This document shows, in pieces, positions 1 through 64,000 of a stretch of 64,000 nucleotides of DNA (positions within the stretch are counted from its first letter, which is position 1; each line of letters starts with the position of its first letter). The notes under the pieces are model-generated. The model did no database searches. It was not told the DNA's origin and saw only the letters and a list, made by a program, of their open reading frames with translations. The stretch is from an uncultured Actinomycetota bacterium (GTDB lineage: Bacteria; Actinomycetota; Actinomycetes; Mycobacteriales; CADCTP01), in contig OY970235.1 of NCBI GenBank assembly GCA_963714145.1, positions 7,962,499 through 8,026,498 on the forward strand, written 5' to 3'. Both the position numbers and the translations under genes were made by a program.

Positions 1-1486
1 CCGGGCTGCGGTTGCCGCCGCCGATGTACTCGATCCGGTACAGCGCCTGGTTGTTCGCGCCGGTGCCGTAGTCCAGCACGTACAGCGCGCCGTCCGGGCC
101 GAACGCCATGTCCATCACCTGGGTGCCGGTCCACGGGAAGGCCGAGATCTCGCCAGGCGTGCCGTCCGGGTTGACCGCGATCGCCTTGATCCAGCGCCGC
201 CCGTACTCGCCGGCGAAGTAGCGACCGTCCAGAGACTGGCGGGAACTTGACCGCTGGAGGTCAGTGCCGGCGTTGAACCGGTAGACCGGGCCGCCCATCG
301 GCGACTCCGAGCCGCCGCCGAACTCCGGCGGCGAGCCGGCGTCGCCGCCGTACTTGATCCAGCTCGGCTTGGCCGCCGGCAGCGTGGCTGATGCCGGTGT
401 TGCGGAAGGAGTTGTTGGTCGGCCCGCCGGCGCAGTTGTACTTGGCCTGCGCGGGCCCGGACGGGAAGGTGAACTCGTTGTAGGTCTCGGCGGTGGTGTT
501 GGTCCCGGTGCAGTAGGGCCAGCCGTAGAAGCCGGGGCCGGTGATCCGGTCGAACTCGACCTGGCCGCCGGGGCCGCGGTTCGGGTCGGCGCCGCCGGCG
601 TCCGGGCCGTAGTCGCCCAGGTAAACGATGCCGGTGGCGTTGTCCACGCTCATCCGGAACGGGTTGCGGAAGCCCATCGCGTAGATCTCCGGCCGGGTCC
701 GCGCGGTGCCCGGGGCGAACATGTTGCCGGCCGGGATCGTGTAGGTGCCGTCCGGTTGCGGGTGGATGCGCAGCAGCTTGCCGCGCAGGTCGTTGGTGTT
801 CGCGGCCGACCGCTGCGCGTCGAACTGCGGGTTGCGGTCGGTGCGCTCGTCGATCGGCGTGTACCCGGCAGAATCAAACGGGTTCGTGTCGTCGCCGGTG
901 GTCAGGTAGAGGTTGCCGGCAGCGTCGAAGTCGAGATCGCCGCCAACGTGGCAGCACTGGCCGCGGTCGTTCGCGACGGTCAGTACGACCCGCTCGCTGG
1001 CCAGGTTCAGCGTGTCGTCGGCGTTCAGGGTGAACCGGGACAGGTTCAGATGCCCCTGCCAGGGCGCGAAAGTCGGCGGCGGTGCCGGTGGCCGGGGCGT
1101 CCCCGCCGGGGGTGCTCAGCGCGGGCGAGTAGTAGAGGTAGATGAACCGGTTGGTGGCGAAGTTCGGGTCGACCGCGACGCCCTGCAGGCCTTCCTCGTC
1201 GTGCGTGTACGACGGCCAGCCGGCCGGCCATCTTGGTGTTGCCGGCCGCGTCGGTGACCCGCACGGTGCCGTCGCGGGCGGTGTGCACCACCGACCGGTT
1301 CGGTAACACGGCCAGCGACATGGCCTCGCCGAGTTCGGCACCGCCGACGGCGAGTTGCACCTGCTGGTAGTCGGTGGCCGGGATCGGTGCCGCCTGCGCG
1401 GCCGGTGGTCTGGCCGCCAGCGCGGTGCCGGCGGCGATGATTCCGGCGGCGGCGAACAGCCGCGTCCACCGGTGGAATGCGGACAT
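1..1486 (-). pseudogene. PQQ-dependent sugar dehydrogenase (glucose/sorbosone dehydrogenase family), secreted. The 3' end lies beyond the window and the reading frame is broken at least 3 times.
   Basis: ATG at 1486 is preceded by a GGGAGGA RBS. The signal peptide reads MSAFHRWTRLFAAAGIIAAGTALAA. Family-typical segments THDEEGLQGVAVDPNFATNRFIYLYYSP, IYAMGFRNPFRMSVD and NQALYRIEYIGGGN (at the left edge) lie in different frames, with shifts near ~1200, ~1065 and ~375. Confidence 0.7.
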
Positions 1487-1635
1487 GGGTCCTCCCGGAG
1501 CTGAGGGGTTGGCGCCGCCGGGGCATGGCTGTGGCCGGCCGCACGGGGCGGCCCAACCCGGCGGTGACACGGTGCAGCGGCGGCCGGGGTGGCCACCCGG
1601 CCGCACTGCCGGGTGGCCACCGCAAGGCCGTGCGA

Positions 1636-2805
1636 TCAGGTGCCGAAGACGTTCAGGTCCCAGAGCGAGTAGCCCCAGGGGGTGCCGCGCTGGGTGCCGA
1701 ACACCCGGACCCAACGGCCTGAGCCGGACACGGTCAGGTCATCGACCCCGCCGTCGCCGGTGCTGGTACTGGTGATCGTCGTCCAGTTGGTGTTGTCGTT
1801 GGACACCTGCACCTGGTAGGCCCGCCCGAATGCGGCCTCCCAGTTGAGCCGCACCCGGGAGATCTGCCGGGTGCTGCCGAGGTCGACGGAGATCCACTGT
1901 GGATCGGCGAACGCGCTGCTCCACCTGGTGCCGGCGTTGCCGTCCACCGCGTTGCCGGCGGGGAAGCTGGCATTCTCCACTGAGGACGAGGTGGCCGGCC
2001 GGCCCTGGGCGAGGTCGGTCACCGTCCCGGTCGGCGGCCGGCAGTCAGCGGTGACCGAACCGGCCGCGATCTGGATGCCACCTAGCAGCATCCGGGTGAA
2101 CAGCGGGTCGGTGTAGCTCGCCTCGGTGTGCCCGAGGCCGGTGTACCAGGCCCGGCCGGCGCCGACGGTCCGGCACCAGGTGATGGGGTGGTCACCGCCC
2201 ATCGTCCCGCCGCTGTAAGAGGATTCGTTCAGGTTGGCCAGCACGTGCACGTTGGCCCGCGGGTTGGTGCGGTAGTTGTACCACTCGTCGGTGCGGGTCC
2301 AGGTCGCCGGCAGGTGCGCGACCGAGGGGTTGGTCCGGTCCTCGATCCGGACCTGGGCCTGCTGGATCGCCGGGTGGGAGCTGAAGTACGCGCCCATCAG
2401 GCTGCCGTAGAACGGCCAGTCGTACTCGGTGTCGGCCGCGGAGTGCACGCCGACGTAGCCACCGCCGGAGTTGATGTAGGACTGGAACGCCGTCTGCTGG
2501 GTGTCGTTCAGCACGTCGCCGGTGGTCATCATCCAGATCACCGCCTGGTACTGGCCCAGGTTCGCGGTGTTGAACTGGTTGGCGTCCTCGGTCGCGGTGA
2601 CGGTGAACCCGTTCTGCGCGCCGAGTTGCTGGACAGCGGCGATCCCGTTCGGGATCGACGAGTGCCGGAAGCCGGCGGTCTTGGAGAAGACGAGCACCTT
2701 GGTCAGCGGTGCCGCCGCTGCGGGGCTGACCGGGCTGGCCGCGACCGCGACCGCCGTGGTCAGTACGGCTACGCCGACGGCTGTCGAGAGCGCACGGATG
2801 CGCAT
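1636..2805 (-). CDS. ThuA-domain protein with C-terminal F5/8 type C (discoidin/CBM32-like) domain, secreted
   Basis: GAGGAGG RBS before ATG 2805. Signal peptide MRIRALSTAVGVAVLTTAVAVAA. ThuA-like core (KVLVFSKTAGFRHSSIPNG...HPITWC). C-terminal NAVDGNAGTRWSS...WISVDLG...ISRVRLNWE discoidin signature. The frame is intact. Confidence 0.9.
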   Translation of the reverse strand: MRIRALSTAVGVAVLTTAVAVAASPVSPAAAAPLTKVLVFSKTAGFRHSSIPNGIAAVQQLGAQNGFTVTATEDANQFNTANLGQYQAVIWMMTTGDVLNDTQQTAFQSYINSGGGYVGVHSAADTEYDWPFYGSLMGAYFSSHPAIQQAQVRIEDRTNPSVAHLPATWTRTDEWYNYRTNPRANVHVLANLNESSYSGGTMGGDHPITWCRTVGAGRAWYTGLGHTEASYTDPLFTRMLLGGIQIAAGSVTADCRPPTGTVTDLAQGRPATSSSVENASFPAGNAVDGNAGTRWSSAFADPQWISVDLGSTRQISRVRLNWEAAFGRAYQVQVSNDNTNWTTITSTSTGDGGVDDLTVSGSGRWVRVFGTQRGTPWGYSLWDLNVFGT

Positions 2806-2880
2806 GGCGTTCCTCCTCGATGGTTGGCGATCAAGGGCAGCGTCCATTTCGGACGGTCGGGCGCTAGCTGACGGTGATCG

Positions 2881-5660
2881 TCAGGTGCTGATCAGGTCGA
2901 ACTTCTCCCACGGACCGATCGCGGTGCGGTTGGCGATCAGTGCCGCCGCGCCGGCGTTCTCGGCCGTCACGTAGTTGCCGTTGGCCTGCGCGCGCAGGCT
3001 CACCGTGCCGTCCGGGTTGCGGATCAGCGCGAACGTCTCCCAGCCGCCGACGGCCGTCCGGTTGGCTATCAGCGGTTCGGCGCCGGCGTTCTCCGCGCAG
3101 ACGAGCAGCCCGTTGACCCGGGCCCGCAGCGCGATGTTGCCGTTGCCGAGGTCGATCTGCTCGAACTGCTCCCACGGCCCGATCGCGGGGGCGCTGGCGA
3201 TCAGCGGCGCGGCGCCGGCGTTGGCGGCGCTGACGTACTGCCCGTTGGCCAGGGCCCGCAGGCTGATCGAGCCGCCGCTGGCACCCGCGCCGAGCCCGAG
3301 CGTGGACGCCGTGCCGCGCAGCGTCTTGACGCTCTGGTTCGCCGTTCCGGTCAGCGTGGTCGCGGTGTACGCCGACAGCGGCTTGGCGGTGCGCTCGACG
3401 ACGTAGACCGTGTTGGCCGCGGTGGCGAAGGTGATCTCGGCCGCCGAGCTGGTCGCCAGGATCGCGTTGTCCGAAGTGCGGCGGACCCGGACCTGCTGCG
3501 GTGCCCCACGGGTTCACCACCCGGGCCGGCTTGCCGTACAGGCTCTTGCAGCCCGACGTACTTGATCTCGCCGGCCTCGCGCTCGGAGCTGACCAGGAAG
3601 CCGTCCTTGGCCAGCAGGGTGAACTTGCCGACGAAGCTGGCTGTCCGCCGGCACGGCCGGGAAGACCCGGATCTTGTCGTTGTAGCTCTGCAGCAGCGAC
3701 TCGTTCATCGCGGCCAGGTGCACGCCGAGGTACTCGAAGACGCCGTTGGTGTTGTTGGTCATGCCGTTCGGGTAGTTCTGGTAGCGCTGCAGCATCGTCT
3801 TCATGCCGTCGAACGCCTGGTCGCCGAGGCCGAGCCGGGCCGCCTGCACGGCGTCGTTGGCCCACACGTTGCCGTACGGGAGCGGCCGGGCGTTCCAGGT
3901 GTTCACGCGCGGTCTGGTAGTCGGGCGCGCCGATGCCGGTCAGGTCGTACGGCCAGATCAGCTCCGCCGCGACGTTCTCGTTGTTGCGGGTCTGCGCGAT
4001 CGGCGGGTCGTGCGGCAGGAAGGCGCCGTTGCTCGCTGGGTAGGGCGCCAGGTTGTCGAGCAGGTTCTGCCAGCCGGCGCGCAGCCCGCTGTCGAGGCCG
4101 AGCTGCGTGGCTGACCTGGATGGTCGAGCGGGAACAGGCTGCCGCACCGCGGCCAGGTCGGTGATCGCGTTGCGCACGTCCCAGTAGGTCTCGTGCGCGT
4201 TGGACGTGGCCATCTCGTACGTGCCGCCGCTCGAGCGGTCAGCTTGCGCTGGTAGAAGCGTGACCACGTCCCGCATGAACGGGTAGGCGGTGTCCCGCAG
4301 GTAGGCGGTGTCGTTGGTGTACCGGTACTGCAGGTACATGTTGTACGCGGCCTCGGTGCCGGTCGAGTAGATGTCGTTGACGTAGTCGCTGTTGACCGTG
4401 CCGCGGGCGTTGCCGTCCCAGCCCATCGTCTCCGGCACCCACAGCCCGTCGGTGCCGTACCGGGTCTGCGTGTACGCCTTCAGCGCGGCGGTGTTGCGGC
4501 TGTAGAGCCGGTTGAAGGTGGCGAGCAGGTCGGCGTGGTTGGACGCCAGGAACGAGTTGTAGACGTCGCGCTGGTTCCAGTACCAGTAGCCGTTGCTCCA
4601 CTTTGTCTGGTCGCCGGTGGCCCGGAACACGCCGTTGATGAAGTGGAGGGGTAGTTGCCGTAGCCGCCGGCCGCGATCATGTACGTGGCCAGGTAGTAGA
4701 CGTTCTCCAGGTAGTCGGCGTCGCCGCCGACGTTCGGAGTACTGCACGAACGACTCTGCCCAGAAGCCGTGCCACCAGTTCCGGTAGCTGGTCAGGGTGG
4801 TGGCGTAGCCGGTGCGTCTTGACCGCGGCGAGCTGCGTCTGCGGGCCTGGGCGACCGAGTCGAGGTTCGGGCGCGTTGACCCGGCTGGCCGCGGTGAACC
4901 AGATCGTGTAGCTGGACGTGGGCGTGATGCTCAGCCGGACCCGGGTGCCGTTCACCACCTGCGCGGTGTAGCTGGCGCCCTCGACGGTCGCGGCGAAGGT
5001 GTAGCCGAAGTGGTTCGGGTCGGCCTGGCCGCGGCTGAACCCGGCGCCGGTCGCGTCGGCGAAGGTGGATACCGTCCGCCAGGTGCTCAGGTTCGGCACG
5101 TCGGCGCTGTTGGTCGACCGTGCCCGGGTCCCACAGGCTGAGATCGAGGGTGATGCTGCGCGACGCCGGTGCGGCTGTCGTCGACGTGGATGCCCATGAC
5201 CTCGGAGTTCGGCGCGCCCATGCACCGTGACCGTGCGGTTCGCGTCGTACTTCGTGGTGAGCGTGCCGTCGTAGAGCGAGAGCCGCTGCTGGAACGTCGA
5301 GTAGCCGGTGTCCATAGCCGGGCTGGTGGTCAGGTTCGCGATGCCCGGCCGCGAACGCCGACTGCTGCGACAGGTCCACACCGGACACCTGCATGCGTGA
5401 GCCCGTTCTGGCTCCACACCATCGCACCGGTACGCGCCGTTGCCGACGGTCAGGCCGTGCACCGGGTTGGTGTTCGGTCGGTTGTAGACGATGTCGTGCT
5501 TGGACAGGTAGCCGGCGTAGTCGACGCTCAGCGCGCCGGCCGCGGCGTCGAACGCGGCATCCGTGGTAGCGGCCCGGGCTGGTGTGCTGACCGCCCCGGT
5601 CAGCACGAGCCCGGCGATCAGGGGAAGAGCCGCTCGGCGCAGCGGCGGCGAAGCCGTCAT
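2881..5660 (-). pseudogene. Secreted six-hairpin glycoside hydrolase (GH95-like/DUF5703-like N-terminus) with three C-terminal beta-trefoil (fascin/AbfB-like) repeats; multiply frameshifted
   Basis: Signal peptide MTASPPLRRAALPLIAGLVLTGAVSTPARA from ATG 5660. Conserved blocks (LSKHDIVYNRPNTNPVHGLTVGNG; MQVSGVDLSQQSAFAAG; HFINGVFRATGDQTKWSNGYWYWNQRDVYN; NTWNARPLPYGNVWANDAVQAARLGL) are scattered over all three minus frames, with at least 8 shifts by my reading. The tail ANGQYVSAANAGAAPLIA...ANGNYVTAENAGAAALIANRTAIGPWEKFDLIST ends at TGA 2881-2883. Confidence 0.65.
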
Positions 5661-5912
5661 GCTAGATCCCTTCTGGATCGCGCGCTCCGACCCGGTGCCT
5701 GGCACCGCGCCACAACGCGTTTTCATCCAGACGGAACCCCTCGCCGATGGGGACCGCTGAGGCCATCGAAACGCCAGGCGCCTGTTGCGCCTGCTTTACA
5801 CAATCGATGTACCTTGTGATAGGACCTTAATATAGAACGTGAAGTCAATGGCCCGAACGAGTTACTGCGGCCTGTATCGGGTGATCAGGCCGGTTCGGGT
5901 CGCCGGGCGGAG

Positions 5913-6659
5913 TCAGGTGCGCAGGTAGGAGGCGCCGTTCAGGTCGAGGACGGCGCCGGTGGCGAACTCGGCGGCCGGTGAGGCCAGGTAGAGCACGGCG
6001 GCGGCCACCTCGTCGGCCCGGGCGACCCGGCCGAGCGGGCTCTGCGCCCGGATCCGGTCGCCGTCCGGTCCGTCCAGGAACTCGGCCGCCATCTCGGTCT
6101 CGACGAAGCCGGGCGCGACGGTGGTGATCGTGATCCCGGTACCGCCGAGCGCCTGGGCCAGCGACTGGCCCATCGAGTTGAGCCCGGCTTTGCTGGCACC
6201 GTACGCGGGGTGGTCCGGCTCGCCGCGGAAAGCGCCCCGGGACGACACGTTCACGATCCGCCCGCCGGCCCGCATGTGCCGTACCGCGCACCAGGTTGTG
6301 TTGGCCGCGCCGATCAGGTTCACGTCCAGCACCCGCCGCCACGCCTGCTGCCACTGCTCGTACGTGCTCTCCAGGATGGGGTGCCCGACATACACGCCGG
6401 CGTTGTTGACCAGCACGTCCAGGCCGCCGAGCGCCTCGGCCGCCGCATCTACCATCGCGCGCACCGCCGCCGGGTCGGCCAGGTCGGCCCGCACGGTGAC
6501 GTGCCCGCCACCGGCCAGCGCGGCGACCGTGGCCTGGGCCGCCGCGGGGGACGCCCGGTGGTGCACGGCGACCCGGTCACCCTGGGCCGCGAACGCCACC
6601 GCGACCGCCCGCCCGATCCCGCGCGACGCCCCGGTCACCAGCACCTTCCGCCCGTCCAT
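5913..6659 (-). CDS. SDR-family oxidoreductase (FabG-like)
   Basis: TGASRGIGRA cofactor motif, NNAG, and the catalytic Y-x-x-x-K (YGASKAG). 248 aa, intact. Confidence 0.9.
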   Translation of the reverse strand: MDGRKVLVTGASRGIGRAVAVAFAAQGDRVAVHHRASPAAAQATVAALAGGGHVTVRADLADPAAVRAMVDAAAEALGGLDVLVNNAGVYVGHPILESTYEQWQQAWRRVLDVNLIGAANTTWCAVRHMRAGGRIVNVSSRGAFRGEPDHPAYGASKAGLNSMGQSLAQALGGTGITITTVAPGFVETEMAAEFLDGPDGDRIRAQSPLGRVARADEVAAAVLYLASPAAEFATGAVLDLNGASYLRT

Positions 6660-6692
6660 GCGGCGACCCTACGGAGCCCGGACGGCGCGCTG

Positions 6693-7283
6693 TCAGCGGG
6701 CCCAGCGGGTCAGGAAGTCGCGGACCTGGGCGGCGGTCATGCCGCGGGCGTTGGCGAACGAGCCGTCGTTGGTGGTGACCCTGACCTGGCCGGCCGCGGT
6801 GAGCACGGCCAGCGCGGGAATGCCGCTGCTGTTCAGGTCGACGTACCGGCCAGCTACCTCGAGGTTGTGATCGAACTCGCCGACGTAGATCGCGACCAGG
6901 TGGTAGTGCTGGCGCAGCACGGGCTGGACGGCCGGTGACCGGAACAACTGGTGCAGCACGACGCAGTCCGGGCACCAGTCGGCGCCGAAGTCGAGCAGGA
7001 TCTCGCGGTGGTCGGCGCGGGCCAGGGCGCGTGCCGCGGCGATGTCGGCGGTGGCGTTGCGGGCCGGGTCGTAGCGCTCGGGCAGGGCGGCCGCGGTCGG
7101 GGTCGGGGTCGGCTTCGGGCCGGGCGGTCGGGCCGAGGTCGGCGTGGGGTCGGACGCCGCCGGGCTCGCCGTCGTGGTCGGCGGGCTGCCGGTCCGGGCC
7201 GCGCCGCCGCGGGTGCACCCGACCAGGGTGGTGGTGGCCAACCCGATGACCAGCACGGCACGCAGCCGCGGCGAAACCGACAC
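6693..7283 (-). CDS. Thioredoxin-fold lipoprotein
   Basis: Lipobox LVGC after a hydrophobic N-terminus, a Pro/Thr-rich linker, and a WCPDC redox motif. The start is assigned to GTG 7283 (no in-frame ATG) and is uncertain. Confidence 0.7.
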   Translation of the reverse strand: MSVSPRLRAVLVIGLATTTLVGCTRGGAARTGSPPTTTASPAASDPTPTSARPPGPKPTPTPTAAALPERYDPARNATADIAAARALARADHREILLDFGADWCPDCVVLHQLFRSPAVQPVLRQHYHLVAIYVGEFDHNLEVAGRYVDLNSSGIPALAVLTAAGQVRVTTNDGSFANARGMTAAQVRDFLTRWAR

Positions 7284-7477
7284 AGCGGATCGTAACGGAC
7301 AGTCGCGTTGAGTCGACAATATTTCACCCGGAGTGGCGACGCGCTGCCCGCCTTCGTTGTACGTTCCGACGATTAGGACGAAGACGATGGGACGTACCTC
7401 TTCCCCCGGAGGTGGGGGCAATCAGATCATTGCGGTGCCGGGTGGCCGGCTCGGTGTGGGTGGCAGGCGGGTGAGGC

Positions 7478-8686
7478 ATGACGGTGCTGGTGGACGACCC
7501 GGACCCGGGGTTGGCCGGGCCCCGGGGTGACGGTGTGATCGACGTCGCCGGCCAGCGGCTGACCGTGGCCGAGTTCCTGGCCGAGTGCGCCCGCACCCTC
7601 GGCGATCCGGCCGCCCCGATCGCCGCCCAGCGGGACCGCTTCCTCGCCGCCGGGCTGGCCGCGCTGCGCCGGGCCCCGGACGGTCGCGAGTGGACGGCGG
7701 TCGGGCTGCGCCCGGCGGACGGGCGGTTCGCCGAACTGTGCGCGGAACTCGGCACCGCCGCCCGCGGCCTGCTGGCCGCCGGAGCGACCAACTTCTTCTT
7801 CATGCGCAAGCCGCCTGGGCTGCGGGTGCGGCTCGCCGGCCCGCCGGATCTCGCCGCTGCACTTCGCTCGCATGTGGACAGTTGGCGTTCGGATGGTCTG
7901 CTGGCCGAGGTCGTGCCGAGCGGGTACGAGCCGGAAGAGCACCTGTTCGGCGGACCGGTGTCGATGCGATACGTGCACCGACTGTTCACTGTGGACTCGC
8001 TGGCCTGGCTCGACCACGCCGCGCGCTCCGGCGGCCTGCCGGCCTGGGCATTCTCGCTGCGGCTGATCCGGGCGCTGCTGGACGGGCTGGAGATCGTCGG
8101 TTGGGAGGACCTGGACGTCTGGGACCGGCTGCGCCGCCAGGCTTACCGGACGCTGCCGGCGCCGGTGACGGGCACCGCCGCGTATGCGGCGGCGGCCGAG
8201 GGGGTCCGGGCCGCCTGGGCCGGCGCTGACGATCCGGTCGCGGGCTTTCCGGCCACGGGCTTTCCGGCCGCGGGCTCTGCGGTCGCGGGCTCTGCGGTCG
8301 CGGGCTCTGCGCCCGCGGGCTTTCCGGTCGAGGTGAAAGCGGTTGCAGCGGAGTGGCGGGCCGGCTACTTCGCCACCCCCGAGGCGTACGTCGGGCCGCG
8401 CGAAGCCGCCGCATTCGCGATCGTGTTCCACTGGAACCGCGGCGGCCTCCCACCGCTGCGCCAGGGCCTGCTCGCCGAAGCGCTGGCCGACCGGGCCGCC
8501 CTGTCGGCTCGGGGTGCCGGGTCGGCTGGGGGCGCCGGGTCGGCTCGGGATGCCGAGTTGGCTCGGGGTGCTGGGTCGGCCGGGGGTGCTGAGTCGGCTC
8601 GGGGTGTCGAGTCGGCCAGCGGTGGCTCGACACCCAGGGGTGTCGGGCCGGCCGGGGGCGCCGGGTCGGGTGGGTGGGCCCGGTGA
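7478..8686 (+). CDS. lanB: Split LanB, elimination-domain protein (SpaB_C / thiopeptide-type bacteriocin biosynthesis domain) with repeat-rich C-terminal tail
   Basis: REWTAVGLRP...ATNFFFMRKPPGLRVRLAG...GYEPEEHLFGG...FTVDSLAWL matches the W...FFFiRY..gpHlRlR...Y.pE..RYGG pattern of LanB C-terminal domains. The stop overlaps the next ORF's start. Confidence 0.8.
   Translation: MTVLVDDPDPGLAGPRGDGVIDVAGQRLTVAEFLAECARTLGDPAAPIAAQRDRFLAAGLAALRRAPDGREWTAVGLRPADGRFAELCAELGTAARGLLAAGATNFFFMRKPPGLRVRLAGPPDLAAALRSHVDSWRSDGLLAEVVPSGYEPEEHLFGGPVSMRYVHRLFTVDSLAWLDHAARSGGLPAWAFSLRLIRALLDGLEIVGWEDLDVWDRLRRQAYRTLPAPVTGTAAYAAAAEGVRAAWAGADDPVAGFPATGFPAAGSAVAGSAVAGSAPAGFPVEVKAVAAEWRAGYFATPEAYVGPREAAAFAIVFHWNRGGLPPLRQGLLAEALADRAALSARGAGSAGGAGSARDAELARGAGSAGGAESARGVESASGGSTPRGVGPAGGAGSGGWAR
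8237..8326 (+). repeat. Six in-frame 15-bp tandem units (GFPAT/GFPAA/GSAVA...)
   Basis: gtcgcgggctttccg / gccacgggctttccg / gccgcgggctctgcg / gtcgcgggctctgcg x2 / cccgcgggctttccg, read directly. Confidence 0.9.
8504..8670 (+). repeat. In-frame 18-bp tandem units (SARGAG/SAGGAG...), degenerating toward the 3' end
   Basis: tcggctcggggtgccggg / tcggctgggggcgccggg / tcggctcgggatgccgag / ttggctcggggtgctggg / tcggccgggggtgctgag / tcggctcggggtgtcgag ... Confidence 0.85.
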
Positions 8687-11600
8687 CCGAGGTGGCGCTG
8701 CTCCGGGTCTGCGGCCTGCCCGGGTCCGGATGGACAGTCGCGGCGGCGCCTGACCTGTTCGAGTTGGCCGGGGCGCTGGACGCCGGCGCCGAACGGCTGC
8801 GGGCCGACGCGACGGCGCTGGCGGCCCGGATCGGCGCCGAGCTGGTGCCCGGGCCGGAACTATCCACTGTGGATCGTGGGCGGGCACTCGCGGTCCGGCG
8901 GGCACTGCATACGACCGGCGATGCCCCCGCCGCCGACCTGGCCGCGGTCGCCGACCTTGCCGACTCGGTCCGACCCGGTCCGGTCGGGGCCGGGCAATCC
9001 GGCTGGGTCGGGGCCGGGCAGTCCGGCTGGGGCGGGCCTGGGCAGTCCGGCCCGGTCGGAGCCGGGCGATCTGGCCGGGTCGGGCCTGGGGAGTCCGGCC
9101 GGTCCGGTCCGGTCGGGGCTGAGCTGATCGGTCCGGTCGGGCCCGGGGCGGCCGAGCCGGGCCGGGCCGAGCCGCCCGGGCCGGTCGGGGTGGGGTTGGC
9201 CGGGTCTGAGCCGGTCGGCCTGGTTGCGGCCGGGTTGGCCGGGGCAGCGGGCGGTGAGGGCCCACTGGGTCAGGCGTTGCGCGGGCTGGCTGAGCGGCAG
9301 CACGCGCTCGCCGCGGCGGTGGAGCGGTTCGACGCCGCGGTCGAGGCGGCCCAGACCGGGTGGCTCGGCGCCGCCTGGCAGGTGGTCGGCGAGTCGGCGA
9401 CGGCTCGGCGGGCGGTCCGGGCGGCGAATCCGCTGGCGCTGGCCGATATCGCCGCGCGGCTGGCTGCGGGTGAGCCGTGGACCGGGAAGCGGTTGCGGCA
9501 GCGGGCCGACTACCTGTGGCGGCTGGCGACCCGGGGCAGTACCCGGGCCACCCCACGCGGCTGGCTCGGCCACCTGGCGCTGCTCCCGATCGACCCGGCC
9601 ATCCCGGCCGGGCCGCTGCCGCCGCTGCTGCCGGAGTACGCGATCGAGCAGGCCGGGAACCTGCACGTAGCGGCGCTGGCCGGCCTGGCCGCGGACTCGG
9701 TGTTGACGGTCGCGCCGCTGCACCGGTCCGGCGCCGGTCAGAGCCGGTTCTGGGTGGTCCGGCCGGAGGAACCGTCCCGGCTGATCGAGCTGACCGTCCG
9801 GACCACGCCGGTGCTGGCGGCGATCGTCCGCGCGCTGCGCGAGCGGCCGTTGACCACCAACCAGCTCTGGTCCGAAGTGGACGGGCCGGCGCTGCCGCGC
9901 CGGGAGGTGTTCGACGGGTTCGTCCGGCACCTTGTCGGGCTGGGCGTGCTGGCCGCTGCCGCCCGACCCGGCTGGACGGTGCACGGCTGGCGCCCCTGGC
10001 CGGCCGACCCGCTGGCTGAGCCGGCGACCGGGCCGCTGGCTGAGTCGTCGGCCGACTCGCCGGCTGGGCCGTTGGCTGAGCCGTTGGCCAACCCGTCGGC
10101 CCGGTCGTTGGCTGAGTTGCCGGCCGGGCCGTTGGCCGACCCGTCCGTCGGGCCGTTGGCTGAGCCACTGACGAACCCGCCGGCCGAGCCGTCGGCCGAC
10201 CCGCCGGCTGGGCCGTTGGCTGACCGGTCGGTCGGGCCGCTGGCTGAGCTGGCGGTCGAGCCGCCGGCCGGGTCGTTGGCCGACCCGTCGGCCGGGCTGG
10301 CGGTCGAGCCGGGTGGCTACGTCGATGTCTACCGGCGGGCGGCCGGCGGGCTGTCCCGGGCCACGTGCGCCGAGCTGGCGGAGCTGGTCGGCCTGGCGCT
10401 ACGGGTGCTGGCCGTGCTGGACAGCGAGCAGCCGCGACCCGCCGCGGGTCCTGACCTTCCGGACCCCGGCCCCGCGGAGCCGCGCCCGCTGCTGGAGCTG
10501 GTGGCCGCGGATGTCGCCGCCGAGCACGCCAGCGACCGTCCACTCCGGACCGAAGTGGACCCGGGGCATCACCATGACTGGCCGCCGGTCGAGGACCCGG
10601 AGTCGCCACCCGGCCGGCTGCTCGGCTGGCTGGCCGACCGGCTGGATGCCGGGCCGGTCGACGTCGACGCCAGCGTGCTCGACCGGAGCGCCCAGCTGGA
10701 CTGGCCGGCCGACTGCCTGATCCGTCCATTGTGGCCGGGCGCGGCCGGGCTGCGCGAGGTGCCGGACCGGCCGGGCGCGGCCGGGCCGCGGGCGGTGCTG
10801 GACCGGATCGAGCCGACCGGGCTGCTGGACGCCCGGTTCGGGCACGGGCTGGCGGCGCTGTTCGATGCCGGTGCCGCCCGGGCCGGCTGGTACCGGGAAT
10901 TCCTGCGTGCGGTGGAGGAGGCAGCTCGCGGTCGGTTCGTCGAGCTGCTCGCGCCGGCGCTGTCGGACCGGGCCGCGAACGCGGTGCGCCGGCCGCTGCA
11001 CACCAGCTACTGGACCGGTGACCCGGATCTGCTCCGCTACTGCCCGACTCCGCCCGGGCCGGCGCCGCGATTCATCCCGCTTGCCGATATCACCGTCCGG
11101 CAGGTGGCCGGCGCGCCGGTGGTGGTGGCCGGCAGCGAGCCGATCTGGCCCGTCTACCACGCCACCCGCCAGCTACCGCCGCCCTGGGACGCGTTGGCCC
11201 GGAGGCTGCTCGGCGCCGGGCCGGCACCACCTCGGTCCCGCTGGCGCTCGCTGCGGTACTCGCTGCCGGCGTGGCCGGGGCGTGACTTCGTCCCGCGGAT
11301 CACTGTCGGCGCCGGCGCGCTGGTGCTGACGTGTGCGCAGTGGCGGGTCCGGCCGGGCGATCTCTGGCCGGCCACGGCCCCGCTGGCCGCGAAGGTGCGG
11401 GCGCTCGACCGGCTGCGCCGCCGGCTCGAACTACCGCGGTGGATCACCGCCGCGACCTCGGTGCACGACGAGCCGACCGCCTGCGACCTGCTCAGCCTGC
11501 AGGCGGTCGCGGTGCTCGACCGGCTGCTGCGGCACCGGGTGGAAGCGCTTTACCTTGCCGAGATGCTGCCGTCCCCGCCGCAGTTCCCGGTGTCCGACCA

Positions 11601-11733
11601 GGCCGCCGGATCGGGCCGCAGCCAGGCCGAACTGCTGTTCCGGCTGCCGCTCGGTGCCTCGCCCACCGCGATGGCCGCCCGCGCGGCCGCCGCCTATCAG
11701 AGCCGGGCCGCGCCGCTCGTGCCGGCCCGCTGA
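8674..11733 (+). CDS. lanB: Split LanB, glutamylation-domain lanthipeptide dehydratase (Lant_dehydr_N-like) with two low-complexity insertions
   Basis: N-terminus VALLRVCGLP...RALAVRRALH and C-terminal ...LPRWITAATSVHDEPTACDLLSLQAVAVLDRLL are typical of the LanB N-domain, and no SpaB_C-like end is present. GTG 8674 or GTG 8683 (GTGA overlap with the upstream stop) could be the start. Confidence 0.8.
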   Translation: MGPVTEVALLRVCGLPGSGWTVAAAPDLFELAGALDAGAERLRADATALAARIGAELVPGPELSTVDRGRALAVRRALHTTGDAPAADLAAVADLADSVRPGPVGAGQSGWVGAGQSGWGGPGQSGPVGAGRSGRVGPGESGRSGPVGAELIGPVGPGAAEPGRAEPPGPVGVGLAGSEPVGLVAAGLAGAAGGEGPLGQALRGLAERQHALAAAVERFDAAVEAAQTGWLGAAWQVVGESATARRAVRAANPLALADIAARLAAGEPWTGKRLRQRADYLWRLATRGSTRATPRGWLGHLALLPIDPAIPAGPLPPLLPEYAIEQAGNLHVAALAGLAADSVLTVAPLHRSGAGQSRFWVVRPEEPSRLIELTVRTTPVLAAIVRALRERPLTTNQLWSEVDGPALPRREVFDGFVRHLVGLGVLAAAARPGWTVHGWRPWPADPLAEPATGPLAESSADSPAGPLAEPLANPSARSLAELPAGPLADPSVGPLAEPLTNPPAEPSADPPAGPLADRSVGPLAELAVEPPAGSLADPSAGLAVEPGGYVDVYRRAAGGLSRATCAELAELVGLALRVLAVLDSEQPRPAAGPDLPDPGPAEPRPLLELVAADVAAEHASDRPLRTEVDPGHHHDWPPVEDPESPPGRLLGWLADRLDAGPVDVDASVLDRSAQLDWPADCLIRPLWPGAAGLREVPDRPGAAGPRAVLDRIEPTGLLDARFGHGLAALFDAGAARAGWYREFLRAVEEAARGRFVELLAPALSDRAANAVRRPLHTSYWTGDPDLLRYCPTPPGPAPRFIPLADITVRQVAGAPVVVAGSEPIWPVYHATRQLPPPWDALARRLLGAGPAPPRSRWRSLRYSLPAWPGRDFVPRITVGAGALVLTCAQWRVRPGDLWPATAPLAAKVRALDRLRRRLELPRWITAATSVHDEPTACDLLSLQAVAVLDRLLRHRVEALYLAEMLPSPPQFPVSDQAAGSGRSQAELLFRLPLGASPTAMAARAAAAYQSRAAPLVPAR
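8983..9105 (+). repeat. Five in-frame 24-bp tandem units (VGAGQSGW-type)
   Basis: gtcggggccgggcaatccggctgg repeated with small changes; it encodes VGAGQSGW VGAGQSGW GGPGQSGP VGAGRSGR VGPGESGR. Confidence 0.9.
10008..10305 (+). repeat. About 300-bp in-frame low-complexity array (PLAE/PxAGPLA-type units)
   Basis: Encodes PLAEPATGPLAESSADSPAGPLAEPLANPSARSLAELPAGPLADPSVGPLAEPLTNPPAEPSADPPAGPLADRSVGPLAELAVEPPAGSLADPSAG. Confidence 0.85.
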
Positions 11734-11762
11734 TCCACCGGCGAAGGGAGGAGCACCCACCT

Positions 11763-11777
11763 CGTCCACTGTGGACG
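11763..11777. promoter_or_regulatory. Perfect 15-bp interrupted palindrome CGTCCAC-T-GTGGACG in the lanB-lanA intergenic region (candidate operator)
   Basis: Read directly. It lies 60 nt upstream of the precursor ATG and is a member of the over-represented CCACWGTGG family (see findings). Confidence 0.4.
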
Positions 11778-11836
11778 GAGTTGGCACCGAACCGGGCCGC
11801 TCGAACGGGCGGCCCAGTCACTCGAGGAGGAGCACC

Positions 11837-12001
11837 ATGCCGCCGACCACCGACCTGACCCCCAGCGTCCCGGTCGACTCCATCGAAGCACTGATCGCCG
11901 AGCTGGAGGCGCAGACCGAGCGCGAGGTCCCGCTCAGCGACATCACGGACCCCTGGCCGTCCGAGATCTGCACCGGCCGCTTCACCTGCGTCCCGCGCTA
12001 A
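11837..12001 (+). CDS. lanA: Lanthipeptide-type precursor peptide (54 aa)
   Basis: GAGGAGGAG RBS 4-5 nt before the ATG. Sequence MPPTTDLTPSVPVDSIEALIAELEAQTEREVPLSDITDPWPSEICTGRFTCVPR. It has an acidic helical leader and a Ser/Thr/Cys-containing C-terminus, and it sits between the dehydratase and the cyclase. Confidence 0.7.
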   Translation: MPPTTDLTPSVPVDSIEALIAELEAQTEREVPLSDITDPWPSEICTGRFTCVPR

Positions 12002-12086
12002 CCGGACCGACCCGCCGGCGCGTCGGCTGGGCCCACACCCAGCCGGCGCGCCGGCTCCACCAGGGAGCACTCATGCCGGTCCCGAG

Positions 12087-13352
12087 GTGCCGAACGGTTG
12101 CCGCCGGCCCGACCCGTACCGCCGCGGCCGGCCGGAAGCGCCGACCGTGATCCGCGCCGGCGCGACCGACGGGGGTATATCGACCGGCGGCAGTACCGGG
12201 CACGGCTCCGGTGCCAACGGCGGTGGCCGGCAGTTGGGCCTGCCGGATGCCGATCTGGCCGGCGTCGTGGCGGAGGTCGCCATCGGTCCGGGGCTGCGGC
12301 AGACCGGCGACGCGGGAGTCGGCGTGCTGCTCGGGTTGGTCAGGACGGAACTGCCGGTGCGGCAGGCGTTGCTGGCCGAGTGGCTCGGTGGGCTGCGCGC
12401 CGGGGCCGCCGGCGGTGGGCTGTTCGGCGGTGGGTCGGCCGGGCACGCCGTCGGGCTGGCGTACGCGGCCGAGGCCGAGCCGAGGCTGGCCGGGTTGGCC
12501 ACCCGCCGGCGGGCGGCGTTGGCCGGCTGGGCCGGCGCGAGCCCGTGGCGCGGCGATGCGGTCGGCTGGGCCGACTATGACCTGATGACCGGGCCGGCGG
12601 GGGTGCTGCTCGCGCTGGCCAGCCTGCCGGCGCCCGCGCCGGCCGAGATCCGCCCGCTGGCCGAGCACCTCGCCGGCCTGACCGGCGACCTGGACCGGTT
12701 GCGGGTGCGGCGGCATGCCGGTGACGGTCAGGCCGCCCAACTCGGCCACCTCGACCACGGCCTGGCCCACGGCCTCGCCGGCGTCGTGGCCGCAATGACC
12801 GCTGCCGCCCGGCTGTTCGGACCCGAACCGCCCGGGTTGCGCCGGGCCGCGCACCGGCTCCGTGCGACGTCCTATGTGGACAGTACCGGCGTAGCGAGCT
12901 GGCCGCCGAGCAGCGCCGGGGCCGACCCGTCCCGTCCGGTCCACCGGCAGGCCTGGTGCTACGGCGCGCCGGGCGTTGCCTGGGCGCTCTGGGATGCCGG
13001 CCAGCTGTTGGGCGATGCCGAGCTGACCGGCCTCGCGGCCGCGGCGATGGCCAGCCTCTGCGCGGCCTGGGACGACGACCGCTACCTCTACGGCGAGCTG
13101 GGCGACCGGCTCGGCGTCTGTCACGGCGCGGCCGGTGTTCTCGCCGTCGCCGACGCGTTCGCCCGGCACGCCGGGCACCAGCCAGCGGCCGGGCTGCGTA
13201 CCCACCTGCGCGGCCGGATTGACCCGGACCGCATCGCCGAGCTCGGCCGTACCGACCTGACCATGCTCAACGGCGCGGCCGGCGTGCTGACTGTGCTGAC
13301 CACTGTGGACGGTGGCCGGCGCGACTGGCTGCCGGTGCTGGGGCTGCGATGA
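12087..13352 (+). CDS. lanC: LanC-type lanthipeptide cyclase
   Basis: GLAHGLAG, WCYGAPGVAWAL and CHGAAGVL motifs (Zn ligands Cys/Cys/His). The true start is uncertain (GTG 12087 or a later GTG). The stop overlaps the next ATG (ATGA). Confidence 0.9.
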   Translation: MPNGCRRPDPYRRGRPEAPTVIRAGATDGGISTGGSTGHGSGANGGGRQLGLPDADLAGVVAEVAIGPGLRQTGDAGVGVLLGLVRTELPVRQALLAEWLGGLRAGAAGGGLFGGGSAGHAVGLAYAAEAEPRLAGLATRRRAALAGWAGASPWRGDAVGWADYDLMTGPAGVLLALASLPAPAPAEIRPLAEHLAGLTGDLDRLRVRRHAGDGQAAQLGHLDHGLAHGLAGVVAAMTAAARLFGPEPPGLRRAAHRLRATSYVDSTGVASWPPSSAGADPSRPVHRQAWCYGAPGVAWALWDAGQLLGDAELTGLAAAAMASLCAAWDDDRYLYGELGDRLGVCHGAAGVLAVADAFARHAGHQPAAGLRTHLRGRIDPDRIAELGRTDLTMLNGAAGVLTVLTTVDGGRRDWLPVLGLR

Positions 13353-15112
13353 CCGCGGTACTGCGGATGCTGCTCGCCGTCTCCCGCCGGAAAGTGGCGG
13401 CACTCGCGGTGGTCGTGCTGGTGCAGGCGCTCGCCCCGGTCGCGGCGGTGGTCGCGGTCGGGCACCTGCTCGGTGCGGTGGTCGCGCTGCGCACCGATCC
13501 GGGCGCGCCCGGCCGGGCCTGGCTCGCGTTCGCGCTGCTGGCTGCCGCCTGGCTGGCCGATCAGCTGGCCCAGTTCGCCGGCGCGGCGCTCACCGCCCGG
13601 CTGAGCCGGCTGGTGGCCGAGCACATCACCGGCGCGGTGCTGGCGGCCAGCCTCCACCCGGTCGGCATCGGTCACCTGGAGGATCCGGCGCGGGCCGATC
13701 AGTTCAGCCTGGCCCAGGGGCTCGGCGCCGGCAGCTTCCCGCCGGCCGCCGCGGTAGCCGCGCTGACCCAGGTGGCGGTGATCCGGCTGCAGGCGCTGGC
13801 CACGGCGGTGACGCTGGCCAGCGTGCTCTGGTGGGCGCCGCTGCCGCTGATTCTCGGCTGGGTACTGCTCGGCCGGCGCGTCGCCGGGCAACTCCGCGAG
13901 CAGGTGCGGGCGGTACAGGCGGAGACCGCGGCGCTGCGCCAGGCGACCTACTTCCGCACGCTCGGCCTGGACCTCGGCGCCGCCAAGGAGGTCCGGGTCT
14001 TCGGCCTCGGCGGCTGGCTGGCCGACCGGTTCACCGCCTGCTGGCAGGCCGGCATGGGTGAACTGCTCCGCCGCCGGGACAGCCGGCTGCCGCTGGCCTG
14101 GCGGACCGCGCTGCTGGTCGGCAGCTACGCGGCGGTGCTGACCGTCCTGGTGGACGCCACGCTGGCCGGTCGGGTGTCGATCACCGGGTTGACCATCGCG
14201 ATCCCGGCCGCGATCGCGATGTCCGGCTTCGGGTGGAGCGGGGATCCACAGTGGACGCTCGCCGGCGCGGCGCCGGCCATCCAGCAGGCGCTGGCACTGT
14301 CCGAGCCGGCGCCGCCGCGCGCCGGTCGTGACCCGGACGGGCCGCGGGTCGGCATCCGGTTCGAGGACGTCAGCTTCGGCTACCCCGGCCGCCCGGACCG
14401 ACCGGCGGACCGGCTGAACCTGTGCATCCCGGCCGGCCAGTCGCTGGCCATCGTCGGCGCGAACGGAGCCGGCAAGACCACCCTCATCAAGCTGCTGGCC
14501 CGGCTGTACGAGCCGGCCGCGGGCCGGATCACGGTCGACGACGTCGATCTGCGCGAGCTGGACGCGGCCGGCTGGCGCCGCCAGCTCGCCATCGTCTTCC
14601 AGGACTTCCTCCGGCTGGAGCTGACCGCCCGCGACAACGTCGCATGTGGACGGTCCGGTACTCCGGTGGACGAGGCGGCGCTCGCCGCCGCCGCATCCGC
14701 GGCCGGTGCCGCGGACCTGATCGCGACGCTGCCGCAGGGCTGGGACACCGTGCTGTCCCGCCGGTTCGGCGACACCGAGCTGTCCGGCGGCCAGTGGCAG
14801 AAGCTGGCGCTGGCCCGGGCGCTCTACGCGGTGCGGCTCGGCGCCCGGGTGCTTGTCCTGGACGAGCCGACCGCGCAGCTGGACGCGGCGGCCGAGGCCG
14901 AGCTCTACGCGCGGTACCTGGAGCTCACCCGCGGGCTGACCACCGTGCTGGTCTCGCACCGGTTCAACACGGTCCGGCTGGCCGACCGGATCGTGGTGCT
15001 CGCCGGCGGCCGCATCGTCGAGGACGGCAGCCACGACGAGCTGATCCGAGCCGGTGACTGGTACGCCCGGATGTTCCGGCTGCAGGCCGACCGGCTCGCG
15101 GCGTCCACATGA
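13349..15112 (+). CDS. ABC exporter, fused permease/ATPase
   Basis: Six-TM-like N-terminal half. Walker A GANGAGKTT, signature LSGGQWQ, Walker B LVLDEPTA. ATGA coupling at both ends. Confidence 0.9.
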   Translation: MTAVLRMLLAVSRRKVAALAVVVLVQALAPVAAVVAVGHLLGAVVALRTDPGAPGRAWLAFALLAAAWLADQLAQFAGAALTARLSRLVAEHITGAVLAASLHPVGIGHLEDPARADQFSLAQGLGAGSFPPAAAVAALTQVAVIRLQALATAVTLASVLWWAPLPLILGWVLLGRRVAGQLREQVRAVQAETAALRQATYFRTLGLDLGAAKEVRVFGLGGWLADRFTACWQAGMGELLRRRDSRLPLAWRTALLVGSYAAVLTVLVDATLAGRVSITGLTIAIPAAIAMSGFGWSGDPQWTLAGAAPAIQQALALSEPAPPRAGRDPDGPRVGIRFEDVSFGYPGRPDRPADRLNLCIPAGQSLAIVGANGAGKTTLIKLLARLYEPAAGRITVDDVDLRELDAAGWRRQLAIVFQDFLRLELTARDNVACGRSGTPVDEAALAAAASAAGAADLIATLPQGWDTVLSRRFGDTELSGGQWQKLALARALYAVRLGARVLVLDEPTAQLDAAAEAELYARYLELTRGLTTVLVSHRFNTVRLADRIVVLAGGRIVEDGSHDELIRAGDWYARMFRLQADRLAAST

Positions 15113-16923
15113 GACTCGAATGGCTGCGGTTGTGGTCCGCGCTGCTGCGGCTGGCGCTGCGGGCCGATCGGCGGCGCGCGGTCACCGTGCTGCTGCTGGC
15201 CCCGCTGGCCGGCGCGGCGATCGGCGCTCCGGCGCTGGCTCTGAAATGGACAGTCGACGCGGTGGTCCGCGGCGATCGGGGGCAGGCGTTCGCGGCGGCG
15301 GCGGCGTTGGCCGGCGCCGTCGTCGCCGTCTCGCTGCTGGGCACCGCGGCCACCAGTGTCCGGCTGGCCCTGCAGCAGCAGGCCGGGCAGGCGCTGGACC
15401 GGCACCTGATCGAACTGTGCACCGGCATCCCCGGCCTGGACCGGCACGAGGATCCGGCCTTCCAGGACCGGCTGGAGATCCTGCACCGCAACCGGGACGT
15501 GCTCGCGTCCGCGATCAGCAGCCTGCTGGAGAACCTCCGCACCGGCGCCCGGCTGGTGTCGATGGTCGTCCTGCTCGCCGGTATCGACCTGCGACTGCTG
15601 CTGCTCCCGCTGTTCGCGCTGCCCACGGTGCTGGCGGCCGGCGCCGGGCAGCGGCTGCAGCGCCGCTGCGACGAGGAGATCGCCGCGCCGAGCCGGCTGC
15701 GTGGCTGGCTGTTCACCCTCGGCAGCACCGCCGGCCCGGCCAAGGAACTGCGCGTCTACAACCTGGCGGACGAGCTGACCCGCCGGCACGATCGCCTGCA
15801 GCAGGCGGTGAACGACCGCGACCAGTCCACCGCGATACGCGTCGCCGCGCTGGAGTTCGCCGGCTGGACGGTCTTCTGCGCCGGCATTCTCGGCGCGGTG
15901 GCGCTGGTACTGCACCGGGCCGTCCACGGCACGGCCACGGCCGGCGACGTCGTGCTGCTGGTCACGCTGGCTACCCAGGTGGACAGCACGGTCGCCACCG
16001 CCGCCCGCGCTGTCCAGTGGCTGCGCCGCGCCAGTTGGGCCGGCAGCCACTACCGCTGGTTGATCGGCGAGGCCGGCCCGTCCGGGTCGGTCGCCGGGCC
16101 GGCCCCGGAACCGGGCGAACTGGTCTTCGACCGGGTCACGTTCGGCTACCCGGGCCGGGAGCAGCCGGTGCTGCGGGAGGTGTCGCTGCGCATCCCGGCC
16201 GGCGCCACCGTAGCGCTGGTCGGTGCGAACGGCGCCGGCAAGTCCACAGTGGTCAAACTGCTCTGCCGGCTGTACGAGCCGACCAGCGGCCACATCCGCC
16301 TCGGCGGCCGGGACATCCGCGACTTTCCGCTGGACGCCTGGCGAGCCCGGATCACCGCCGCCTTCCAGGACTTCTACCGGTACGAGCTGCCGCTACGGGA
16401 CGGCGTCGGCATCGGCGACCTGTCCACTATGGACGATGCGGGCGCGGTCACCCGGGCGATCGCCCGGGCCGGCGCGACCGCGCTCGTGGACAGCCTGCCA
16501 GCCGGCGCGGCCACCCAGCTCGGCCGCAGCTACGCCGACGGCCAGGACCTCTCCGCCGGCCAGTGGCAACAGCTCGCCGTCGCCCGCGCGATGATGCGCG
16601 AACACCCGCTGCTCACCATCCTGGACGAACCCACCGCCAGCCTCGACCCGGCCGCCGAGCAGGCCCTGTTCGAGCGCTACGCCGCCGCGGCCGCCGACCC
16701 CACCAGCATCACCATCCTGGTCTCGCACCGCTTCTCCACCGTCCGCACCGCCGACCTGATCGTCGTCCTCGACTCCGGCCAGGTCCGCCAGTTCGGCACC
16801 CACCAACAACTCCTCGCCGAACCAGGCCCCTACGCCACCCTGGTAGCCCTGCACACCCGCGGCTTCGCCACTCCTGAAGCCACCGAGCCAGCCGCTGAGC
16901 CAACACCGCCGGTCCACCAGTAG
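15109..16923 (+). CDS. ABC exporter, fused permease/ATPase (probable heterodimer partner)
   Basis: Walker A GANGAGKST, signature LSAGQWQ, Walker B TILDEPTA. Confidence 0.9.
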   Translation: MRLEWLRLWSALLRLALRADRRRAVTVLLLAPLAGAAIGAPALALKWTVDAVVRGDRGQAFAAAAALAGAVVAVSLLGTAATSVRLALQQQAGQALDRHLIELCTGIPGLDRHEDPAFQDRLEILHRNRDVLASAISSLLENLRTGARLVSMVVLLAGIDLRLLLLPLFALPTVLAAGAGQRLQRRCDEEIAAPSRLRGWLFTLGSTAGPAKELRVYNLADELTRRHDRLQQAVNDRDQSTAIRVAALEFAGWTVFCAGILGAVALVLHRAVHGTATAGDVVLLVTLATQVDSTVATAARAVQWLRRASWAGSHYRWLIGEAGPSGSVAGPAPEPGELVFDRVTFGYPGREQPVLREVSLRIPAGATVALVGANGAGKSTVVKLLCRLYEPTSGHIRLGGRDIRDFPLDAWRARITAAFQDFYRYELPLRDGVGIGDLSTMDDAGAVTRAIARAGATALVDSLPAGAATQLGRSYADGQDLSAGQWQQLAVARAMMREHPLLTILDEPTASLDPAAEQALFERYAAAAADPTSITILVSHRFSTVRTADLIVVLDSGQVRQFGTHQQLLAEPGPYATLVALHTRGFATPEATEPAAEPTPPVHQ

Positions 16924-16975
16924 GGCCAGGGAGCAGCGGCCGGGATGCGGCCGGACACCGTCCACATGCGTCGCG

Positions 16976-18850
16976 TCAGCGGATGTGGATCTCCGGGGGC
17001 CGGGGTGGGCGTTCCGGGCGGCCGGGGTCTTCCGGGCCGAAGTGCGGTTCCTCGCCGGGGCGGAGCGGGCGCCGGCAGCCGTCGCACGGGCCGGTGCCGC
17101 CGCTGTCCAGGTAGCGGGCCTGGTTGGCCAGGTCGACGGCTCCGGCGGCAGGCTCCTCGGCCGCCGCCCGGTCGAAGACCGAGTCCGGGGCCAGCGGCGT
17201 GGCCAGCCGCACCGTGCGCAACCGGCCGAGCAGGTCGGTGAGGGCGGCCAGCCGCAGCCGGCCCGGCTCCGGAACGACCGCGTCGGCCACCGGCGGCGGC
17301 TCGGTGGCGCCGGCCAGCCGGTTCGTCCAGCGGTAGAAGACGTTCTTCAGCCGGCTGCCCTCGACCAGACCCTGCAGGTACTCCTGGACGATCTGGACGA
17401 CCTCGTGCCGGCCCAGGCTGACCAGCGGGATGGTGCTCGCGACCGCGGTCGCGGCGAGTTCGGCGGCCAGTTCGGCCTGCCTGGTCGCGGTGTCGGTGGC
17501 CCGCTGCTGGGTGTCCAGGCGGTCGACCCGTTCGCGCAGGTCGCCCGGGTCGCCGACGGGCGGGTCGAAGTGCGCGGTCGCGCCGCCGGCCGGGGACGAG
17601 AGGACGTCGGCGGTGTCGATCCGCAGCGTCGTCGCCTGGATCCGGCCGACCCGTGCGGCCAGGTCGCGCTCCACGCCGGTGGCCTCGTCGCCGCTGGGTG
17701 GGCTGGTCTCGTGGATCTTGCGGACGATGTTGACCAGCGGTGGCCGGATGGTGCTGCCAGCCGCGGTGAACTCCCGGCGGATCTCCTCGTACGCGGCCCG
17801 GGCGCCGTCGGCTTCGAGTTGGCGCTGCAACGCCACCGTGTACTTCGCCCGCAGTTGGCCGTGCAGCGTCGCGGCGATCGCGGCCGGCGCGGTCAAGCCG
17901 ATCAGCACGACCACCATCAGTCCAATGTGGACACCACTGAGCAGGCGGCGGCCGAGGCTCACTGCCGGCAGCACCGGAACGCGGCGCAGCCGGGTCGGGA
18001 CGGCGGCCAGCCACCCCGGCCGCAGCGCGAACGCGACGCTGGCGGCGGCCAGCAGCAGGTAGCCGGACGTCCAGACCCACCAGGGCAGGTCGGCCACCGA
18101 CCCGACCCGGGCCAGTGCGTCGCGGACCGCGACGACCTCCCAGCGCGGCAGGTCGAGCAGGTTGGCCAGCCAGACCAGGAACAGCAGCAGGCTGACACCG
18201 AGCAGCAGGGAGAGCACGACGTCGGCGCCGGCCCGCACCGGGAGCCGGCGGGCGCCGGCCATCGCCCGCCAGGTCCGTACCGCCGCCCAGGCGCCGATCG
18301 GCAGCAGTAGCCCGGCCAGCGAACGCGCGGCCAGCGGGTCGCGGCTGAACAGGACCGTGGCGGCGCCGCCGGCGGTGCCGGCGAGCAGCAGGTCGGGCAG
18401 GTGCCGCAGCGGCCACCGGCGGGCGGCCCGGAACCGACGGTGGGCCAGCAGACAGGCCCAGCCGCCGCCGGTGAGCACGATCGCCGCCGCCAGCACGGCC
18501 GCCGCGCCGCCGCCGTTCCCGTGCGGCCGGCCCGGTCCGATCTGCCAGACCAGCCAGCCCACCACCGGGCCGGCGAGCAGCAGCGCGCCGGCCCGGTACC
18601 GCAGCCCGTCCCCGGGCCGGAGCAGGCGGCCGACGGCGGTCAGCACCCGGCCGAGCCACACCGTGCCGAAACCGCCGAGGATGGTGATGGCGACGATCGA
18701 CTCCCACCAGGCCCCGGCCGCCGGCCCGGTGCGCCACAGGCCGACCACGACGGCGCCGGCGAGACCCAGCGCGACCGCGAGGCTGATCCGGCGGACCGCA
18801 GCCGGCCGCGACAGCACTTCGAACAGCCGCCGCATTCGCCTGCGCCCCAA
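16976..18850 (-). CDS. Polytopic membrane protein of unknown function with soluble C-terminal half
   Basis: Multiple hydrophobic helices (AVALGLAGAVVVGLW, ITILGGFGTVWLG, VLSLLLGVSLLLFLVWL, GLMVVVLIGLTAPAAIAA) followed by a charged helical region. It is the coherent frame among overlapping shadow ORFs. No family recognised. Confidence 0.55.
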   Translation of the reverse strand: MGRRRMRRLFEVLSRPAAVRRISLAVALGLAGAVVVGLWRTGPAAGAWWESIVAITILGGFGTVWLGRVLTAVGRLLRPGDGLRYRAGALLLAGPVVGWLVWQIGPGRPHGNGGGAAAVLAAAIVLTGGGWACLLAHRRFRAARRWPLRHLPDLLLAGTAGGAATVLFSRDPLAARSLAGLLLPIGAWAAVRTWRAMAGARRLPVRAGADVVLSLLLGVSLLLFLVWLANLLDLPRWEVVAVRDALARVGSVADLPWWVWTSGYLLLAAASVAFALRPGWLAAVPTRLRRVPVLPAVSLGRRLLSGVHIGLMVVVLIGLTAPAAIAATLHGQLRAKYTVALQRQLEADGARAAYEEIRREFTAAGSTIRPPLVNIVRKIHETSPPSGDEATGVERDLAARVGRIQATTLRIDTADVLSSPAGGATAHFDPPVGDPGDLRERVDRLDTQQRATDTATRQAELAAELAATAVASTIPLVSLGRHEVVQIVQEYLQGLVEGSRLKNVFYRWTNRLAGATEPPPVADAVVPEPGRLRLAALTDLLGRLRTVRLATPLAPDSVFDRAAAEEPAAGAVDLANQARYLDSGGTGPCDGCRRPLRPGEEPHFGPEDPGRPERPPRPPEIHIR

Positions 18851-19044
18851 CCTTGCCTCAGCCGATCCGGTCAGACTACGCGGATCCGGCTGCTCGCCGT
18901 TTCGGGCCCGGGCCGGCGGTGGCCCGGATCCGACCCCGGTCCGGCCGGCTGGGCAGGCGCAGGGGATGCTCGCCCCGGGCCGGCAACAGCGGTCGGGCCT
19001 GGCTCGTCATGAGGGTGGTGGGCCGATCGGGCGGGAGGAGTCGG

Positions 19045-19740
19045 ATGGAGCGGCGGTGGCCGGCAGCGCTGTCCCGGCGGACGGTGGTCCGGGCGGTGCA
19101 CTGGAGTGCGGCGGCGTCCCTGGCGGTGCTGGGCCTGGTGCTCGGCACCCAGGCCTACCTGTACTGGTCGACCCGCAGTGCCCGGTACGACCGGCCGGAT
19201 CAGGTACCGGCCGCTCCGGTGGCGCTGGTGCTCGGCGCCCGGGTGGCGCCGGACGGCACCCCGTCGCTGCTGCTGGCCCGCCGGCTCGACCTGGCGGTCA
19301 CGCTCTACCGGCGCGGCACGGTCCGGGCGGTGCTCGCGTCCGGTGACAACGGCAGCCGCCGGTACGACGAGGTGACCGCGATGCTGCGCTACCTGCGGGC
19401 CCGCGGTGTGCCGGCCGACCGCGCCGTCGGCGACTACGCCGGCTTCGATACCTGGGCGTCCTGCACCCGGGCGCGCCGCGTCTTCGGCGTCACCGCGGCG
19501 GTGGTCATCACCCAGCGGTTCCACCTGCCGCGAGCGGTCGCACTCTGCCGCCGCGCCGGCATCACCAGCTACGGCCTCGGCGACGACTCGATGCGCGACC
19601 TGCCGGGCCTCACCGTCCGCCTGCAGGCCCGCGAGCTCCTCGCCGGCGTCAAGGCCGCCTGGACGTTGCTGACCCGCCCCGACCCACACTTCCTCGGCCC
19701 GCACGAACCCGCCCTCGACCCGATCACCACGTCGACCTGA
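19045..19740 (+). CDS. SanA/ElyC (DUF218) family membrane-anchored protein
   Basis: GGGAGGAG RBS 5 nt before ATG 19045. An N-terminal TM segment, then VALVLGARV...SLLLARRLD..A..LY..G...VLASGDNG...YDEV..M..YL...GVP core. Confidence 0.8.
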   Translation: MERRWPAALSRRTVVRAVHWSAAASLAVLGLVLGTQAYLYWSTRSARYDRPDQVPAAPVALVLGARVAPDGTPSLLLARRLDLAVTLYRRGTVRAVLASGDNGSRRYDEVTAMLRYLRARGVPADRAVGDYAGFDTWASCTRARRVFGVTAAVVITQRFHLPRAVALCRRAGITSYGLGDDSMRDLPGLTVRLQARELLAGVKAAWTLLTRPDPHFLGPHEPALDPITTST

Positions 19741-19755
19741 CGCGGGGGTTCGCGG

Positions 19756-20631
19756 TCAGCTGTGCCGTGGCCGCCGGCGGCGGCCCAGCCGGACCGCCAG
19801 CGCGCCGGCCAGCAGCAGCGACAGGCCGGTGCCGAGCAGCACCGGCAGCCGGGTCGCGCCGGTGTTGGGCAGCGCGGTCCCCGCCGGCGGGACGGTTGTC
19901 ACCGGCGGGGCCGCGCTGGTCTGGGGAGCCGCCAGCACGTGCAGGGTGACCGTGCCGAGGGTGTTGGTGCTGGCGCCGCACTCGTAGTCGAACGAGTCGG
20001 TGCCGACGAACCCGGCGGCCGGCGTGTAGCGGGCCGCCTCGCCGTCGGCCAGTTCGACCAGCCGCAGCGAGCCGTGCGCCGGCCGGCGGGTGATCGACAC
20101 CAGCGGCGGGAAGCAGAGCGGGTCGGTCTGCACGGTCTTACCGGCGCGCACCGAGTAGCTACGGTCGACCCGGGTCGGGCAGAGGAAGCTGCGGCTGCGG
20201 AAGAGTTCGGCGCCGGTGTCGTCCCGGGTGAAGACCAGCTGGTACGGCGCCCCGGCGTACGGCACCAGCACGTCGTGGGTGCCGCCGGCCGGGACGGTGA
20301 AGTGCGCGAACGTCGAGGTGAAGTTCCGCACCGTCACCGCGACCGGGCCGGCCGTGGTGTTGTGCACGGTGAACGTGTCGTTCACGCCGGGCCTGCAGCT
20401 TTCGGTGACGGTCACGGTGCCCGGGTCCGCGGGCGGAGTCGTGCTCGCCGGAGTGGTCGCCGGCGGGGTGGTGGTTGGCGGGCTGGTTGTCGCCGGGGCG
20501 GTGCTGGTCGCCGCCGGCTCGGCCGGCGCGGTGTGCGCCGGTGCGGCGTCCGCCGGGCCGGGGAGCAGCACCGCCGCCACGCCGATCAGCCCGACCAGGG
20601 CGCCCCGGGCCGCCCACGACTGGTACCTCAT
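19756..20631 (-). CDS. LPXTG-anchored cell-wall surface protein
   Basis: Signal peptide MRYQSWAARGALVGLIGVAAVLLPGPADA. A Pro/Thr-rich linker. C-terminal LPNTG, then a hydrophobic stretch and RRRRPR. Confidence 0.8.
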   Translation of the reverse strand: MRYQSWAARGALVGLIGVAAVLLPGPADAAPAHTAPAEPAATSTAPATTSPPTTTPPATTPASTTPPADPGTVTVTESCRPGVNDTFTVHNTTAGPVAVTVRNFTSTFAHFTVPAGGTHDVLVPYAGAPYQLVFTRDDTGAELFRSRSFLCPTRVDRSYSVRAGKTVQTDPLCFPPLVSITRRPAHGSLRLVELADGEAARYTPAAGFVGTDSFDYECGASTNTLGTVTLHVLAAPQTSAAPPVTTVPPAGTALPNTGATRLPVLLGTGLSLLLAGALAVRLGRRRRPRHS

Positions 20632-20816
20632 AGTCCACTCCCTCACCGCCGGCAGCCCGGTCATCGGCAGGTAGACGCCGCGACCCGGGGCGAGGTTGAG
20701 TGCCCCGATCGAGGTTTCCGGGCCGCACCCGCCCGCCGTGCCCTTTCGGCTGGCCGGCGGGGACGGCCGGGGTAATCCGCTGGCTGCCGCCGAGCGCCGG
20801 CTGGCACCCTGCTGGC

Positions 20817-21878
20817 ATGGGGGAAACCGGGGATGCGCTGGGCAAGTTGGACGCGCGGTTGCGGGAGTGGACGGCGGAGCGTGACTTCTCCGGCGTCGCG
20901 CTGATCACCCGCGCCGGCACGGTCGAGTTCGAGGGCTGCTACGGCCTGGCCAACCGCGCGGACGGGGTGCCGAACCGGATCGCGACCCGGTTCGGGCTGG
21001 CGTCGCTGACCAAGATGTTCACCGCGCTGACCGTGGTCGACCTGGTCGGTCGCGGCAGGGTCGGTTTCGACACCCCGGTGGTGGACGTGCTGCCGGCGGC
21101 GCGCCGCCCGGCCACGCTGCTGCCGGAGGTGACGGTGCACCACCTGCTCGCCCACACCGCTGGCATCGCCGACTACTTCGAGGAAGAGGACGAGCACGCC
21201 AGCGGTGACTTCGCCGAGCTCTGGACCGAGCTGCCGGCGTACCGGATGCTGCGCCCGGCCGACTTCCTGCCGCTGTTCGGTGACCTGCCGCCCTACCGCG
21301 GGCCTGGCCAGCGGTTCCAGTACTCCAACGCCGGCTACATCGTGCTCGGCCTGCTGATCGAGGAGTTGAGCGGCCGGCCCTACCAGGACGCCGTCACCCG
21401 CGCCGTGTTCGAGCCGGCTGGGATGGCCGCCAGCGGCTTCTTCGCCCTGGACGAGGTGCGCCCGGACATCGCCGTCGGCTACCTGCCGCCGCGCGAGCCG
21501 GGCGGGCTCTGGCGGTCCAACATCTACGCGATCCCGGCCCGCGGCGGCCCGGACGGCGGCGCCCTGTCCAACGCCATCGACCTCGACCGGTTCCTGCGGG
21601 CCTTCGCCGCCGGCACGATGGCCGGCCCGGACGGCCGGGACGCCATGCTCACCCCGCGCGCCGAGATCCGGGACGGCCTGGCCATGGGCTACGGCACCTT
21701 CCTGTACGGCACCGGCGGCACACATCGCTACGGCCACGGCGGCGGCGACCCCGGCTACGAGGTGCTGATCCACCACTTCCCGGCGCAGCAGGCCAACACC
21801 ATCGTCCTGTGCAACATCAACGGCCTGGCCAGCGACGTCCGCGACGAACTGGTCACCGCCACGCTGGCCCTGAGCTAG
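20817..21878 (+). CDS. Serine hydrolase, beta-lactamase/PBP (class C-like) family
   Basis: S-x-x-K (ASLTK) and YSNAGY motifs. ATG at 20817. Confidence 0.9.
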   Translation: MGETGDALGKLDARLREWTAERDFSGVALITRAGTVEFEGCYGLANRADGVPNRIATRFGLASLTKMFTALTVVDLVGRGRVGFDTPVVDVLPAARRPATLLPEVTVHHLLAHTAGIADYFEEEDEHASGDFAELWTELPAYRMLRPADFLPLFGDLPPYRGPGQRFQYSNAGYIVLGLLIEELSGRPYQDAVTRAVFEPAGMAASGFFALDEVRPDIAVGYLPPREPGGLWRSNIYAIPARGGPDGGALSNAIDLDRFLRAFAAGTMAGPDGRDAMLTPRAEIRDGLAMGYGTFLYGTGGTHRYGHGGGDPGYEVLIHHFPAQQANTIVLCNINGLASDVRDELVTATLALS

Positions 21879-21890
21879 CGGTCTGCCGGG

Positions 21891-21910
21891 CCCGGCCCGG
21901 CCGGGCCGGG
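21891..21910. terminator. 20-bp GC palindrome CCCGGCCCGGCCGGGCCGGG between convergent genes (candidate bidirectional terminator hairpin)
   Basis: Perfect self-complementarity read directly. There is no T-tract, which is common in actinomycetes. Confidence 0.35.
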
Positions 21911-24514
21911 TCAGCCGGCGCCGAAGCAGACGAAGGCGGCGGCCGGGGCGGTCTGGGTGGCGGCGGCGAGCGCGCGGGCCGGCGGCAGGCCGGTGGCGAG
22001 GTGCCGGTGGTAGGAGGTCATCACCTGGATCGCGACGTCGTCCGGGACGCGGACCACGCTGGCGACGACGTTGCGGGTTCCGGCCAGCAGCAGCGCGGTG
22101 GTGAAGCCGAGGATCTCCTCGCCCGGGTGGACCGCGGCGCGGCCGACGTCGCAGGCGGACAGCACGACCTGCCGCGGCGGCCTGGCCAGCCCGTAGACGT
22201 CGTAGGCCATCAGCGGTCCGTCGGCGAGGTCGAGCCGGGAGAACAGGACGTTGTCGCGCTGGTGGTGGCCGTGGGTGGCGAGGTGGGCCAGCGGTGCGGT
22301 GCGGAGCGCCGCCAGCACATCGGCCACGGTGGCGTCGGCGGGCCGGAACGTCCGGCTGCCCGGGTGGATCGCGGCGATCGCCTCGATCTCCGCCTCGGCG
22401 TGCCGCAGGTCCGGCCCGGCCACCAGCACCGGCGGGCCGTCCGGCGCGCCGTCCCCATCGGCACCGTCCCCATCGGCACCGCCCCGGTCAGCGCGGGCGG
22501 CGGCGTACCAGGCGGACGCGGACGGGGCGACGGTCACCGGCCGGCCGCGCAGGTCGGGCAGTAGCCCCCATGGCACCGCGGACAGTGCCGCGCCGGGTAC
22601 CAGCACCAGCTCGGCGGTGCCGATCAGCGGGCGCAGCGGCGCGACCAGTTCGGCGGTGAGGACGTCCACGTGGTGCCGGATCGAGGCCCGGACGACGGCG
22701 GCCAGCGGCGCGGGGTGGTCGCGGCCGGCGAGGACGTCGAGGTCGGCGAGCAGCCGCCGCTGCGCCTCCCGCGCGACGGCCGCGTCGCCGAGCGGTACCG
22801 GGTGCGCCCGGCCGTCCCGGACAACCAGCCCGCGCAGTTGACCCTGGCGCTCGAACATCGTCACCAGGACCCGCCGGTCGCGGGCCAGTTCCGCGGTCAG
22901 CTCGGTGAGCGTGGGCAGCGCGCTGCTGTGTCCGGTGCCGGGCACCCGGCGGTCCCGGTCGAGGATGGCCCGTTCCAGTGCCGCGCACCGGGCCAGGGCC
23001 CGCTGGTCGCGCCGGCCAGCCAGCTCCGCCTCCCGGGCCAGCCGGCGGAGGCCGCGCAGCTCGGCGATGTCGTCCGCGGTCTGCGGGTCCGCCGACGGGC
23101 GCACCGGTGTGGTCCGGAACGCCTGCGCCCGGGACCGCTCGGACCAGGTGAAGACCAGCCGGGTGGTGCCGGCCGCGTCCAGCCCGGTCCGGGCCAGCTC
23201 GACGCCGAGCGCCGCGACGCCGACCTGCAGTTCCAGGCTGCCCAGCCGGCTGCGCCGACCGTGCAGCAGCGCGAGGCCGGCCCGGAGCTGGCTGAGCGCA
23301 CCCGAGGTGTCGCCACGGGCCAGCGCGAGCTCGGCCCGGGTCATCCGCCAGAGCAGCCGCAGATCCAGCGGGGCACCGGCGCCCAACCGGCTCACCTCGG
23401 CGGCTACCTCGCCGGCCGGCCCGATCCGGCCCAGCCGGATCAGCCCACGGACGGCCAGCAGCGTGGCCGCGGCGGCGTCGTGCCCCAGCCCGTGCTGCCG
23501 CAGCGACGCGGCCAGCGCGAGTGCGCGGGTCGGCAGCCGGCGGATGTTGCCCAGCGCGAGTTCGACCCGCAACCGGAGCAGGCCGGCGAGCTGCGCCCAG
23601 GACTCGTTGCCCCGGGCCCGGAATCTGGTCTCGGCCCGCCGCGACCAGGCCAGCGCGCCGACCAGATCGCCGGTCGTGAGCGCGGCCTGGGCCCGGGCCA
23701 GCGCGGCCTCCGCGTAGTCCTGGGTGAGTCGCTGCGCGCGGAACTGGTCGAGCGCCTCGTCCAGGTCCCTGGCCGCGTCGTGGCCGAGGCCGGCGGCGAG
23801 CAGCGCCTTGGCCCGGTTGACCGCCAGGATCGGCAGGAAGCCCGGGCTCAGCTGCGCGTAGCCGCGCCCGGCTGCCGCGAACGCGGCCAGCGCCGCCGGG
23901 ATGTCACCGGTGAGCAGGTCGCACAGCCCGCCGTTGTGCCCGGCCTTGACCGCGATCAGGGGCAGGTCGTGCCGCCGGGCCAGCCGGGCGCACCGGCGCA
24001 GGTCGTCGCGGGCCGGCGTGACCCGGCCGCTGTCGATGTGCACGAGCGCCCGGTTCAGCAGCGTGGGCACCAGCACCGCCATCTCGCCGGACCGCTCCAG
24101 CAGCGGGATCGCGGCATCCAGCAGCGGCAGCGCGTTCTCGACCCGGCCCAGCCGCAGCAGCATCAGCCCGGCCTGCTGCAGCAGCACCCCGTGCTCGCCG
24201 GCCGGAAGCAGCGTGGCGGCCTCGTCCAGGAGCGTGAAGCCGAGGTCGGTGCGGCCCTGCTCGGCCTCGGCCAGGGCCAGGCTGATCAGGATCCGGCCAT
24301 GTAACCGGGAGCTCTCGGCCCCGACCACGGCGGCGTTCTCGAGCACCCGCAGCGCCCGCCGCAGCTGCCGGGCGCCGAGCACGGGACGTCCGCCAGAGGT
24401 CGCGCCGACCCCCTGGCGGTGCAGTTGCCGGGCGAGGTCCAGCGCGTGCTCCGCCCGGACAGGTGGCCGCCGCTCGGCGGCGCGCCGTACACCGGCCTCG
24501 GGCGCAGCGGTCAC
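21911..24514 (-). CDS. TPR-repeat CHAT-domain protease
   Basis: The start is GTG 24514, overlapping the upstream stop (GTGA). A long TPR-like helical repeat region is followed by a C-terminal CHAT core with HLATHGHH (His) and VVLSACDVG (Cys). The 1034-aa track ORF includes an unsupported N-terminal extension. Confidence 0.85.
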   Translation of the reverse strand: MTAAPEAGVRRAAERRPPVRAEHALDLARQLHRQGVGATSGGRPVLGARQLRRALRVLENAAVVGAESSRLHGRILISLALAEAEQGRTDLGFTLLDEAATLLPAGEHGVLLQQAGLMLLRLGRVENALPLLDAAIPLLERSGEMAVLVPTLLNRALVHIDSGRVTPARDDLRRCARLARRHDLPLIAVKAGHNGGLCDLLTGDIPAALAAFAAAGRGYAQLSPGFLPILAVNRAKALLAAGLGHDAARDLDEALDQFRAQRLTQDYAEAALARAQAALTTGDLVGALAWSRRAETRFRARGNESWAQLAGLLRLRVELALGNIRRLPTRALALAASLRQHGLGHDAAAATLLAVRGLIRLGRIGPAGEVAAEVSRLGAGAPLDLRLLWRMTRAELALARGDTSGALSQLRAGLALLHGRRSRLGSLELQVGVAALGVELARTGLDAAGTTRLVFTWSERSRAQAFRTTPVRPSADPQTADDIAELRGLRRLAREAELAGRRDQRALARCAALERAILDRDRRVPGTGHSSALPTLTELTAELARDRRVLVTMFERQGQLRGLVVRDGRAHPVPLGDAAVAREAQRRLLADLDVLAGRDHPAPLAAVVRASIRHHVDVLTAELVAPLRPLIGTAELVLVPGAALSAVPWGLLPDLRGRPVTVAPSASAWYAAARADRGGADGDGADGDGAPDGPPVLVAGPDLRHAEAEIEAIAAIHPGSRTFRPADATVADVLAALRTAPLAHLATHGHHQRDNVLFSRLDLADGPLMAYDVYGLARPPRQVVLSACDVGRAAVHPGEEILGFTTALLLAGTRNVVASVVRVPDDVAIQVMTSYHRHLATGLPPARALAAATQTAPAAAFVCFGAG

Positions 24515-24993
24515 AACACCACGGCGGGGGTGACGATCGGGCCGCCCGCACCGACCGGGCGGACGACGAACTGGACGATGCCGGCCGGGATGTCGGTGAA
24601 CACGAACCGACCCTGCTCGTCGGCGACCGTCCGGGTCGGTCCGCCGGTGGTCCGGACCTGCACGCTGTGGGTGCCGGGCGGGGTGAGCCAGCCGTCGATG
24701 GTGAAAGTGGAATCCGGCTGCCGGGCGACGCTGACCAGAACTGTCAGGTGGTCGTTGTGGAACGTGATGGTGCGGCTGCCGTCGTCCGCCCCGCGGGTGG
24801 CGACGAGGTCCTCGGCCCGGTCCGGCCGGAAGCTGTCCGCGTCCATGTTCTCCAGGCTCAGCGCGAACCCGATGCAGGTGAGCAGGTCGGCCGGCACCGG
24901 GTCGACGGCCGAATAGAGGGTCCGGACCCCGTCCAGGATGGCCAGGTCGGTCTCGTCGATGGGGTCGGACGGTTGCGGGTCGGCCGGCGTCAC
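24511..24993 (-). CDS. 160-aa protein coupled between the ECF sigma and CHAT genes; C-terminal carboxypeptidase-regulatory-like beta-sandwich; candidate anti-sigma/substrate
   Basis: GTG start in a GTGA overlap with the sigma stop, and its own stop overlaps the CHAT start. The ...VADEQGRFVFTDIPAGIVQFVVRP motif is present. No TM segment and no HxxxCxxC. Confidence 0.7.
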   Translation of the reverse strand: MTPADPQPSDPIDETDLAILDGVRTLYSAVDPVPADLLTCIGFALSLENMDADSFRPDRAEDLVATRGADDGSRTITFHNDHLTVLVSVARQPDSTFTIDGWLTPPGTHSVQVRTTGGPTRTVADEQGRFVFTDIPAGIVQFVVRPVGAGGPIVTPAVVL

Positions 24994-25544
24994 GGCCTGC
25001 TCCAGCCCGGGTCACCGGCCAGCAGCCGGCGCAGCTCGGCGAGGCACCGCCCCCGGGTCGGGCCGATGCTGCCGCGGGGCATCCCCAGCGCCTCGCTGAT
25101 CGCGTTGTAGTCGGGCCGGTGCGCGAAGGCGATCACCCGGATCAGTTCCTGGCAGCGGGCGGAGAGCTGACGGACCGCCGCCCAGAGCACCCGCCCCCGC
25201 TCCTCGTCCAGCACGATGTCCTCGGGCAGCGGCTCCGTGCTCGGCTGCTCGGCCAGCAGTGACAGCACGTCGGGCACCTCGGCCCGCCGCCGCATCCGGG
25301 TTCGCATATGCCAGGCCTCCCTTTTCGTGACGGTGATCAGCCAGCCGATGACCGCCTCCGGAGTCTGGATGGTGTCCAGACTCCGGAGGAACGCCATCCA
25401 GGTCAGCTGGACGGCATCAGCCGCGCTGTCCTGATCCAGGCCCTGGCTGCGCGCAACCTGCCAGAGCAGAGGCGTGGCGTCAGCCACCAGCTTGTCGAGG
25501 GCGTCCCGCTCCCCGGACCGGATGGCGTCGAGCACGTTGCCCAC
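24990..25544 (-). CDS. ECF-type sigma-70 family RNA polymerase sigma factor
   Basis: Region 2 (LTWMAFLRSL...WLITVTKREAWHMR) and region 4 HTH (YNAISEALGMPRGSIGPTRGRCLAELR). GGAGAA RBS. Confidence 0.9.
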   Translation of the reverse strand: MGNVLDAIRSGERDALDKLVADATPLLWQVARSQGLDQDSAADAVQLTWMAFLRSLDTIQTPEAVIGWLITVTKREAWHMRTRMRRRAEVPDVLSLLAEQPSTEPLPEDIVLDEERGRVLWAAVRQLSARCQELIRVIAFAHRPDYNAISEALGMPRGSIGPTRGRCLAELRRLLAGDPGWSRP

Positions 25545-25602
25545 GAGCGTTCTCCGTCGTGCTCGGCAAACCAGCTGTCTCGCCCGCCATGAATCGTCCC
25601 GG

Positions 25603-27213
25603 TCATGACGAGTTGGCCCTGACGTTAGCCATCGCCGCCAGCGCCCGGCTAGTCATTTGCGCCGGTTGGAGCAAATCGAGTGAGGGCTGCTCGACCAATC
25701 CGAGCAGGGCGGTGGCGATCGCCGCGGCGGCGACCGGGGTGGCGAACGACGTGCCGCTCCAGACGGCGAAGCCGGTGCTGAAATCGTCGTCGTCGAGTGC
25801 TTGCCGCCGGTCCAGCGGACGCGGGGCGCCGGTCCGCTCGAGGCCGTTGCCGGCATTTCTGCTGCCTTGCGCGACCGGGTAGGTGCTGGCGATGACGCTG
25901 CCGCTCGCCCAGCAGGTGACCCAGGCCGCCTCGTTGGAGTACAGGGCGATGGAACCGTTCGGGTTGAGTGCTCCGACGGCCAGCAGCGGCAGTGCCGGCG
26001 GGCTCGGATCCAGCGGCAGTTCGATCGACCCGGCGGCCGGATAGAACCGCTCGCTGGTGGCCTCGTTCCCGGCCGCGGCGACGACCAGCACACCCAGCCT
26101 GAGCAGCCTGCGCAGCCGGTCCAGCAGCGGGGTCGCCGCCCGCGGCGACTCGGCGAAGAAGCCGAACGGCAGGCAGAGGATGTCGACGATGGCCGCGGCC
26201 GCGCCGGCCTGCTGCGCGGCGGTGATCTGGTCGATCAGCCGGTCCAGCACGCACAGGACGTCGGCCTCGTAGAGGATTCCATCGCTGTGCATGACCCGGA
26301 CGACCAGCGTGTCAGCGTCCGGCGCGATCTGTGCCACGATGCCCGCGGCGAACGTGCCGTGCCCGGAGTGGCTGTCCAGTTCGCCGATCAGCGGCTGACT
26401 CGACGCCGGTTGGTCCCACTCGTCCAGCAGCACCCGACTGTTCGGGCTCACGGCCTTCTCCTGCTGGCCCAGCAGCCGGACCAGCTGCTGCAGGCCGCCG
26501 TCGACCCGGACCCGGGAGCCCGCGGGCAGCGGGCCGGACGCCGGTATGCCGAGCCACGGGTTCGGCCCGATACCACTGTCCAGAATCGCGATCACCGGTC
26601 GCCGGCGCAGGTCGGGTCGCCGGGCCGGCGGCGCCAGCAGGAGCTCGATCGGCCGGCGGAACGCGAGATCCGGCGGGCCGTACGAGCTGGCCACCCCGCC
26701 GCCCACCGGGCTGCCGTGCCAGGCGCCGTTGTCCGGGTCGACCGGGACTCCCAGCAGCAGGTGTTCCAGCGAGATCTGGGCCACCAGGTCGGGCGGGAGC
26801 TGGCCGGCGCGGGCGGCCGCGCGCAGGATCTGCAGGGCCCGCCAGGCGTCGATCACGGTGGGCAGCGCACCCCGGCTCGCGGCCCGGAGGATCAGCCGGC
26901 CGACCGACGCCGCGGTGAATATCGCCGGCACCACCAGCAGGCCCGCCGGGTTCAGCGCCGCGTTGATCGACGCGATCACCCCGGGGTTGCTGGCGACGGC
27001 GGTGGGGATGAGCAGGACGTGGTGCCGGTAGACGGTCGGACCGAGCGGCGGGTCGTCCGGCAGCGCCTCGGCCCGGGTCGGTTCGAGCACCCTGGCGCTG
27101 TGCCGGCGGAGGTCGTCCGGCGGGATCGGTAGGACCGCCGGCGTCGAGCTGCCGCCGCTCGGCGTGGTTCCCGGCACCTGCAGGTAGACGTGCACGTCTG
27201 CTCCGTTTCTCAA
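25603..27213 (-). CDS. S8 (subtilisin-like) serine peptidase with ~190-aa unknown N-terminal region; no signal peptide
   Basis: Catalytic triad contexts ILDSGIG (Asp), HSGHGTFAAG (His) and SGTSFATPVAAAA (Ser). An alternative start is GTG 27195, which has a GGAG RBS. Confidence 0.85.
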   Translation of the reverse strand: MRNGADVHVYLQVPGTTPSGGSSTPAVLPIPPDDLRRHSARVLEPTRAEALPDDPPLGPTVYRHHVLLIPTAVASNPGVIASINAALNPAGLLVVPAIFTAASVGRLILRAASRGALPTVIDAWRALQILRAAARAGQLPPDLVAQISLEHLLLGVPVDPDNGAWHGSPVGGGVASSYGPPDLAFRRPIELLLAPPARRPDLRRRPVIAILDSGIGPNPWLGIPASGPLPAGSRVRVDGGLQQLVRLLGQQEKAVSPNSRVLLDEWDQPASSQPLIGELDSHSGHGTFAAGIVAQIAPDADTLVVRVMHSDGILYEADVLCVLDRLIDQITAAQQAGAAAAIVDILCLPFGFFAESPRAATPLLDRLRRLLRLGVLVVAAAGNEATSERFYPAAGSIELPLDPSPPALPLLAVGALNPNGSIALYSNEAAWVTCWASGSVIASTYPVAQGSRNAGNGLERTGAPRPLDRRQALDDDDFSTGFAVWSGTSFATPVAAAAIATALLGLVEQPSLDLLQPAQMTSRALAAMANVRANSS

Positions 27214-27333
27214 GGGCGGTCGCGGTGGCCGACCGGCAGAAGATAGGTGGGCCCGACCCCGGCCCTGGATACCGGTGCGGGCGGCTGCGCGCCGGCGCCC
27301 CCGTCGGCGCCGGCGCGGGTTGGTCCCGGCCGG

Positions 27334-29085
27334 TCAGGCCCGGCGTGGGGTGATGACCCGGGTGTGGATGGCCGCGCCGGTGGTCGCGCTCCTGGCCACG
27401 CTGGTCGCGGTGTGGATCGCGGTCACCTCCAGCCTGCCGTCGGCGACGATGTCCAGGACGCCGAGCACCAGCGGTCCGCCGGTGGGGCCGGCGACCTCGC
27501 GCAGGCTGCAGCAGTCGTCCATGGTCGCCTCACCGGGCAGCAGGACGATCTCGGCGAAGCGCCGGGCCGGCTGCCGGTCCGGTTCGCGGCCGATCACCCG
27601 GCCCTGCCGCACGAGCGTGGCGAACCGCTTCTCGATCCGGATCGGGCAGCTGGTCGGGTTGTAGATCGTGACGGCGGTGGCGTACCGGCCGTCCACGACG
27701 GTGCGGCAGTCGTCGGCGGGGTCGGCCGGGTCCGGACCCTCGACGCCGCAGACCATCTCCACCGAGTGGTGCCAGCGGCAGGCCGGCACGGTCACGGTGA
27801 CCGGCTTGCTGGCCACCACGACGCCGTCGGCCACGACGTCGAGGGCGCCGGTGAACACCTGGTCCTTGTCGCCGCAGTCGCGGTCGCCGGTCCACACCAC
27901 CTCGAACGGCAGCACGTGCTGGACGTTGCCGGGCAGCGGGCCGTAGCCGCCGGCCGGGGTGATCCCGGTGACGAACCCGGTGATCTGGCCGGTGGGGGCG
28001 AGCGTGACCGAACCGGTCTCGCCGACCGCCGCGGCGATCAGCTTCGCCAGGGTGTCCACGATCGCGCCGGCGTCCACACCGGTGGTGTGCGAGCCGCCGG
28101 TGGCCGCCGCGATCTCGGTCGCCTGGCCCGGGGTGCCGCCGGCGGCGCACGGGTAGTCGATGCCGGCCGGGTTGTCGTCCAGGCCGGCCGGCAACCCGGT
28201 GGTGGTGCTGACCGCGATCACGGTGTGGCCGGCCAGGTCGGTGGTGACGCTGGCCTGGGTGAGATCCGCCGGCAGGCCGGTGAGCGAGGCGCAGACCGGG
28301 TCGTGGCCGGGGGCGTCGCCGAACCAGACGATGATCCGCTTGCTGCCCGGGCGCCACCCGGTGGCCGGGTCGGTCGCGATCCGGTGCAGCGCGTAGAGCT
28401 GGCCCTCCGGGGCGTCGCCGCCCTCGCCGTTGGTCGTCCAGGCGGCCACCGCGGCGAGCGCCGCGGGGACGGTCGACGCGCTGGGCGAGAGCTGGTGCGC
28501 GAAGGCGTACGAGCTGCTGCCGGGCACCGGGAAGTCGCGGTAGTTGCCCACCCCCCAGGCCACGTCCACGCCGGGGAAGCTGCCGATGATCGTGGTGCTG
28601 CCGGCCTTCACCGCGTCGATCACCGGCGCCATGCTGCCGGTCGTGTCGGCCAGCAGGTAGACGTCCGCCTTCGGGTTCGCGCCGGACTTGGGGATCGTGA
28701 CGACGACCGTCTCGTGCTCGGTCGCGCACTTGGGCAGCGTCCAGTTGTTGGAGATCGGGTTGATCCGCACCGGGTCGCGGCGGACGACGACCGGGCCGGT
28801 CGGCGGGTGCACGTCCGGGATGAAGAGCGGCCGGCCGGCGCGTGCCTCCAGTTCGTCCCGGCGGTGCACCGCGGCGGCGGCGTCGACGGCCAGCGCGGCG
28901 GTCCGGTTCCGCTTGCCGCGGATCGCCGCGGTCACCAGCCGGACGGTCTCGCCGGTCGGCATCCGGTCGGACACGTCGGCGACGATCTCGATGTCGGTGC
29001 TGCGCAGTACCTCGGCGAGCGCCGCCCGGACCGCCCCGGTCGGGTCCGGTGCCGCGGCGCCCGGCGTGTTGTCGGTTGAGCTCAT
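27334..29085 (-). CDS. von Willebrand factor A (vWA) domain protein with Ig-like and Cys-rich C-terminal domains
   Basis: MIDAS-like DTTGSM, ...WFGDAPGHDP. C-terminal ACRWHHSVEMVCG...DDCRTVVDGRYATAVTIYNPTSCPIRIEK...DDCCSLREV. No signal peptide. Confidence 0.8.
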   Translation of the reverse strand: MSSTDNTPGAAAPDPTGAVRAALAEVLRSTDIEIVADVSDRMPTGETVRLVTAAIRGKRNRTAALAVDAAAAVHRRDELEARAGRPLFIPDVHPPTGPVVVRRDPVRINPISNNWTLPKCATEHETVVVTIPKSGANPKADVYLLADTTGSMAPVIDAVKAGSTTIIGSFPGVDVAWGVGNYRDFPVPGSSSYAFAHQLSPSASTVPAALAAVAAWTTNGEGGDAPEGQLYALHRIATDPATGWRPGSKRIIVWFGDAPGHDPVCASLTGLPADLTQASVTTDLAGHTVIAVSTTTGLPAGLDDNPAGIDYPCAAGGTPGQATEIAAATGGSHTTGVDAGAIVDTLAKLIAAAVGETGSVTLAPTGQITGFVTGITPAGGYGPLPGNVQHVLPFEVVWTGDRDCGDKDQVFTGALDVVADGVVVASKPVTVTVPACRWHHSVEMVCGVEGPDPADPADDCRTVVDGRYATAVTIYNPTSCPIRIEKRFATLVRQGRVIGREPDRQPARRFAEIVLLPGEATMDDCCSLREVAGPTGGPLVLGVLDIVADGRLEVTAIHTATSVARSATTGAAIHTRVITPRRA

Positions 29086-29274
29086 CTGCTTCTCCCTGGC
29101 TGGCGGCGGCTGGCCGCCGCTGTCCTGGCCGGCATCGCCGGCACTGTGACTGACACCAGGCCAGTGGGCCTCCGCGCGCCGCCGGGTACCCGCCGCGCCG
29201 GCTCGGCGGCGGTCTGCCCGATCGGATCGACCTGCCGGGCATCCGCCAGCCCCGCTCCGCCCCGCGCGGTCGGG

Positions 29275-30202
29275 CTAGGCCGGGGCGCGCACCGGCGGGT
29301 CGCCCCCGGCCGGGGGCAGGGCGGTGGCCTGGGCGTTGCCCATGAGGGCGTCGATCTCGTCGCCGGGGTGGTATTCGAAGCGGATCCGGACGCGGCTGTG
29401 CGCGTCCACGCACAGCGGCCGGCGCAGCGGCACGATCAGGTAGCCCATCAGCCAGTCCACGCTGGCCGGCGGGCGCAGCCGGACCGCGAGCAGGTTCTTG
29501 GTGACGATCCGGATCGCGTTCGAGCTGCCCGCCGCGGTCCATCGTGACGGCCAGGTCGGCCGCGCAGGTCGCCGGCAGCGGGTCGGCGTAGAAGAACTGC
29601 TGGAACACCTGCGGGGCGGCGAGCTCGATGGTCCGCGGCTGGATCGAGAACGCGTGCTGGAAGATCGGCACCGGCACCGGGTAGCCGTGGAAGGTGAAGT
29701 CCTGCTGCACCGGCTGGACGGCCTGGACGCACGCCGCCGGCATGAACCGGGGCGCCGGGGGGCCGAACCGCTCCAGGTAGCGTCGCTGGAAGCCGGCGAC
29801 CACGTCGATCTGCCGCTCGCGCAGCTGCCCGACATGCAGCATCTCGCAGATCACCACGTCGACCGGCTCATCCGGGAGGTAGCTGTGGGCGTCCGCGTGC
29901 ACCACCCGGACCCGGTCGCCCACCGCGTCGGCCAGCGCCGCCCGGGCCACCCGGAACACGCCCGGATCCTGCTCCACCGCGGTGACGTACGCGCCTTGCT
30001 GCGCGGCGAAGTAGGACAGCACCCCGGTGCCGGCGCCGAGGTCCAGTACGTGCATCCCGGCGCGGACCACCTCGGTGATCGCCGCCCGGAACGCGGCCAT
30101 CCGGTGCTCGTCCAGCAGCATCTGCGCCTGGTATTGCAGCGGGATGAGGTCGGCGGGCGCCGCGGGCCGTCGCCGGTCCGGCCGCGCCTGCCTACCGGAC
30201 AT
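29275..30202 (-). pseudogene. Class I SAM-dependent (PRMT-like) methyltransferase with one apparent frameshift
   Basis: VLDLGAGTGVLSYFAAQQGAYVTAVE, ...DVVICEMLH. The frame changes near 29525 (..AADLAVTMDRGG | SSNAIRIVTKNLLAVRLRP..WLMGYLIVPL..). Confidence 0.7.
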
Positions 30203-30346
30203 GCCCGGCCCTCTCTGGCGATCCTTCGCGTTTAGGTCGAACCGGGCGTCCATGCCCCGGGGGATAGCTCACCCCCGTCGGCTCTTCGGCCGGCCGCCGG
30301 CCGAGTTGAGGAGAACCAGAGTTGAGCGACCGGCCGGCGGCCGGGG

Positions 30347-31405
30347 TCAGGCGGCCGGCGCGAGCAGCGCGAAGAGGCGGGAGCCGACGAGGCCGGGTGG
30401 CCCCTCGTACCTGGCCGCGGCGACGATCGCCTGACCGGCCGCCCAGGGCTGGTTGTCGAGCAGGACCTCGGCGGTCATCGGCGTCCGGTCCTGGTGCATC
30501 GTGAACACGCGCAGGCTGTGCACCGCGCGGGACAGCGGCACGCCACCCAGCGCGGCCAGCAGCGCGTCCAGCAGCGGGCCGATCGGCGCCGGCGGGGCGG
30601 CCGAGTAGAGGCCGAGCAGCGGGCCGAGGCAGACGTCGAACGCGCCCCCCGGGTGGCTGAGCCGGTCCCATTCCACCTGGTCGGCGCCGGCCGACCGGTC
30701 CAGCAGGACGGCCAGGATCGGGTGCAGGCTGCCCCGGCCGAACTTCCGGACGGTCTGCCCGAGCGCGTCCTGCCAGGTCTCACCGACGCCGGCGAAGCTC
30801 TCCACGACCCGATCCTTGGCCAGCGCCGGGTGCCGCACGACGAAGTCGACCTGCACCATGAGCTGGCGCCCCGGCGGGTGCGGGAAGACCTGCGCGTCGA
30901 ACTCGAGCGCGCCGACCCGGGAGCCGTCGACGGCGAAGCCGTGCTCCCGCAGCAGGCCGGCGAACGCCTCCCGGACCGACGGCACACCGCCGTCGCCGGT
31001 GCCCATCGGCGGCAGCGGCTGCGGCAAGGTGAGCGGCAGCAGTTCCAGGTCGGCCGCCGCCGAGCCCGCGTTCAGCGCCTCGTTGACCGCGGTCACCTCG
31101 GAGCTGCGCAGGCCGATCCGGCGCACCTCGTCCCGGTTGGCGGTCGCGGCCCGGGCCGTCGCCGCCTGGAAGACCGGATCGCCGGCCAGCGGGCGGGTCA
31201 CCTCGCCGTCGACGAAGTCGGCCGAGGCGGTGACCGCGCCCAGCAGCACCCGGCCGAAGGCCACCGGCAGGAAGACCAGCAGCCGCTCGGCCAGCCAGGG
31301 CTCGACCCCCTGCCGGGTCAGCGTGGTGTACACGTCCGCATCGTCGGGCGGGCTCTCGCCCTGGAGGAACGCCGCGATCCCGGCGACAACGGCTGCATCG
31401 AACAC
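30347..31405 (-). CDS. Hypothetical protein (352 aa)
   Basis: Coherent long frame with high third-position GC. No motif recognised. Confidence 0.55.
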   Translation of the reverse strand: MFDAAVVAGIAAFLQGESPPDDADVYTTLTRQGVEPWLAERLLVFLPVAFGRVLLGAVTASADFVDGEVTRPLAGDPVFQAATARAATANRDEVRRIGLRSSEVTAVNEALNAGSAAADLELLPLTLPQPLPPMGTGDGGVPSVREAFAGLLREHGFAVDGSRVGALEFDAQVFPHPPGRQLMVQVDFVVRHPALAKDRVVESFAGVGETWQDALGQTVRKFGRGSLHPILAVLLDRSAGADQVEWDRLSHPGGAFDVCLGPLLGLYSAAPPAPIGPLLDALLAALGGVPLSRAVHSLRVFTMHQDRTPMTAEVLLDNQPWAAGQAIVAAARYEGPPGLVGSRLFALLAPAA

Positions 31406-31570
31406 GCGCCAGACAGTACCGACCGGCGCCGCCCGGCTGGGCCAGGCAACGGCGCTCGGCGACCCTGCGGTAGCTGGCCCGGCCGAGCGGAGGGCACGGC
31501 CGGGCGGCGGCCCGGCCGGGGGTGGAGGCTCGGCCGGCGGGCGGCTCGGCCGGCGGGCGGCTCGGCCGGG

Positions 31571-32263
31571 CTAGATCAGGGACAGGACGTGGTCGAGGCC
31601 GCGCGGGCCGGTCTTCGCCGGCCGGGGGAGCAGGAAGACGCACATCCCGGCGGTGACCGCGCCGGAGTCGGTGAGCGGGTTGTCGCCGACCATGAGGGTG
31701 CGCTCCGGGTTCACCTGGAGCTCGTCGCAGGCGGTGAGGAACGACTTGACGGCGGGCTTGCAGACGCCGGTCTCGCAGGACATCACGACGGCGTCCAGGA
31801 ACGGCGAGATGCCCAGCTGGTCCAGTGCCGGGCGCAGATCGAAGCCGGTGTCGCTGAGCACGCCGATCCGCAGGCCCTGGTCGCGGACCGCGCGCAGCAC
31901 CGGCAGCGTGTCCGGGAAGGCTTCCCAGGAGTCGGCGCTGACGGTGAGCGCGTACAGCTCGTCGCTCAGCCCGGGCACCAGCCGCTCGGAGCCGGCCGCC
32001 CGGTAGAGCGCGGTCCACACCTCGTGGTGCGTGGTGCTGGACAGGTCGCGGCCCTTGGCCAGCTCCTCGGCGGTGCTGCTGCGATCCAGCACCCGCCGCC
32101 AGACCTGGCCGACCTCCTCCGGGTCGAGCTCGTCGGCGCCGAGCGTGGCCGCGGCCTTGTGCAGCAGCTTCTCGCCGCTGCCGGCCAGCCGGATCAGCGT
32201 GTCACCGGCGTCGAACAGGACCGCCTCGAACTGGCTCAGACTCACGTCCCCGTCTCTCCTCAT
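31571..32263 (-). CDS. HAD-superfamily hydrolase (phosphatase-like)
   Basis: Motif I VLFDAGDTL, the CKP lysine motif and MVGDNPLTD. The ATG overlaps the upstream stop (ATGA). Confidence 0.8.
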   Translation of the reverse strand: MRRDGDVSLSQFEAVLFDAGDTLIRLAGSGEKLLHKAAATLGADELDPEEVGQVWRRVLDRSSTAEELAKGRDLSSTTHHEVWTALYRAAGSERLVPGLSDELYALTVSADSWEAFPDTLPVLRAVRDQGLRIGVLSDTGFDLRPALDQLGISPFLDAVVMSCETGVCKPAVKSFLTACDELQVNPERTLMVGDNPLTDSGAVTAGMCVFLLPRPAKTGPRGLDHVLSLI

Positions 32264-33099
32264 ACTCCGGCGCCAAACTCCACGAACAGGCCCTGACCAG
32301 GGTCGTACCGGCGGCCGGGAAGCGCCGCGGTCCGGGTCGCCGGCGAGCGGCGCCCGCCGCCGTTTGGGCGGTTCCGGACGACCGTGTGCGCCGCCACCGC
32401 CGGGCGGTGGTTGACGACCGTGGACACCGCCGCGACCGGGCGGTGGTACCAGAGCCAGCCCACGTCCCGGCCGAACGACTCGACCAGCAGGGCCAGTGCC
32501 ACCGCCACCACCCCGATCGACAGCGGCCCGGGCAGCACGCCCGCCGCCGCGACCACCAGCGTGACTCCCTGCGTAGCCGCGACCACCTTCCGCCAGAAGC
32601 GCGCCGGCAACGACCCGCGCATCCAGGGCAGTACCCAGGCGGCGGCGACGTACGCATACCGCATCGCACCGATCGCGAGCACCCACCCACCCAGCGCGCG
32701 CGTGGCGTAACCGCTGAGCACCAGGATGAGGAAGGCGTCCACCTCCATGTCGAAGCGGGCGCCGAACGCGGAGACGGTGTTGGTGCGCCGGGCGACCTTG
32801 CCGTCCACCCCGTCCAGCAGCAGGGCCACGGCGCCGAGGGCGACCAGGACGGCCACCGGCACCGGCCGCCAGAACGAGTCGACCGTGAGTGCCGTCACAC
32901 CGCCGGCGAGCGTCGCCCGGGTGAGCGTGACCCGGTTGGCCGGCCCGAGCGTGGTCTTGCCCGATCGGTGCAGGCCCCAGGTGACCGCCGCGCACAGGGC
33001 CAGGCCGTACGCGATGCCGGCCAGCCAGCCCGCAGCACCGAGCCCGACGACCCGCGCTAGGGCCGTGAGCAGGACAATCTGGCCTGCCAGCCCGATCAT
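32260..33099 (-). CDS. CDP-alcohol phosphatidyltransferase family membrane protein
   Basis: DGVDGKVARRTNTVSAFGARFDMEVDAF matches D-G-x2-A-R-x8-G-x3-D-x3-D. Polytopic. Confidence 0.85.
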   Translation of the reverse strand: MIGLAGQIVLLTALARVVGLGAAGWLAGIAYGLALCAAVTWGLHRSGKTTLGPANRVTLTRATLAGGVTALTVDSFWRPVPVAVLVALGAVALLLDGVDGKVARRTNTVSAFGARFDMEVDAFLILVLSGYATRALGGWVLAIGAMRYAYVAAAWVLPWMRGSLPARFWRKVVAATQGVTLVVAAAGVLPGPLSIGVVAVALALLVESFGRDVGWLWYHRPVAAVSTVVNHRPAVAAHTVVRNRPNGGGRRSPATRTAALPGRRYDPGQGLFVEFGAGV

Positions 33100-33202
33100 C
33101 GGGCCACTTCCAACCGTGCGCACCGTGCCTCCGTGGACTATGGGGGTCCGTGGTCGGGTAACACGGGCCGGGCGCCGGTTCGGTTCAGAGGGGGGGACGT
33201 CG

Positions 33203-34180
33203 ATGACGGCCGAGGCCAGTGCGTTCTGGCTGCGTGAGCCCGGTGTGGGCGAGATCCGGCCGGCCACCGCGGCGGCTCCGGGCGACGGCGAGGTCCGGGT
33301 CCGGACCCGCTATTCCGGGATCAGCCGGGGCACCGAGACGCTGGTCTTCACCGGCGGCGTGCCGGCCAGCCAGTACGCCGCCATGCGCGCGCCGTTCCAG
33401 CAGGGCGACTTTCCCGGGCCGGTCAAGTACGGCTACCTCAACGTCGGCGTGGTCGAGGCGGGCCCACCCGAACTGCTGGACCGGACCGTCTTCTGCCTCT
33501 ACCCGCACCAGACCTGCTACACGGTTCCCGCCGCTGCCGTCGTTCCGGTGCCGGCCGGGGTGCCGGCGGCCCGGGCCGTGCTGGCCGGGACGGTCGAGAC
33601 CGCGGTGAACGCACTCTGGGACGCCGCGCCGCTGGTCGGCGACCGGGTCACGGTGGTCGGCGCCGGGATGGTCGGCTGCTGCGTCGCGGCGCTGCTGGCC
33701 CGGTTCCCCGGCGTCCGGGTCCAGTTGGTCGACACGGACCCGGGCCGGGCCGCGGTCGCCGCCGCGCTGGGCGTCGAGTTCGTGCCGCCGGCGGACGCGG
33801 CCGGCGGCCGGGACCTGGTGGTGCACGCCAGCGCGACGGCCGCCGGGCTGCGCCGGTCGCTGGAGCTGCTCGGGCCCGAGGGCACGGTGATCGAACTGTC
33901 CTGGTACGGGGACCGCGAGGTCAGCCTGGCGCTGGGCGGCTCGTTCCACTCCGGCCGGCTGACGATCCGGGCCAGCCAGGTGGGCATGGTCGCGCCGGCC
34001 CGGCGGGCCAGCCGGACCTTCGCCGACCGCCTCGCGCTCGCCCTCGACCTGCTGCACGACCCCGGGTTCGACGCGTTGATCACCGGCGAGTCCCGGTTCG
34101 AGGAGCTACCGGACGTGCTCGGCCGGCTGGCCGCGGGCACCCTTCCGGCGTTGTGCCACCTCATCACCTACAGGGAGTGA
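33203..34180 (+). CDS. MDR-family (zinc-type/BchC-like) dehydrogenase
   Basis: GISRGTETLV..., VVGAGMVGCC Rossmann motif. ATG at 33203. Confidence 0.8.
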   Translation: MTAEASAFWLREPGVGEIRPATAAAPGDGEVRVRTRYSGISRGTETLVFTGGVPASQYAAMRAPFQQGDFPGPVKYGYLNVGVVEAGPPELLDRTVFCLYPHQTCYTVPAAAVVPVPAGVPAARAVLAGTVETAVNALWDAAPLVGDRVTVVGAGMVGCCVAALLARFPGVRVQLVDTDPGRAAVAAALGVEFVPPADAAGGRDLVVHASATAAGLRRSLELLGPEGTVIELSWYGDREVSLALGGSFHSGRLTIRASQVGMVAPARRASRTFADRLALALDLLHDPGFDALITGESRFEELPDVLGRLAAGTLPALCHLITYRE

Positions 34181-34186
34181 GAACAA

Positions 34187-34585
34187 GTGTTCAGCGTGAC
34201 TGTCCGTGATCACATGATGATCGCCCACAGCTTCCGCGGCGAGGTCTTCGGCCCCGCCCAGCGCCTGCACGGCGCGACCTTCGTGGTCGACGCCACCTTC
34301 CGGCGCCCCGACCTGGACGCCGACGGCATCGTCGTCGACATCGGCGCCGCCGCCCAGCAGTTGAACGCCGTGGTCGGTGAGCTCAGCTACCGCAACCTGG
34401 ACGACGAGCCCGCCTTCGCCGGCGTCAACACGTCCACCGAACTGCTCGCGCGGGTGATCGCCGACCGCCTCGCCGACCGCATCGACGCCGGTGCCCTCGG
34501 CGACGGCGCCCGCGGCCTGACCGGCATCACCGTCACCCTGCACGAGTCGCACATCGCCTGGGCCAGCTACGAGCGGACCCGGTAG
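34187..34585 (+). CDS. 6-pyruvoyl-tetrahydropterin synthase (PTPS/QueD, COG0720) family protein, divergent
   Basis: MIAHSF...[13 protein letters not shown]...NLDD... T-fold pattern. The usual HGH reads HGA here. Confidence 0.8.
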
Positions 34586-35668
34586 GTGCCGCACCCAGCG
34601 GTGCACGTCGTACTGCCGAACGAGATCGACGATCCGGCGGCGCCGAGCGGGGGCAATGCGTACGACCGGCAGGTGTTGCGCGGGCTGGCCGGGCTGGGCT
34701 GGTCGGTGCGGGAGCACGCCGTCCCGGGCGGCTGGCCGACCCCGCTGCCGGCCGAGCGGGCCACCCTCGCCCGGGTGCTCGCGGCGCTGCCGGACGGTGC
34801 GGTCGTGCTGGTCGACGGGCTGGTCGGCTCGGCGGTGCCGGACGTCCTGCTGCCGGCGGCGCACCGGCTGCGGTTGGTCGTGCTGGTGCACATGCCGCTC
34901 GGCGACGAGTCCGAGCGGGCCGCGCTGGCCGGCGCCAGCGCGGTGATCACGACGAGCGACTGGACCCGGACCCGGCTGCTCGAGCTGTACCGGTTGCCGG
35001 CCGACCGGGTGCACGCCGCGACCCCCGGCGTGCGGCCGGCCGACCTGGCGACCGGGTCGGACGCCGGCTCGGAGCTGCTCTGCGTCGCGGCGGTCAGCCC
35101 GCACAAGGGGCACGACCTGCTCACCGGGGCACTGGCGACGATCACCGACCTGCCCTGGCGGTGCACGTACGTCGGCTCGCTGACCCGGGACCCCGGCTTC
35201 GTCGCCCGGCTCCGCGAGCAGGCCCCCGACCGGATCCACTTCGCCGGCCCGCGGGTCGGGGCCGACCTCGACGCCGCGTACGCCGCGGCCGACCTGCTCG
35301 TGCTGGCATCGCGCGGGGAGACGTACGGCATGGTGGTGGTCGAGGCGCTGGCCCGCGGGATCCCGGTGCTGGCCACGGAGGTGGGCGGGCTGCCCGAGGC
35401 GCTGGGCCGCGCTCCGGACGGCAGCCGGCCCGGCCTGCTGGTGCCGCCGGACGATCCGCCCGCGCTGGCCGGAGCGCTCCGGCACTGGCTGACCGACCCG
35501 GCCCTGCGGCACCGGCTCCGGGCCGCCGCCCGCGCCCGCCGGCCAGCCCTGGCCGGCTGGGCCAGCACCGCCGAGCGCGTGTCGAACGTCCTGGCCGCGG
35601 TGGCCGCGGACCAGCCCGCCGCCGCGCCCCGCAGAGCGCGGAGCGCAGCGAACCGGAGGGACAAATGA
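34586..35668 (+). CDS. GT4-family glycosyltransferase
   Basis: SGGNAYDR N-terminal motif; E-x7-E region ETYGMVVVEALARGIPVLATEVGGLPE. GTG start directly after the upstream TAG. Confidence 0.85.
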   Translation: MPHPAVHVVLPNEIDDPAAPSGGNAYDRQVLRGLAGLGWSVREHAVPGGWPTPLPAERATLARVLAALPDGAVVLVDGLVGSAVPDVLLPAAHRLRLVVLVHMPLGDESERAALAGASAVITTSDWTRTRLLELYRLPADRVHAATPGVRPADLATGSDAGSELLCVAAVSPHKGHDLLTGALATITDLPWRCTYVGSLTRDPGFVARLREQAPDRIHFAGPRVGADLDAAYAAADLLVLASRGETYGMVVVEALARGIPVLATEVGGLPEALGRAPDGSRPGLLVPPDDPPALAGALRHWLTDPALRHRLRAAARARRPALAGWASTAERVSNVLAAVAADQPAAAPRRARSAANRRDK

Positions 35669-36492
35669 GCGGAGTGCGGCTGGGGGATCCGGTGGACTTC
35701 GCGGAGTGGCTCGCGCTGCGGGAGCCCGCCGACGCGGCCGCCCGCGCGCCGGACCTGGTCGAGCGGGTCCGCCGGCAGCTGGCCGGCCGGCCGCGGTTGA
35801 TCATCCACGACCTGGGCAGCGGCACCGGGTCGATGGGCCGCTGGCTGGCTCCGCGGTTGCCCGGCCCGCAGCACTGGATCATGTACGACCGGGACGCCGA
35901 CCTGCTGGACCGGGCCGCGGCGAACATGGTCACCAGCGCTGCGGACGGCGCTCCGGTCACCGTCGAGACCCGGCGCCGCGACATCACCCGGCTGCCGCCG
36001 GGCGAGCTCGCCGAGGCTGATCTGATCACCGCGTCCGCGCTGCTGGACATGTTCACCGCGGCCGAGATCGAGCGCGTCGTCGCAGCGTGCGCCGGGCGCC
36101 CCACGTTCCTGACGCTCTCGGTGATCGGCCAGGTGCGGCTCACCCCGGCCGACCCGCTCGACGCGGAGGTCGCCGCGGCGTTCAACGCCCACCAGCGCCG
36201 GACCACCGGCGACCGCAGCCTGCTCGGGCCGGACGCGGTCGACGCGGCCATCGAGGCGTTCGGCCGGCGCGGCGTCGGCACGCTGGTCCGGCCCAGCCCG
36301 TGGCGGCTGGGCGCGGATGCGGCCGGGCTGACCGCCGAGTGGCTGCGCGGCTGGCTGGGCGCGGCCTGCGAGCAGCGGCCGGAGTTGGCCGGCCCGGCGG
36401 CGGCGTACGCCGACCGGCGGCTGGCGGAGGCCGCGGCGGGCCGGCTCGGCGTGCTCGTCGGGCACAAGGACCTGCTCGCGGGGTGTGAATGA
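35665..36492 (+). CDS. Class I SAM-dependent methyltransferase
   Basis: IIHDLGSGTGSMGRWL motif. ATGA overlap with the upstream stop. Confidence 0.8.
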   Translation: MSGVRLGDPVDFAEWLALREPADAAARAPDLVERVRRQLAGRPRLIIHDLGSGTGSMGRWLAPRLPGPQHWIMYDRDADLLDRAAANMVTSAADGAPVTVETRRRDITRLPPGELAEADLITASALLDMFTAAEIERVVAACAGRPTFLTLSVIGQVRLTPADPLDAEVAAAFNAHQRRTTGDRSLLGPDAVDAAIEAFGRRGVGTLVRPSPWRLGADAAGLTAEWLRGWLGAACEQRPELAGPAAAYADRRLAEAAAGRLGVLVGHKDLLAGCE

Positions 36493-36549
36493 ACCGGTCA
36501 GCCGGCTGGGCCGTGTCTCTCCCGCAGTAGTACTTCTAGGGAGGGCTCG

Positions 36550-37728
36550 TTGCACAGCGCATCGACACTGGCACCGCGGGTGATGAAGACGGCCGAGTCG
36601 GCTGCCCCCGCGGCACCGCCGCGCCGGGTTCAACCCCGCCCGGCACCCGCCCGCCCGACCCAGGCTCCCGCCTCGGTCCAGGCCCCGGCTCCGGTCCAGG
36701 CTCCGGCCTCGATCCCGGCTCCGGTCGGGTCCGGGCCGGCGCCAGTCGAGCCGGCCGTGCGCGGGGCTGTGGCCAGGGCGGTCAAGGCCTGGCTACGGCC
36801 GGTCGCCGGGCTGGGCATCCTGACCATCCTGCTGTGGCGGGTCGGCACCGGCCCGTTCGTCGACGGGCTGCGCCTGATCAACGGCTGGGCGGTCGTGGCG
36901 GCGGTCGGCATCGGCGCGCTGACCACGGTGTGCAGTGCCTGGCGGTGGAGCCTGGTCGCCGGTGGCCTCGGGCTGCGGCTGCCGCTGTCGACCGCCGTGG
37001 CCGACTACTACCGATCGGTATTCCTGAATTCGACGCTGCCCGGTGGCGTGCTCGGCGACGTGCACCGCGCGGTCAGCCACGGTCGGGACGCCGGCGATGT
37101 CCGTCGCGGCATCCGCGCGGTGGTCTGGGAGCGGACCGCCGGCCAGTTCGTCCAGCTGATCATGGCGATGATCGTGCTGTCGGTGTTTCCCTCGCCGGTA
37201 CAGCGGTATATGCCTGCGGTGATTATCGTCGTGGTGGCCGTTGGGCTGGGGGTGGCGGTGCTGACCCGGGCGCTGCCGGGCGCCGGGCTGTCCCGCTGGG
37301 CCCGGGCGCGCTGGGCGCAGCCGCTGCGCACCGCGAAGGCCGACATCCGGTACGGGCTGCTCGCCCGCGGCAACTGGCACCGCATCCTGCTCGCCTCCGC
37401 CGTGGCGGTGGCCGGCCATCTTGCGACGTTCCTGGTCGCGGCCAGGGTCGTCGGCTCGGTCGCGGCCCTGTCCAGCCTGATCCCGCTGACCCTGCTGGCG
37501 CTGCTGGCGATGGGCGTGCCGGCGAACGTGGGTGGGTTCGGGCCGCGCGAGGGCGTGGCCGCCTGGGCGTTCGGGGCCGCCGGGCTGACCGCCGCGCAGG
37601 GCGTCACCACCGCGGTGGTGTACGGGGCGCTGGTGCTCGTCGCGAGCCTGCCCGGTGCGGCCGTCCTGGTCGCGCGGCGGCTGCGGGTGCCGGCCGCCGT
37701 CTCGCCGGAAGGTGCCATCGTTGGCTGA
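36550..37728 (+). CDS. LPG-synthase-TM/UPF0104 (flippase-like) polytopic membrane protein
   Basis: ..CSAWRWSLVAGGLGLRL....YYRSVFLNSTLPGGVLGDVHR.. pattern. The start is uncertain (TTG 36550 or ATG 36583). Confidence 0.75.
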   Translation: MHSASTLAPRVMKTAESAAPAAPPRRVQPRPAPARPTQAPASVQAPAPVQAPASIPAPVGSGPAPVEPAVRGAVARAVKAWLRPVAGLGILTILLWRVGTGPFVDGLRLINGWAVVAAVGIGALTTVCSAWRWSLVAGGLGLRLPLSTAVADYYRSVFLNSTLPGGVLGDVHRAVSHGRDAGDVRRGIRAVVWERTAGQFVQLIMAMIVLSVFPSPVQRYMPAVIIVVVAVGLGVAVLTRALPGAGLSRWARARWAQPLRTAKADIRYGLLARGNWHRILLASAVAVAGHLATFLVAARVVGSVAALSSLIPLTLLALLAMGVPANVGGFGPREGVAAWAFGAAGLTAAQGVTTAVVYGALVLVASLPGAAVLVARRLRVPAAVSPEGAIVG

Positions 37729-38371
37729 GCTGCCGACCGCGACGGTCCGCACCCAGGTGACGGTGCCGCTGCGATTACCAGATGGGTACACCACCACCGC
37801 GAACGTGTTCACCTTCCACGGGCTGGTAGACGGCCAGGAACACGTCGCGCTCGGCCTCGGCGACTGGACCGGAGCGCTCGACCGGCACGCTGCCGGTGGT
37901 CCCGCACCGCTGGTCCGCCCGCACAGCGAGTGCCTGACCGGGGACGTGTTCGGCAGCCAGCGCTGCGACTGCGGCCCGCAACTGCACGAGGCGGTCAAGC
38001 GCATCGCCGCGACCGGTGGCTTCCTGCTGTACCTGCGGCAGGAGGGCCGCGGCATCGGTCTGTACGCCAAGCTCGACGCGTACGCGCTGCAGGACGCCGG
38101 CCTGGACACCTACGAGGCGAACCTCGCCCTCGGGCACGGCGAGGACGAGCGCGACTACACTGCCGCCGCCCAGATGCTGACCGCGCTGGGCGTCGAGCGG
38201 GTGGCTCTGCTGAGTAACAACCCGGACAAGGCCGACCAGCTCAACCGGCTCGGCGTACCGGTGGTGGAACGGGTGCCGACCGGTGTGTTCCTCGGCCCGG
38301 CCAATGCCGCCTATCTGGCGGCGAAGGCCAGCCGCGCCGCCCGCACGGCAGACCTTCCGTTCGTCAGCTGA
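37721..38371 (+). CDS. ribA: GTP cyclohydrolase II
   Basis: RPHSECLTGDVFGSQRCDCG (Zn Cys triad), LYLRQEGRGIGL, DAYALQD, LLSNNP. Probable TTG start at 37721 (GGAAGG RBS) overlapping the upstream stop. It contains an in-frame TTA codon at 37775-37777. Confidence 0.9.
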   Translation: MAELPTATVRTQVTVPLRLPDGYTTTANVFTFHGLVDGQEHVALGLGDWTGALDRHAAGGPAPLVRPHSECLTGDVFGSQRCDCGPQLHEAVKRIAATGGFLLYLRQEGRGIGLYAKLDAYALQDAGLDTYEANLALGHGEDERDYTAAAQMLTALGVERVALLSNNPDKADQLNRLGVPVVERVPTGVFLGPANAAYLAAKASRAARTADLPFVS

Positions 38372-38403
38372 TCCACCCCACTTCCCGCAGAAAGGCCGTC
38401 GGG

Positions 38404-40470
38404 TTGTCTATCTTCACGCGCTCGGGCCGGACGCCGACCCAGGATCGGCCGACCGCCGAGGGCGACCCGGCCGGCGACACCGCACCTGCTGGGGTCGACG
38501 CCACCGGTGCCGATACTGCCGACGGCGACGTCACGTCCGCTGCTGTCGCGGGTGACCGTCGCGACGACATCGATGACGGGTCCGAGCCGGCGCCCGCCGA
38601 GGCCGTCCCCGCCAGTGCCGCTGCCGCCCCGGACACCGTGGCTGCCCCGGAGGTCGCGGCTGTCCCGGACACCGCTGCCGCCCCGGACGTCGTGGCTGCC
38701 TCGGACGCCGGGACAGCCTCGGACACCGTTGCCGCCCCGGACACCGTGGCAGCTCCGGACGCTGAGGCCGGCGGCGAGGGTGAGGCCGGCGGCGACGCTG
38801 CTGCTGGCCTGGACACCGCGGCCGTCCCGGACGCCGTCCCGGCTGCCGAACGGCCCAGCCGGCGGCGGCTGATCATGGCCCGGGTCCGGACCACGCTGGC
38901 CGCCGTGCTCGTACTCGGCGCTCTGCTCCTGCCGGACGACTACGGCCACCTCACGCCGCGGGTGTTCCTGCGGATCCCGGCGGAGGCGCTGCTGGGGGTC
39001 GTCGCCGTGCTCCTGCTGCCCCGGAAGCTGCGGCGGATCGCGGCCGGGATCGGTGGCGCCGGCCTGGGCGCGCTGACCGTGCTGAAGATCGTGGACATCG
39101 GCTTCTACGCGACCCTGGACCGGCAGTTCGACCTGGTGCTCGACTGGCCGCTGCTGGGTAGCGCGGCCGGGGTGGTCCGGGATTCGACCGGCCAGGTCGG
39201 CGCGGTCGGCGCGGTGATCGGCGCGGTGCTGCTGGTCGTCGCGGTGCTGTTCTTCATGACCCGCTCGGCGCTGCGGCTGGCCGACACCGTGTCCCGGCAC
39301 CGGCGCAACTCGATCCGCGGTGGCGCGGTGGCCGCAGTCGCCTGGGTGATGTGCACCGCGCTCGGCGCCCAGCTCGTCCCGGGGCTGCCGATCGCCGCCC
39401 GCAGCGACGCCGCCCTCATCTACCACCGTTCGGCCCAGGTCCGCGAGGGACTGCACGACGCGCGGGAGTTCGCCGCCCAGGCCTCGGTCGACCCGTTCGG
39501 GGACACCCCGGCCAGCCAGCTACTGACCGGGCTGCGTGGCAAGGATGTCCTGTTCAGCTTCATCGAGAGCTACGGCCGCAGCGCGGTCGAGGACCCGCAG
39601 TTCGCCACCCAGGTGGACGCGATACTCGCCGCCGGGACCAGCAAGCTGAACGCGGCCGGCTTTGCCTCCCGCAGCGGCTGGCTCACCTCGTCCACCGCCG
39701 GCGGCGGCAGTTGGCTGGCCCACTCGACGCTCTTCTCCGGCCTCTGGGTCAACAACCAGAAGCGCTACCGGACGCTGACCTCGGGCGAACGCCGCACCAT
39801 CCCGAGCGCCTTCAACAACGCCGGCTGGCGGACGGTCAGCCTGGAACCGGCCATCGTCAGGGCCTGGCCGGAAGTGAACTTCTACCATTACGACAAGGGC
39901 TACGCGAACCGGGATCTCGGCTACCGTGGCCCGCGTTTCAGCTATTCGCCGATGCCCGACCAGTACACCCTGTCGACTTTCCAGCGGACCGAGCGCGAGC
40001 CCGGTCATGCCCCGCTGTTCGGCGAGGTCACCCTCACCTCCAGCCACAATCCGTGGACGCCGATCCCGAAGATGGTCGACTGGGACGACGTCGGCGACGG
40101 CGGGATCTTCGAAGACCCGGCGAACCAGCAGGGCGGCGCGGTGAGCGACGTCTGGCCGAACCCGGCGAAGGTCCGCGTCGCCTACCGGCAGTCCATCGAG
40201 TACTCGCTCACCGCGCTCATCTCGTACATTCAGAAATACGGTGACAAGAACCTGGTCATCGTGTTCCTGGGTGACCACCAGGCCGCGCCCATCGTCGTCG
40301 GCGCGGGCGCCAGCCGGGATGTTCCGATCACGGTCGTGGCCAAGGATCCGGCCATCCTGGACCGGATCTCCAGTTGGGGCTGGACCCCCGGCCTGCAGCC
40401 GAGCAAGCAGGCCCCGGTCTGGCGCATGGACGCCTTCCGCAACCGCTTCCTGACCGCGTTCGCGCAGTAG
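38404..40470 (+). CDS. Membrane-anchored alkaline-phosphatase-superfamily transferase (LtaS/OpgB/sulfatase-like) with acidic low-complexity N-terminus
   Basis: TM helices followed by FSFIESYGRSA (metal-binding Glu context), SSTAGGGSWLAHSTLFSG and FLGDHQ. The N-terminal ~155 aa is an Asp/Ala/Pro-rich repeat. An alternative start is ATG ~38875. Confidence 0.7.
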   Translation: MSIFTRSGRTPTQDRPTAEGDPAGDTAPAGVDATGADTADGDVTSAAVAGDRRDDIDDGSEPAPAEAVPASAAAAPDTVAAPEVAAVPDTAAAPDVVAASDAGTASDTVAAPDTVAAPDAEAGGEGEAGGDAAAGLDTAAVPDAVPAAERPSRRRLIMARVRTTLAAVLVLGALLLPDDYGHLTPRVFLRIPAEALLGVVAVLLLPRKLRRIAAGIGGAGLGALTVLKIVDIGFYATLDRQFDLVLDWPLLGSAAGVVRDSTGQVGAVGAVIGAVLLVVAVLFFMTRSALRLADTVSRHRRNSIRGGAVAAVAWVMCTALGAQLVPGLPIAARSDAALIYHRSAQVREGLHDAREFAAQASVDPFGDTPASQLLTGLRGKDVLFSFIESYGRSAVEDPQFATQVDAILAAGTSKLNAAGFASRSGWLTSSTAGGGSWLAHSTLFSGLWVNNQKRYRTLTSGERRTIPSAFNNAGWRTVSLEPAIVRAWPEVNFYHYDKGYANRDLGYRGPRFSYSPMPDQYTLSTFQRTEREPGHAPLFGEVTLTSSHNPWTPIPKMVDWDDVGDGGIFEDPANQQGGAVSDVWPNPAKVRVAYRQSIEYSLTALISYIQKYGDKNLVIVFLGDHQAAPIVVGAGASRDVPITVVAKDPAILDRISSWGWTPGLQPSKQAPVWRMDAFRNRFLTAFAQ

Positions 40471-40535
40471 CCGCCGCCCGGCGCGGGGCGATCCCGGGTG
40501 ACCGCCCGGATCACCCCGGGCCGCGTGGCGCCGCC

Positions 40536-41000
40536 CTACCGCTCCGCGGCCGGGCCCTGTTCCTGGGACACGCCGTAGGCGAGCTTGCCGGTCTCCGGGG
40601 ACACGTCGGTGTTGGAGATGTCCACGGCGATGCGCCAGATCCCGTCCGGCTCACGCCGCCAGAGGGCGAGGTACCGCGACGTGATCCGGGCCGTCTCCGC
40701 GCCGGACGGGATCTCCAGCAGCACCCGGCCCTGCAGGTAGCCCATGTCTCCGGAGCTCTGCACCACGTCGTGGTGGATCGAGCGCTTCAGCCCGATCGCC
40801 CGGGCCCCGGTGCAGGCCTGCTTCCAGAACTGGGCGATCGCCGGCCGACCCTCCACCACGTCCATGCCCTGCCCAATCAACCGCGCGTTCTCGCCGTACA
40901 CCGAGGCCAGCGCCTCGTGGTCGCCCGCGTAGAAAACCCGCTCGTACTCCCGGGCAAACTCATTCGCCGAATCCTCGTCAAAGCTGGTGAATGCCAACAT
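40536..41000 (-). CDS. NTF2-like (SnoaL/DUF4440-type) protein
   Basis: ..GRPAIAQFWKQA....YLALWRREPDGIWRIAVDI.. pattern. Confidence 0.7.
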   Translation of the reverse strand: MLAFTSFDEDSANEFAREYERVFYAGDHEALASVYGENARLIGQGMDVVEGRPAIAQFWKQACTGARAIGLKRSIHHDVVQSSGDMGYLQGRVLLEIPSGAETARITSRYLALWRREPDGIWRIAVDISNTDVSPETGKLAYGVSQEQGPAAER

Positions 41001-41104
41001 CGCGCGTCCTTCCGCAGGCCAACCGGGGATGAGACGTCCAGGCCCAAACTACGTGAGCGCGCAGTGGATTCGATACCGAAGTCGGCGCCGATCGGGCGCT
41101 GCGG

Positions 41105-42487
41105 TCACCCGGGCTCCGGGTCAGCACCGGTGTAGCTGGCCGGGTCGAGAGCGGCTTGCACGGTTACCGCTTCCGCCGCCCAGAGAAACGCCTCGATAGT
41201 GGCCGGGGAGGCGTGCTGCGTGTCGACGGCGACCTGTATTTCGACGGTGTCCGGGACGTCGTTGATCCGTAGCGAGAACGGTTCGCTGACCGGGTCCACC
41301 GGCACCTGGCACCAGTCCAGCCGGCTGGCCGCCAGCGCGGCCCGGATGCGGTCGGGGGTGGGGGCCGGCCCGCTGACCAGCCGGCTGGCCGGGTCCCTGC
41401 GGTCGTTCACATAGCAGGAGATGTCGAGGTTCTCGCCGCGCTCCCGGCCGAGCCGGGCGACCAGCGCGTCCCGCTGGCTGGGGTCGTAGTAGGCGTTCTT
41501 GTAGGCGCTCAGCGAGGCCTGCCAGGCCCGGGCGACCACCTCGTCGAAGGTGCCGGCGGCGACGTCGATCACGCAGAGGCCGGGCATGCTGACCGCGCTG
41601 GCCGAGTCGGCGAGGCTGGGCCGGAACCGGTTGCTGACGATGAGCTGGGCCACGCTCGGGTTGATGCCGGTGGCCCGGGCCAGCCCGACCGCGAGGGCGG
41701 CCAGCAGTACCGGCGTGGTGTCCACGCCGGCGCGCGCGGCGATGACGCGGGCGGCCAGGTCCATGGCCGGGGAACGGTACTCGGCCTCCTGGAAGCGCGG
41801 CCGGTCGTGGCCGGTCGGGATGGGGAACCGGCGGGCCGGGATGTCACGCAGCAGCCGCTCCCAGTGCCCGAGGCTGGTCGTGCTGCGCCGTTGCCCGGCC
41901 GGGCCGGCCTCCCACCGCGCCTGCTCCAGCGGCGGCAGGCCGCGGACCGGGCCGGTCGGCCGGCCGGTGCTCGAGTCCAGATTGGACAGATCGGCGATCA
42001 GCGCGGCCACCCCGCCGCCGTCGAGGGCCAGATGGCAGTAGGTGGCCACCACGTGGGTGAGGGCGGCGCGGTGCCGGATCACGGCCATCCGCACCGGCCA
42101 CTCGTTCGCATAGTCGAACTCCTTCGCGTGGAAGCGGTTCCACACGGACTGGGCGACCGCCACCGGATCGGCATCGCCGGCATCCACGATCTCCAGCGTG
42201 GCCACGCCCGAGGCCGCCACCGCCTGCCGGACCCGCCCGTCGGCGTCGAACCGCAATCGGGTCCGCAGCGACTGGTGCCGGCTCATGATGAAGCTCAGCA
42301 CCCCTGCCGCCGCGTCCGGCGACATCCCCGCCGGCAGCGGGCTGACCCCGCCCACCGCCAGCGACGACCCCAGCCGCTGGATCATCCCCCACATCTCCCG
42401 CTGCCCCCAGCTCAGCTCACCGACGCCGGAACCCTCGCCCTCGAACGGCACCAGCACCCGATCCGCAACGCCCGCCACCGCGGTCAT
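41105..42487 (-). CDS. Stand-alone condensation (C) domain protein
   Basis: LSWGQREMW, the HHxxxDG-type motif as CHLALDGGG, ~460 aa. Start at ATG 42487. Confidence 0.8.
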   Translation of the reverse strand: MTAVAGVADRVLVPFEGEGSGVGELSWGQREMWGMIQRLGSSLAVGGVSPLPAGMSPDAAAGVLSFIMSRHQSLRTRLRFDADGRVRQAVAASGVATLEIVDAGDADPVAVAQSVWNRFHAKEFDYANEWPVRMAVIRHRAALTHVVATYCHLALDGGGVAALIADLSNLDSSTGRPTGPVRGLPPLEQARWEAGPAGQRRSTTSLGHWERLLRDIPARRFPIPTGHDRPRFQEAEYRSPAMDLAARVIAARAGVDTTPVLLAALAVGLARATGINPSVAQLIVSNRFRPSLADSASAVSMPGLCVIDVAAGTFDEVVARAWQASLSAYKNAYYDPSQRDALVARLGRERGENLDISCYVNDRRDPASRLVSGPAPTPDRIRAALAASRLDWCQVPVDPVSEPFSLRINDVPDTVEIQVAVDTQHASPATIEAFLWAAEAVTVQAALDPASYTGADPEPG

Positions 42488-42677
42488 GGGCCACCCCCTG
42501 AGAATCGGACAACAGTAGGGCATCCAGCACGGACCAGGTGTGTTCGGGAGCTCGGGCCGGCTCCGCTGCACGACCAGGGGGTGGCCGGTGCCCGCGCGGC
42601 TGGTCAGCTGGCGGCGGCGGCGGCGGACCGGCGGCACCGGCGCGGCCGGCGGCCGGGAGCGGGCTAGGGTCGGCGGC

Positions 42678-43772
42678 GTGGACACCTACGCCAGCAGCGG
42701 CGTCGACTACGAAGTGCTGGACCGGACCAAGCGCGCCGCCGGTGCCGCCGCCGCCGCCAGCGCGCACCTGCTCACCGCCCATGGTGGGCGGGAGTTCCCG
42801 GCGTCCCGTGGTCAGTCCGCGTACGTCTTCGAGGTCGGCGGTCAGACGCTGGCGTTCGTGCTGGAATGCCTCGGCACCAAATCGCTGATCGCGCTGGAGT
42901 ACGCCGCCCAGACCGGGGTCAACCGGTGGGCCGACGTGGCCAGGGACACCGTCGCCGCGGTCGTGAACGACCTGGCCAGCGTCGGTGCGCTGCCGCTGGT
43001 GGTGAACGCCTACTTCGCCACCGGCTCGGACGACTGGTTCGCCCTGCCCGGCGCCATGGACGAACTCGTCCGCGGCTGGACCGAGGCCTGCGCCGAATCC
43101 GGCGCCACCTGGGGCGGCGGGGAAACCCCGACGCTGCGCGGCCTGGTCACCGCCGGCGCGATCGAACTGGCCGGCAGCAGCGTCGGCGCCGTCCCCGCCG
43201 GCCGTGCCCCGCTGCTCGGCGACGACCTGCGGGCCGGCGACGAGATCGTGCTGATCGGCAGCAACGGCCTGCACGCCAACGGCGCCAGCCTGGCCCGCAC
43301 CGTCGCCGCCGCGTCCCCGGACGGCTGGGCCACCCTGCTGCCCAGCGGCCGGCGGCTGGGCGACGCGGTGCTCGACCCCACCGTCAACTACGTCCCGCTG
43401 GTCCGCACCCTGCTCGCCGCCGACCTGCCGGTCAGCTACCTGGCCCACATCACCGGCCACGGCTGGCGCAAGATCATGCGCGCCGAGCAGGACCTGCACT
43501 ACGTCATCGACGCCCTGCCCCCCGTCCCCGAGGTGCTGACCGAGCTGGCCGACCGCGCCCCCCTCGCCCCGGACGAGGCCTACGGCACCTTCAACATGGG
43601 CGCCGGCTTCGCCGTCTTCTGCCGTCCCGGCAGCACCGCCGCGGTCCTCGACACCGCCCAGCGCACCGGCTACCAGGCCCACCCCGCCGGCACCGTCCAG
43701 CCCGGCCAGCGCGCCGTCACCATCGCCCCGCTGGGCGTCACCTACCCTGGACACAGCCTCCTGCTGCGCTGA
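42678..43772 (+). CDS. AIR synthase-related (PurM-like) protein
   Basis: YASSGVD, GTKSLIA, NDLASVGA, GGETP, GSNGLHANG, HITGHGWRK. GTG start at 42678. Confidence 0.8.
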   Translation: MDTYASSGVDYEVLDRTKRAAGAAAAASAHLLTAHGGREFPASRGQSAYVFEVGGQTLAFVLECLGTKSLIALEYAAQTGVNRWADVARDTVAAVVNDLASVGALPLVVNAYFATGSDDWFALPGAMDELVRGWTEACAESGATWGGGETPTLRGLVTAGAIELAGSSVGAVPAGRAPLLGDDLRAGDEIVLIGSNGLHANGASLARTVAAASPDGWATLLPSGRRLGDAVLDPTVNYVPLVRTLLAADLPVSYLAHITGHGWRKIMRAEQDLHYVIDALPPVPEVLTELADRAPLAPDEAYGTFNMGAGFAVFCRPGSTAAVLDTAQRTGYQAHPAGTVQPGQRAVTIAPLGVTYPGHSLLLR

Positions 43773-43858
43773 TCCAACCCCGCAATCCCCGCAGAACGCG
43801 CCAACCCGGCCCGGTGCCAGCTACCCTGCGTGCGGGCACCCGCCCACCACACCCTCAC

Positions 43859-43931
43859 GGGGCGTTAGCTCAACTGGCAGAGCAGCGGACTTTTAATCCG
43901 CGGGTTCTGGGTTCGACCCCCAGGCGCCCCA
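43859..43931 (+). tRNA. tRNA-Lys(TTT): tRNA-Lys (anticodon UUU)
   Basis: Manual cloverleaf: acceptor GGGGCGT/GCGCCCC, D arm GCTC/GAGC, anticodon stem GCGGA/TCCGC with loop CTTTTAA, 5-nt variable region, T arm CTGGG-TTCGACC-CCCAG, discriminator A. CCA is not encoded. Confidence 0.95.
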
Positions 43932-44040
43932 CGAGCCGGGCCACGACCGTGCCGGCGATCAGCAGCGCCGGCACCGCCAGCCCGGGAACTCGGCATCCTC
44001 CGGGGCGTCCAGGCTTTTTGACACGGCCAGCGTCCGGCCC

Positions 44041-44964
44041 TCACCCAGCGGTGGGGTGGAAGCGGGTCGGCGAGTGTCCGAGTTGTGTCTTCATGAAGTC
44101 CGATGCCCGGTCGAGTGCCGCTCCGGCCTCGTCGAGGAGTGCGGCGTAGCCCTGGAACACGTGCGGGACGCCTGGTGTGACCTCGAGGGTGACCGCGACA
44201 TCGCTCGTGGCTGCCCGTGCCGCGAGCCGGAGCGCGTCGCTGAGCAGGATCTCGTGCGTCCCTACCTGGATCAGCAGCGGCGGCAGGCCGCTGAGATCGG
44301 CGAAGATCGGGCTGATCAGTGGGTCGGCGGCGTCGGTGCCGGCCACATACTCCGGAGCCCGGACGCGGAGGCCCCGCGGGGTCAGGATCGGGTCGAGCGA
44401 TTGCCGTTCGGTCAATGTGTCGCCGGACAGGGTCAGATCGGCGTAGGGCGACATCAGGAACGCACCTGCCGGCATGGGTAGTCCGGCCTCCCTCGCGGCG
44501 AGGAGTGTGGCCACCGCCAGCCCGGCTCCGGCCGAATCGCCGGCAAGAACGATCTGACCAGGGTCCATGCCTTGCGCGAGCAGTCCTTCGTAGGCGGCGC
44601 GAGCGTCTTCGACCGCGGCCGGATAGGGGTGTTCCGGGGCGAGTCGATAGTCGAGGGTGATGGCATTGACGCCCGTTCGCCGAACGAGGTCACCCACCAG
44701 TGGGATCGAGGTCGCCGCCGAGCCGATGACGTAGACGCCGCCGTGAAAGTAGAGGATCACGCCGTCGGACTCGGTGCCCGGGATCGTGACCTCGATGCCG
44801 CCGACGCCGCCGATCTCCATCGGCTTCTGCAGGACGTCCGCGGGCACCGGGACCTGTGCCATCAACGCGTTGAACGCGGCTCGCACCGAGGCGACATCGG
44901 CGGCGGTGTCGAGCCCGCCCTGACGCAGGATGGCATCCAGTTGGCTCTGCTGTTCCTTGCTCAT
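44041..44964 (-). CDS. Alpha/beta hydrolase, hormone-sensitive-lipase-like esterase
   Basis: HGGVY oxyanion motif, GDSAGAG nucleophile elbow. GGGGAGGA RBS. Confidence 0.9.
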   Translation of the reverse strand: MSKEQQSQLDAILRQGGLDTAADVASVRAAFNALMAQVPVPADVLQKPMEIGGVGGIEVTIPGTESDGVILYFHGGVYVIGSAATSIPLVGDLVRRTGVNAITLDYRLAPEHPYPAAVEDARAAYEGLLAQGMDPGQIVLAGDSAGAGLAVATLLAAREAGLPMPAGAFLMSPYADLTLSGDTLTERQSLDPILTPRGLRVRAPEYVAGTDAADPLISPIFADLSGLPPLLIQVGTHEILLSDALRLAARAATSDVAVTLEVTPGVPHVFQGYAALLDEAGAALDRASDFMKTQLGHSPTRFHPTAG

Positions 44965-45095
44965 CGGCCGTCCTCCCCAGGCGTCGAGGCCACCCACGAT
45001 CGCGGTGATCGAGGTGAGCTGTCCTCGCCGGAAGGTGGTGATTCCCTGCCTGGCGTGGGCCGGCGACGAGCGCAGGGCCGGGATCGTCATGCCCG

Positions 45096-45323
45096 TCATG
45101 TCCGCGGTGGTCTGGGCCTGACCTGGCGCAGTTCGAGAAGCTCGAGGCCGAGGGCCTCGATCTGGGCGAGGACACCGAACATCGCGGATTGATCTTCAAG
45201 CACGCCGGTGAGCACCGTCTCACTGCCGTCCAGTTCGGCCACCATCCTGGGGAAGGCGGACAGGGCAGTCGCTCCGAGCCGACCCTTTATCCGGATCACG
45301 TACAAGCTCGGCGGCGCGGCCAC
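45096..45323 (-). CDS. Small hypothetical protein (75 aa)
   Basis: YVIRIKGRLGATALSAFP...LTGVLEDQSAMFGVLAQIEALGLELLELRQV. A recurring actinobacterial small-protein pattern as far as I recall, with no assigned function. Confidence 0.5.
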   Translation of the reverse strand: MAAPPSLYVIRIKGRLGATALSAFPRMVAELDGSETVLTGVLEDQSAMFGVLAQIEALGLELLELRQVRPRPPRT

Positions 45324-45394
45324 ATGGTGATCGTGCTGGGCGACCTAGTGAATCGGCGACGCCGGAATCCAGCGATTGAGCCCGCGGACCGTGG

Positions 45395-45748
45395 CTATTT
45401 CGGAGATGTTGGCGAAAGCCGGTGGGCCAGGAGCCGCAGCTGGCGGGCGCGTTGAACGGCAGTTGACCGGTCGCCCGCACCGAGTTTGGCGTAGAGGTTG
45501 CGGATGTGAGTGTTGACGGTGTGGATCGAGACGTGCAGATCATGCGCGATTTCGGCCCGCGTCAGGTTTGTCGGAAGAAGTCCCAGGACGCGCAGCTCGC
45601 TGGGGGTGAGCTCACCTGGGCGGGGGAGCGGCTCGCGGTTGGTGCGCTGCGGCGACGCGCCCCACAGTTGGTCAACGATGTCAGTAAGAAGGGCACCGTG
45701 GGCATCCGCAGGCTGCCCATCGCCAGGACCATGCGGGTCCTCTGACAC
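45395..45748 (-). CDS. LuxR-family HTH protein (short; possibly the C-terminal remnant of a larger LAL/MalT-type regulator)
   Basis: LTPSELRVLGLL...NLTRAEIAHDLHVSIHTVNTHIRNLYAKLG. Confidence 0.7.
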   Translation of the reverse strand: MSEDPHGPGDGQPADAHGALLTDIVDQLWGASPQRTNREPLPRPGELTPSELRVLGLLPTNLTRAEIAHDLHVSIHTVNTHIRNLYAKLGAGDRSTAVQRARQLRLLAHRLSPTSPK

Positions 45749-45802
45749 AGGGCGGCTGCTAGGTCCGATCCAGCCATCGACGTGGTCGTCGTCGGCGGTG
45801 GG

Positions 45803-46114
45803 TCAGCGGTGGGGGCAGCCGGTTGAGCGGGGCGGGGTTGGTCGCGTGGGTGCCGTGCCGCTGCCCGGGGGCGGTTGCCGGGCCTGTTGTGGCGGCCCGG
45901 CCGGCCCGATCGCGGACGACAGGCAGTCGGGTGTCCTGCTGGGCAGGCCGAGCGGGCCGTAGGTCGGCGGAGGCGTTGGCGAGCCCGTGACGGATGCGTC
46001 GGGGTGCGCGACGCCAGCGACCGTGTGCGCCGGCCGCCCGATCGGGCTCCCGGTCAGGATCAGGACAGCGGCCGCGGCCAACGCCGCGGTCGCCCGCCAG
46101 GTCGAGGACGTCAT
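45803..46114 (-). CDS. Putative small secreted Pro-rich protein
   Basis: Signal-like MTSSTWRATAALAAAAVLILTG and high GC3. No homology recognised; weak call. Confidence 0.3.
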   Translation of the reverse strand: MTSSTWRATAALAAAAVLILTGSPIGRPAHTVAGVAHPDASVTGSPTPPPTYGPLGLPSRTPDCLSSAIGPAGPPQQARQPPPGSGTAPTRPTPPRSTGCPHR

Positions 46115-46274
46115 CGCGACCAGGTTCGCATGGGTCCGGGTCGATCCGGTACCGCGGTCGGTTGACGTGCTGACGAGGGCCCACCGATTGTCGTACTGGC
46201 AATGAAAACGGGTTCGGCTACTATCTGCGGGGTGCGGGCCGGGTCTGCTGGTCGAGTGTCGGGTTGGGGGAGTC

Positions 46275-46832
46275 ATGGGTGTCACTGTCACGGTGGCGAC
46301 GGCGGCGGATGTTGCCGAGGCCCAGCGGGTGATGTCTCGGGTGCTTGTTGAGGATCTGGGCGGCTATCGCGCTCAGTGGCATGCCGATGTGGCGGATCTG
46401 GTCGGCGGGTATGTGTCGGCTGAGCGGTCGGCGCTGTTCGTTGCCCGGCTCGAGGCGGCGGTGGGTGCGCCTGCGGGTGCGGTGGTGGGTACGGCGGCGG
46501 TGCGGCCGTGCCGGTTGGTGTCGCCGCCGAATCCGGCCTGGCTGGTCGAGCGTTTCGCCGGTCCGGCGGTCTGTGAGTTGCGCCGGGTGTGGGTGTTGGC
46601 CGAGGCGCGGCGGCGTGGTGTGGCGGCGGAGTTGGTCCGGGCGGCGGCTCGGTGGGCGACCACGTCGGGCGGGTACGACACGGTGTACCTGCATACCGAC
46701 ACGGCCGCGCCGGGCGCGGAGGCGTTCTGGCGGGGGATGCCGACGGTGGAGGTGCTCGACTGCCGGCCGGACCCGTACAACTGCGTGCACTTCGTGCTGG
46801 ATCTGGCCAAGCTCCTTGGCGGCGGCCGGTGA
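46275..46832 (+). CDS. GNAT-family N-acetyltransferase
   Basis: RRVWVLAEARRRGVAAELV (Q/RxxGxG/A-type acetyl-CoA loop), ~185 aa. Confidence 0.8.
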   Translation: MGVTVTVATAADVAEAQRVMSRVLVEDLGGYRAQWHADVADLVGGYVSAERSALFVARLEAAVGAPAGAVVGTAAVRPCRLVSPPNPAWLVERFAGPAVCELRRVWVLAEARRRGVAAELVRAAARWATTSGGYDTVYLHTDTAAPGAEAFWRGMPTVEVLDCRPDPYNCVHFVLDLAKLLGGGR

Positions 46833-47710
46833 CGGCTATCGGGGTCGGCTGCCCGGTCGAGCCGGTGTGGCAGCTGCTCGCCGGGCGGGTGGTCGCGGCG
46901 TACGGGGAGTTGGAGCGGCTGGTGCGGGAGTCGGATCTGGAGCCGGACGAGCCGACGAACCAGGCCTTCACCGAGTTGGTCGCGCTGTGTGGGCACCGGC
47001 CGGAGGCGGAGGTGGCGGCGGTGCTCGCCGACGCCCGGGTCAGGGCCGTCACGCAGCGGCTGCGGCAGCTGTGCGCGGCCGGCGAGTTCCGGCTGGAACG
47101 GTGCTGGGCCCGCCGGATCGCCGCGGCGGCGGACCCGGCCGGCGAACTGCGGGCCTTCCCGTACCTGGACAACTACCGGGCGCTGGCCGCGCTCGAGGTC
47201 CAGTCGCTGAGCGGGCTGCTGGCGGCCGGAGCCGGCGCGGGGCGGGCGCTGGCCCGGGTCTGTGTGCTGGGGTCCGGGCCGCTGCCGCTGACCGCGCTGC
47301 TGCTTGCGCGGGGTCTGGGCGCCAGCGTGGAGGCGGTGGACCGGGATGCCGAGGCGACCGCGCTGGCGCGCGCGGTGCTGCGCCGGCTGCCCGGGGGCCG
47401 GCGGGTCCTGGTCTGTTCCGGTGAGGCCGCCGATTTCGCCGGGGTGAGCAGCGCCGACCTGGTCGTCCTGGCGGCTCTGGTCGGGGTGGACCCGGTCGAG
47501 AAGCAGGGTGTGCTCGCGCGGGTGGCCGACCAGATGCGGCCCGGCGCGGTCCTGCTCGTGCGCAGCGCGCACCGGCTGCGGACCTTGCTGTACCCGCCGA
47601 TCACGGTCGACGAGCTGACCGCGGCCAGCGCGGGCCTGCTGCGGCCGCTGGCCGAGATCCGCCCGATGACGGAGGTGGTCAACTCGTTCCTGGTCGCTGT
47701 TCGGAGCTGA
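46829..47710 (+). CDS. Nicotianamine synthase (NAS)-like protein
   Basis: GTG start in a GTGA overlap with the GNAT stop. LERCWA, FPYLDNYRALAALE and the hallmark VLGSGPLPLTALLLA motif. Confidence 0.85.
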   Translation: MTAIGVGCPVEPVWQLLAGRVVAAYGELERLVRESDLEPDEPTNQAFTELVALCGHRPEAEVAAVLADARVRAVTQRLRQLCAAGEFRLERCWARRIAAAADPAGELRAFPYLDNYRALAALEVQSLSGLLAAGAGAGRALARVCVLGSGPLPLTALLLARGLGASVEAVDRDAEATALARAVLRRLPGGRRVLVCSGEAADFAGVSSADLVVLAALVGVDPVEKQGVLARVADQMRPGAVLLVRSAHRLRTLLYPPITVDELTAASAGLLRPLAEIRPMTEVVNSFLVAVRS

Positions 47711-48914
47711 GCGCGGCCCGGTCCACGCCTGGCAGCGCGATCTCCCGGCCGCGCAGCACGACCCGCTGGGGCCGGGTCAGCGCGGTGATGTCGGCGGTGG
47801 GATCGCCGGGCAGCACGAGCAGGTCCGCGGCCAGCCCGGGACGTAACCGGCCGGTCGTCGCGCCGAGGCCGCAGGCGTCGGCCGCGGCCGAGGTGGCCGA
47901 CGCCAGGGCCGCTGCCGGGGCGACGCCGGCGGTCACCAACTCCACCACCGACCACGGCAGGATGCCGTGCGGCTTGCCCGGGTGGATGCCGGCGTCCGAG
48001 CCGCTGATCAGCCGCACGCCGGCCGCGGCCATCCGTCCGACCTGCGCCAGCCGGCCCTCGACCGTGTAGTTCGTGCCCGCCATCAGCGCGGCGGCCTGCG
48101 CGGACGGGGCGCTTCCCGGGCTCCGGCCGATGGTCGGGCAGACCGCGACACCGGCGGCGGCCAGGTCACCGAACAGCGACTCGGGTCGTTCCAGCCCGCG
48201 TTCGGTCATGCAGGTGCAGTGTTCGATGCCGTCCACGCCCGCCGCCAGGCAGACCCGGACCGACTCCACCGAGTGGGCGTGCGCGGTCACCGGGAGACCG
48301 GCCCCGTGCGCCAGCCGCACCACCTCGATGAGGTCCGGCGTCGCGTACTGCAGGGCGAGCAGGTTCGATCCGGCCGTCATCGACCCGCCCGACACCATCA
48401 CCTTCACGACATCGACGCGCCGGTCAGCCCGCTCCCGGACCGCGGCGGCAAGCTCCCCGCGGCCCTGCGCCTGGCCGCCCATGCTCCAGCAGTGCCCGCC
48501 GGGCGACGTGATCGGCGGCCCGGACACCACCAGCCGAGGCTCACCATCACGCGGGCCGGCCGCGGCCCGGTCGGCGACCGTCCAGTGGTGATCCCCGAGA
48601 TCCCGCACGGTCGTCACGCCGGCCCGCACGTGATCGGCCAGCGCCGCCCGCACCACCCGGACCCGCTCCTGCGGGCCTTGATCGGGCACCCGGGCCAGCG
48701 CGTCCGGACCGCCGTCGCCGCACAGGTGCACATGCGCGTCGATGAGCCCCGGCAGCACGGTGCTACCGGGCAGCCGGGTGACCGGTACGCCGGCCGGCAG
48801 GTCGAACCGGCCGGTCTGCACCCCGGCGATCCGTCCGCCCTCCACCACGACCAGTACGCCGCCGCGCAGGATCCGCTCACCGTCGAAGCCGGCATCCGCG
48901 TAATACCCGCGCAT
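47679..48914 (-). CDS. Metal-dependent amidohydrolase (TIM-barrel, imidazolonepropionase/Xaa-Pro-dipeptidase-like)
   Basis: PGLIDAHVHL (HxH), ...VTAHAH..., ...SGSDAG.... The 3' end overlaps the convergent NAS-like gene by 32 bp. Confidence 0.85.
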   Translation of the reverse strand: MRGYYADAGFDGERILRGGVLVVVEGGRIAGVQTGRFDLPAGVPVTRLPGSTVLPGLIDAHVHLCGDGGPDALARVPDQGPQERVRVVRAALADHVRAGVTTVRDLGDHHWTVADRAAAGPRDGEPRLVVSGPPITSPGGHCWSMGGQAQGRGELAAAVRERADRRVDVVKVMVSGGSMTAGSNLLALQYATPDLIEVVRLAHGAGLPVTAHAHSVESVRVCLAAGVDGIEHCTCMTERGLERPESLFGDLAAAGVAVCPTIGRSPGSAPSAQAAALMAGTNYTVEGRLAQVGRMAAAGVRLISGSDAGIHPGKPHGILPWSVVELVTAGVAPAAALASATSAAADACGLGATTGRLRPGLAADLLVLPGDPTADITALTRPQRVVLRGREIALPGVDRAALSSEQRPGTS

Positions 48915-49006
48915 CCGACCCCCACGGCAGCCGATCGGACCTCCCGCGTCAAGAAGACACCAGGCCGCGCAACCCCGCAGCCCGACGGATCGACCCGGCC
49001 GCGCCC

Positions 49007-50648
49007 CTACCCGATCGTCGGGATGAACGTCGGCGGCCGGCGGGCCTGGGTCCCCTGCTCGTACGCGTACGCCAGCGGCAGCAGTTCCTGCTCGCCGAAC
49101 CGCGGCCCGATGAACGACACGCCGATCGGGAACGGGCCGTCGAAGCCCGCCGGGACCGTGACGCTCGGGTAGCCGGCGACGCCGGCCGGGGCCGACGACA
49201 GGACGAAGCTGGTCCAACATGTCGCCGCCGGGCAGCCGGGTCTTCCACGCCGGCCCGTTCGTCGGCGCGATGATCGCGTCCAGGTGCAGCCCGGCGAGGG
49301 TGTCGTCGATGCTGCGCTTCGCCAGCGTGGTCGCGGTCCGGCGCTGCTGCCGGTAGACCGGATCGGTGAGGTCACCCGAGGTCGCCTCGGCGGCCTCGAA
49401 GGTCTCCTGCCCGAAGAACGGCATCTCGACGGCGGCGTGCGCGTTGTTGAACGCGATCAGCTCGGCCAGCGTCTTCGGGTGGTTGCCCGGCCGGGTCGCC
49501 AGGTAGGCCCTGATGTCGTGCTTGAACTCGACGAGCGCCGCGGCGAACTCCGGTTCGCCGATCTGGTCCTGGAACGGCAGGTCGGCCGGGACGACCGTGG
49601 CACCGAGCCGGCGTAGCTCGCTGACGACCCGCGTCATGATCGCCCCGACCGCCGGGACGTTCTCCCCGCCGGTGCCGGCGAGCCAGAGCCCGATCCGCTT
49701 GCCGCGCAGCGCGCCCGGCCGGAACGCCCGCAGGTAGTTCACCGCGTCGAACGGCGCCGCGGCAGCGGTCGCCGGGTCGGCCGGGTCCACGCCGCGGATG
49801 ACCTGCAGCGTCAGCGCCGCGTCGACCAGGTGCCGGGCCATCGGGCCGGCGGTGTCCTGCTGGAGCGTGACCGGCACCACGCCGCCGCGGCTGATCAGGC
49901 CGAGGGTGGGCCTGATGCCCACGATGCCGTTCTGGCCGGACGGATGGACGATCGAGCCGTGGGTCTCGGTACCGATCGCGACGGTCGCCAGGTTGGCCGA
50001 GATGCCCGAGCCCGAGCCGGCGGACGAGCCGGACGGGTTGCGATCGAGGACGTACGGGTTGTTGTTCTGGCCGCCGACCGCCGACCAGCCACTGCTCGAC
50101 GACGTCCCGCGGAAGTTCGCCCACTCGGACAGGTTCGCCTTGCCGATGAGCACCGCACCCGCCCGGCGCAGCTTGCCGACCAGGAACGCGTCCCGGGCCG
50201 GCGGCGTGCCGGCAAGCGCGAACGAGCCGGCGGTGGTGCCCTGCCGGTCGGCGGTGTCGATGTTGTCCTTCAGCAGCACCGGGATGCCGTCCAGCGGGCC
50301 GCGCAGGTCGTGCTGGCGCCGCCGCCGGTCGCTGGCGACCGCCTGCGGCAGCGCGTCCGGGTTGACCTTGAGGACCGCGTGCAGCCGCGGGTCGAGAGCC
50401 TGGATCCGGGCCAGATAGAACGCGGTGAGCTGTGCCGAGGACAGCTGGTGGCGGTCCATCGCCCGCTGCAGGTCCGGGATTGTGGCCGATTCCAGGTTGA
50501 CTCCGCGCAGCACCGGGGCGGGCGCGGTCAACGGGTTTCCGGGCCCGGCGGCGACGTGCGCCGGCGGCGTCGCGGTCGCCGGCAGCACCGGGCTGAGCGC
50601 GGTCGCCGAGATCGCGGTGAGCAGCACGAGCACGCGGGGCAGGCGCAT
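49007..50648 (-). pseudogene. Secreted amidase (amidase-signature family) with one frameshift near 49205
   Basis: Signal peptide MRLPRVLVLLTAISATALS. GIPVLLKDNIDT, GGSSAGSGSG-type signature (NPSGSSAGSGSG). The C-terminal ...SAPAGVAGYPSVTVPAGF...AYAYEQGT lies in another frame. Confidence 0.8.
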
Positions 50649-50765
50649 GGCGACCTCCGGGGTGGCGACAGTGCCGAGGTCCGACGCAACTCTGCCACGC
50701 GGTCGGTGTCAATCGCCCGGAAGCGCAGTCATCCGGCAGCGATCATCATCCGATCAGGCTGCCTG
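50592..50765. repeat. Copy A of a ~174-bp direct repeat: amidase 5' coding end plus upstream leader/promoter
   Basis: Aligns by eye at roughly 85% identity with 51975-52148. The most conserved core is tgtcaatcgccc-gaag-gcagtcatccggcagcgatcatcatccgatcagg. Confidence 0.85.
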
Positions 50766-50823
50766 CTGGTGCCCGCGCACATCATCTGCCTCGTACGAAA
50801 GACGCCGGCCGCGGGCAGCATCA

Positions 50824-51852
50824 TCAGGTTGCCGGCGCGGCGGGCCACTCGGCCGGGTGCCAGTACGGGCTGTAGCGCCCGCAGTCGACCATCCAGTCGT
50901 AGGTGCCCTGTAGCCAGGCGCGGATGGCACGCAGGTGTGCCTGGACCGGGGGCGCCGCGGGTGGTTCGGCTCGCGCGTAGAGGTCGGCGAACGCGCGGAT
51001 CTCCCGATTGGCGATGCCGGCGGCTCGGTCCAGCCCGGCCTGCAGGCCGCGCCGGTCCGCGTGCGCGCAGACCAGCGGGAGGTTGAAGACGAAGTCGACC
51101 GGGCAGTTGCTGATTTCGCGCGTGCACGAGAACAGGTCGTTGACGATGGCGATGATGTACGCGGCGTGCCTGGTGAGTGTCTCGACGGCGGGATCGTGCA
51201 ACTGCGCCGGCTCCAGTTCGGCGCCGCCGGAGGCGATCTCGACCATGGCGAGGCAGGACAGCGTCGCCGAGGCCTGCACGCGCAGCGGCAGGTACTCGTC
51301 GACGGTCGGCGTCGAGCGCGCCGACCGGTAGGTGATCTCGGCCAGGCAGCCCAGGAGGTAACCGCGTATCGCATCGCGGAAGCGGGCGAGCTGCGCCGCC
51401 GAGCCCAGCCTGCGATAACGGGCTGCGATGTCGGCCAGCGCGTCGGCCAACGGCGTATACGAGAGCCCGCCTTCCAGGACGCGGAGCAGCGCGGCGATCT
51501 GGCTGCTGACGCCGACCGGATCCGGAGCGGGCTCGTCGACGTGGCCGTCGTCGAACGCGTACAGCCAGGTCGCCCAGTCCGCCGCCAGCCAGAGCGCCTC
51601 CCGGTCGGCAAACGGATACCCGTACGCGCCGAGGTGGCCGAAGAGGTGCGACGCGTTGCGCACCTTGGCCGCTTCGTCGAACAGGCCCCAGCGGTCCAAC
51701 CACTCCCGGGTGTGACCCTCGGCTCCGGCGGTGTCGGGGTGGTGCAGGCCGGGAAAGTCCAGCCGGACCAACGGCAGGCGTAGCACCGGAAGCGGCCACC
51801 CCGCTGGCGCGGCAGTGGACCGACCGACCAGCTCCCCGGCTGCGGGCCTCAT
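50824..51852 (-). CDS. Class I terpene synthase/cyclase
   Basis: Asp-rich FDDGHVDE and NSE/DTE triad NDLFSCTRE. The ATG at 51852 overlaps the stop of the upstream remnant ORF (ATGA). Confidence 0.85.
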   Translation of the reverse strand: MRPAAGELVGRSTAAPAGWPLPVLRLPLVRLDFPGLHHPDTAGAEGHTREWLDRWGLFDEAAKVRNASHLFGHLGAYGYPFADREALWLAADWATWLYAFDDGHVDEPAPDPVGVSSQIAALLRVLEGGLSYTPLADALADIAARYRRLGSAAQLARFRDAIRGYLLGCLAEITYRSARSTPTVDEYLPLRVQASATLSCLAMVEIASGGAELEPAQLHDPAVETLTRHAAYIIAIVNDLFSCTREISNCPVDFVFNLPLVCAHADRRGLQAGLDRAAGIANREIRAFADLYARAEPPAAPPVQAHLRAIRAWLQGTYDWMVDCGRYSPYWHPAEWPAAPAT

Positions 51853-52031
51853 CCGGTCAGGGTGCGGCGGGTCGGGGTGGTGCCGGTGCGCGCGGCGACC
51901 GCGGTCACGGTGCACGGCGTGCCCCGCACGATCAGCAGCTGCCTTGCCGGCCGGCAGTGTCGATGTCGTCCGTGCTGAGCGCGGTCGCCGGGACCGCGGT
52001 GAGGAGGACGAACACGCCGGTACGGGCGCAT
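51849..52031 (-). pseudogene. Decayed amidase-paralog remnant (leader ORF in front of the terpene synthase)
   Basis: Same ATG context as the amidase (ggaggtcgccATGCGC). In a +1 frame it reads ..VFVLLTAVPATALSTDDIDTAGRQG.., matching the amidase signal peptide fused to its DNIDTADRQGTTAG block. Confidence 0.55.
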
Positions 52032-52148
52032 GGCGACCTCCGGGGCGGCGACAGTGCCTAACTACGACACAACTCCGCGACGCGATTAGTGTCAATCGCC
52101 CAGAAGTGCAGTCATCCGGCAGCGATCATCATCCGATCAGGTTGCCTG
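51975..52148. repeat. Copy B of the ~174-bp direct repeat
   Basis: See copy A. Confidence 0.85.
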
Positions 52149-52310
52149 ACGGCAGACAGCGGCGTTGCTGGGCACCGCCGGCGGTCCGCGGGCCGGCGGC
52201 CGGGCGGCGGCTGCCCGGTCCGGCGGCCCGGCCGCCTCTTGGGGCAGGCATGTGCCGGCTGGGCGGGGTGCGGGTTGTCGGTGCCCGGCACCTCTGCGAC
52301 GGTGATCGGC

Positions 52311-52739
52311 ATGCAGTTGCAGTACCAGGCTGGCAACGAGTACAGCCCGTTCGACACCTTCGGCCGGTTCGTCCTGGAACTGGATTCGGGCGGGGCGGTC
52401 CGGGTGACCCACCACCGCCGGGTCGGCACGCCCCGGCGGTGGACCGCGGACGCCGGCACCGGGGTGGTCGAGCGGGTGCTGGCCGCCCTGGGCCGGGCCG
52501 GCTTCCCGGCCTGGCCGGACCTGCCGCCCCCGCTGCCGGACACGACGATCCGCTCGCTCACCGTCGACGGCGGGCCGACCGGTGGCGTGATGCTGCCCTG
52601 GGACGCGGTGGCCGGCCTGCCCGGCTACGCCGAGGCGTTCGAACTGCTGGACGGGTTGGTCGCGCAATTGACCGGTCTGGAGATCCTGGCCGCCGCGCCG
52701 GCCGATCCTGCCGTCACCGGGATCCGCCAGGTGGAGTGA
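52311..52739 (+). CDS. Hypothetical protein (142 aa) immediately upstream of the giant toxin-like gene
   Basis: MQLQYQAGNEYSPFDTFGRFVLELDSGGAVRVTHHRR.... Coherent frame, followed by a hairpin. No family recognised. Confidence 0.5.
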   Translation: MQLQYQAGNEYSPFDTFGRFVLELDSGGAVRVTHHRRVGTPRRWTADAGTGVVERVLAALGRAGFPAWPDLPPPLPDTTIRSLTVDGGPTGGVMLPWDAVAGLPGYAEAFELLDGLVAQLTGLEILAAAPADPAVTGIRQVE

Positions 52740-52749
52740 GCCGGACCGT

Positions 52750-52775
52750 CGGGTGGGCGGCCGGCGGCCCACCCG
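52750..52775 (+). terminator. GC-rich hairpin after the 52311-52739 gene
   Basis: cGGGTGGGC-ggccggcg-GCCCACCCg, a 9-bp stem with an 8-nt loop, read directly. Confidence 0.4.
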
Positions 52776-52897
52776 GTGTCATCCCGGCGACCGGCCTGCG
52801 TGGCAGGAGGAATGGCCTGCCGCGGTGATTCAGCGCGTCGCCGAACGACGTTCACGGCCCGATTCGGGTTGCGGGTGCCATGAGGGAGGGGGGCCGC

Positions 52898-61545: not shown

Positions 61546-61998
61546 GTGCGACGAACGCTTGGACGAAGACTCGCGGTCACCATCGGGGCGGTGATCGCCA
61601 TCGTGGCCGGCTTCGCCGGCAGCCCGGCGGCGTCGGCCGGATCGCCGGCCGGCAAGCCAGGGCCGTCCGGCCCCGGCGGCGCCCTCACCAACAGCCTCTA
61701 TCCCTGCATCGTGTTTCAGGGCGGCACCTGCACGACCGTGCTGACCAACCTCAACCTGCGGGCGCAGCCGCACCGCAACTCCACCTCCCTCATCGTCATG
61801 CCGCAGGGCAGCGACTTCCAGATCAGGTGCTGGGGCTACGGCGATTCGGTGAACGGCGACAACATCTGGTACTTCGGCCAGTACTTCACCAGCATCGACG
61901 TGGGGCCGATCAGTTGGCCGATCGGATGGGCCGCCGGCTATTACCTCGCCACCGGCGCGGATCCGAACCCCAACTTCGTGAACTGCGCCGATCCGTGA
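61546..61998 (+). CDS. Secreted SH3b-like domain protein
   Basis: GGAAGGAG RBS before GTG 61546. Signal peptide RRLAVTIGAVIAIVAGFAGSPAASA. LNLRAQPHRNSTSLIVMPQGSDFQIRCWGYGDSVNGDNIWY resembles bacterial SH3. Confidence 0.6.
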   Translation: MRRTLGRRLAVTIGAVIAIVAGFAGSPAASAGSPAGKPGPSGPGGALTNSLYPCIVFQGGTCTTVLTNLNLRAQPHRNSTSLIVMPQGSDFQIRCWGYGDSVNGDNIWYFGQYFTSIDVGPISWPIGWAAGYYLATGADPNPNFVNCADP

Positions 61999-62056
61999 TC
62001 GTGAGCCGACAGGTCGCCGCCGAACCGGCGGCGGGCCAGTAGCGCACCAGTTCGCA

Positions 62057-62092
62057 CTGGTCGCGGGCGCCCGGCCGGGCGCCCGCGACCAG
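62057..62092 (+). terminator. Strong hairpin terminator after the SH3b-like gene
   Basis: CTGGTCGCGGGCGCCCGG-CCGGGCGCCCGCGACCAG is a 36-nt perfect inverted repeat, which as RNA would fold into a ~16-bp stem closing a 4-nt GGCC loop. It is followed by atccgcTTTc. Confidence 0.6.
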
Positions 62093-62251
62093 ATCCGCTT
62101 TCTCCGGTGCCTGGCCAGGCCTCGCCAGACGATCCGTTCCGGAGCGAACGGGTCTGGCCGGAAGGTCGCCCATATTGCCCGCCTGCGCAAGCTTCCTGCC
62201 CCGGCCGACATGGAACGCACTTAATCGCCGAGTAACTCGCTCTCTGTGAAT

Positions 62252-62272
62252 GAGCGGTCATCCGGACCGCTC
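62252..62272 (+). promoter_or_regulatory. 5'-UTR hairpin 17 nt upstream of the S1 peptidase start
   Basis: GAGCGGTC-atccg-GACCGCTC (8-bp stem), immediately before the AAGAGGG RBS. Confidence 0.3.
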
Positions 62273-62288
62273 AGAAAAGAGGGTCAAG

Positions 62289-63209
62289 ATGACCACAGCT
62301 CAGAGGCGATGGTGGGCGGCAGCGGCAGCGGGCCTGGCGTTTGCGGCACTGTCGCCGGCTCTGTCGGCGACCGCGGCACCGGCGCAGACATCCGGCGCTG
62401 CGACTCTCGTCAACGGTGCCGGGCGCACCGTCACGCTGTCGCCGAGCGCGATCGCGGCGCTCAGCAGTACCGCGGGTCACTCCAGCTACGTGCCGACCGG
62501 TGCCAAGCCGGCCACCACCAAGTCCGCGCCGAAAGCCAGCCCTGACTCGGTGCTCGGGCCAGACGGCCGGGTCCAGGAGGGGCCGACAACGGTGTACCCG
62601 TGGGGGTCCATCGTGCACATCGAGTCGACGATCGGCGGCTGCACCGGCTTCCTGCTCAACCGGGACACCGTCGTCACCGCGGGGCATTGCGTTTTCCTTG
62701 GCGGCTGGGCGACCAGCTACACCGTGACCCCGGGACGCAATGGCGTCAACGTCCAGCCGTACGGCTCGTGCAGTGGCGGTTCCGGCGACCTGTGGAGCAA
62801 CACGATCTGGACCGGCAGCCAGAACGAGGACTTTGACTACGGCATGATCAAGCTGACCTGCGACGTTGGCAACTCCACCGGCTGGATGGGCTGGTGGTAC
62901 AACGAGGGTGAGACGCTGACCGGCCAGTTCTTCTACGTCGAGGGTTTCCCGGGCGACAAGCCGTACGGGACGATGTGGTGGGACGGCGACACGATCGCCA
63001 GCCAGACCGGCAGCCGGCTGTTCCACAACATCGACACCTTCGGTGGTGAGAGCGGGTCGCCGATCTACCGTTTCCGGTCCGCGTCCGAGGGGCTGTGCGC
63101 CGGCTGGTGCATCACCGGCATCCACACGACCGGCGGCAGCGTGAACGGCGGCACCCGGTTCAACTCGTCCGTCATGGGCATCATCAACTTCGTCGTCGGA
63201 CTGCCGTAA
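62289..63209 (+). CDS. Secreted trypsin-like S1 serine peptidase (S1B/glutamyl-endopeptidase-like)
   Basis: Signal peptide MTTAQRRWWAAAAAGLAFAALSPALSATA. TAGHC (His), DYGMIKL (Asp) and GGESGSP (Ser). Confidence 0.9.
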   Translation: MTTAQRRWWAAAAAGLAFAALSPALSATAAPAQTSGAATLVNGAGRTVTLSPSAIAALSSTAGHSSYVPTGAKPATTKSAPKASPDSVLGPDGRVQEGPTTVYPWGSIVHIESTIGGCTGFLLNRDTVVTAGHCVFLGGWATSYTVTPGRNGVNVQPYGSCSGGSGDLWSNTIWTGSQNEDFDYGMIKLTCDVGNSTGWMGWWYNEGETLTGQFFYVEGFPGDKPYGTMWWDGDTIASQTGSRLFHNIDTFGGESGSPIYRFRSASEGLCAGWCITGIHTTGGSVNGGTRFNSSVMGIINFVVGLP

Positions 63210-63337
63210 CAGGGGGGTAGTTCGCCGCGGTAACCCTCGGCTGGCCGCCAGGACGGGCATTCCGCCCCGGCGGCCAGCCGGGAGGCCGGTTGGATCAGTT
63301 CTTGTCGAGCCCACAATGCGTGGAGTAGGGGGCAGGA

Positions 63338-63727
63338 ATGCGGCTGAGTTCGGTGCTGGTAGCGGGTTTTGCGCTTGTCGCGGCAGCGGCGTGCGGGCCG
63401 GCCGGCGCGCAGCCGCGGGGCCCGGCGCCGGTCAGCGGAGCGTCCGCGTCAACCGCCCCGCCGACCTGGGGCACCGTCAGCGGGCTCGTCACCGACGGAG
63501 CCGGCCGGCCAGCCAGCGGGGTGCTCATCGTGCCCGCGGCGGCCGATCCAGATACTCCGGCCGTGCCGGAGCTGGCCGTGCTCACCGACTCGGCCGGGCG
63601 GTACACCTGGCGGCTGTCTCCGGGGCGCTACACACTCGCGCCACACCGAGGCAACCGGCTTTACGCCGCCAAGGCTGTGACGGTGACGCCGCGCGCGCAG
63701 CTAGAGGTGAACCTCTCCCTGACCTGA
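63338..63727 (+). CDS. Lipoprotein with carboxypeptidase-regulatory-like domain
   Basis: Lipobox LVAAAAC. GTVSGLVTDGAGRPASGVLIV...TDSAGRYTWRLSPGRYTL. Confidence 0.75.
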   Translation: MRLSSVLVAGFALVAAAACGPAGAQPRGPAPVSGASASTAPPTWGTVSGLVTDGAGRPASGVLIVPAAADPDTPAVPELAVLTDSAGRYTWRLSPGRYTLAPHRGNRLYAAKAVTVTPRAQLEVNLSLT

Positions 63728-63846
63728 CTCGCGTCGTCCAGCCGGATAGCGATCCGGATGTAGTGACCTGCTGCCGATCCGTTGTCGGCGTGAAGTCCGC
63801 TGGTGGGCTAATGTCAGCGCTGACGGCGGAACACGGAGGTGACGGC

Positions 63847-64000
63847 GTGAGCGAGAACTGGGCGGCGGTCGCGCGGGAAGTCAATTCCCGCGCTGCGGCG
63901 CTCGGTCTGAAGCAGCGCGAGCTTGCCGAGAGATCCGGGGTTTCACTGGCGATCGTGCGTGAGATCCAGCACGACAAGATCCGGCGCCGGCGCAATCCGC
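63847..64000 (+). CDS. XRE-family HTH regulator, 5' partial (runs off the window)
   Basis: My own translation from GTG 63847: VSENWAAVAREVNSRAAALGLKQRELAERSGVSLAIVREIQHDKIRRRRNP. This is the Q-x-E-L-A-x-x-x-G-V-S HTH pattern. Confidence 0.55.
   Translation, partial: MSENWAAVAREVNSRAAALGLKQRELAERSGVSLAIVREIQHDKIRRRRNP

Follow-up and report, generated by a model that had tools for sequence, protein, structure and literature searches.

The window, a stretch of 64,000 nucleotides, has a G+C content of ~74%, and open reading frames were therefore selected using GC3 and codon scoring. Nine tightly packed genes at 31571-40470 lie in two divergent operons. The coordinates and families that an earlier note had assigned to all nine were upheld by Pfam and NCBIfam profiles, codon scoring and structure models. 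The features are as follows.

31571..32263, minus strand: HAD-IA family phosphatase (PF00702, E 2.5e-20; PF13419), with its start at ATG 32263 or GTG 32245
32260..33099, minus strand: CDP-alcohol phosphatidyltransferase (PF01066, E 1.5e-12), a core gene that points away from the plus-strand operon
33100..33202, no strand: divergent intergenic region of 103 bp, the presumed promoters of both operons
33203..34180, plus strand: MDR-superfamily NAD(P)-dependent dehydrogenase (weak PF00107; AlphaFold/Foldseek), a core gene
34187..34585, plus strand: T-fold protein of the PTPS-IV subfamily (COG0720; PF01242, E 4.6e-23), a core gene
34586..35668, plus strand: GT4 (GT-B, retaining) glycosyltransferase (PF13692 and PF00534, E 1e-25), a core gene
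35665..36492, plus strand: class I SAM-dependent methyltransferase (PF13649, E 1.6e-8), usual but dispensable
36550..37728, plus strand: polytopic membrane protein, LPG_synthase_TM (MprF flippase-domain) family (PF03706, E 2.3e-27), start perhaps at 36757, a core gene
37655..38371, plus strand: monofunctional GCH II of the canonical Tyr type (PF00925, E 1.8e-56), start perhaps at 37712, a core gene
38404..40470, plus strand: membrane-anchored AlkP-superfamily transferase of LtaS/GacH/EptA type (AlphaFold and Foldseek), a frequent accessory gene

The ATGA overlap noted earlier between the CDP-alcohol transferase and HAD genes is present in the junction sequence. GTG 32245, which has GGAGA ahead of it, is an equally good start for the HAD gene, and the gap between the two genes is no more than 14 nt whichever start is used. 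On the plus strand the junctions are, in order, 6 nt, 0 nt (the GTG of the GT4 gene directly follows the TAG of the PTPS gene), a 4-nt overlap, and then an overlap or a short gap. Sequence scans of the divergent region (33100..33202) gave no match to the sigma-70 consensus and no Rfam riboswitch. The window also holds a lanthipeptide cluster, a terpene synthase, a stand-alone condensation domain and a nicotianamine-synthase-like gene.

We compared the locus with 65 complete loci from other genomes in several actinobacterial orders. The earlier note had taken the genes to form one candidate pathway, and had named a lack of co-conservation beforehand as its refuting test. Co-conservation holds. 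The core comprises the CDP-alcohol transferase, the non-zinc MDR dehydrogenase, the PTPS-like protein, GT4, the MprF-flippase-like protein and GCH II, each found in 59 to 65 of the 65 loci and in the same order, and recurrence of the gene set beyond what chance would give is confirmed. No flanking gene is conserved beside the cluster in any of the 65. Carriers include Micromonospora, Streptomyces, Pseudonocardia, Actinoplanes, Nocardiopsis, Actinomadura, Marmoricola, Amycolatopsis and MAGs of Solirubrobacterales. A relative is encoded by at least 409 GTDB species representatives, and there are at least 8000 matching protein clusters at 90% identity.

On sequence, the locus is the counterpart of the uncharacterised orphan SCO6648-SCO6655 cluster of S. 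coelicolor. The PTPS-like protein matches PDB 3D7J (S. coelicolor SCO6650) with E 1.9e-67 and ~84% identical residues, counted by eye, and the Streptomyces order of PTPS, GT4, methyltransferase, flippase-like, creatininase and GCH II genes matches the numbering SCO6650 to SCO6655. SCO6655 was reportedly characterised in vitro by Spoonamore et al. in 2006, in agreement with a quoted review; we take it to be a formamidopyrimidine-forming paralogue of GCH II. It had been stated that no characterised pathway has this gene set. That was fair, and our literature search found no paper naming the product of the cluster, but the set had not escaped notice, given SCO6648-SCO6655, 3D7J and a published PTPS-IV neighbourhood. 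The gene set is itself not new.

The GCH II keeps the three zinc cysteines and the tyrosine (LDAYALQD) that had been read from the sequence, and is of canonical Tyr type. It scores 252 bits against the RibA model NF001591 (cut-off 148), and in alignment with E. coli RibA (2BZ0) retains C54, C65, C67, Y105, R128 and K154. The GCH II proteins of these clusters split into two deep clades, Tyr-type, as in the window, and Met/Leu/His-type. A creatininase gene neighbours 40/40 of the Met/Leu/His-type loci but 0/24 of the Tyr-type loci, and therefore both routes should deliver the same diaminopyrimidine. A creatininase-family formamidase for exactly this deformylation has been published (PMC9478397). 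Between the clades GCH II identity is ~45% whereas that of PTPS stays at ~81%, which indicates that the GTP-opening module has been swapped and its output kept. A Rib7-like reductase (RibD_C) accompanies 22 of the 24 Tyr-type clusters, and a representative is nearest to the archaeal Rib7-like protein 5XUX and the diaminopyrimidine reductase 6P8C. There is none at our locus or anywhere in the 64-kb window. The chemistry of the sister clusters is defined by two accessory genes that lay outside the view of the earlier note, those of the Rib7-like reductase and of the creatininase-family deformylase.

The PTPS-like protein had been described as divergent, with HGA instead of HGH. The sequence RLHGA is seen, and the motif FGPAQ-x-LHGA is found in 81 of 82 members of the family. 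Alignment to the PTPSs of rat, human and C. elegans bears out the divergence: Ala takes the place of both the catalytic Cys and the third zinc His, and Ser-Tyr that of the Asp-His pair. These losses rule out an ordinary PTPS or QueD. FGPAQ is the published signature of "PTPS-IV", and a PTPS-IV/GCH II/RibD_C gene neighbourhood was published in 2017. Identity of PTPS-IV has a median of 81% in the complete loci and is 76-89% between orders. A single remark citing unpublished work ties PTPS-IV to archaeal F420/riboflavin synthesis (PMC5041015), which favours a cofactor over a lipid.

The dehydrogenase has a weak match to ADH_zinc_N (PF00107; E 3.4e-5, under the Pfam cut-off), and its top NCBIfam match, BchC, falls far under its cut-off. 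Its AlphaFold model (pLDDT 65) retrieves generic MDR structures by Foldseek with E 1e-15. The sequences GISRGTE and GYL occupy the positions where horse liver ADH has GICRSD and GHE, and the protein appears to lack catalytic-zinc ligands. It is present in 65/65 complete loci (median identity 74%), always adjoins PTPS-IV, and with PTPS-IV makes up the two best-conserved proteins of the cluster.

GT4 is present in 64 of the 65 loci. Its PDB relatives are MshA, PimB', PimA, BshA, an SPS-like protein and a tetrahydrobiopterin glucosyltransferase, with inositol phosphate, phosphatidylinositol and tetrahydrobiopterin as substrates. The methyltransferase, for which we found no sequence relative in the PDB, is usual but dispensable (60/65); in all six loci that lack it, the LtaS-like gene is adjacent. 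SCO6652 and SCO6655, which we equate with the methyltransferase and GCH II, have been reported to be up late in S. coelicolor growth.

The CDP-alcohol transferase has several hydrophobic segments and carries the full motif DGVDGKVAR-x8-G-x3-D-x3-D; the form D..DG..AR-x8-G...D...D is present in 60/60 members of the family. The gene is found in 59 of the 65 loci, with a median identity of 59%. Its best matches, like those of GT4, include inositol-phosphate and phosphatidylinositol enzymes. The cluster contains no cytidylyltransferase, and the CDP donor is therefore assumed to be CDP-diacylglycerol. Every NCBIfam HAD-IA match of the HAD protein is under the equivalog cut-off. A homologue lies beside the cluster solely in L001, from the same organism, and L005, and in 0/65 complete loci of other genomes. 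The pairing of transferase and phosphatase, proposed earlier as a standard route, is therefore a lineage-specific addition and not part of the conserved core. In the flippase-like protein the PF03706 match spans residues 85-369; there are many hydrophobic segments, no synthase domain, and an N-terminal Pro/Ala-rich stretch that is uncertain. This gene is present in 62 of the 65 loci.

The last gene gave no sequence match in Pfam, NCBIfam or the PDB, this copy being too diverged for PF00884. Its homologues are annotated as sulfatase, AlkP-family or MdoB-like proteins. The AlphaFold model of residues 195-688 (pLDDT 82) is nearest by Foldseek to LtaP/LtaS, GacH, MCR-1/EptC and PbgA, and the fold thus agrees with the LtaS-like character that had been proposed. 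The catalytic domain is preceded by about five hydrophobic segments, and these by an N-terminal stretch of ~150 aa that is acidic and of low complexity. ESYG, GGGSW and GDHQ are conserved, the E, S/T, D and H positions are kept, and the C/S-x-P-x-R sulfatase motif is absent. Of the 65 loci, 18 have an LtaS-like gene beside the cluster. Its placement takes at least three forms (following the CDP-alcohol transferase, following the GCH II or flippase-like gene, or divergent), and its linkage to the cluster has outlasted several rearrangements. The new observations are thus the two GCH II clades distinguished by the creatininase neighbour, the lineage-specific HAD, the missing Rib7-like reductase and the LtaS/GacH/EptA fold of the last gene.

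Our tentative reading is that a dedicated actinomycete pathway diverts GTP into a membrane-associated product. A head group derived from GTP, then glycosylated and methylated, would be attached to a phospholipid and flipped, with transfer to the outside as a possible last step. We infer the lipid head group, the flipping and the outside transfer from family membership and linkage. The first step is well supported: Tyr-type GCH II converts GTP into 2,5-diamino-6-ribosylamino-4(3H)-pyrimidinone 5'-phosphate (DARoPP). In the other type of cluster the Met/Leu/His GCH II should halt at the formyl intermediate, and the adjoining creatininase-family deformylase would finish the reaction. In most Tyr-type clusters, but not that of the window, the Rib7-like reductase would then yield the ribityl form. 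PTPS-IV and the non-zinc MDR dehydrogenase may next remodel the side chain or close a pterin-like ring. The 2-amino group would be kept, and there is no deaminase in the cluster. In Chlamydia, RibA plus TrpF provide a precedent for turning the GCH II product into a pterin (PMC4161248). GT4 would attach a sugar and the methyltransferase would methylate. By the logic of PGP/PIP synthases, the CDP-alcohol transferase would join a phosphatidyl donor and the head group, a polyol or its phosphate. In the lineage of the window HAD would strip the leftover phosphate, the MprF-flippase-like protein would bring the lipid to the outer leaflet, and the LtaS-like enzyme may hand the phospho-head group to an external acceptor. 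Counting against this model are the presence of HAD in 0/65 loci, the adjacency of the LtaS-like gene in only 18/65, and the absence from the window of the reductase found in 22/24 Tyr-type siblings. The same operon could also make another product, served by the membrane genes.

A less probable reading, though one with a real claim, is a soluble product, either a glycoside of a pterin or pyrimidine or else a cofactor. GCH II, PTPS-IV, the dehydrogenase, GT4 and the methyltransferase would build a small pteridine-like molecule, glycosylated and methylated, that would resemble the biopterin glucoside or cyanopterin of cyanobacteria or be the precursor of a cofactor. The membrane proteins would do no more than export it or anchor the enzymes. 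The succession of cyclohydrolase, PTPS-like protein, reductase and GT4 follows the enzyme logic of a pteridine-glycoside route, with the tetrahydrobiopterin glucosyltransferase among the GT4 relatives. Moreover, PTPS-IV has been tied in print both to archaeal F420/riboflavin (as unpublished work) and to RibD_C neighbourhoods, and its extreme conservation (median 81%) is more like that of a cofactor enzyme than of an envelope decoration. Yet the CDP-alcohol transferase (59/65) and flippase-like protein (62/65) are conserved like the soluble enzymes, the catalytic motif of the former is intact in 60/60, and the LtaS-like gene re-associates with the cluster repeatedly. We also know of no exporter role for either membrane family, which counts against a soluble product.

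It is improbable that two unrelated modules merely lie side by side, GCH II with or without creatininase and RibD_C as a spare supply of riboflavin/F420 precursor, and the CDP-alcohol transferase, GT4, flippase-like and LtaS-like proteins as an ordinary glycolipid module of the phosphatidylinositol-mannoside type. GCH II, a creatininase-type deformylase and a Rib7-type reductase do make up exactly the first three archaeal-type riboflavin/F420 steps, and inositol-phosphate and phosphatidylinositol enzymes are among the top GT4 and CDP-alcohol transferase matches. However, linkage is kept across orders and rearrangements, the genes overlap or abut in one operon, and the change of GCH II type is a replacement within the cluster rather than a loss. 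The cluster is without pyrimidine deaminase, lumazine synthase, riboflavin synthase and DHBP synthase, no FMN riboswitch was found, and PTPS-IV and the dehydrogenase, the best-conserved proteins, fit neither module. A specialised-metabolite cluster making a strain-specific antibiotic or toxin from GCH II, as in toxoflavin-type pathways, is very improbable: the window is rich in such genes and SCO6652 and SCO6655 are reported to be up late in growth, but the number of species and protein clusters given above, the 76-89% identity of PTPS-IV between orders, and a near-invariant gene content with no resistance, regulator or transporter genes conserved alongside all oppose it. The distribution and conservation are the pattern of a lineage-wide physiological function.

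The proposed route to a membrane-associated product can be set beside several known systems. The closest is SCO6648-SCO6655 and the PTPS-IV subfamily, as seen in the 3D7J match and the FGPAQ signature. Streptomyces loci share the CDP-alcohol transferase divergent from the dehydrogenase, PTPS, GT4, methyltransferase, flippase-like ... GCH II series. They differ in that the Tyr-type GCH II of the window is ~45% identical to the Streptomyces Met-type enzyme and has no creatininase gene, while the lineage of the window adds the HAD phosphatase and has the LtaS-like gene directly after GCH II. The archaeal-type ArfA, ArfB and ArfC and the bacterial formamidase BrbF provide the same sequence from GTP to formamidopyrimidine, diaminopyrimidine and ribityl form, and are matched in the sister clusters by the creatininase-family deformylase and Rib7-like reductase. 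In contrast to them the cluster uses the GCH II fold and not GCH III, with no deaminase, lumazine synthase or riboflavin synthase following; the window lacks both the reductase and the deformylase, the latter being superfluous where GCH II is of Tyr type.

Pteridine glycoside pathways (GTP cyclohydrolase I, PTPS, sepiapterin reductase and a BGluT-type GT4) have the same order of enzyme types, and BGluT is detectable as a GT4 relative. However, the cluster would start from the product of GCH II rather than GCH I, its PTPS homologue has neither the zinc site nor the catalytic Cys, Asp and His, its oxidoreductase is MDR rather than SDR, and conserved membrane enzymes are added. The membrane components each resemble a known type. 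As in PGP/PIP synthase plus phosphatase systems, the transferase motif is intact and a soluble phosphatase is translationally coupled in the lineage of the window. The PF03706 protein resembles the MprF flippase domain but has no aminoacyl-PG synthase domain attached, and the last gene, like LtaS/OpgB/GacH/EptA, encodes a protein anchored by transmembrane segments, with the LtaS-type fold and conserved positions E, S/T, D and H. To our knowledge no earlier description puts these parts alongside a head group made from GTP. Finally, the chlamydial RibA plus TrpF bypass reaches dihydroneopterin phosphate via side-chain isomerisation and ring closure. The candidate isomerase of the cluster has a T-fold rather than a TIM barrel and there are no folate genes nearby, but the two are alike in employing the GCH II product as a precursor for something other than riboflavin.

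The genes of the cluster were chosen with a caller combining third-position GC and codon log-odds in DNA of about 74% G+C, and the same calls were recovered on L001, an independent 52-kb metagenome contig of the same organism. Gene calling, profile searches and structural models together bear out the genes described in the earlier note. They form a divergent operon pair, with the following features.

31571-32263, minus: HAD-IA hydrolase (profile match)
32260-33099, minus: CDP-alcohol phosphatidyltransferase (PF01066 match, complete catalytic motif)
103 bp: divergent spacer between the minus and plus operons
33203-34180, plus: MDR-type dehydrogenase (weak Pfam match; MDR fold by AlphaFold and Foldseek)
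34187-34585, plus: PTPS-family protein (PF01242), with RLHGA where HGH is expected
34586-35668, plus: GT4 glycosyltransferase
35665-36492, plus: class I methyltransferase
36550-37728, plus: LPG_synthase_TM protein, transmembrane domain only
37655-38371, plus: monofunctional GTP cyclohydrolase II (GCH II; alignment to E. coli RibA)
38404-40470, plus: LtaS-like protein of 688 aa, without a sequence-family match and assigned by fold

The seven plus-strand genes abut or overlap. The ATGA overlap of the CDP-alcohol transferase and HAD genes is present, with an alternative HAD start at a GTG 18 nt downstream that is preceded by GGAGA. No riboswitch, sigma-70-like promoter or convincing terminator was found for the cluster, and an Rfam scan of the window matched a single tRNA and no FMN riboswitch.

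GTDB species representatives were scanned once, with the PTPS-like protein as query. This confirmed at least 409 relatives, and we analyzed the best 80 loci using tblastn of the window proteins, de novo gene calling and family clustering. Sixty-five of these have flanks of 8 kb or more on each side, and are treated as complete.

Occurrence of the window genes in the 65 complete loci among the best 80 of at least 409 relatives, with median identity
Dehydrogenase: 65/65, 74%
PTPS-like: 65/65, 81%
GT4: 64/65, 57%
Flippase-like (LPG_synthase_TM): 62/65, 54%
Methyltransferase: 60/65, 60%
GCH II: 60/65, 53%
CDP-alcohol transferase: 59/65, 59%
LtaS-like: 18/65, 51%
HAD and all other window neighbors: 0/65

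A lack of co-conservation had been named as the main ground for abandoning the earlier proposal; the core is in fact kept in 59 to 65 of the 65 complete loci, a large share of which come from Streptomyces. On this comparison the cluster is one conserved operon pair. Carriers among the best 80 of at least 409 relatives include Micromonospora, Streptomyces, Pseudonocardia, Actinoplanes, Catellatospora, Nocardiopsis and Actinomadura, together with Amycolatopsis, Sciscionella, Marmoricola, Aeromicrobium, Cellulomonas and Solirubrobacterales MAGs. The nearest named relatives of the window PTPS-like protein among the matches listed are from Micromonosporaceae, e.g. Rugosimonospora at 90%. One locus is degenerate. 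In Streptomyces millisiae (L036, 8000-11300) there is an intact PTPS-like gene, accompanied by part of a dehydrogenase and a weak match to RibD_C, and no GT4, methyltransferase, flippase-like or GCH II genes lie near it; a HAD-like gene is found upstream (6339-7085).

The remainder of the window contains a class I lanthipeptide-type gene set on the plus strand (7478-16923), and a plus-strand ORF of 2810 aa (52880-61312). The product of this ORF carries an eCIS_core domain at its N-terminus, an annexin repeat around residue 1216 and the toxin domain Ntox4 at its C-terminus, and looks like a polymorphic toxin or contractile-injection-system cargo. The individual genes are as follows.

7478-8686, plus: Lant_dehydr_C protein
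9235-11733 (frame open from 8593), plus: LanB-like dehydratase
12087-13352, plus: LanC-like cyclase
13349-15112 and 15109-16923, plus: two ABC transporter genes
21911-24382, minus: CHAT-domain protein
minus: two small ORFs, one sigma-70-like (24990-25544)
25603-27195, minus: Peptidase_S8 protein
27334-29085: 583-aa protein, no family match
41105-42487, minus: stand-alone condensation-domain protein, divergent from the AIRS/AIRS_C gene
42588-43772, plus: AIRS/AIRS_C (PurM/SelD/HypE-like) protein
43859-43931: tRNA
46829-47710: nicotianamine-synthase-like protein
47679-50648, minus: 989-aa amidase and amidohydrolase fusion
50824-51786, minus: family-2 terpene synthase

The condensation-domain, AIRS and tRNA genes are not conserved beside the cluster in the other loci compared.

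The PTPS-like protein matches the T-fold family PF01242 with E = 4.6e-23 (cut-off 22.4 bits). The divergent HGA noticed in place of HGH is present in the window protein as RLHGA. Alignment with 1B66, 3I2B and 2G64 places Ala at the catalytic Cys and at the last zinc His (HGH to HGA), and Ser-Tyr at the Asp-His pair. With the catalytic Cys, the Asp-His and the third zinc His all lost, we rejected a functional PTPS or QueD enzyme of classes PTPS-I, -II or -III; the NCBIfam QueD model requires 89 bits, and the protein reaches 35. The protein has a 12-residue signature stretch that includes FGPAQ, and FGPAQ-x-LHGA is found in 81 of 82 family members. Replacement of CxxxHGH, CxxxxxHGH or ExxHGH by FGPAQ is the signature of PTPS-IV, in whose neighborhoods PF00925 (GCH II) and PF01872 (RibD_C) have been found (PMC5445326); the first of these is in the window operon and the second is not in the window. 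By this signature the protein is a PTPS-IV member of COG0720. Given that the PTPS catalytic residues and the last zinc His are replaced, PTPS-IV must do something else. Involvement in archaeal F420 synthesis has been stated, citing unpublished work (PMC5041015).

In the window GCH II the three zinc cysteines are all retained, as are Tyr105, Arg128 and Lys154 (E. coli RibA numbering, by alignment), and the protein scores 252 bits against NF001591 (cut-off 148). It is thus by sequence a canonical RibA-type GTP cyclohydrolase II, in agreement with the earlier recognition of its zinc cysteines and Tyr. The cluster GCH II proteins (L002-L081, the best 80 of at least 409) form two deep clades, with Tyr or non-Tyr at the switch position, that share about 45% identity and are no closer to one another than either is to E. 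coli RibA. A creatininase-family gene is present at all 40 non-Tyr loci (Met 34, Leu 2, His 4) and at none of the 24 Tyr-type loci among these 80, a correlation that may reflect few evolutionary events, since the clades are ~45% identical. The His-type occurs in Pseudonocardia, Actinomadura, Nocardiopsis and Amycolatopsis within the same 80, where the gene is sometimes upstream of the cluster; we know of no characterized GCH II variants with His or Leu at the switch position. RibD_C follows a different distribution, at 22/24 Tyr-type and 10/40 non-Tyr loci (best 80 of at least 409), and the only Tyr-type loci without it among those compared are the window and L001. Both accessory families match their profiles strongly (creatininase PF02633, E = 8e-63; RibD_C PF01872, E = 8e-46), and neither is found anywhere in the 64-kb window. 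The RibD_C representative is closest to the archaeal Rib7-like 5XUX and the diaminopyrimidine-nucleotide reductase 6P8C.

A creatininase-family enzyme deformylates exactly the formamidopyrimidine intermediate in Sinorhizobium and Brucella (BrbF; PMC9478397), and the archaeal formamidopyrimidine deformylase ArfB belongs to the same family. PTPS-IV identity is about 81% although the neighboring GCH II clades share only ~45%. This suggests that the GTP-opening module has been exchanged inside an otherwise fixed cluster. A Tyr-type GCH II on its own and a non-Tyr GCH II working with a creatininase-type deformylase can apparently stand in for each other, and the pattern suggests that both cluster types should deliver 2,5-diamino-6-ribosylamino-pyrimidinone phosphate. 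No deaminase is present in any locus compared (best 80 of at least 409), and the 2-amino group is therefore likely to be retained. A riboflavin operon was rejected, as the cluster genes and conserved neighbors include no pyrimidine deaminase and no DHBP, lumazine or riboflavin synthase, and there is no FMN riboswitch.

The remaining enzymes of the plus operon were examined by sequence and fold. The AlphaFold model of the dehydrogenase matches many MDR proteins (Foldseek E = 1e-15), all generic and none indicating specificity, and VVGAGMVG is found at the Rossmann NAD(P) site. In horse liver ADH the catalytic zinc ligands are Cys46, His67 and Cys174. GISRGTE and GYL are invariant within the dehydrogenase family, and presumably occupy the places of GICRSD and GHE, with Ser and Tyr for the Cys and His zinc ligands. 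No PDB sequence relative or informative NCBIfam match was found for the methyltransferase.

The CDP-alcohol transferase is a polytopic membrane protein (PF01066) with the D..DG..AR-x8-G...D...D motif intact. All NCBIfam equivalog models are far below their cut-offs, and since its PDB and NCBIfam matches are weak and mixed no acceptor can be assigned. The flippase-like protein matches PF03706, the MprF transmembrane flippase domain, with E = 2.3e-27. However, its 392 aa comprise the transmembrane domain only, lacking the aminoacyl-PG synthase domain, and we therefore rejected MprF and describe it as flippase-like.

The last gene, first recognized as LtaS/OpgB-like, has no match among the Pfam, NCBIfam and PDB sequence families, and its homologs are labeled sulfatase, AlkP or MdoB-like. 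Its AlphaFold model (residues 195-688, pLDDT 82) is closest to LtaP/LtaS, GacH, MCR-1/EptC and PbgA. The top Foldseek matches (4UOP, 4UOR, 2W8D, 2W5R, 6DGM and 9NWW) have probability 1.0 and E from 1e-10 to 1e-6, with TM scores of only 0.4-0.5 for a query that includes the transmembrane region. The fold agrees with the earlier assignment, and on the model the catalytic domain is an AlkP-superfamily fold closest to the LtaS/OpgB/GacH/EptA phospho-transferases. About five hydrophobic segments precede this domain. ESYG, GGGSW and GDHQ are conserved in the family, and sequence comparison gives E194, S242, D430 and H431 as invariant, together with T234 and S235. A type I sulfatase was rejected because C/S-x-P-x-R is absent from the window protein and from 21 of 23 family members. 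The gene begins (38404-38860) with ~150 acidic, quasi-repetitive residues rich in Ala, Pro and Asp (AAPDTVAAPE and similar) that are absent from most homologs (520-630 aa).

The position of the LtaS-like gene varies. It follows the CDP-alcohol transferase in Micromonospora, follows GCH II or the flippase-like gene in the window, Catellatospora and Pseudonocardia sp. N23, and is divergent upstream in one Streptomyces. Retention of linkage through such rearrangement argues for a function shared with the cluster. Homologs are also found elsewhere in Streptomyces genomes. The methyltransferase gene is absent from six of the best 80 of at least 409 loci (L024, L035, L038, L052, L054 and L077), and the LtaS-like gene adjoins the cluster in all six.

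The lipid model of the earlier note, in which a GTP-derived, glycosylated and methylated head group is placed on a phospholipid, flipped and possibly transferred outside, is reasonable but unproven, and we hold it tentatively as a real possibility. PTPS-IV and the dehydrogenase would remodel the side chain, be it ribosyl or ribityl, or cyclize it, a step with a precedent in Chlamydia, where RibA and TrpF lead to dihydroneopterin phosphate (PMC4161248). GT4 and the methyltransferase would next decorate the intermediate, and the CDP-alcohol transferase would join it to phosphatidyl, as PGP and PIP synthases do with polyol phosphates. In the window lineage the HAD enzyme would then remove phosphate. 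The flippase-like protein would expose the lipid, and the LtaS-like enzyme may transfer the phospho-head group to an acceptor outside the cell. A more specific proposal is somewhat doubtful: that an undescribed phospholipid is made across many lineages of actinomycetes, such as Streptomyces, Micromonospora and Pseudonocardia, with a GTP-derived diaminopyrimidine or pterin glycoside as its head group. It would be displayed on the outer leaflet and, in carriers of the LtaS-like enzyme, grafted onto a wall or membrane polymer, and zinc-less PTPS-IV would act on the GCH II product in a reaction new for the T-fold.

The relatives of GT4 include MshA, PimA/PimB', BshA and BGluT, acting on inositol phosphate, phosphatidylinositol, malate and tetrahydrobiopterin respectively; these fit a polyol, lipid or pterin acceptor and make no choice among them. 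A soluble pteridine-like glycoside or cofactor as the product is unlikely; a pterin acceptor for GT4 would be compatible with it, and the conserved set also includes the CDP-alcohol transferase and flippase-like membrane proteins. Two unrelated modules that happen to be adjacent are quite improbable. A specialized-metabolite cluster is least probable of all; the genes are carried by at least 409 species representatives, and the principal antibiotic-producing genera are among the carriers.

Were the lipid reading correct, the cluster would provide a new actinomycete envelope component of a class built from riboflavin-type chemistry. It would also give the first riboflavin intermediate a new destination, and would show which reaction PTPS-IV proteins carry out. 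The apparent interchangeability of the GCH II entry modules holds whether or not that reading is true, and reduces the reactions to be sought biochemically to those acting on the diaminopyrimidine or its ribityl form.

Two of the cluster proteins were reportedly studied about twenty years ago in S. coelicolor. Spoonamore et al. are said to have reported in 2006 that SCO6655 converts GTP to a 5-formylamino pyrimidine, with Met in place of Tyr as the cause, and in 2008 that SCO6650 has neither zinc nor PTPS activity. According to a 2026 review, S. coelicolor has three copies of GCH II, one of which differs in function. A full-text literature search found no paper assigning a product or phenotype to the cluster, and yielded the PTPS-IV motif and neighborhood, the BrbF formamidase, the Chlamydia RibA/TrpF papers and two transcriptome tables. 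In these tables SCO6655 and SCO6652 are up in stationary or late mycelium, which may point to a role late in growth or in development; by its number, we infer SCO6652 to be the methyltransferase. The window PTPS-like protein matches 3D7J, the crystal structure of the "uncharacterized protein SCO6650", over its whole length (E = 1.9e-67; ~84% identical, counted by eye). The Streptomyces order of PTPS, GT4, methyltransferase, flippase-like, creatininase and GCH II fits the locus-tag span SCO6650-SCO6655, and from this numbering we infer a gene-by-gene equivalence. Together with the PTPS-IV signature and the published GCH II/RibD_C neighborhood (PMC5445326), the 3D7J match means that the gene set is not a new combination. 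The comparison suggests that the reported "new function" of SCO6655 is undone by its neighbor, so that the pathway would receive one and the same diaminopyrimidine in both cluster types. By its sequences the window cluster is a further example of the known orphan SCO6648-SCO6655 type, in a Tyr-type form: that type has Met at the switch position and an adjacent creatininase gene, whereas the window cluster has Tyr and no creatininase.
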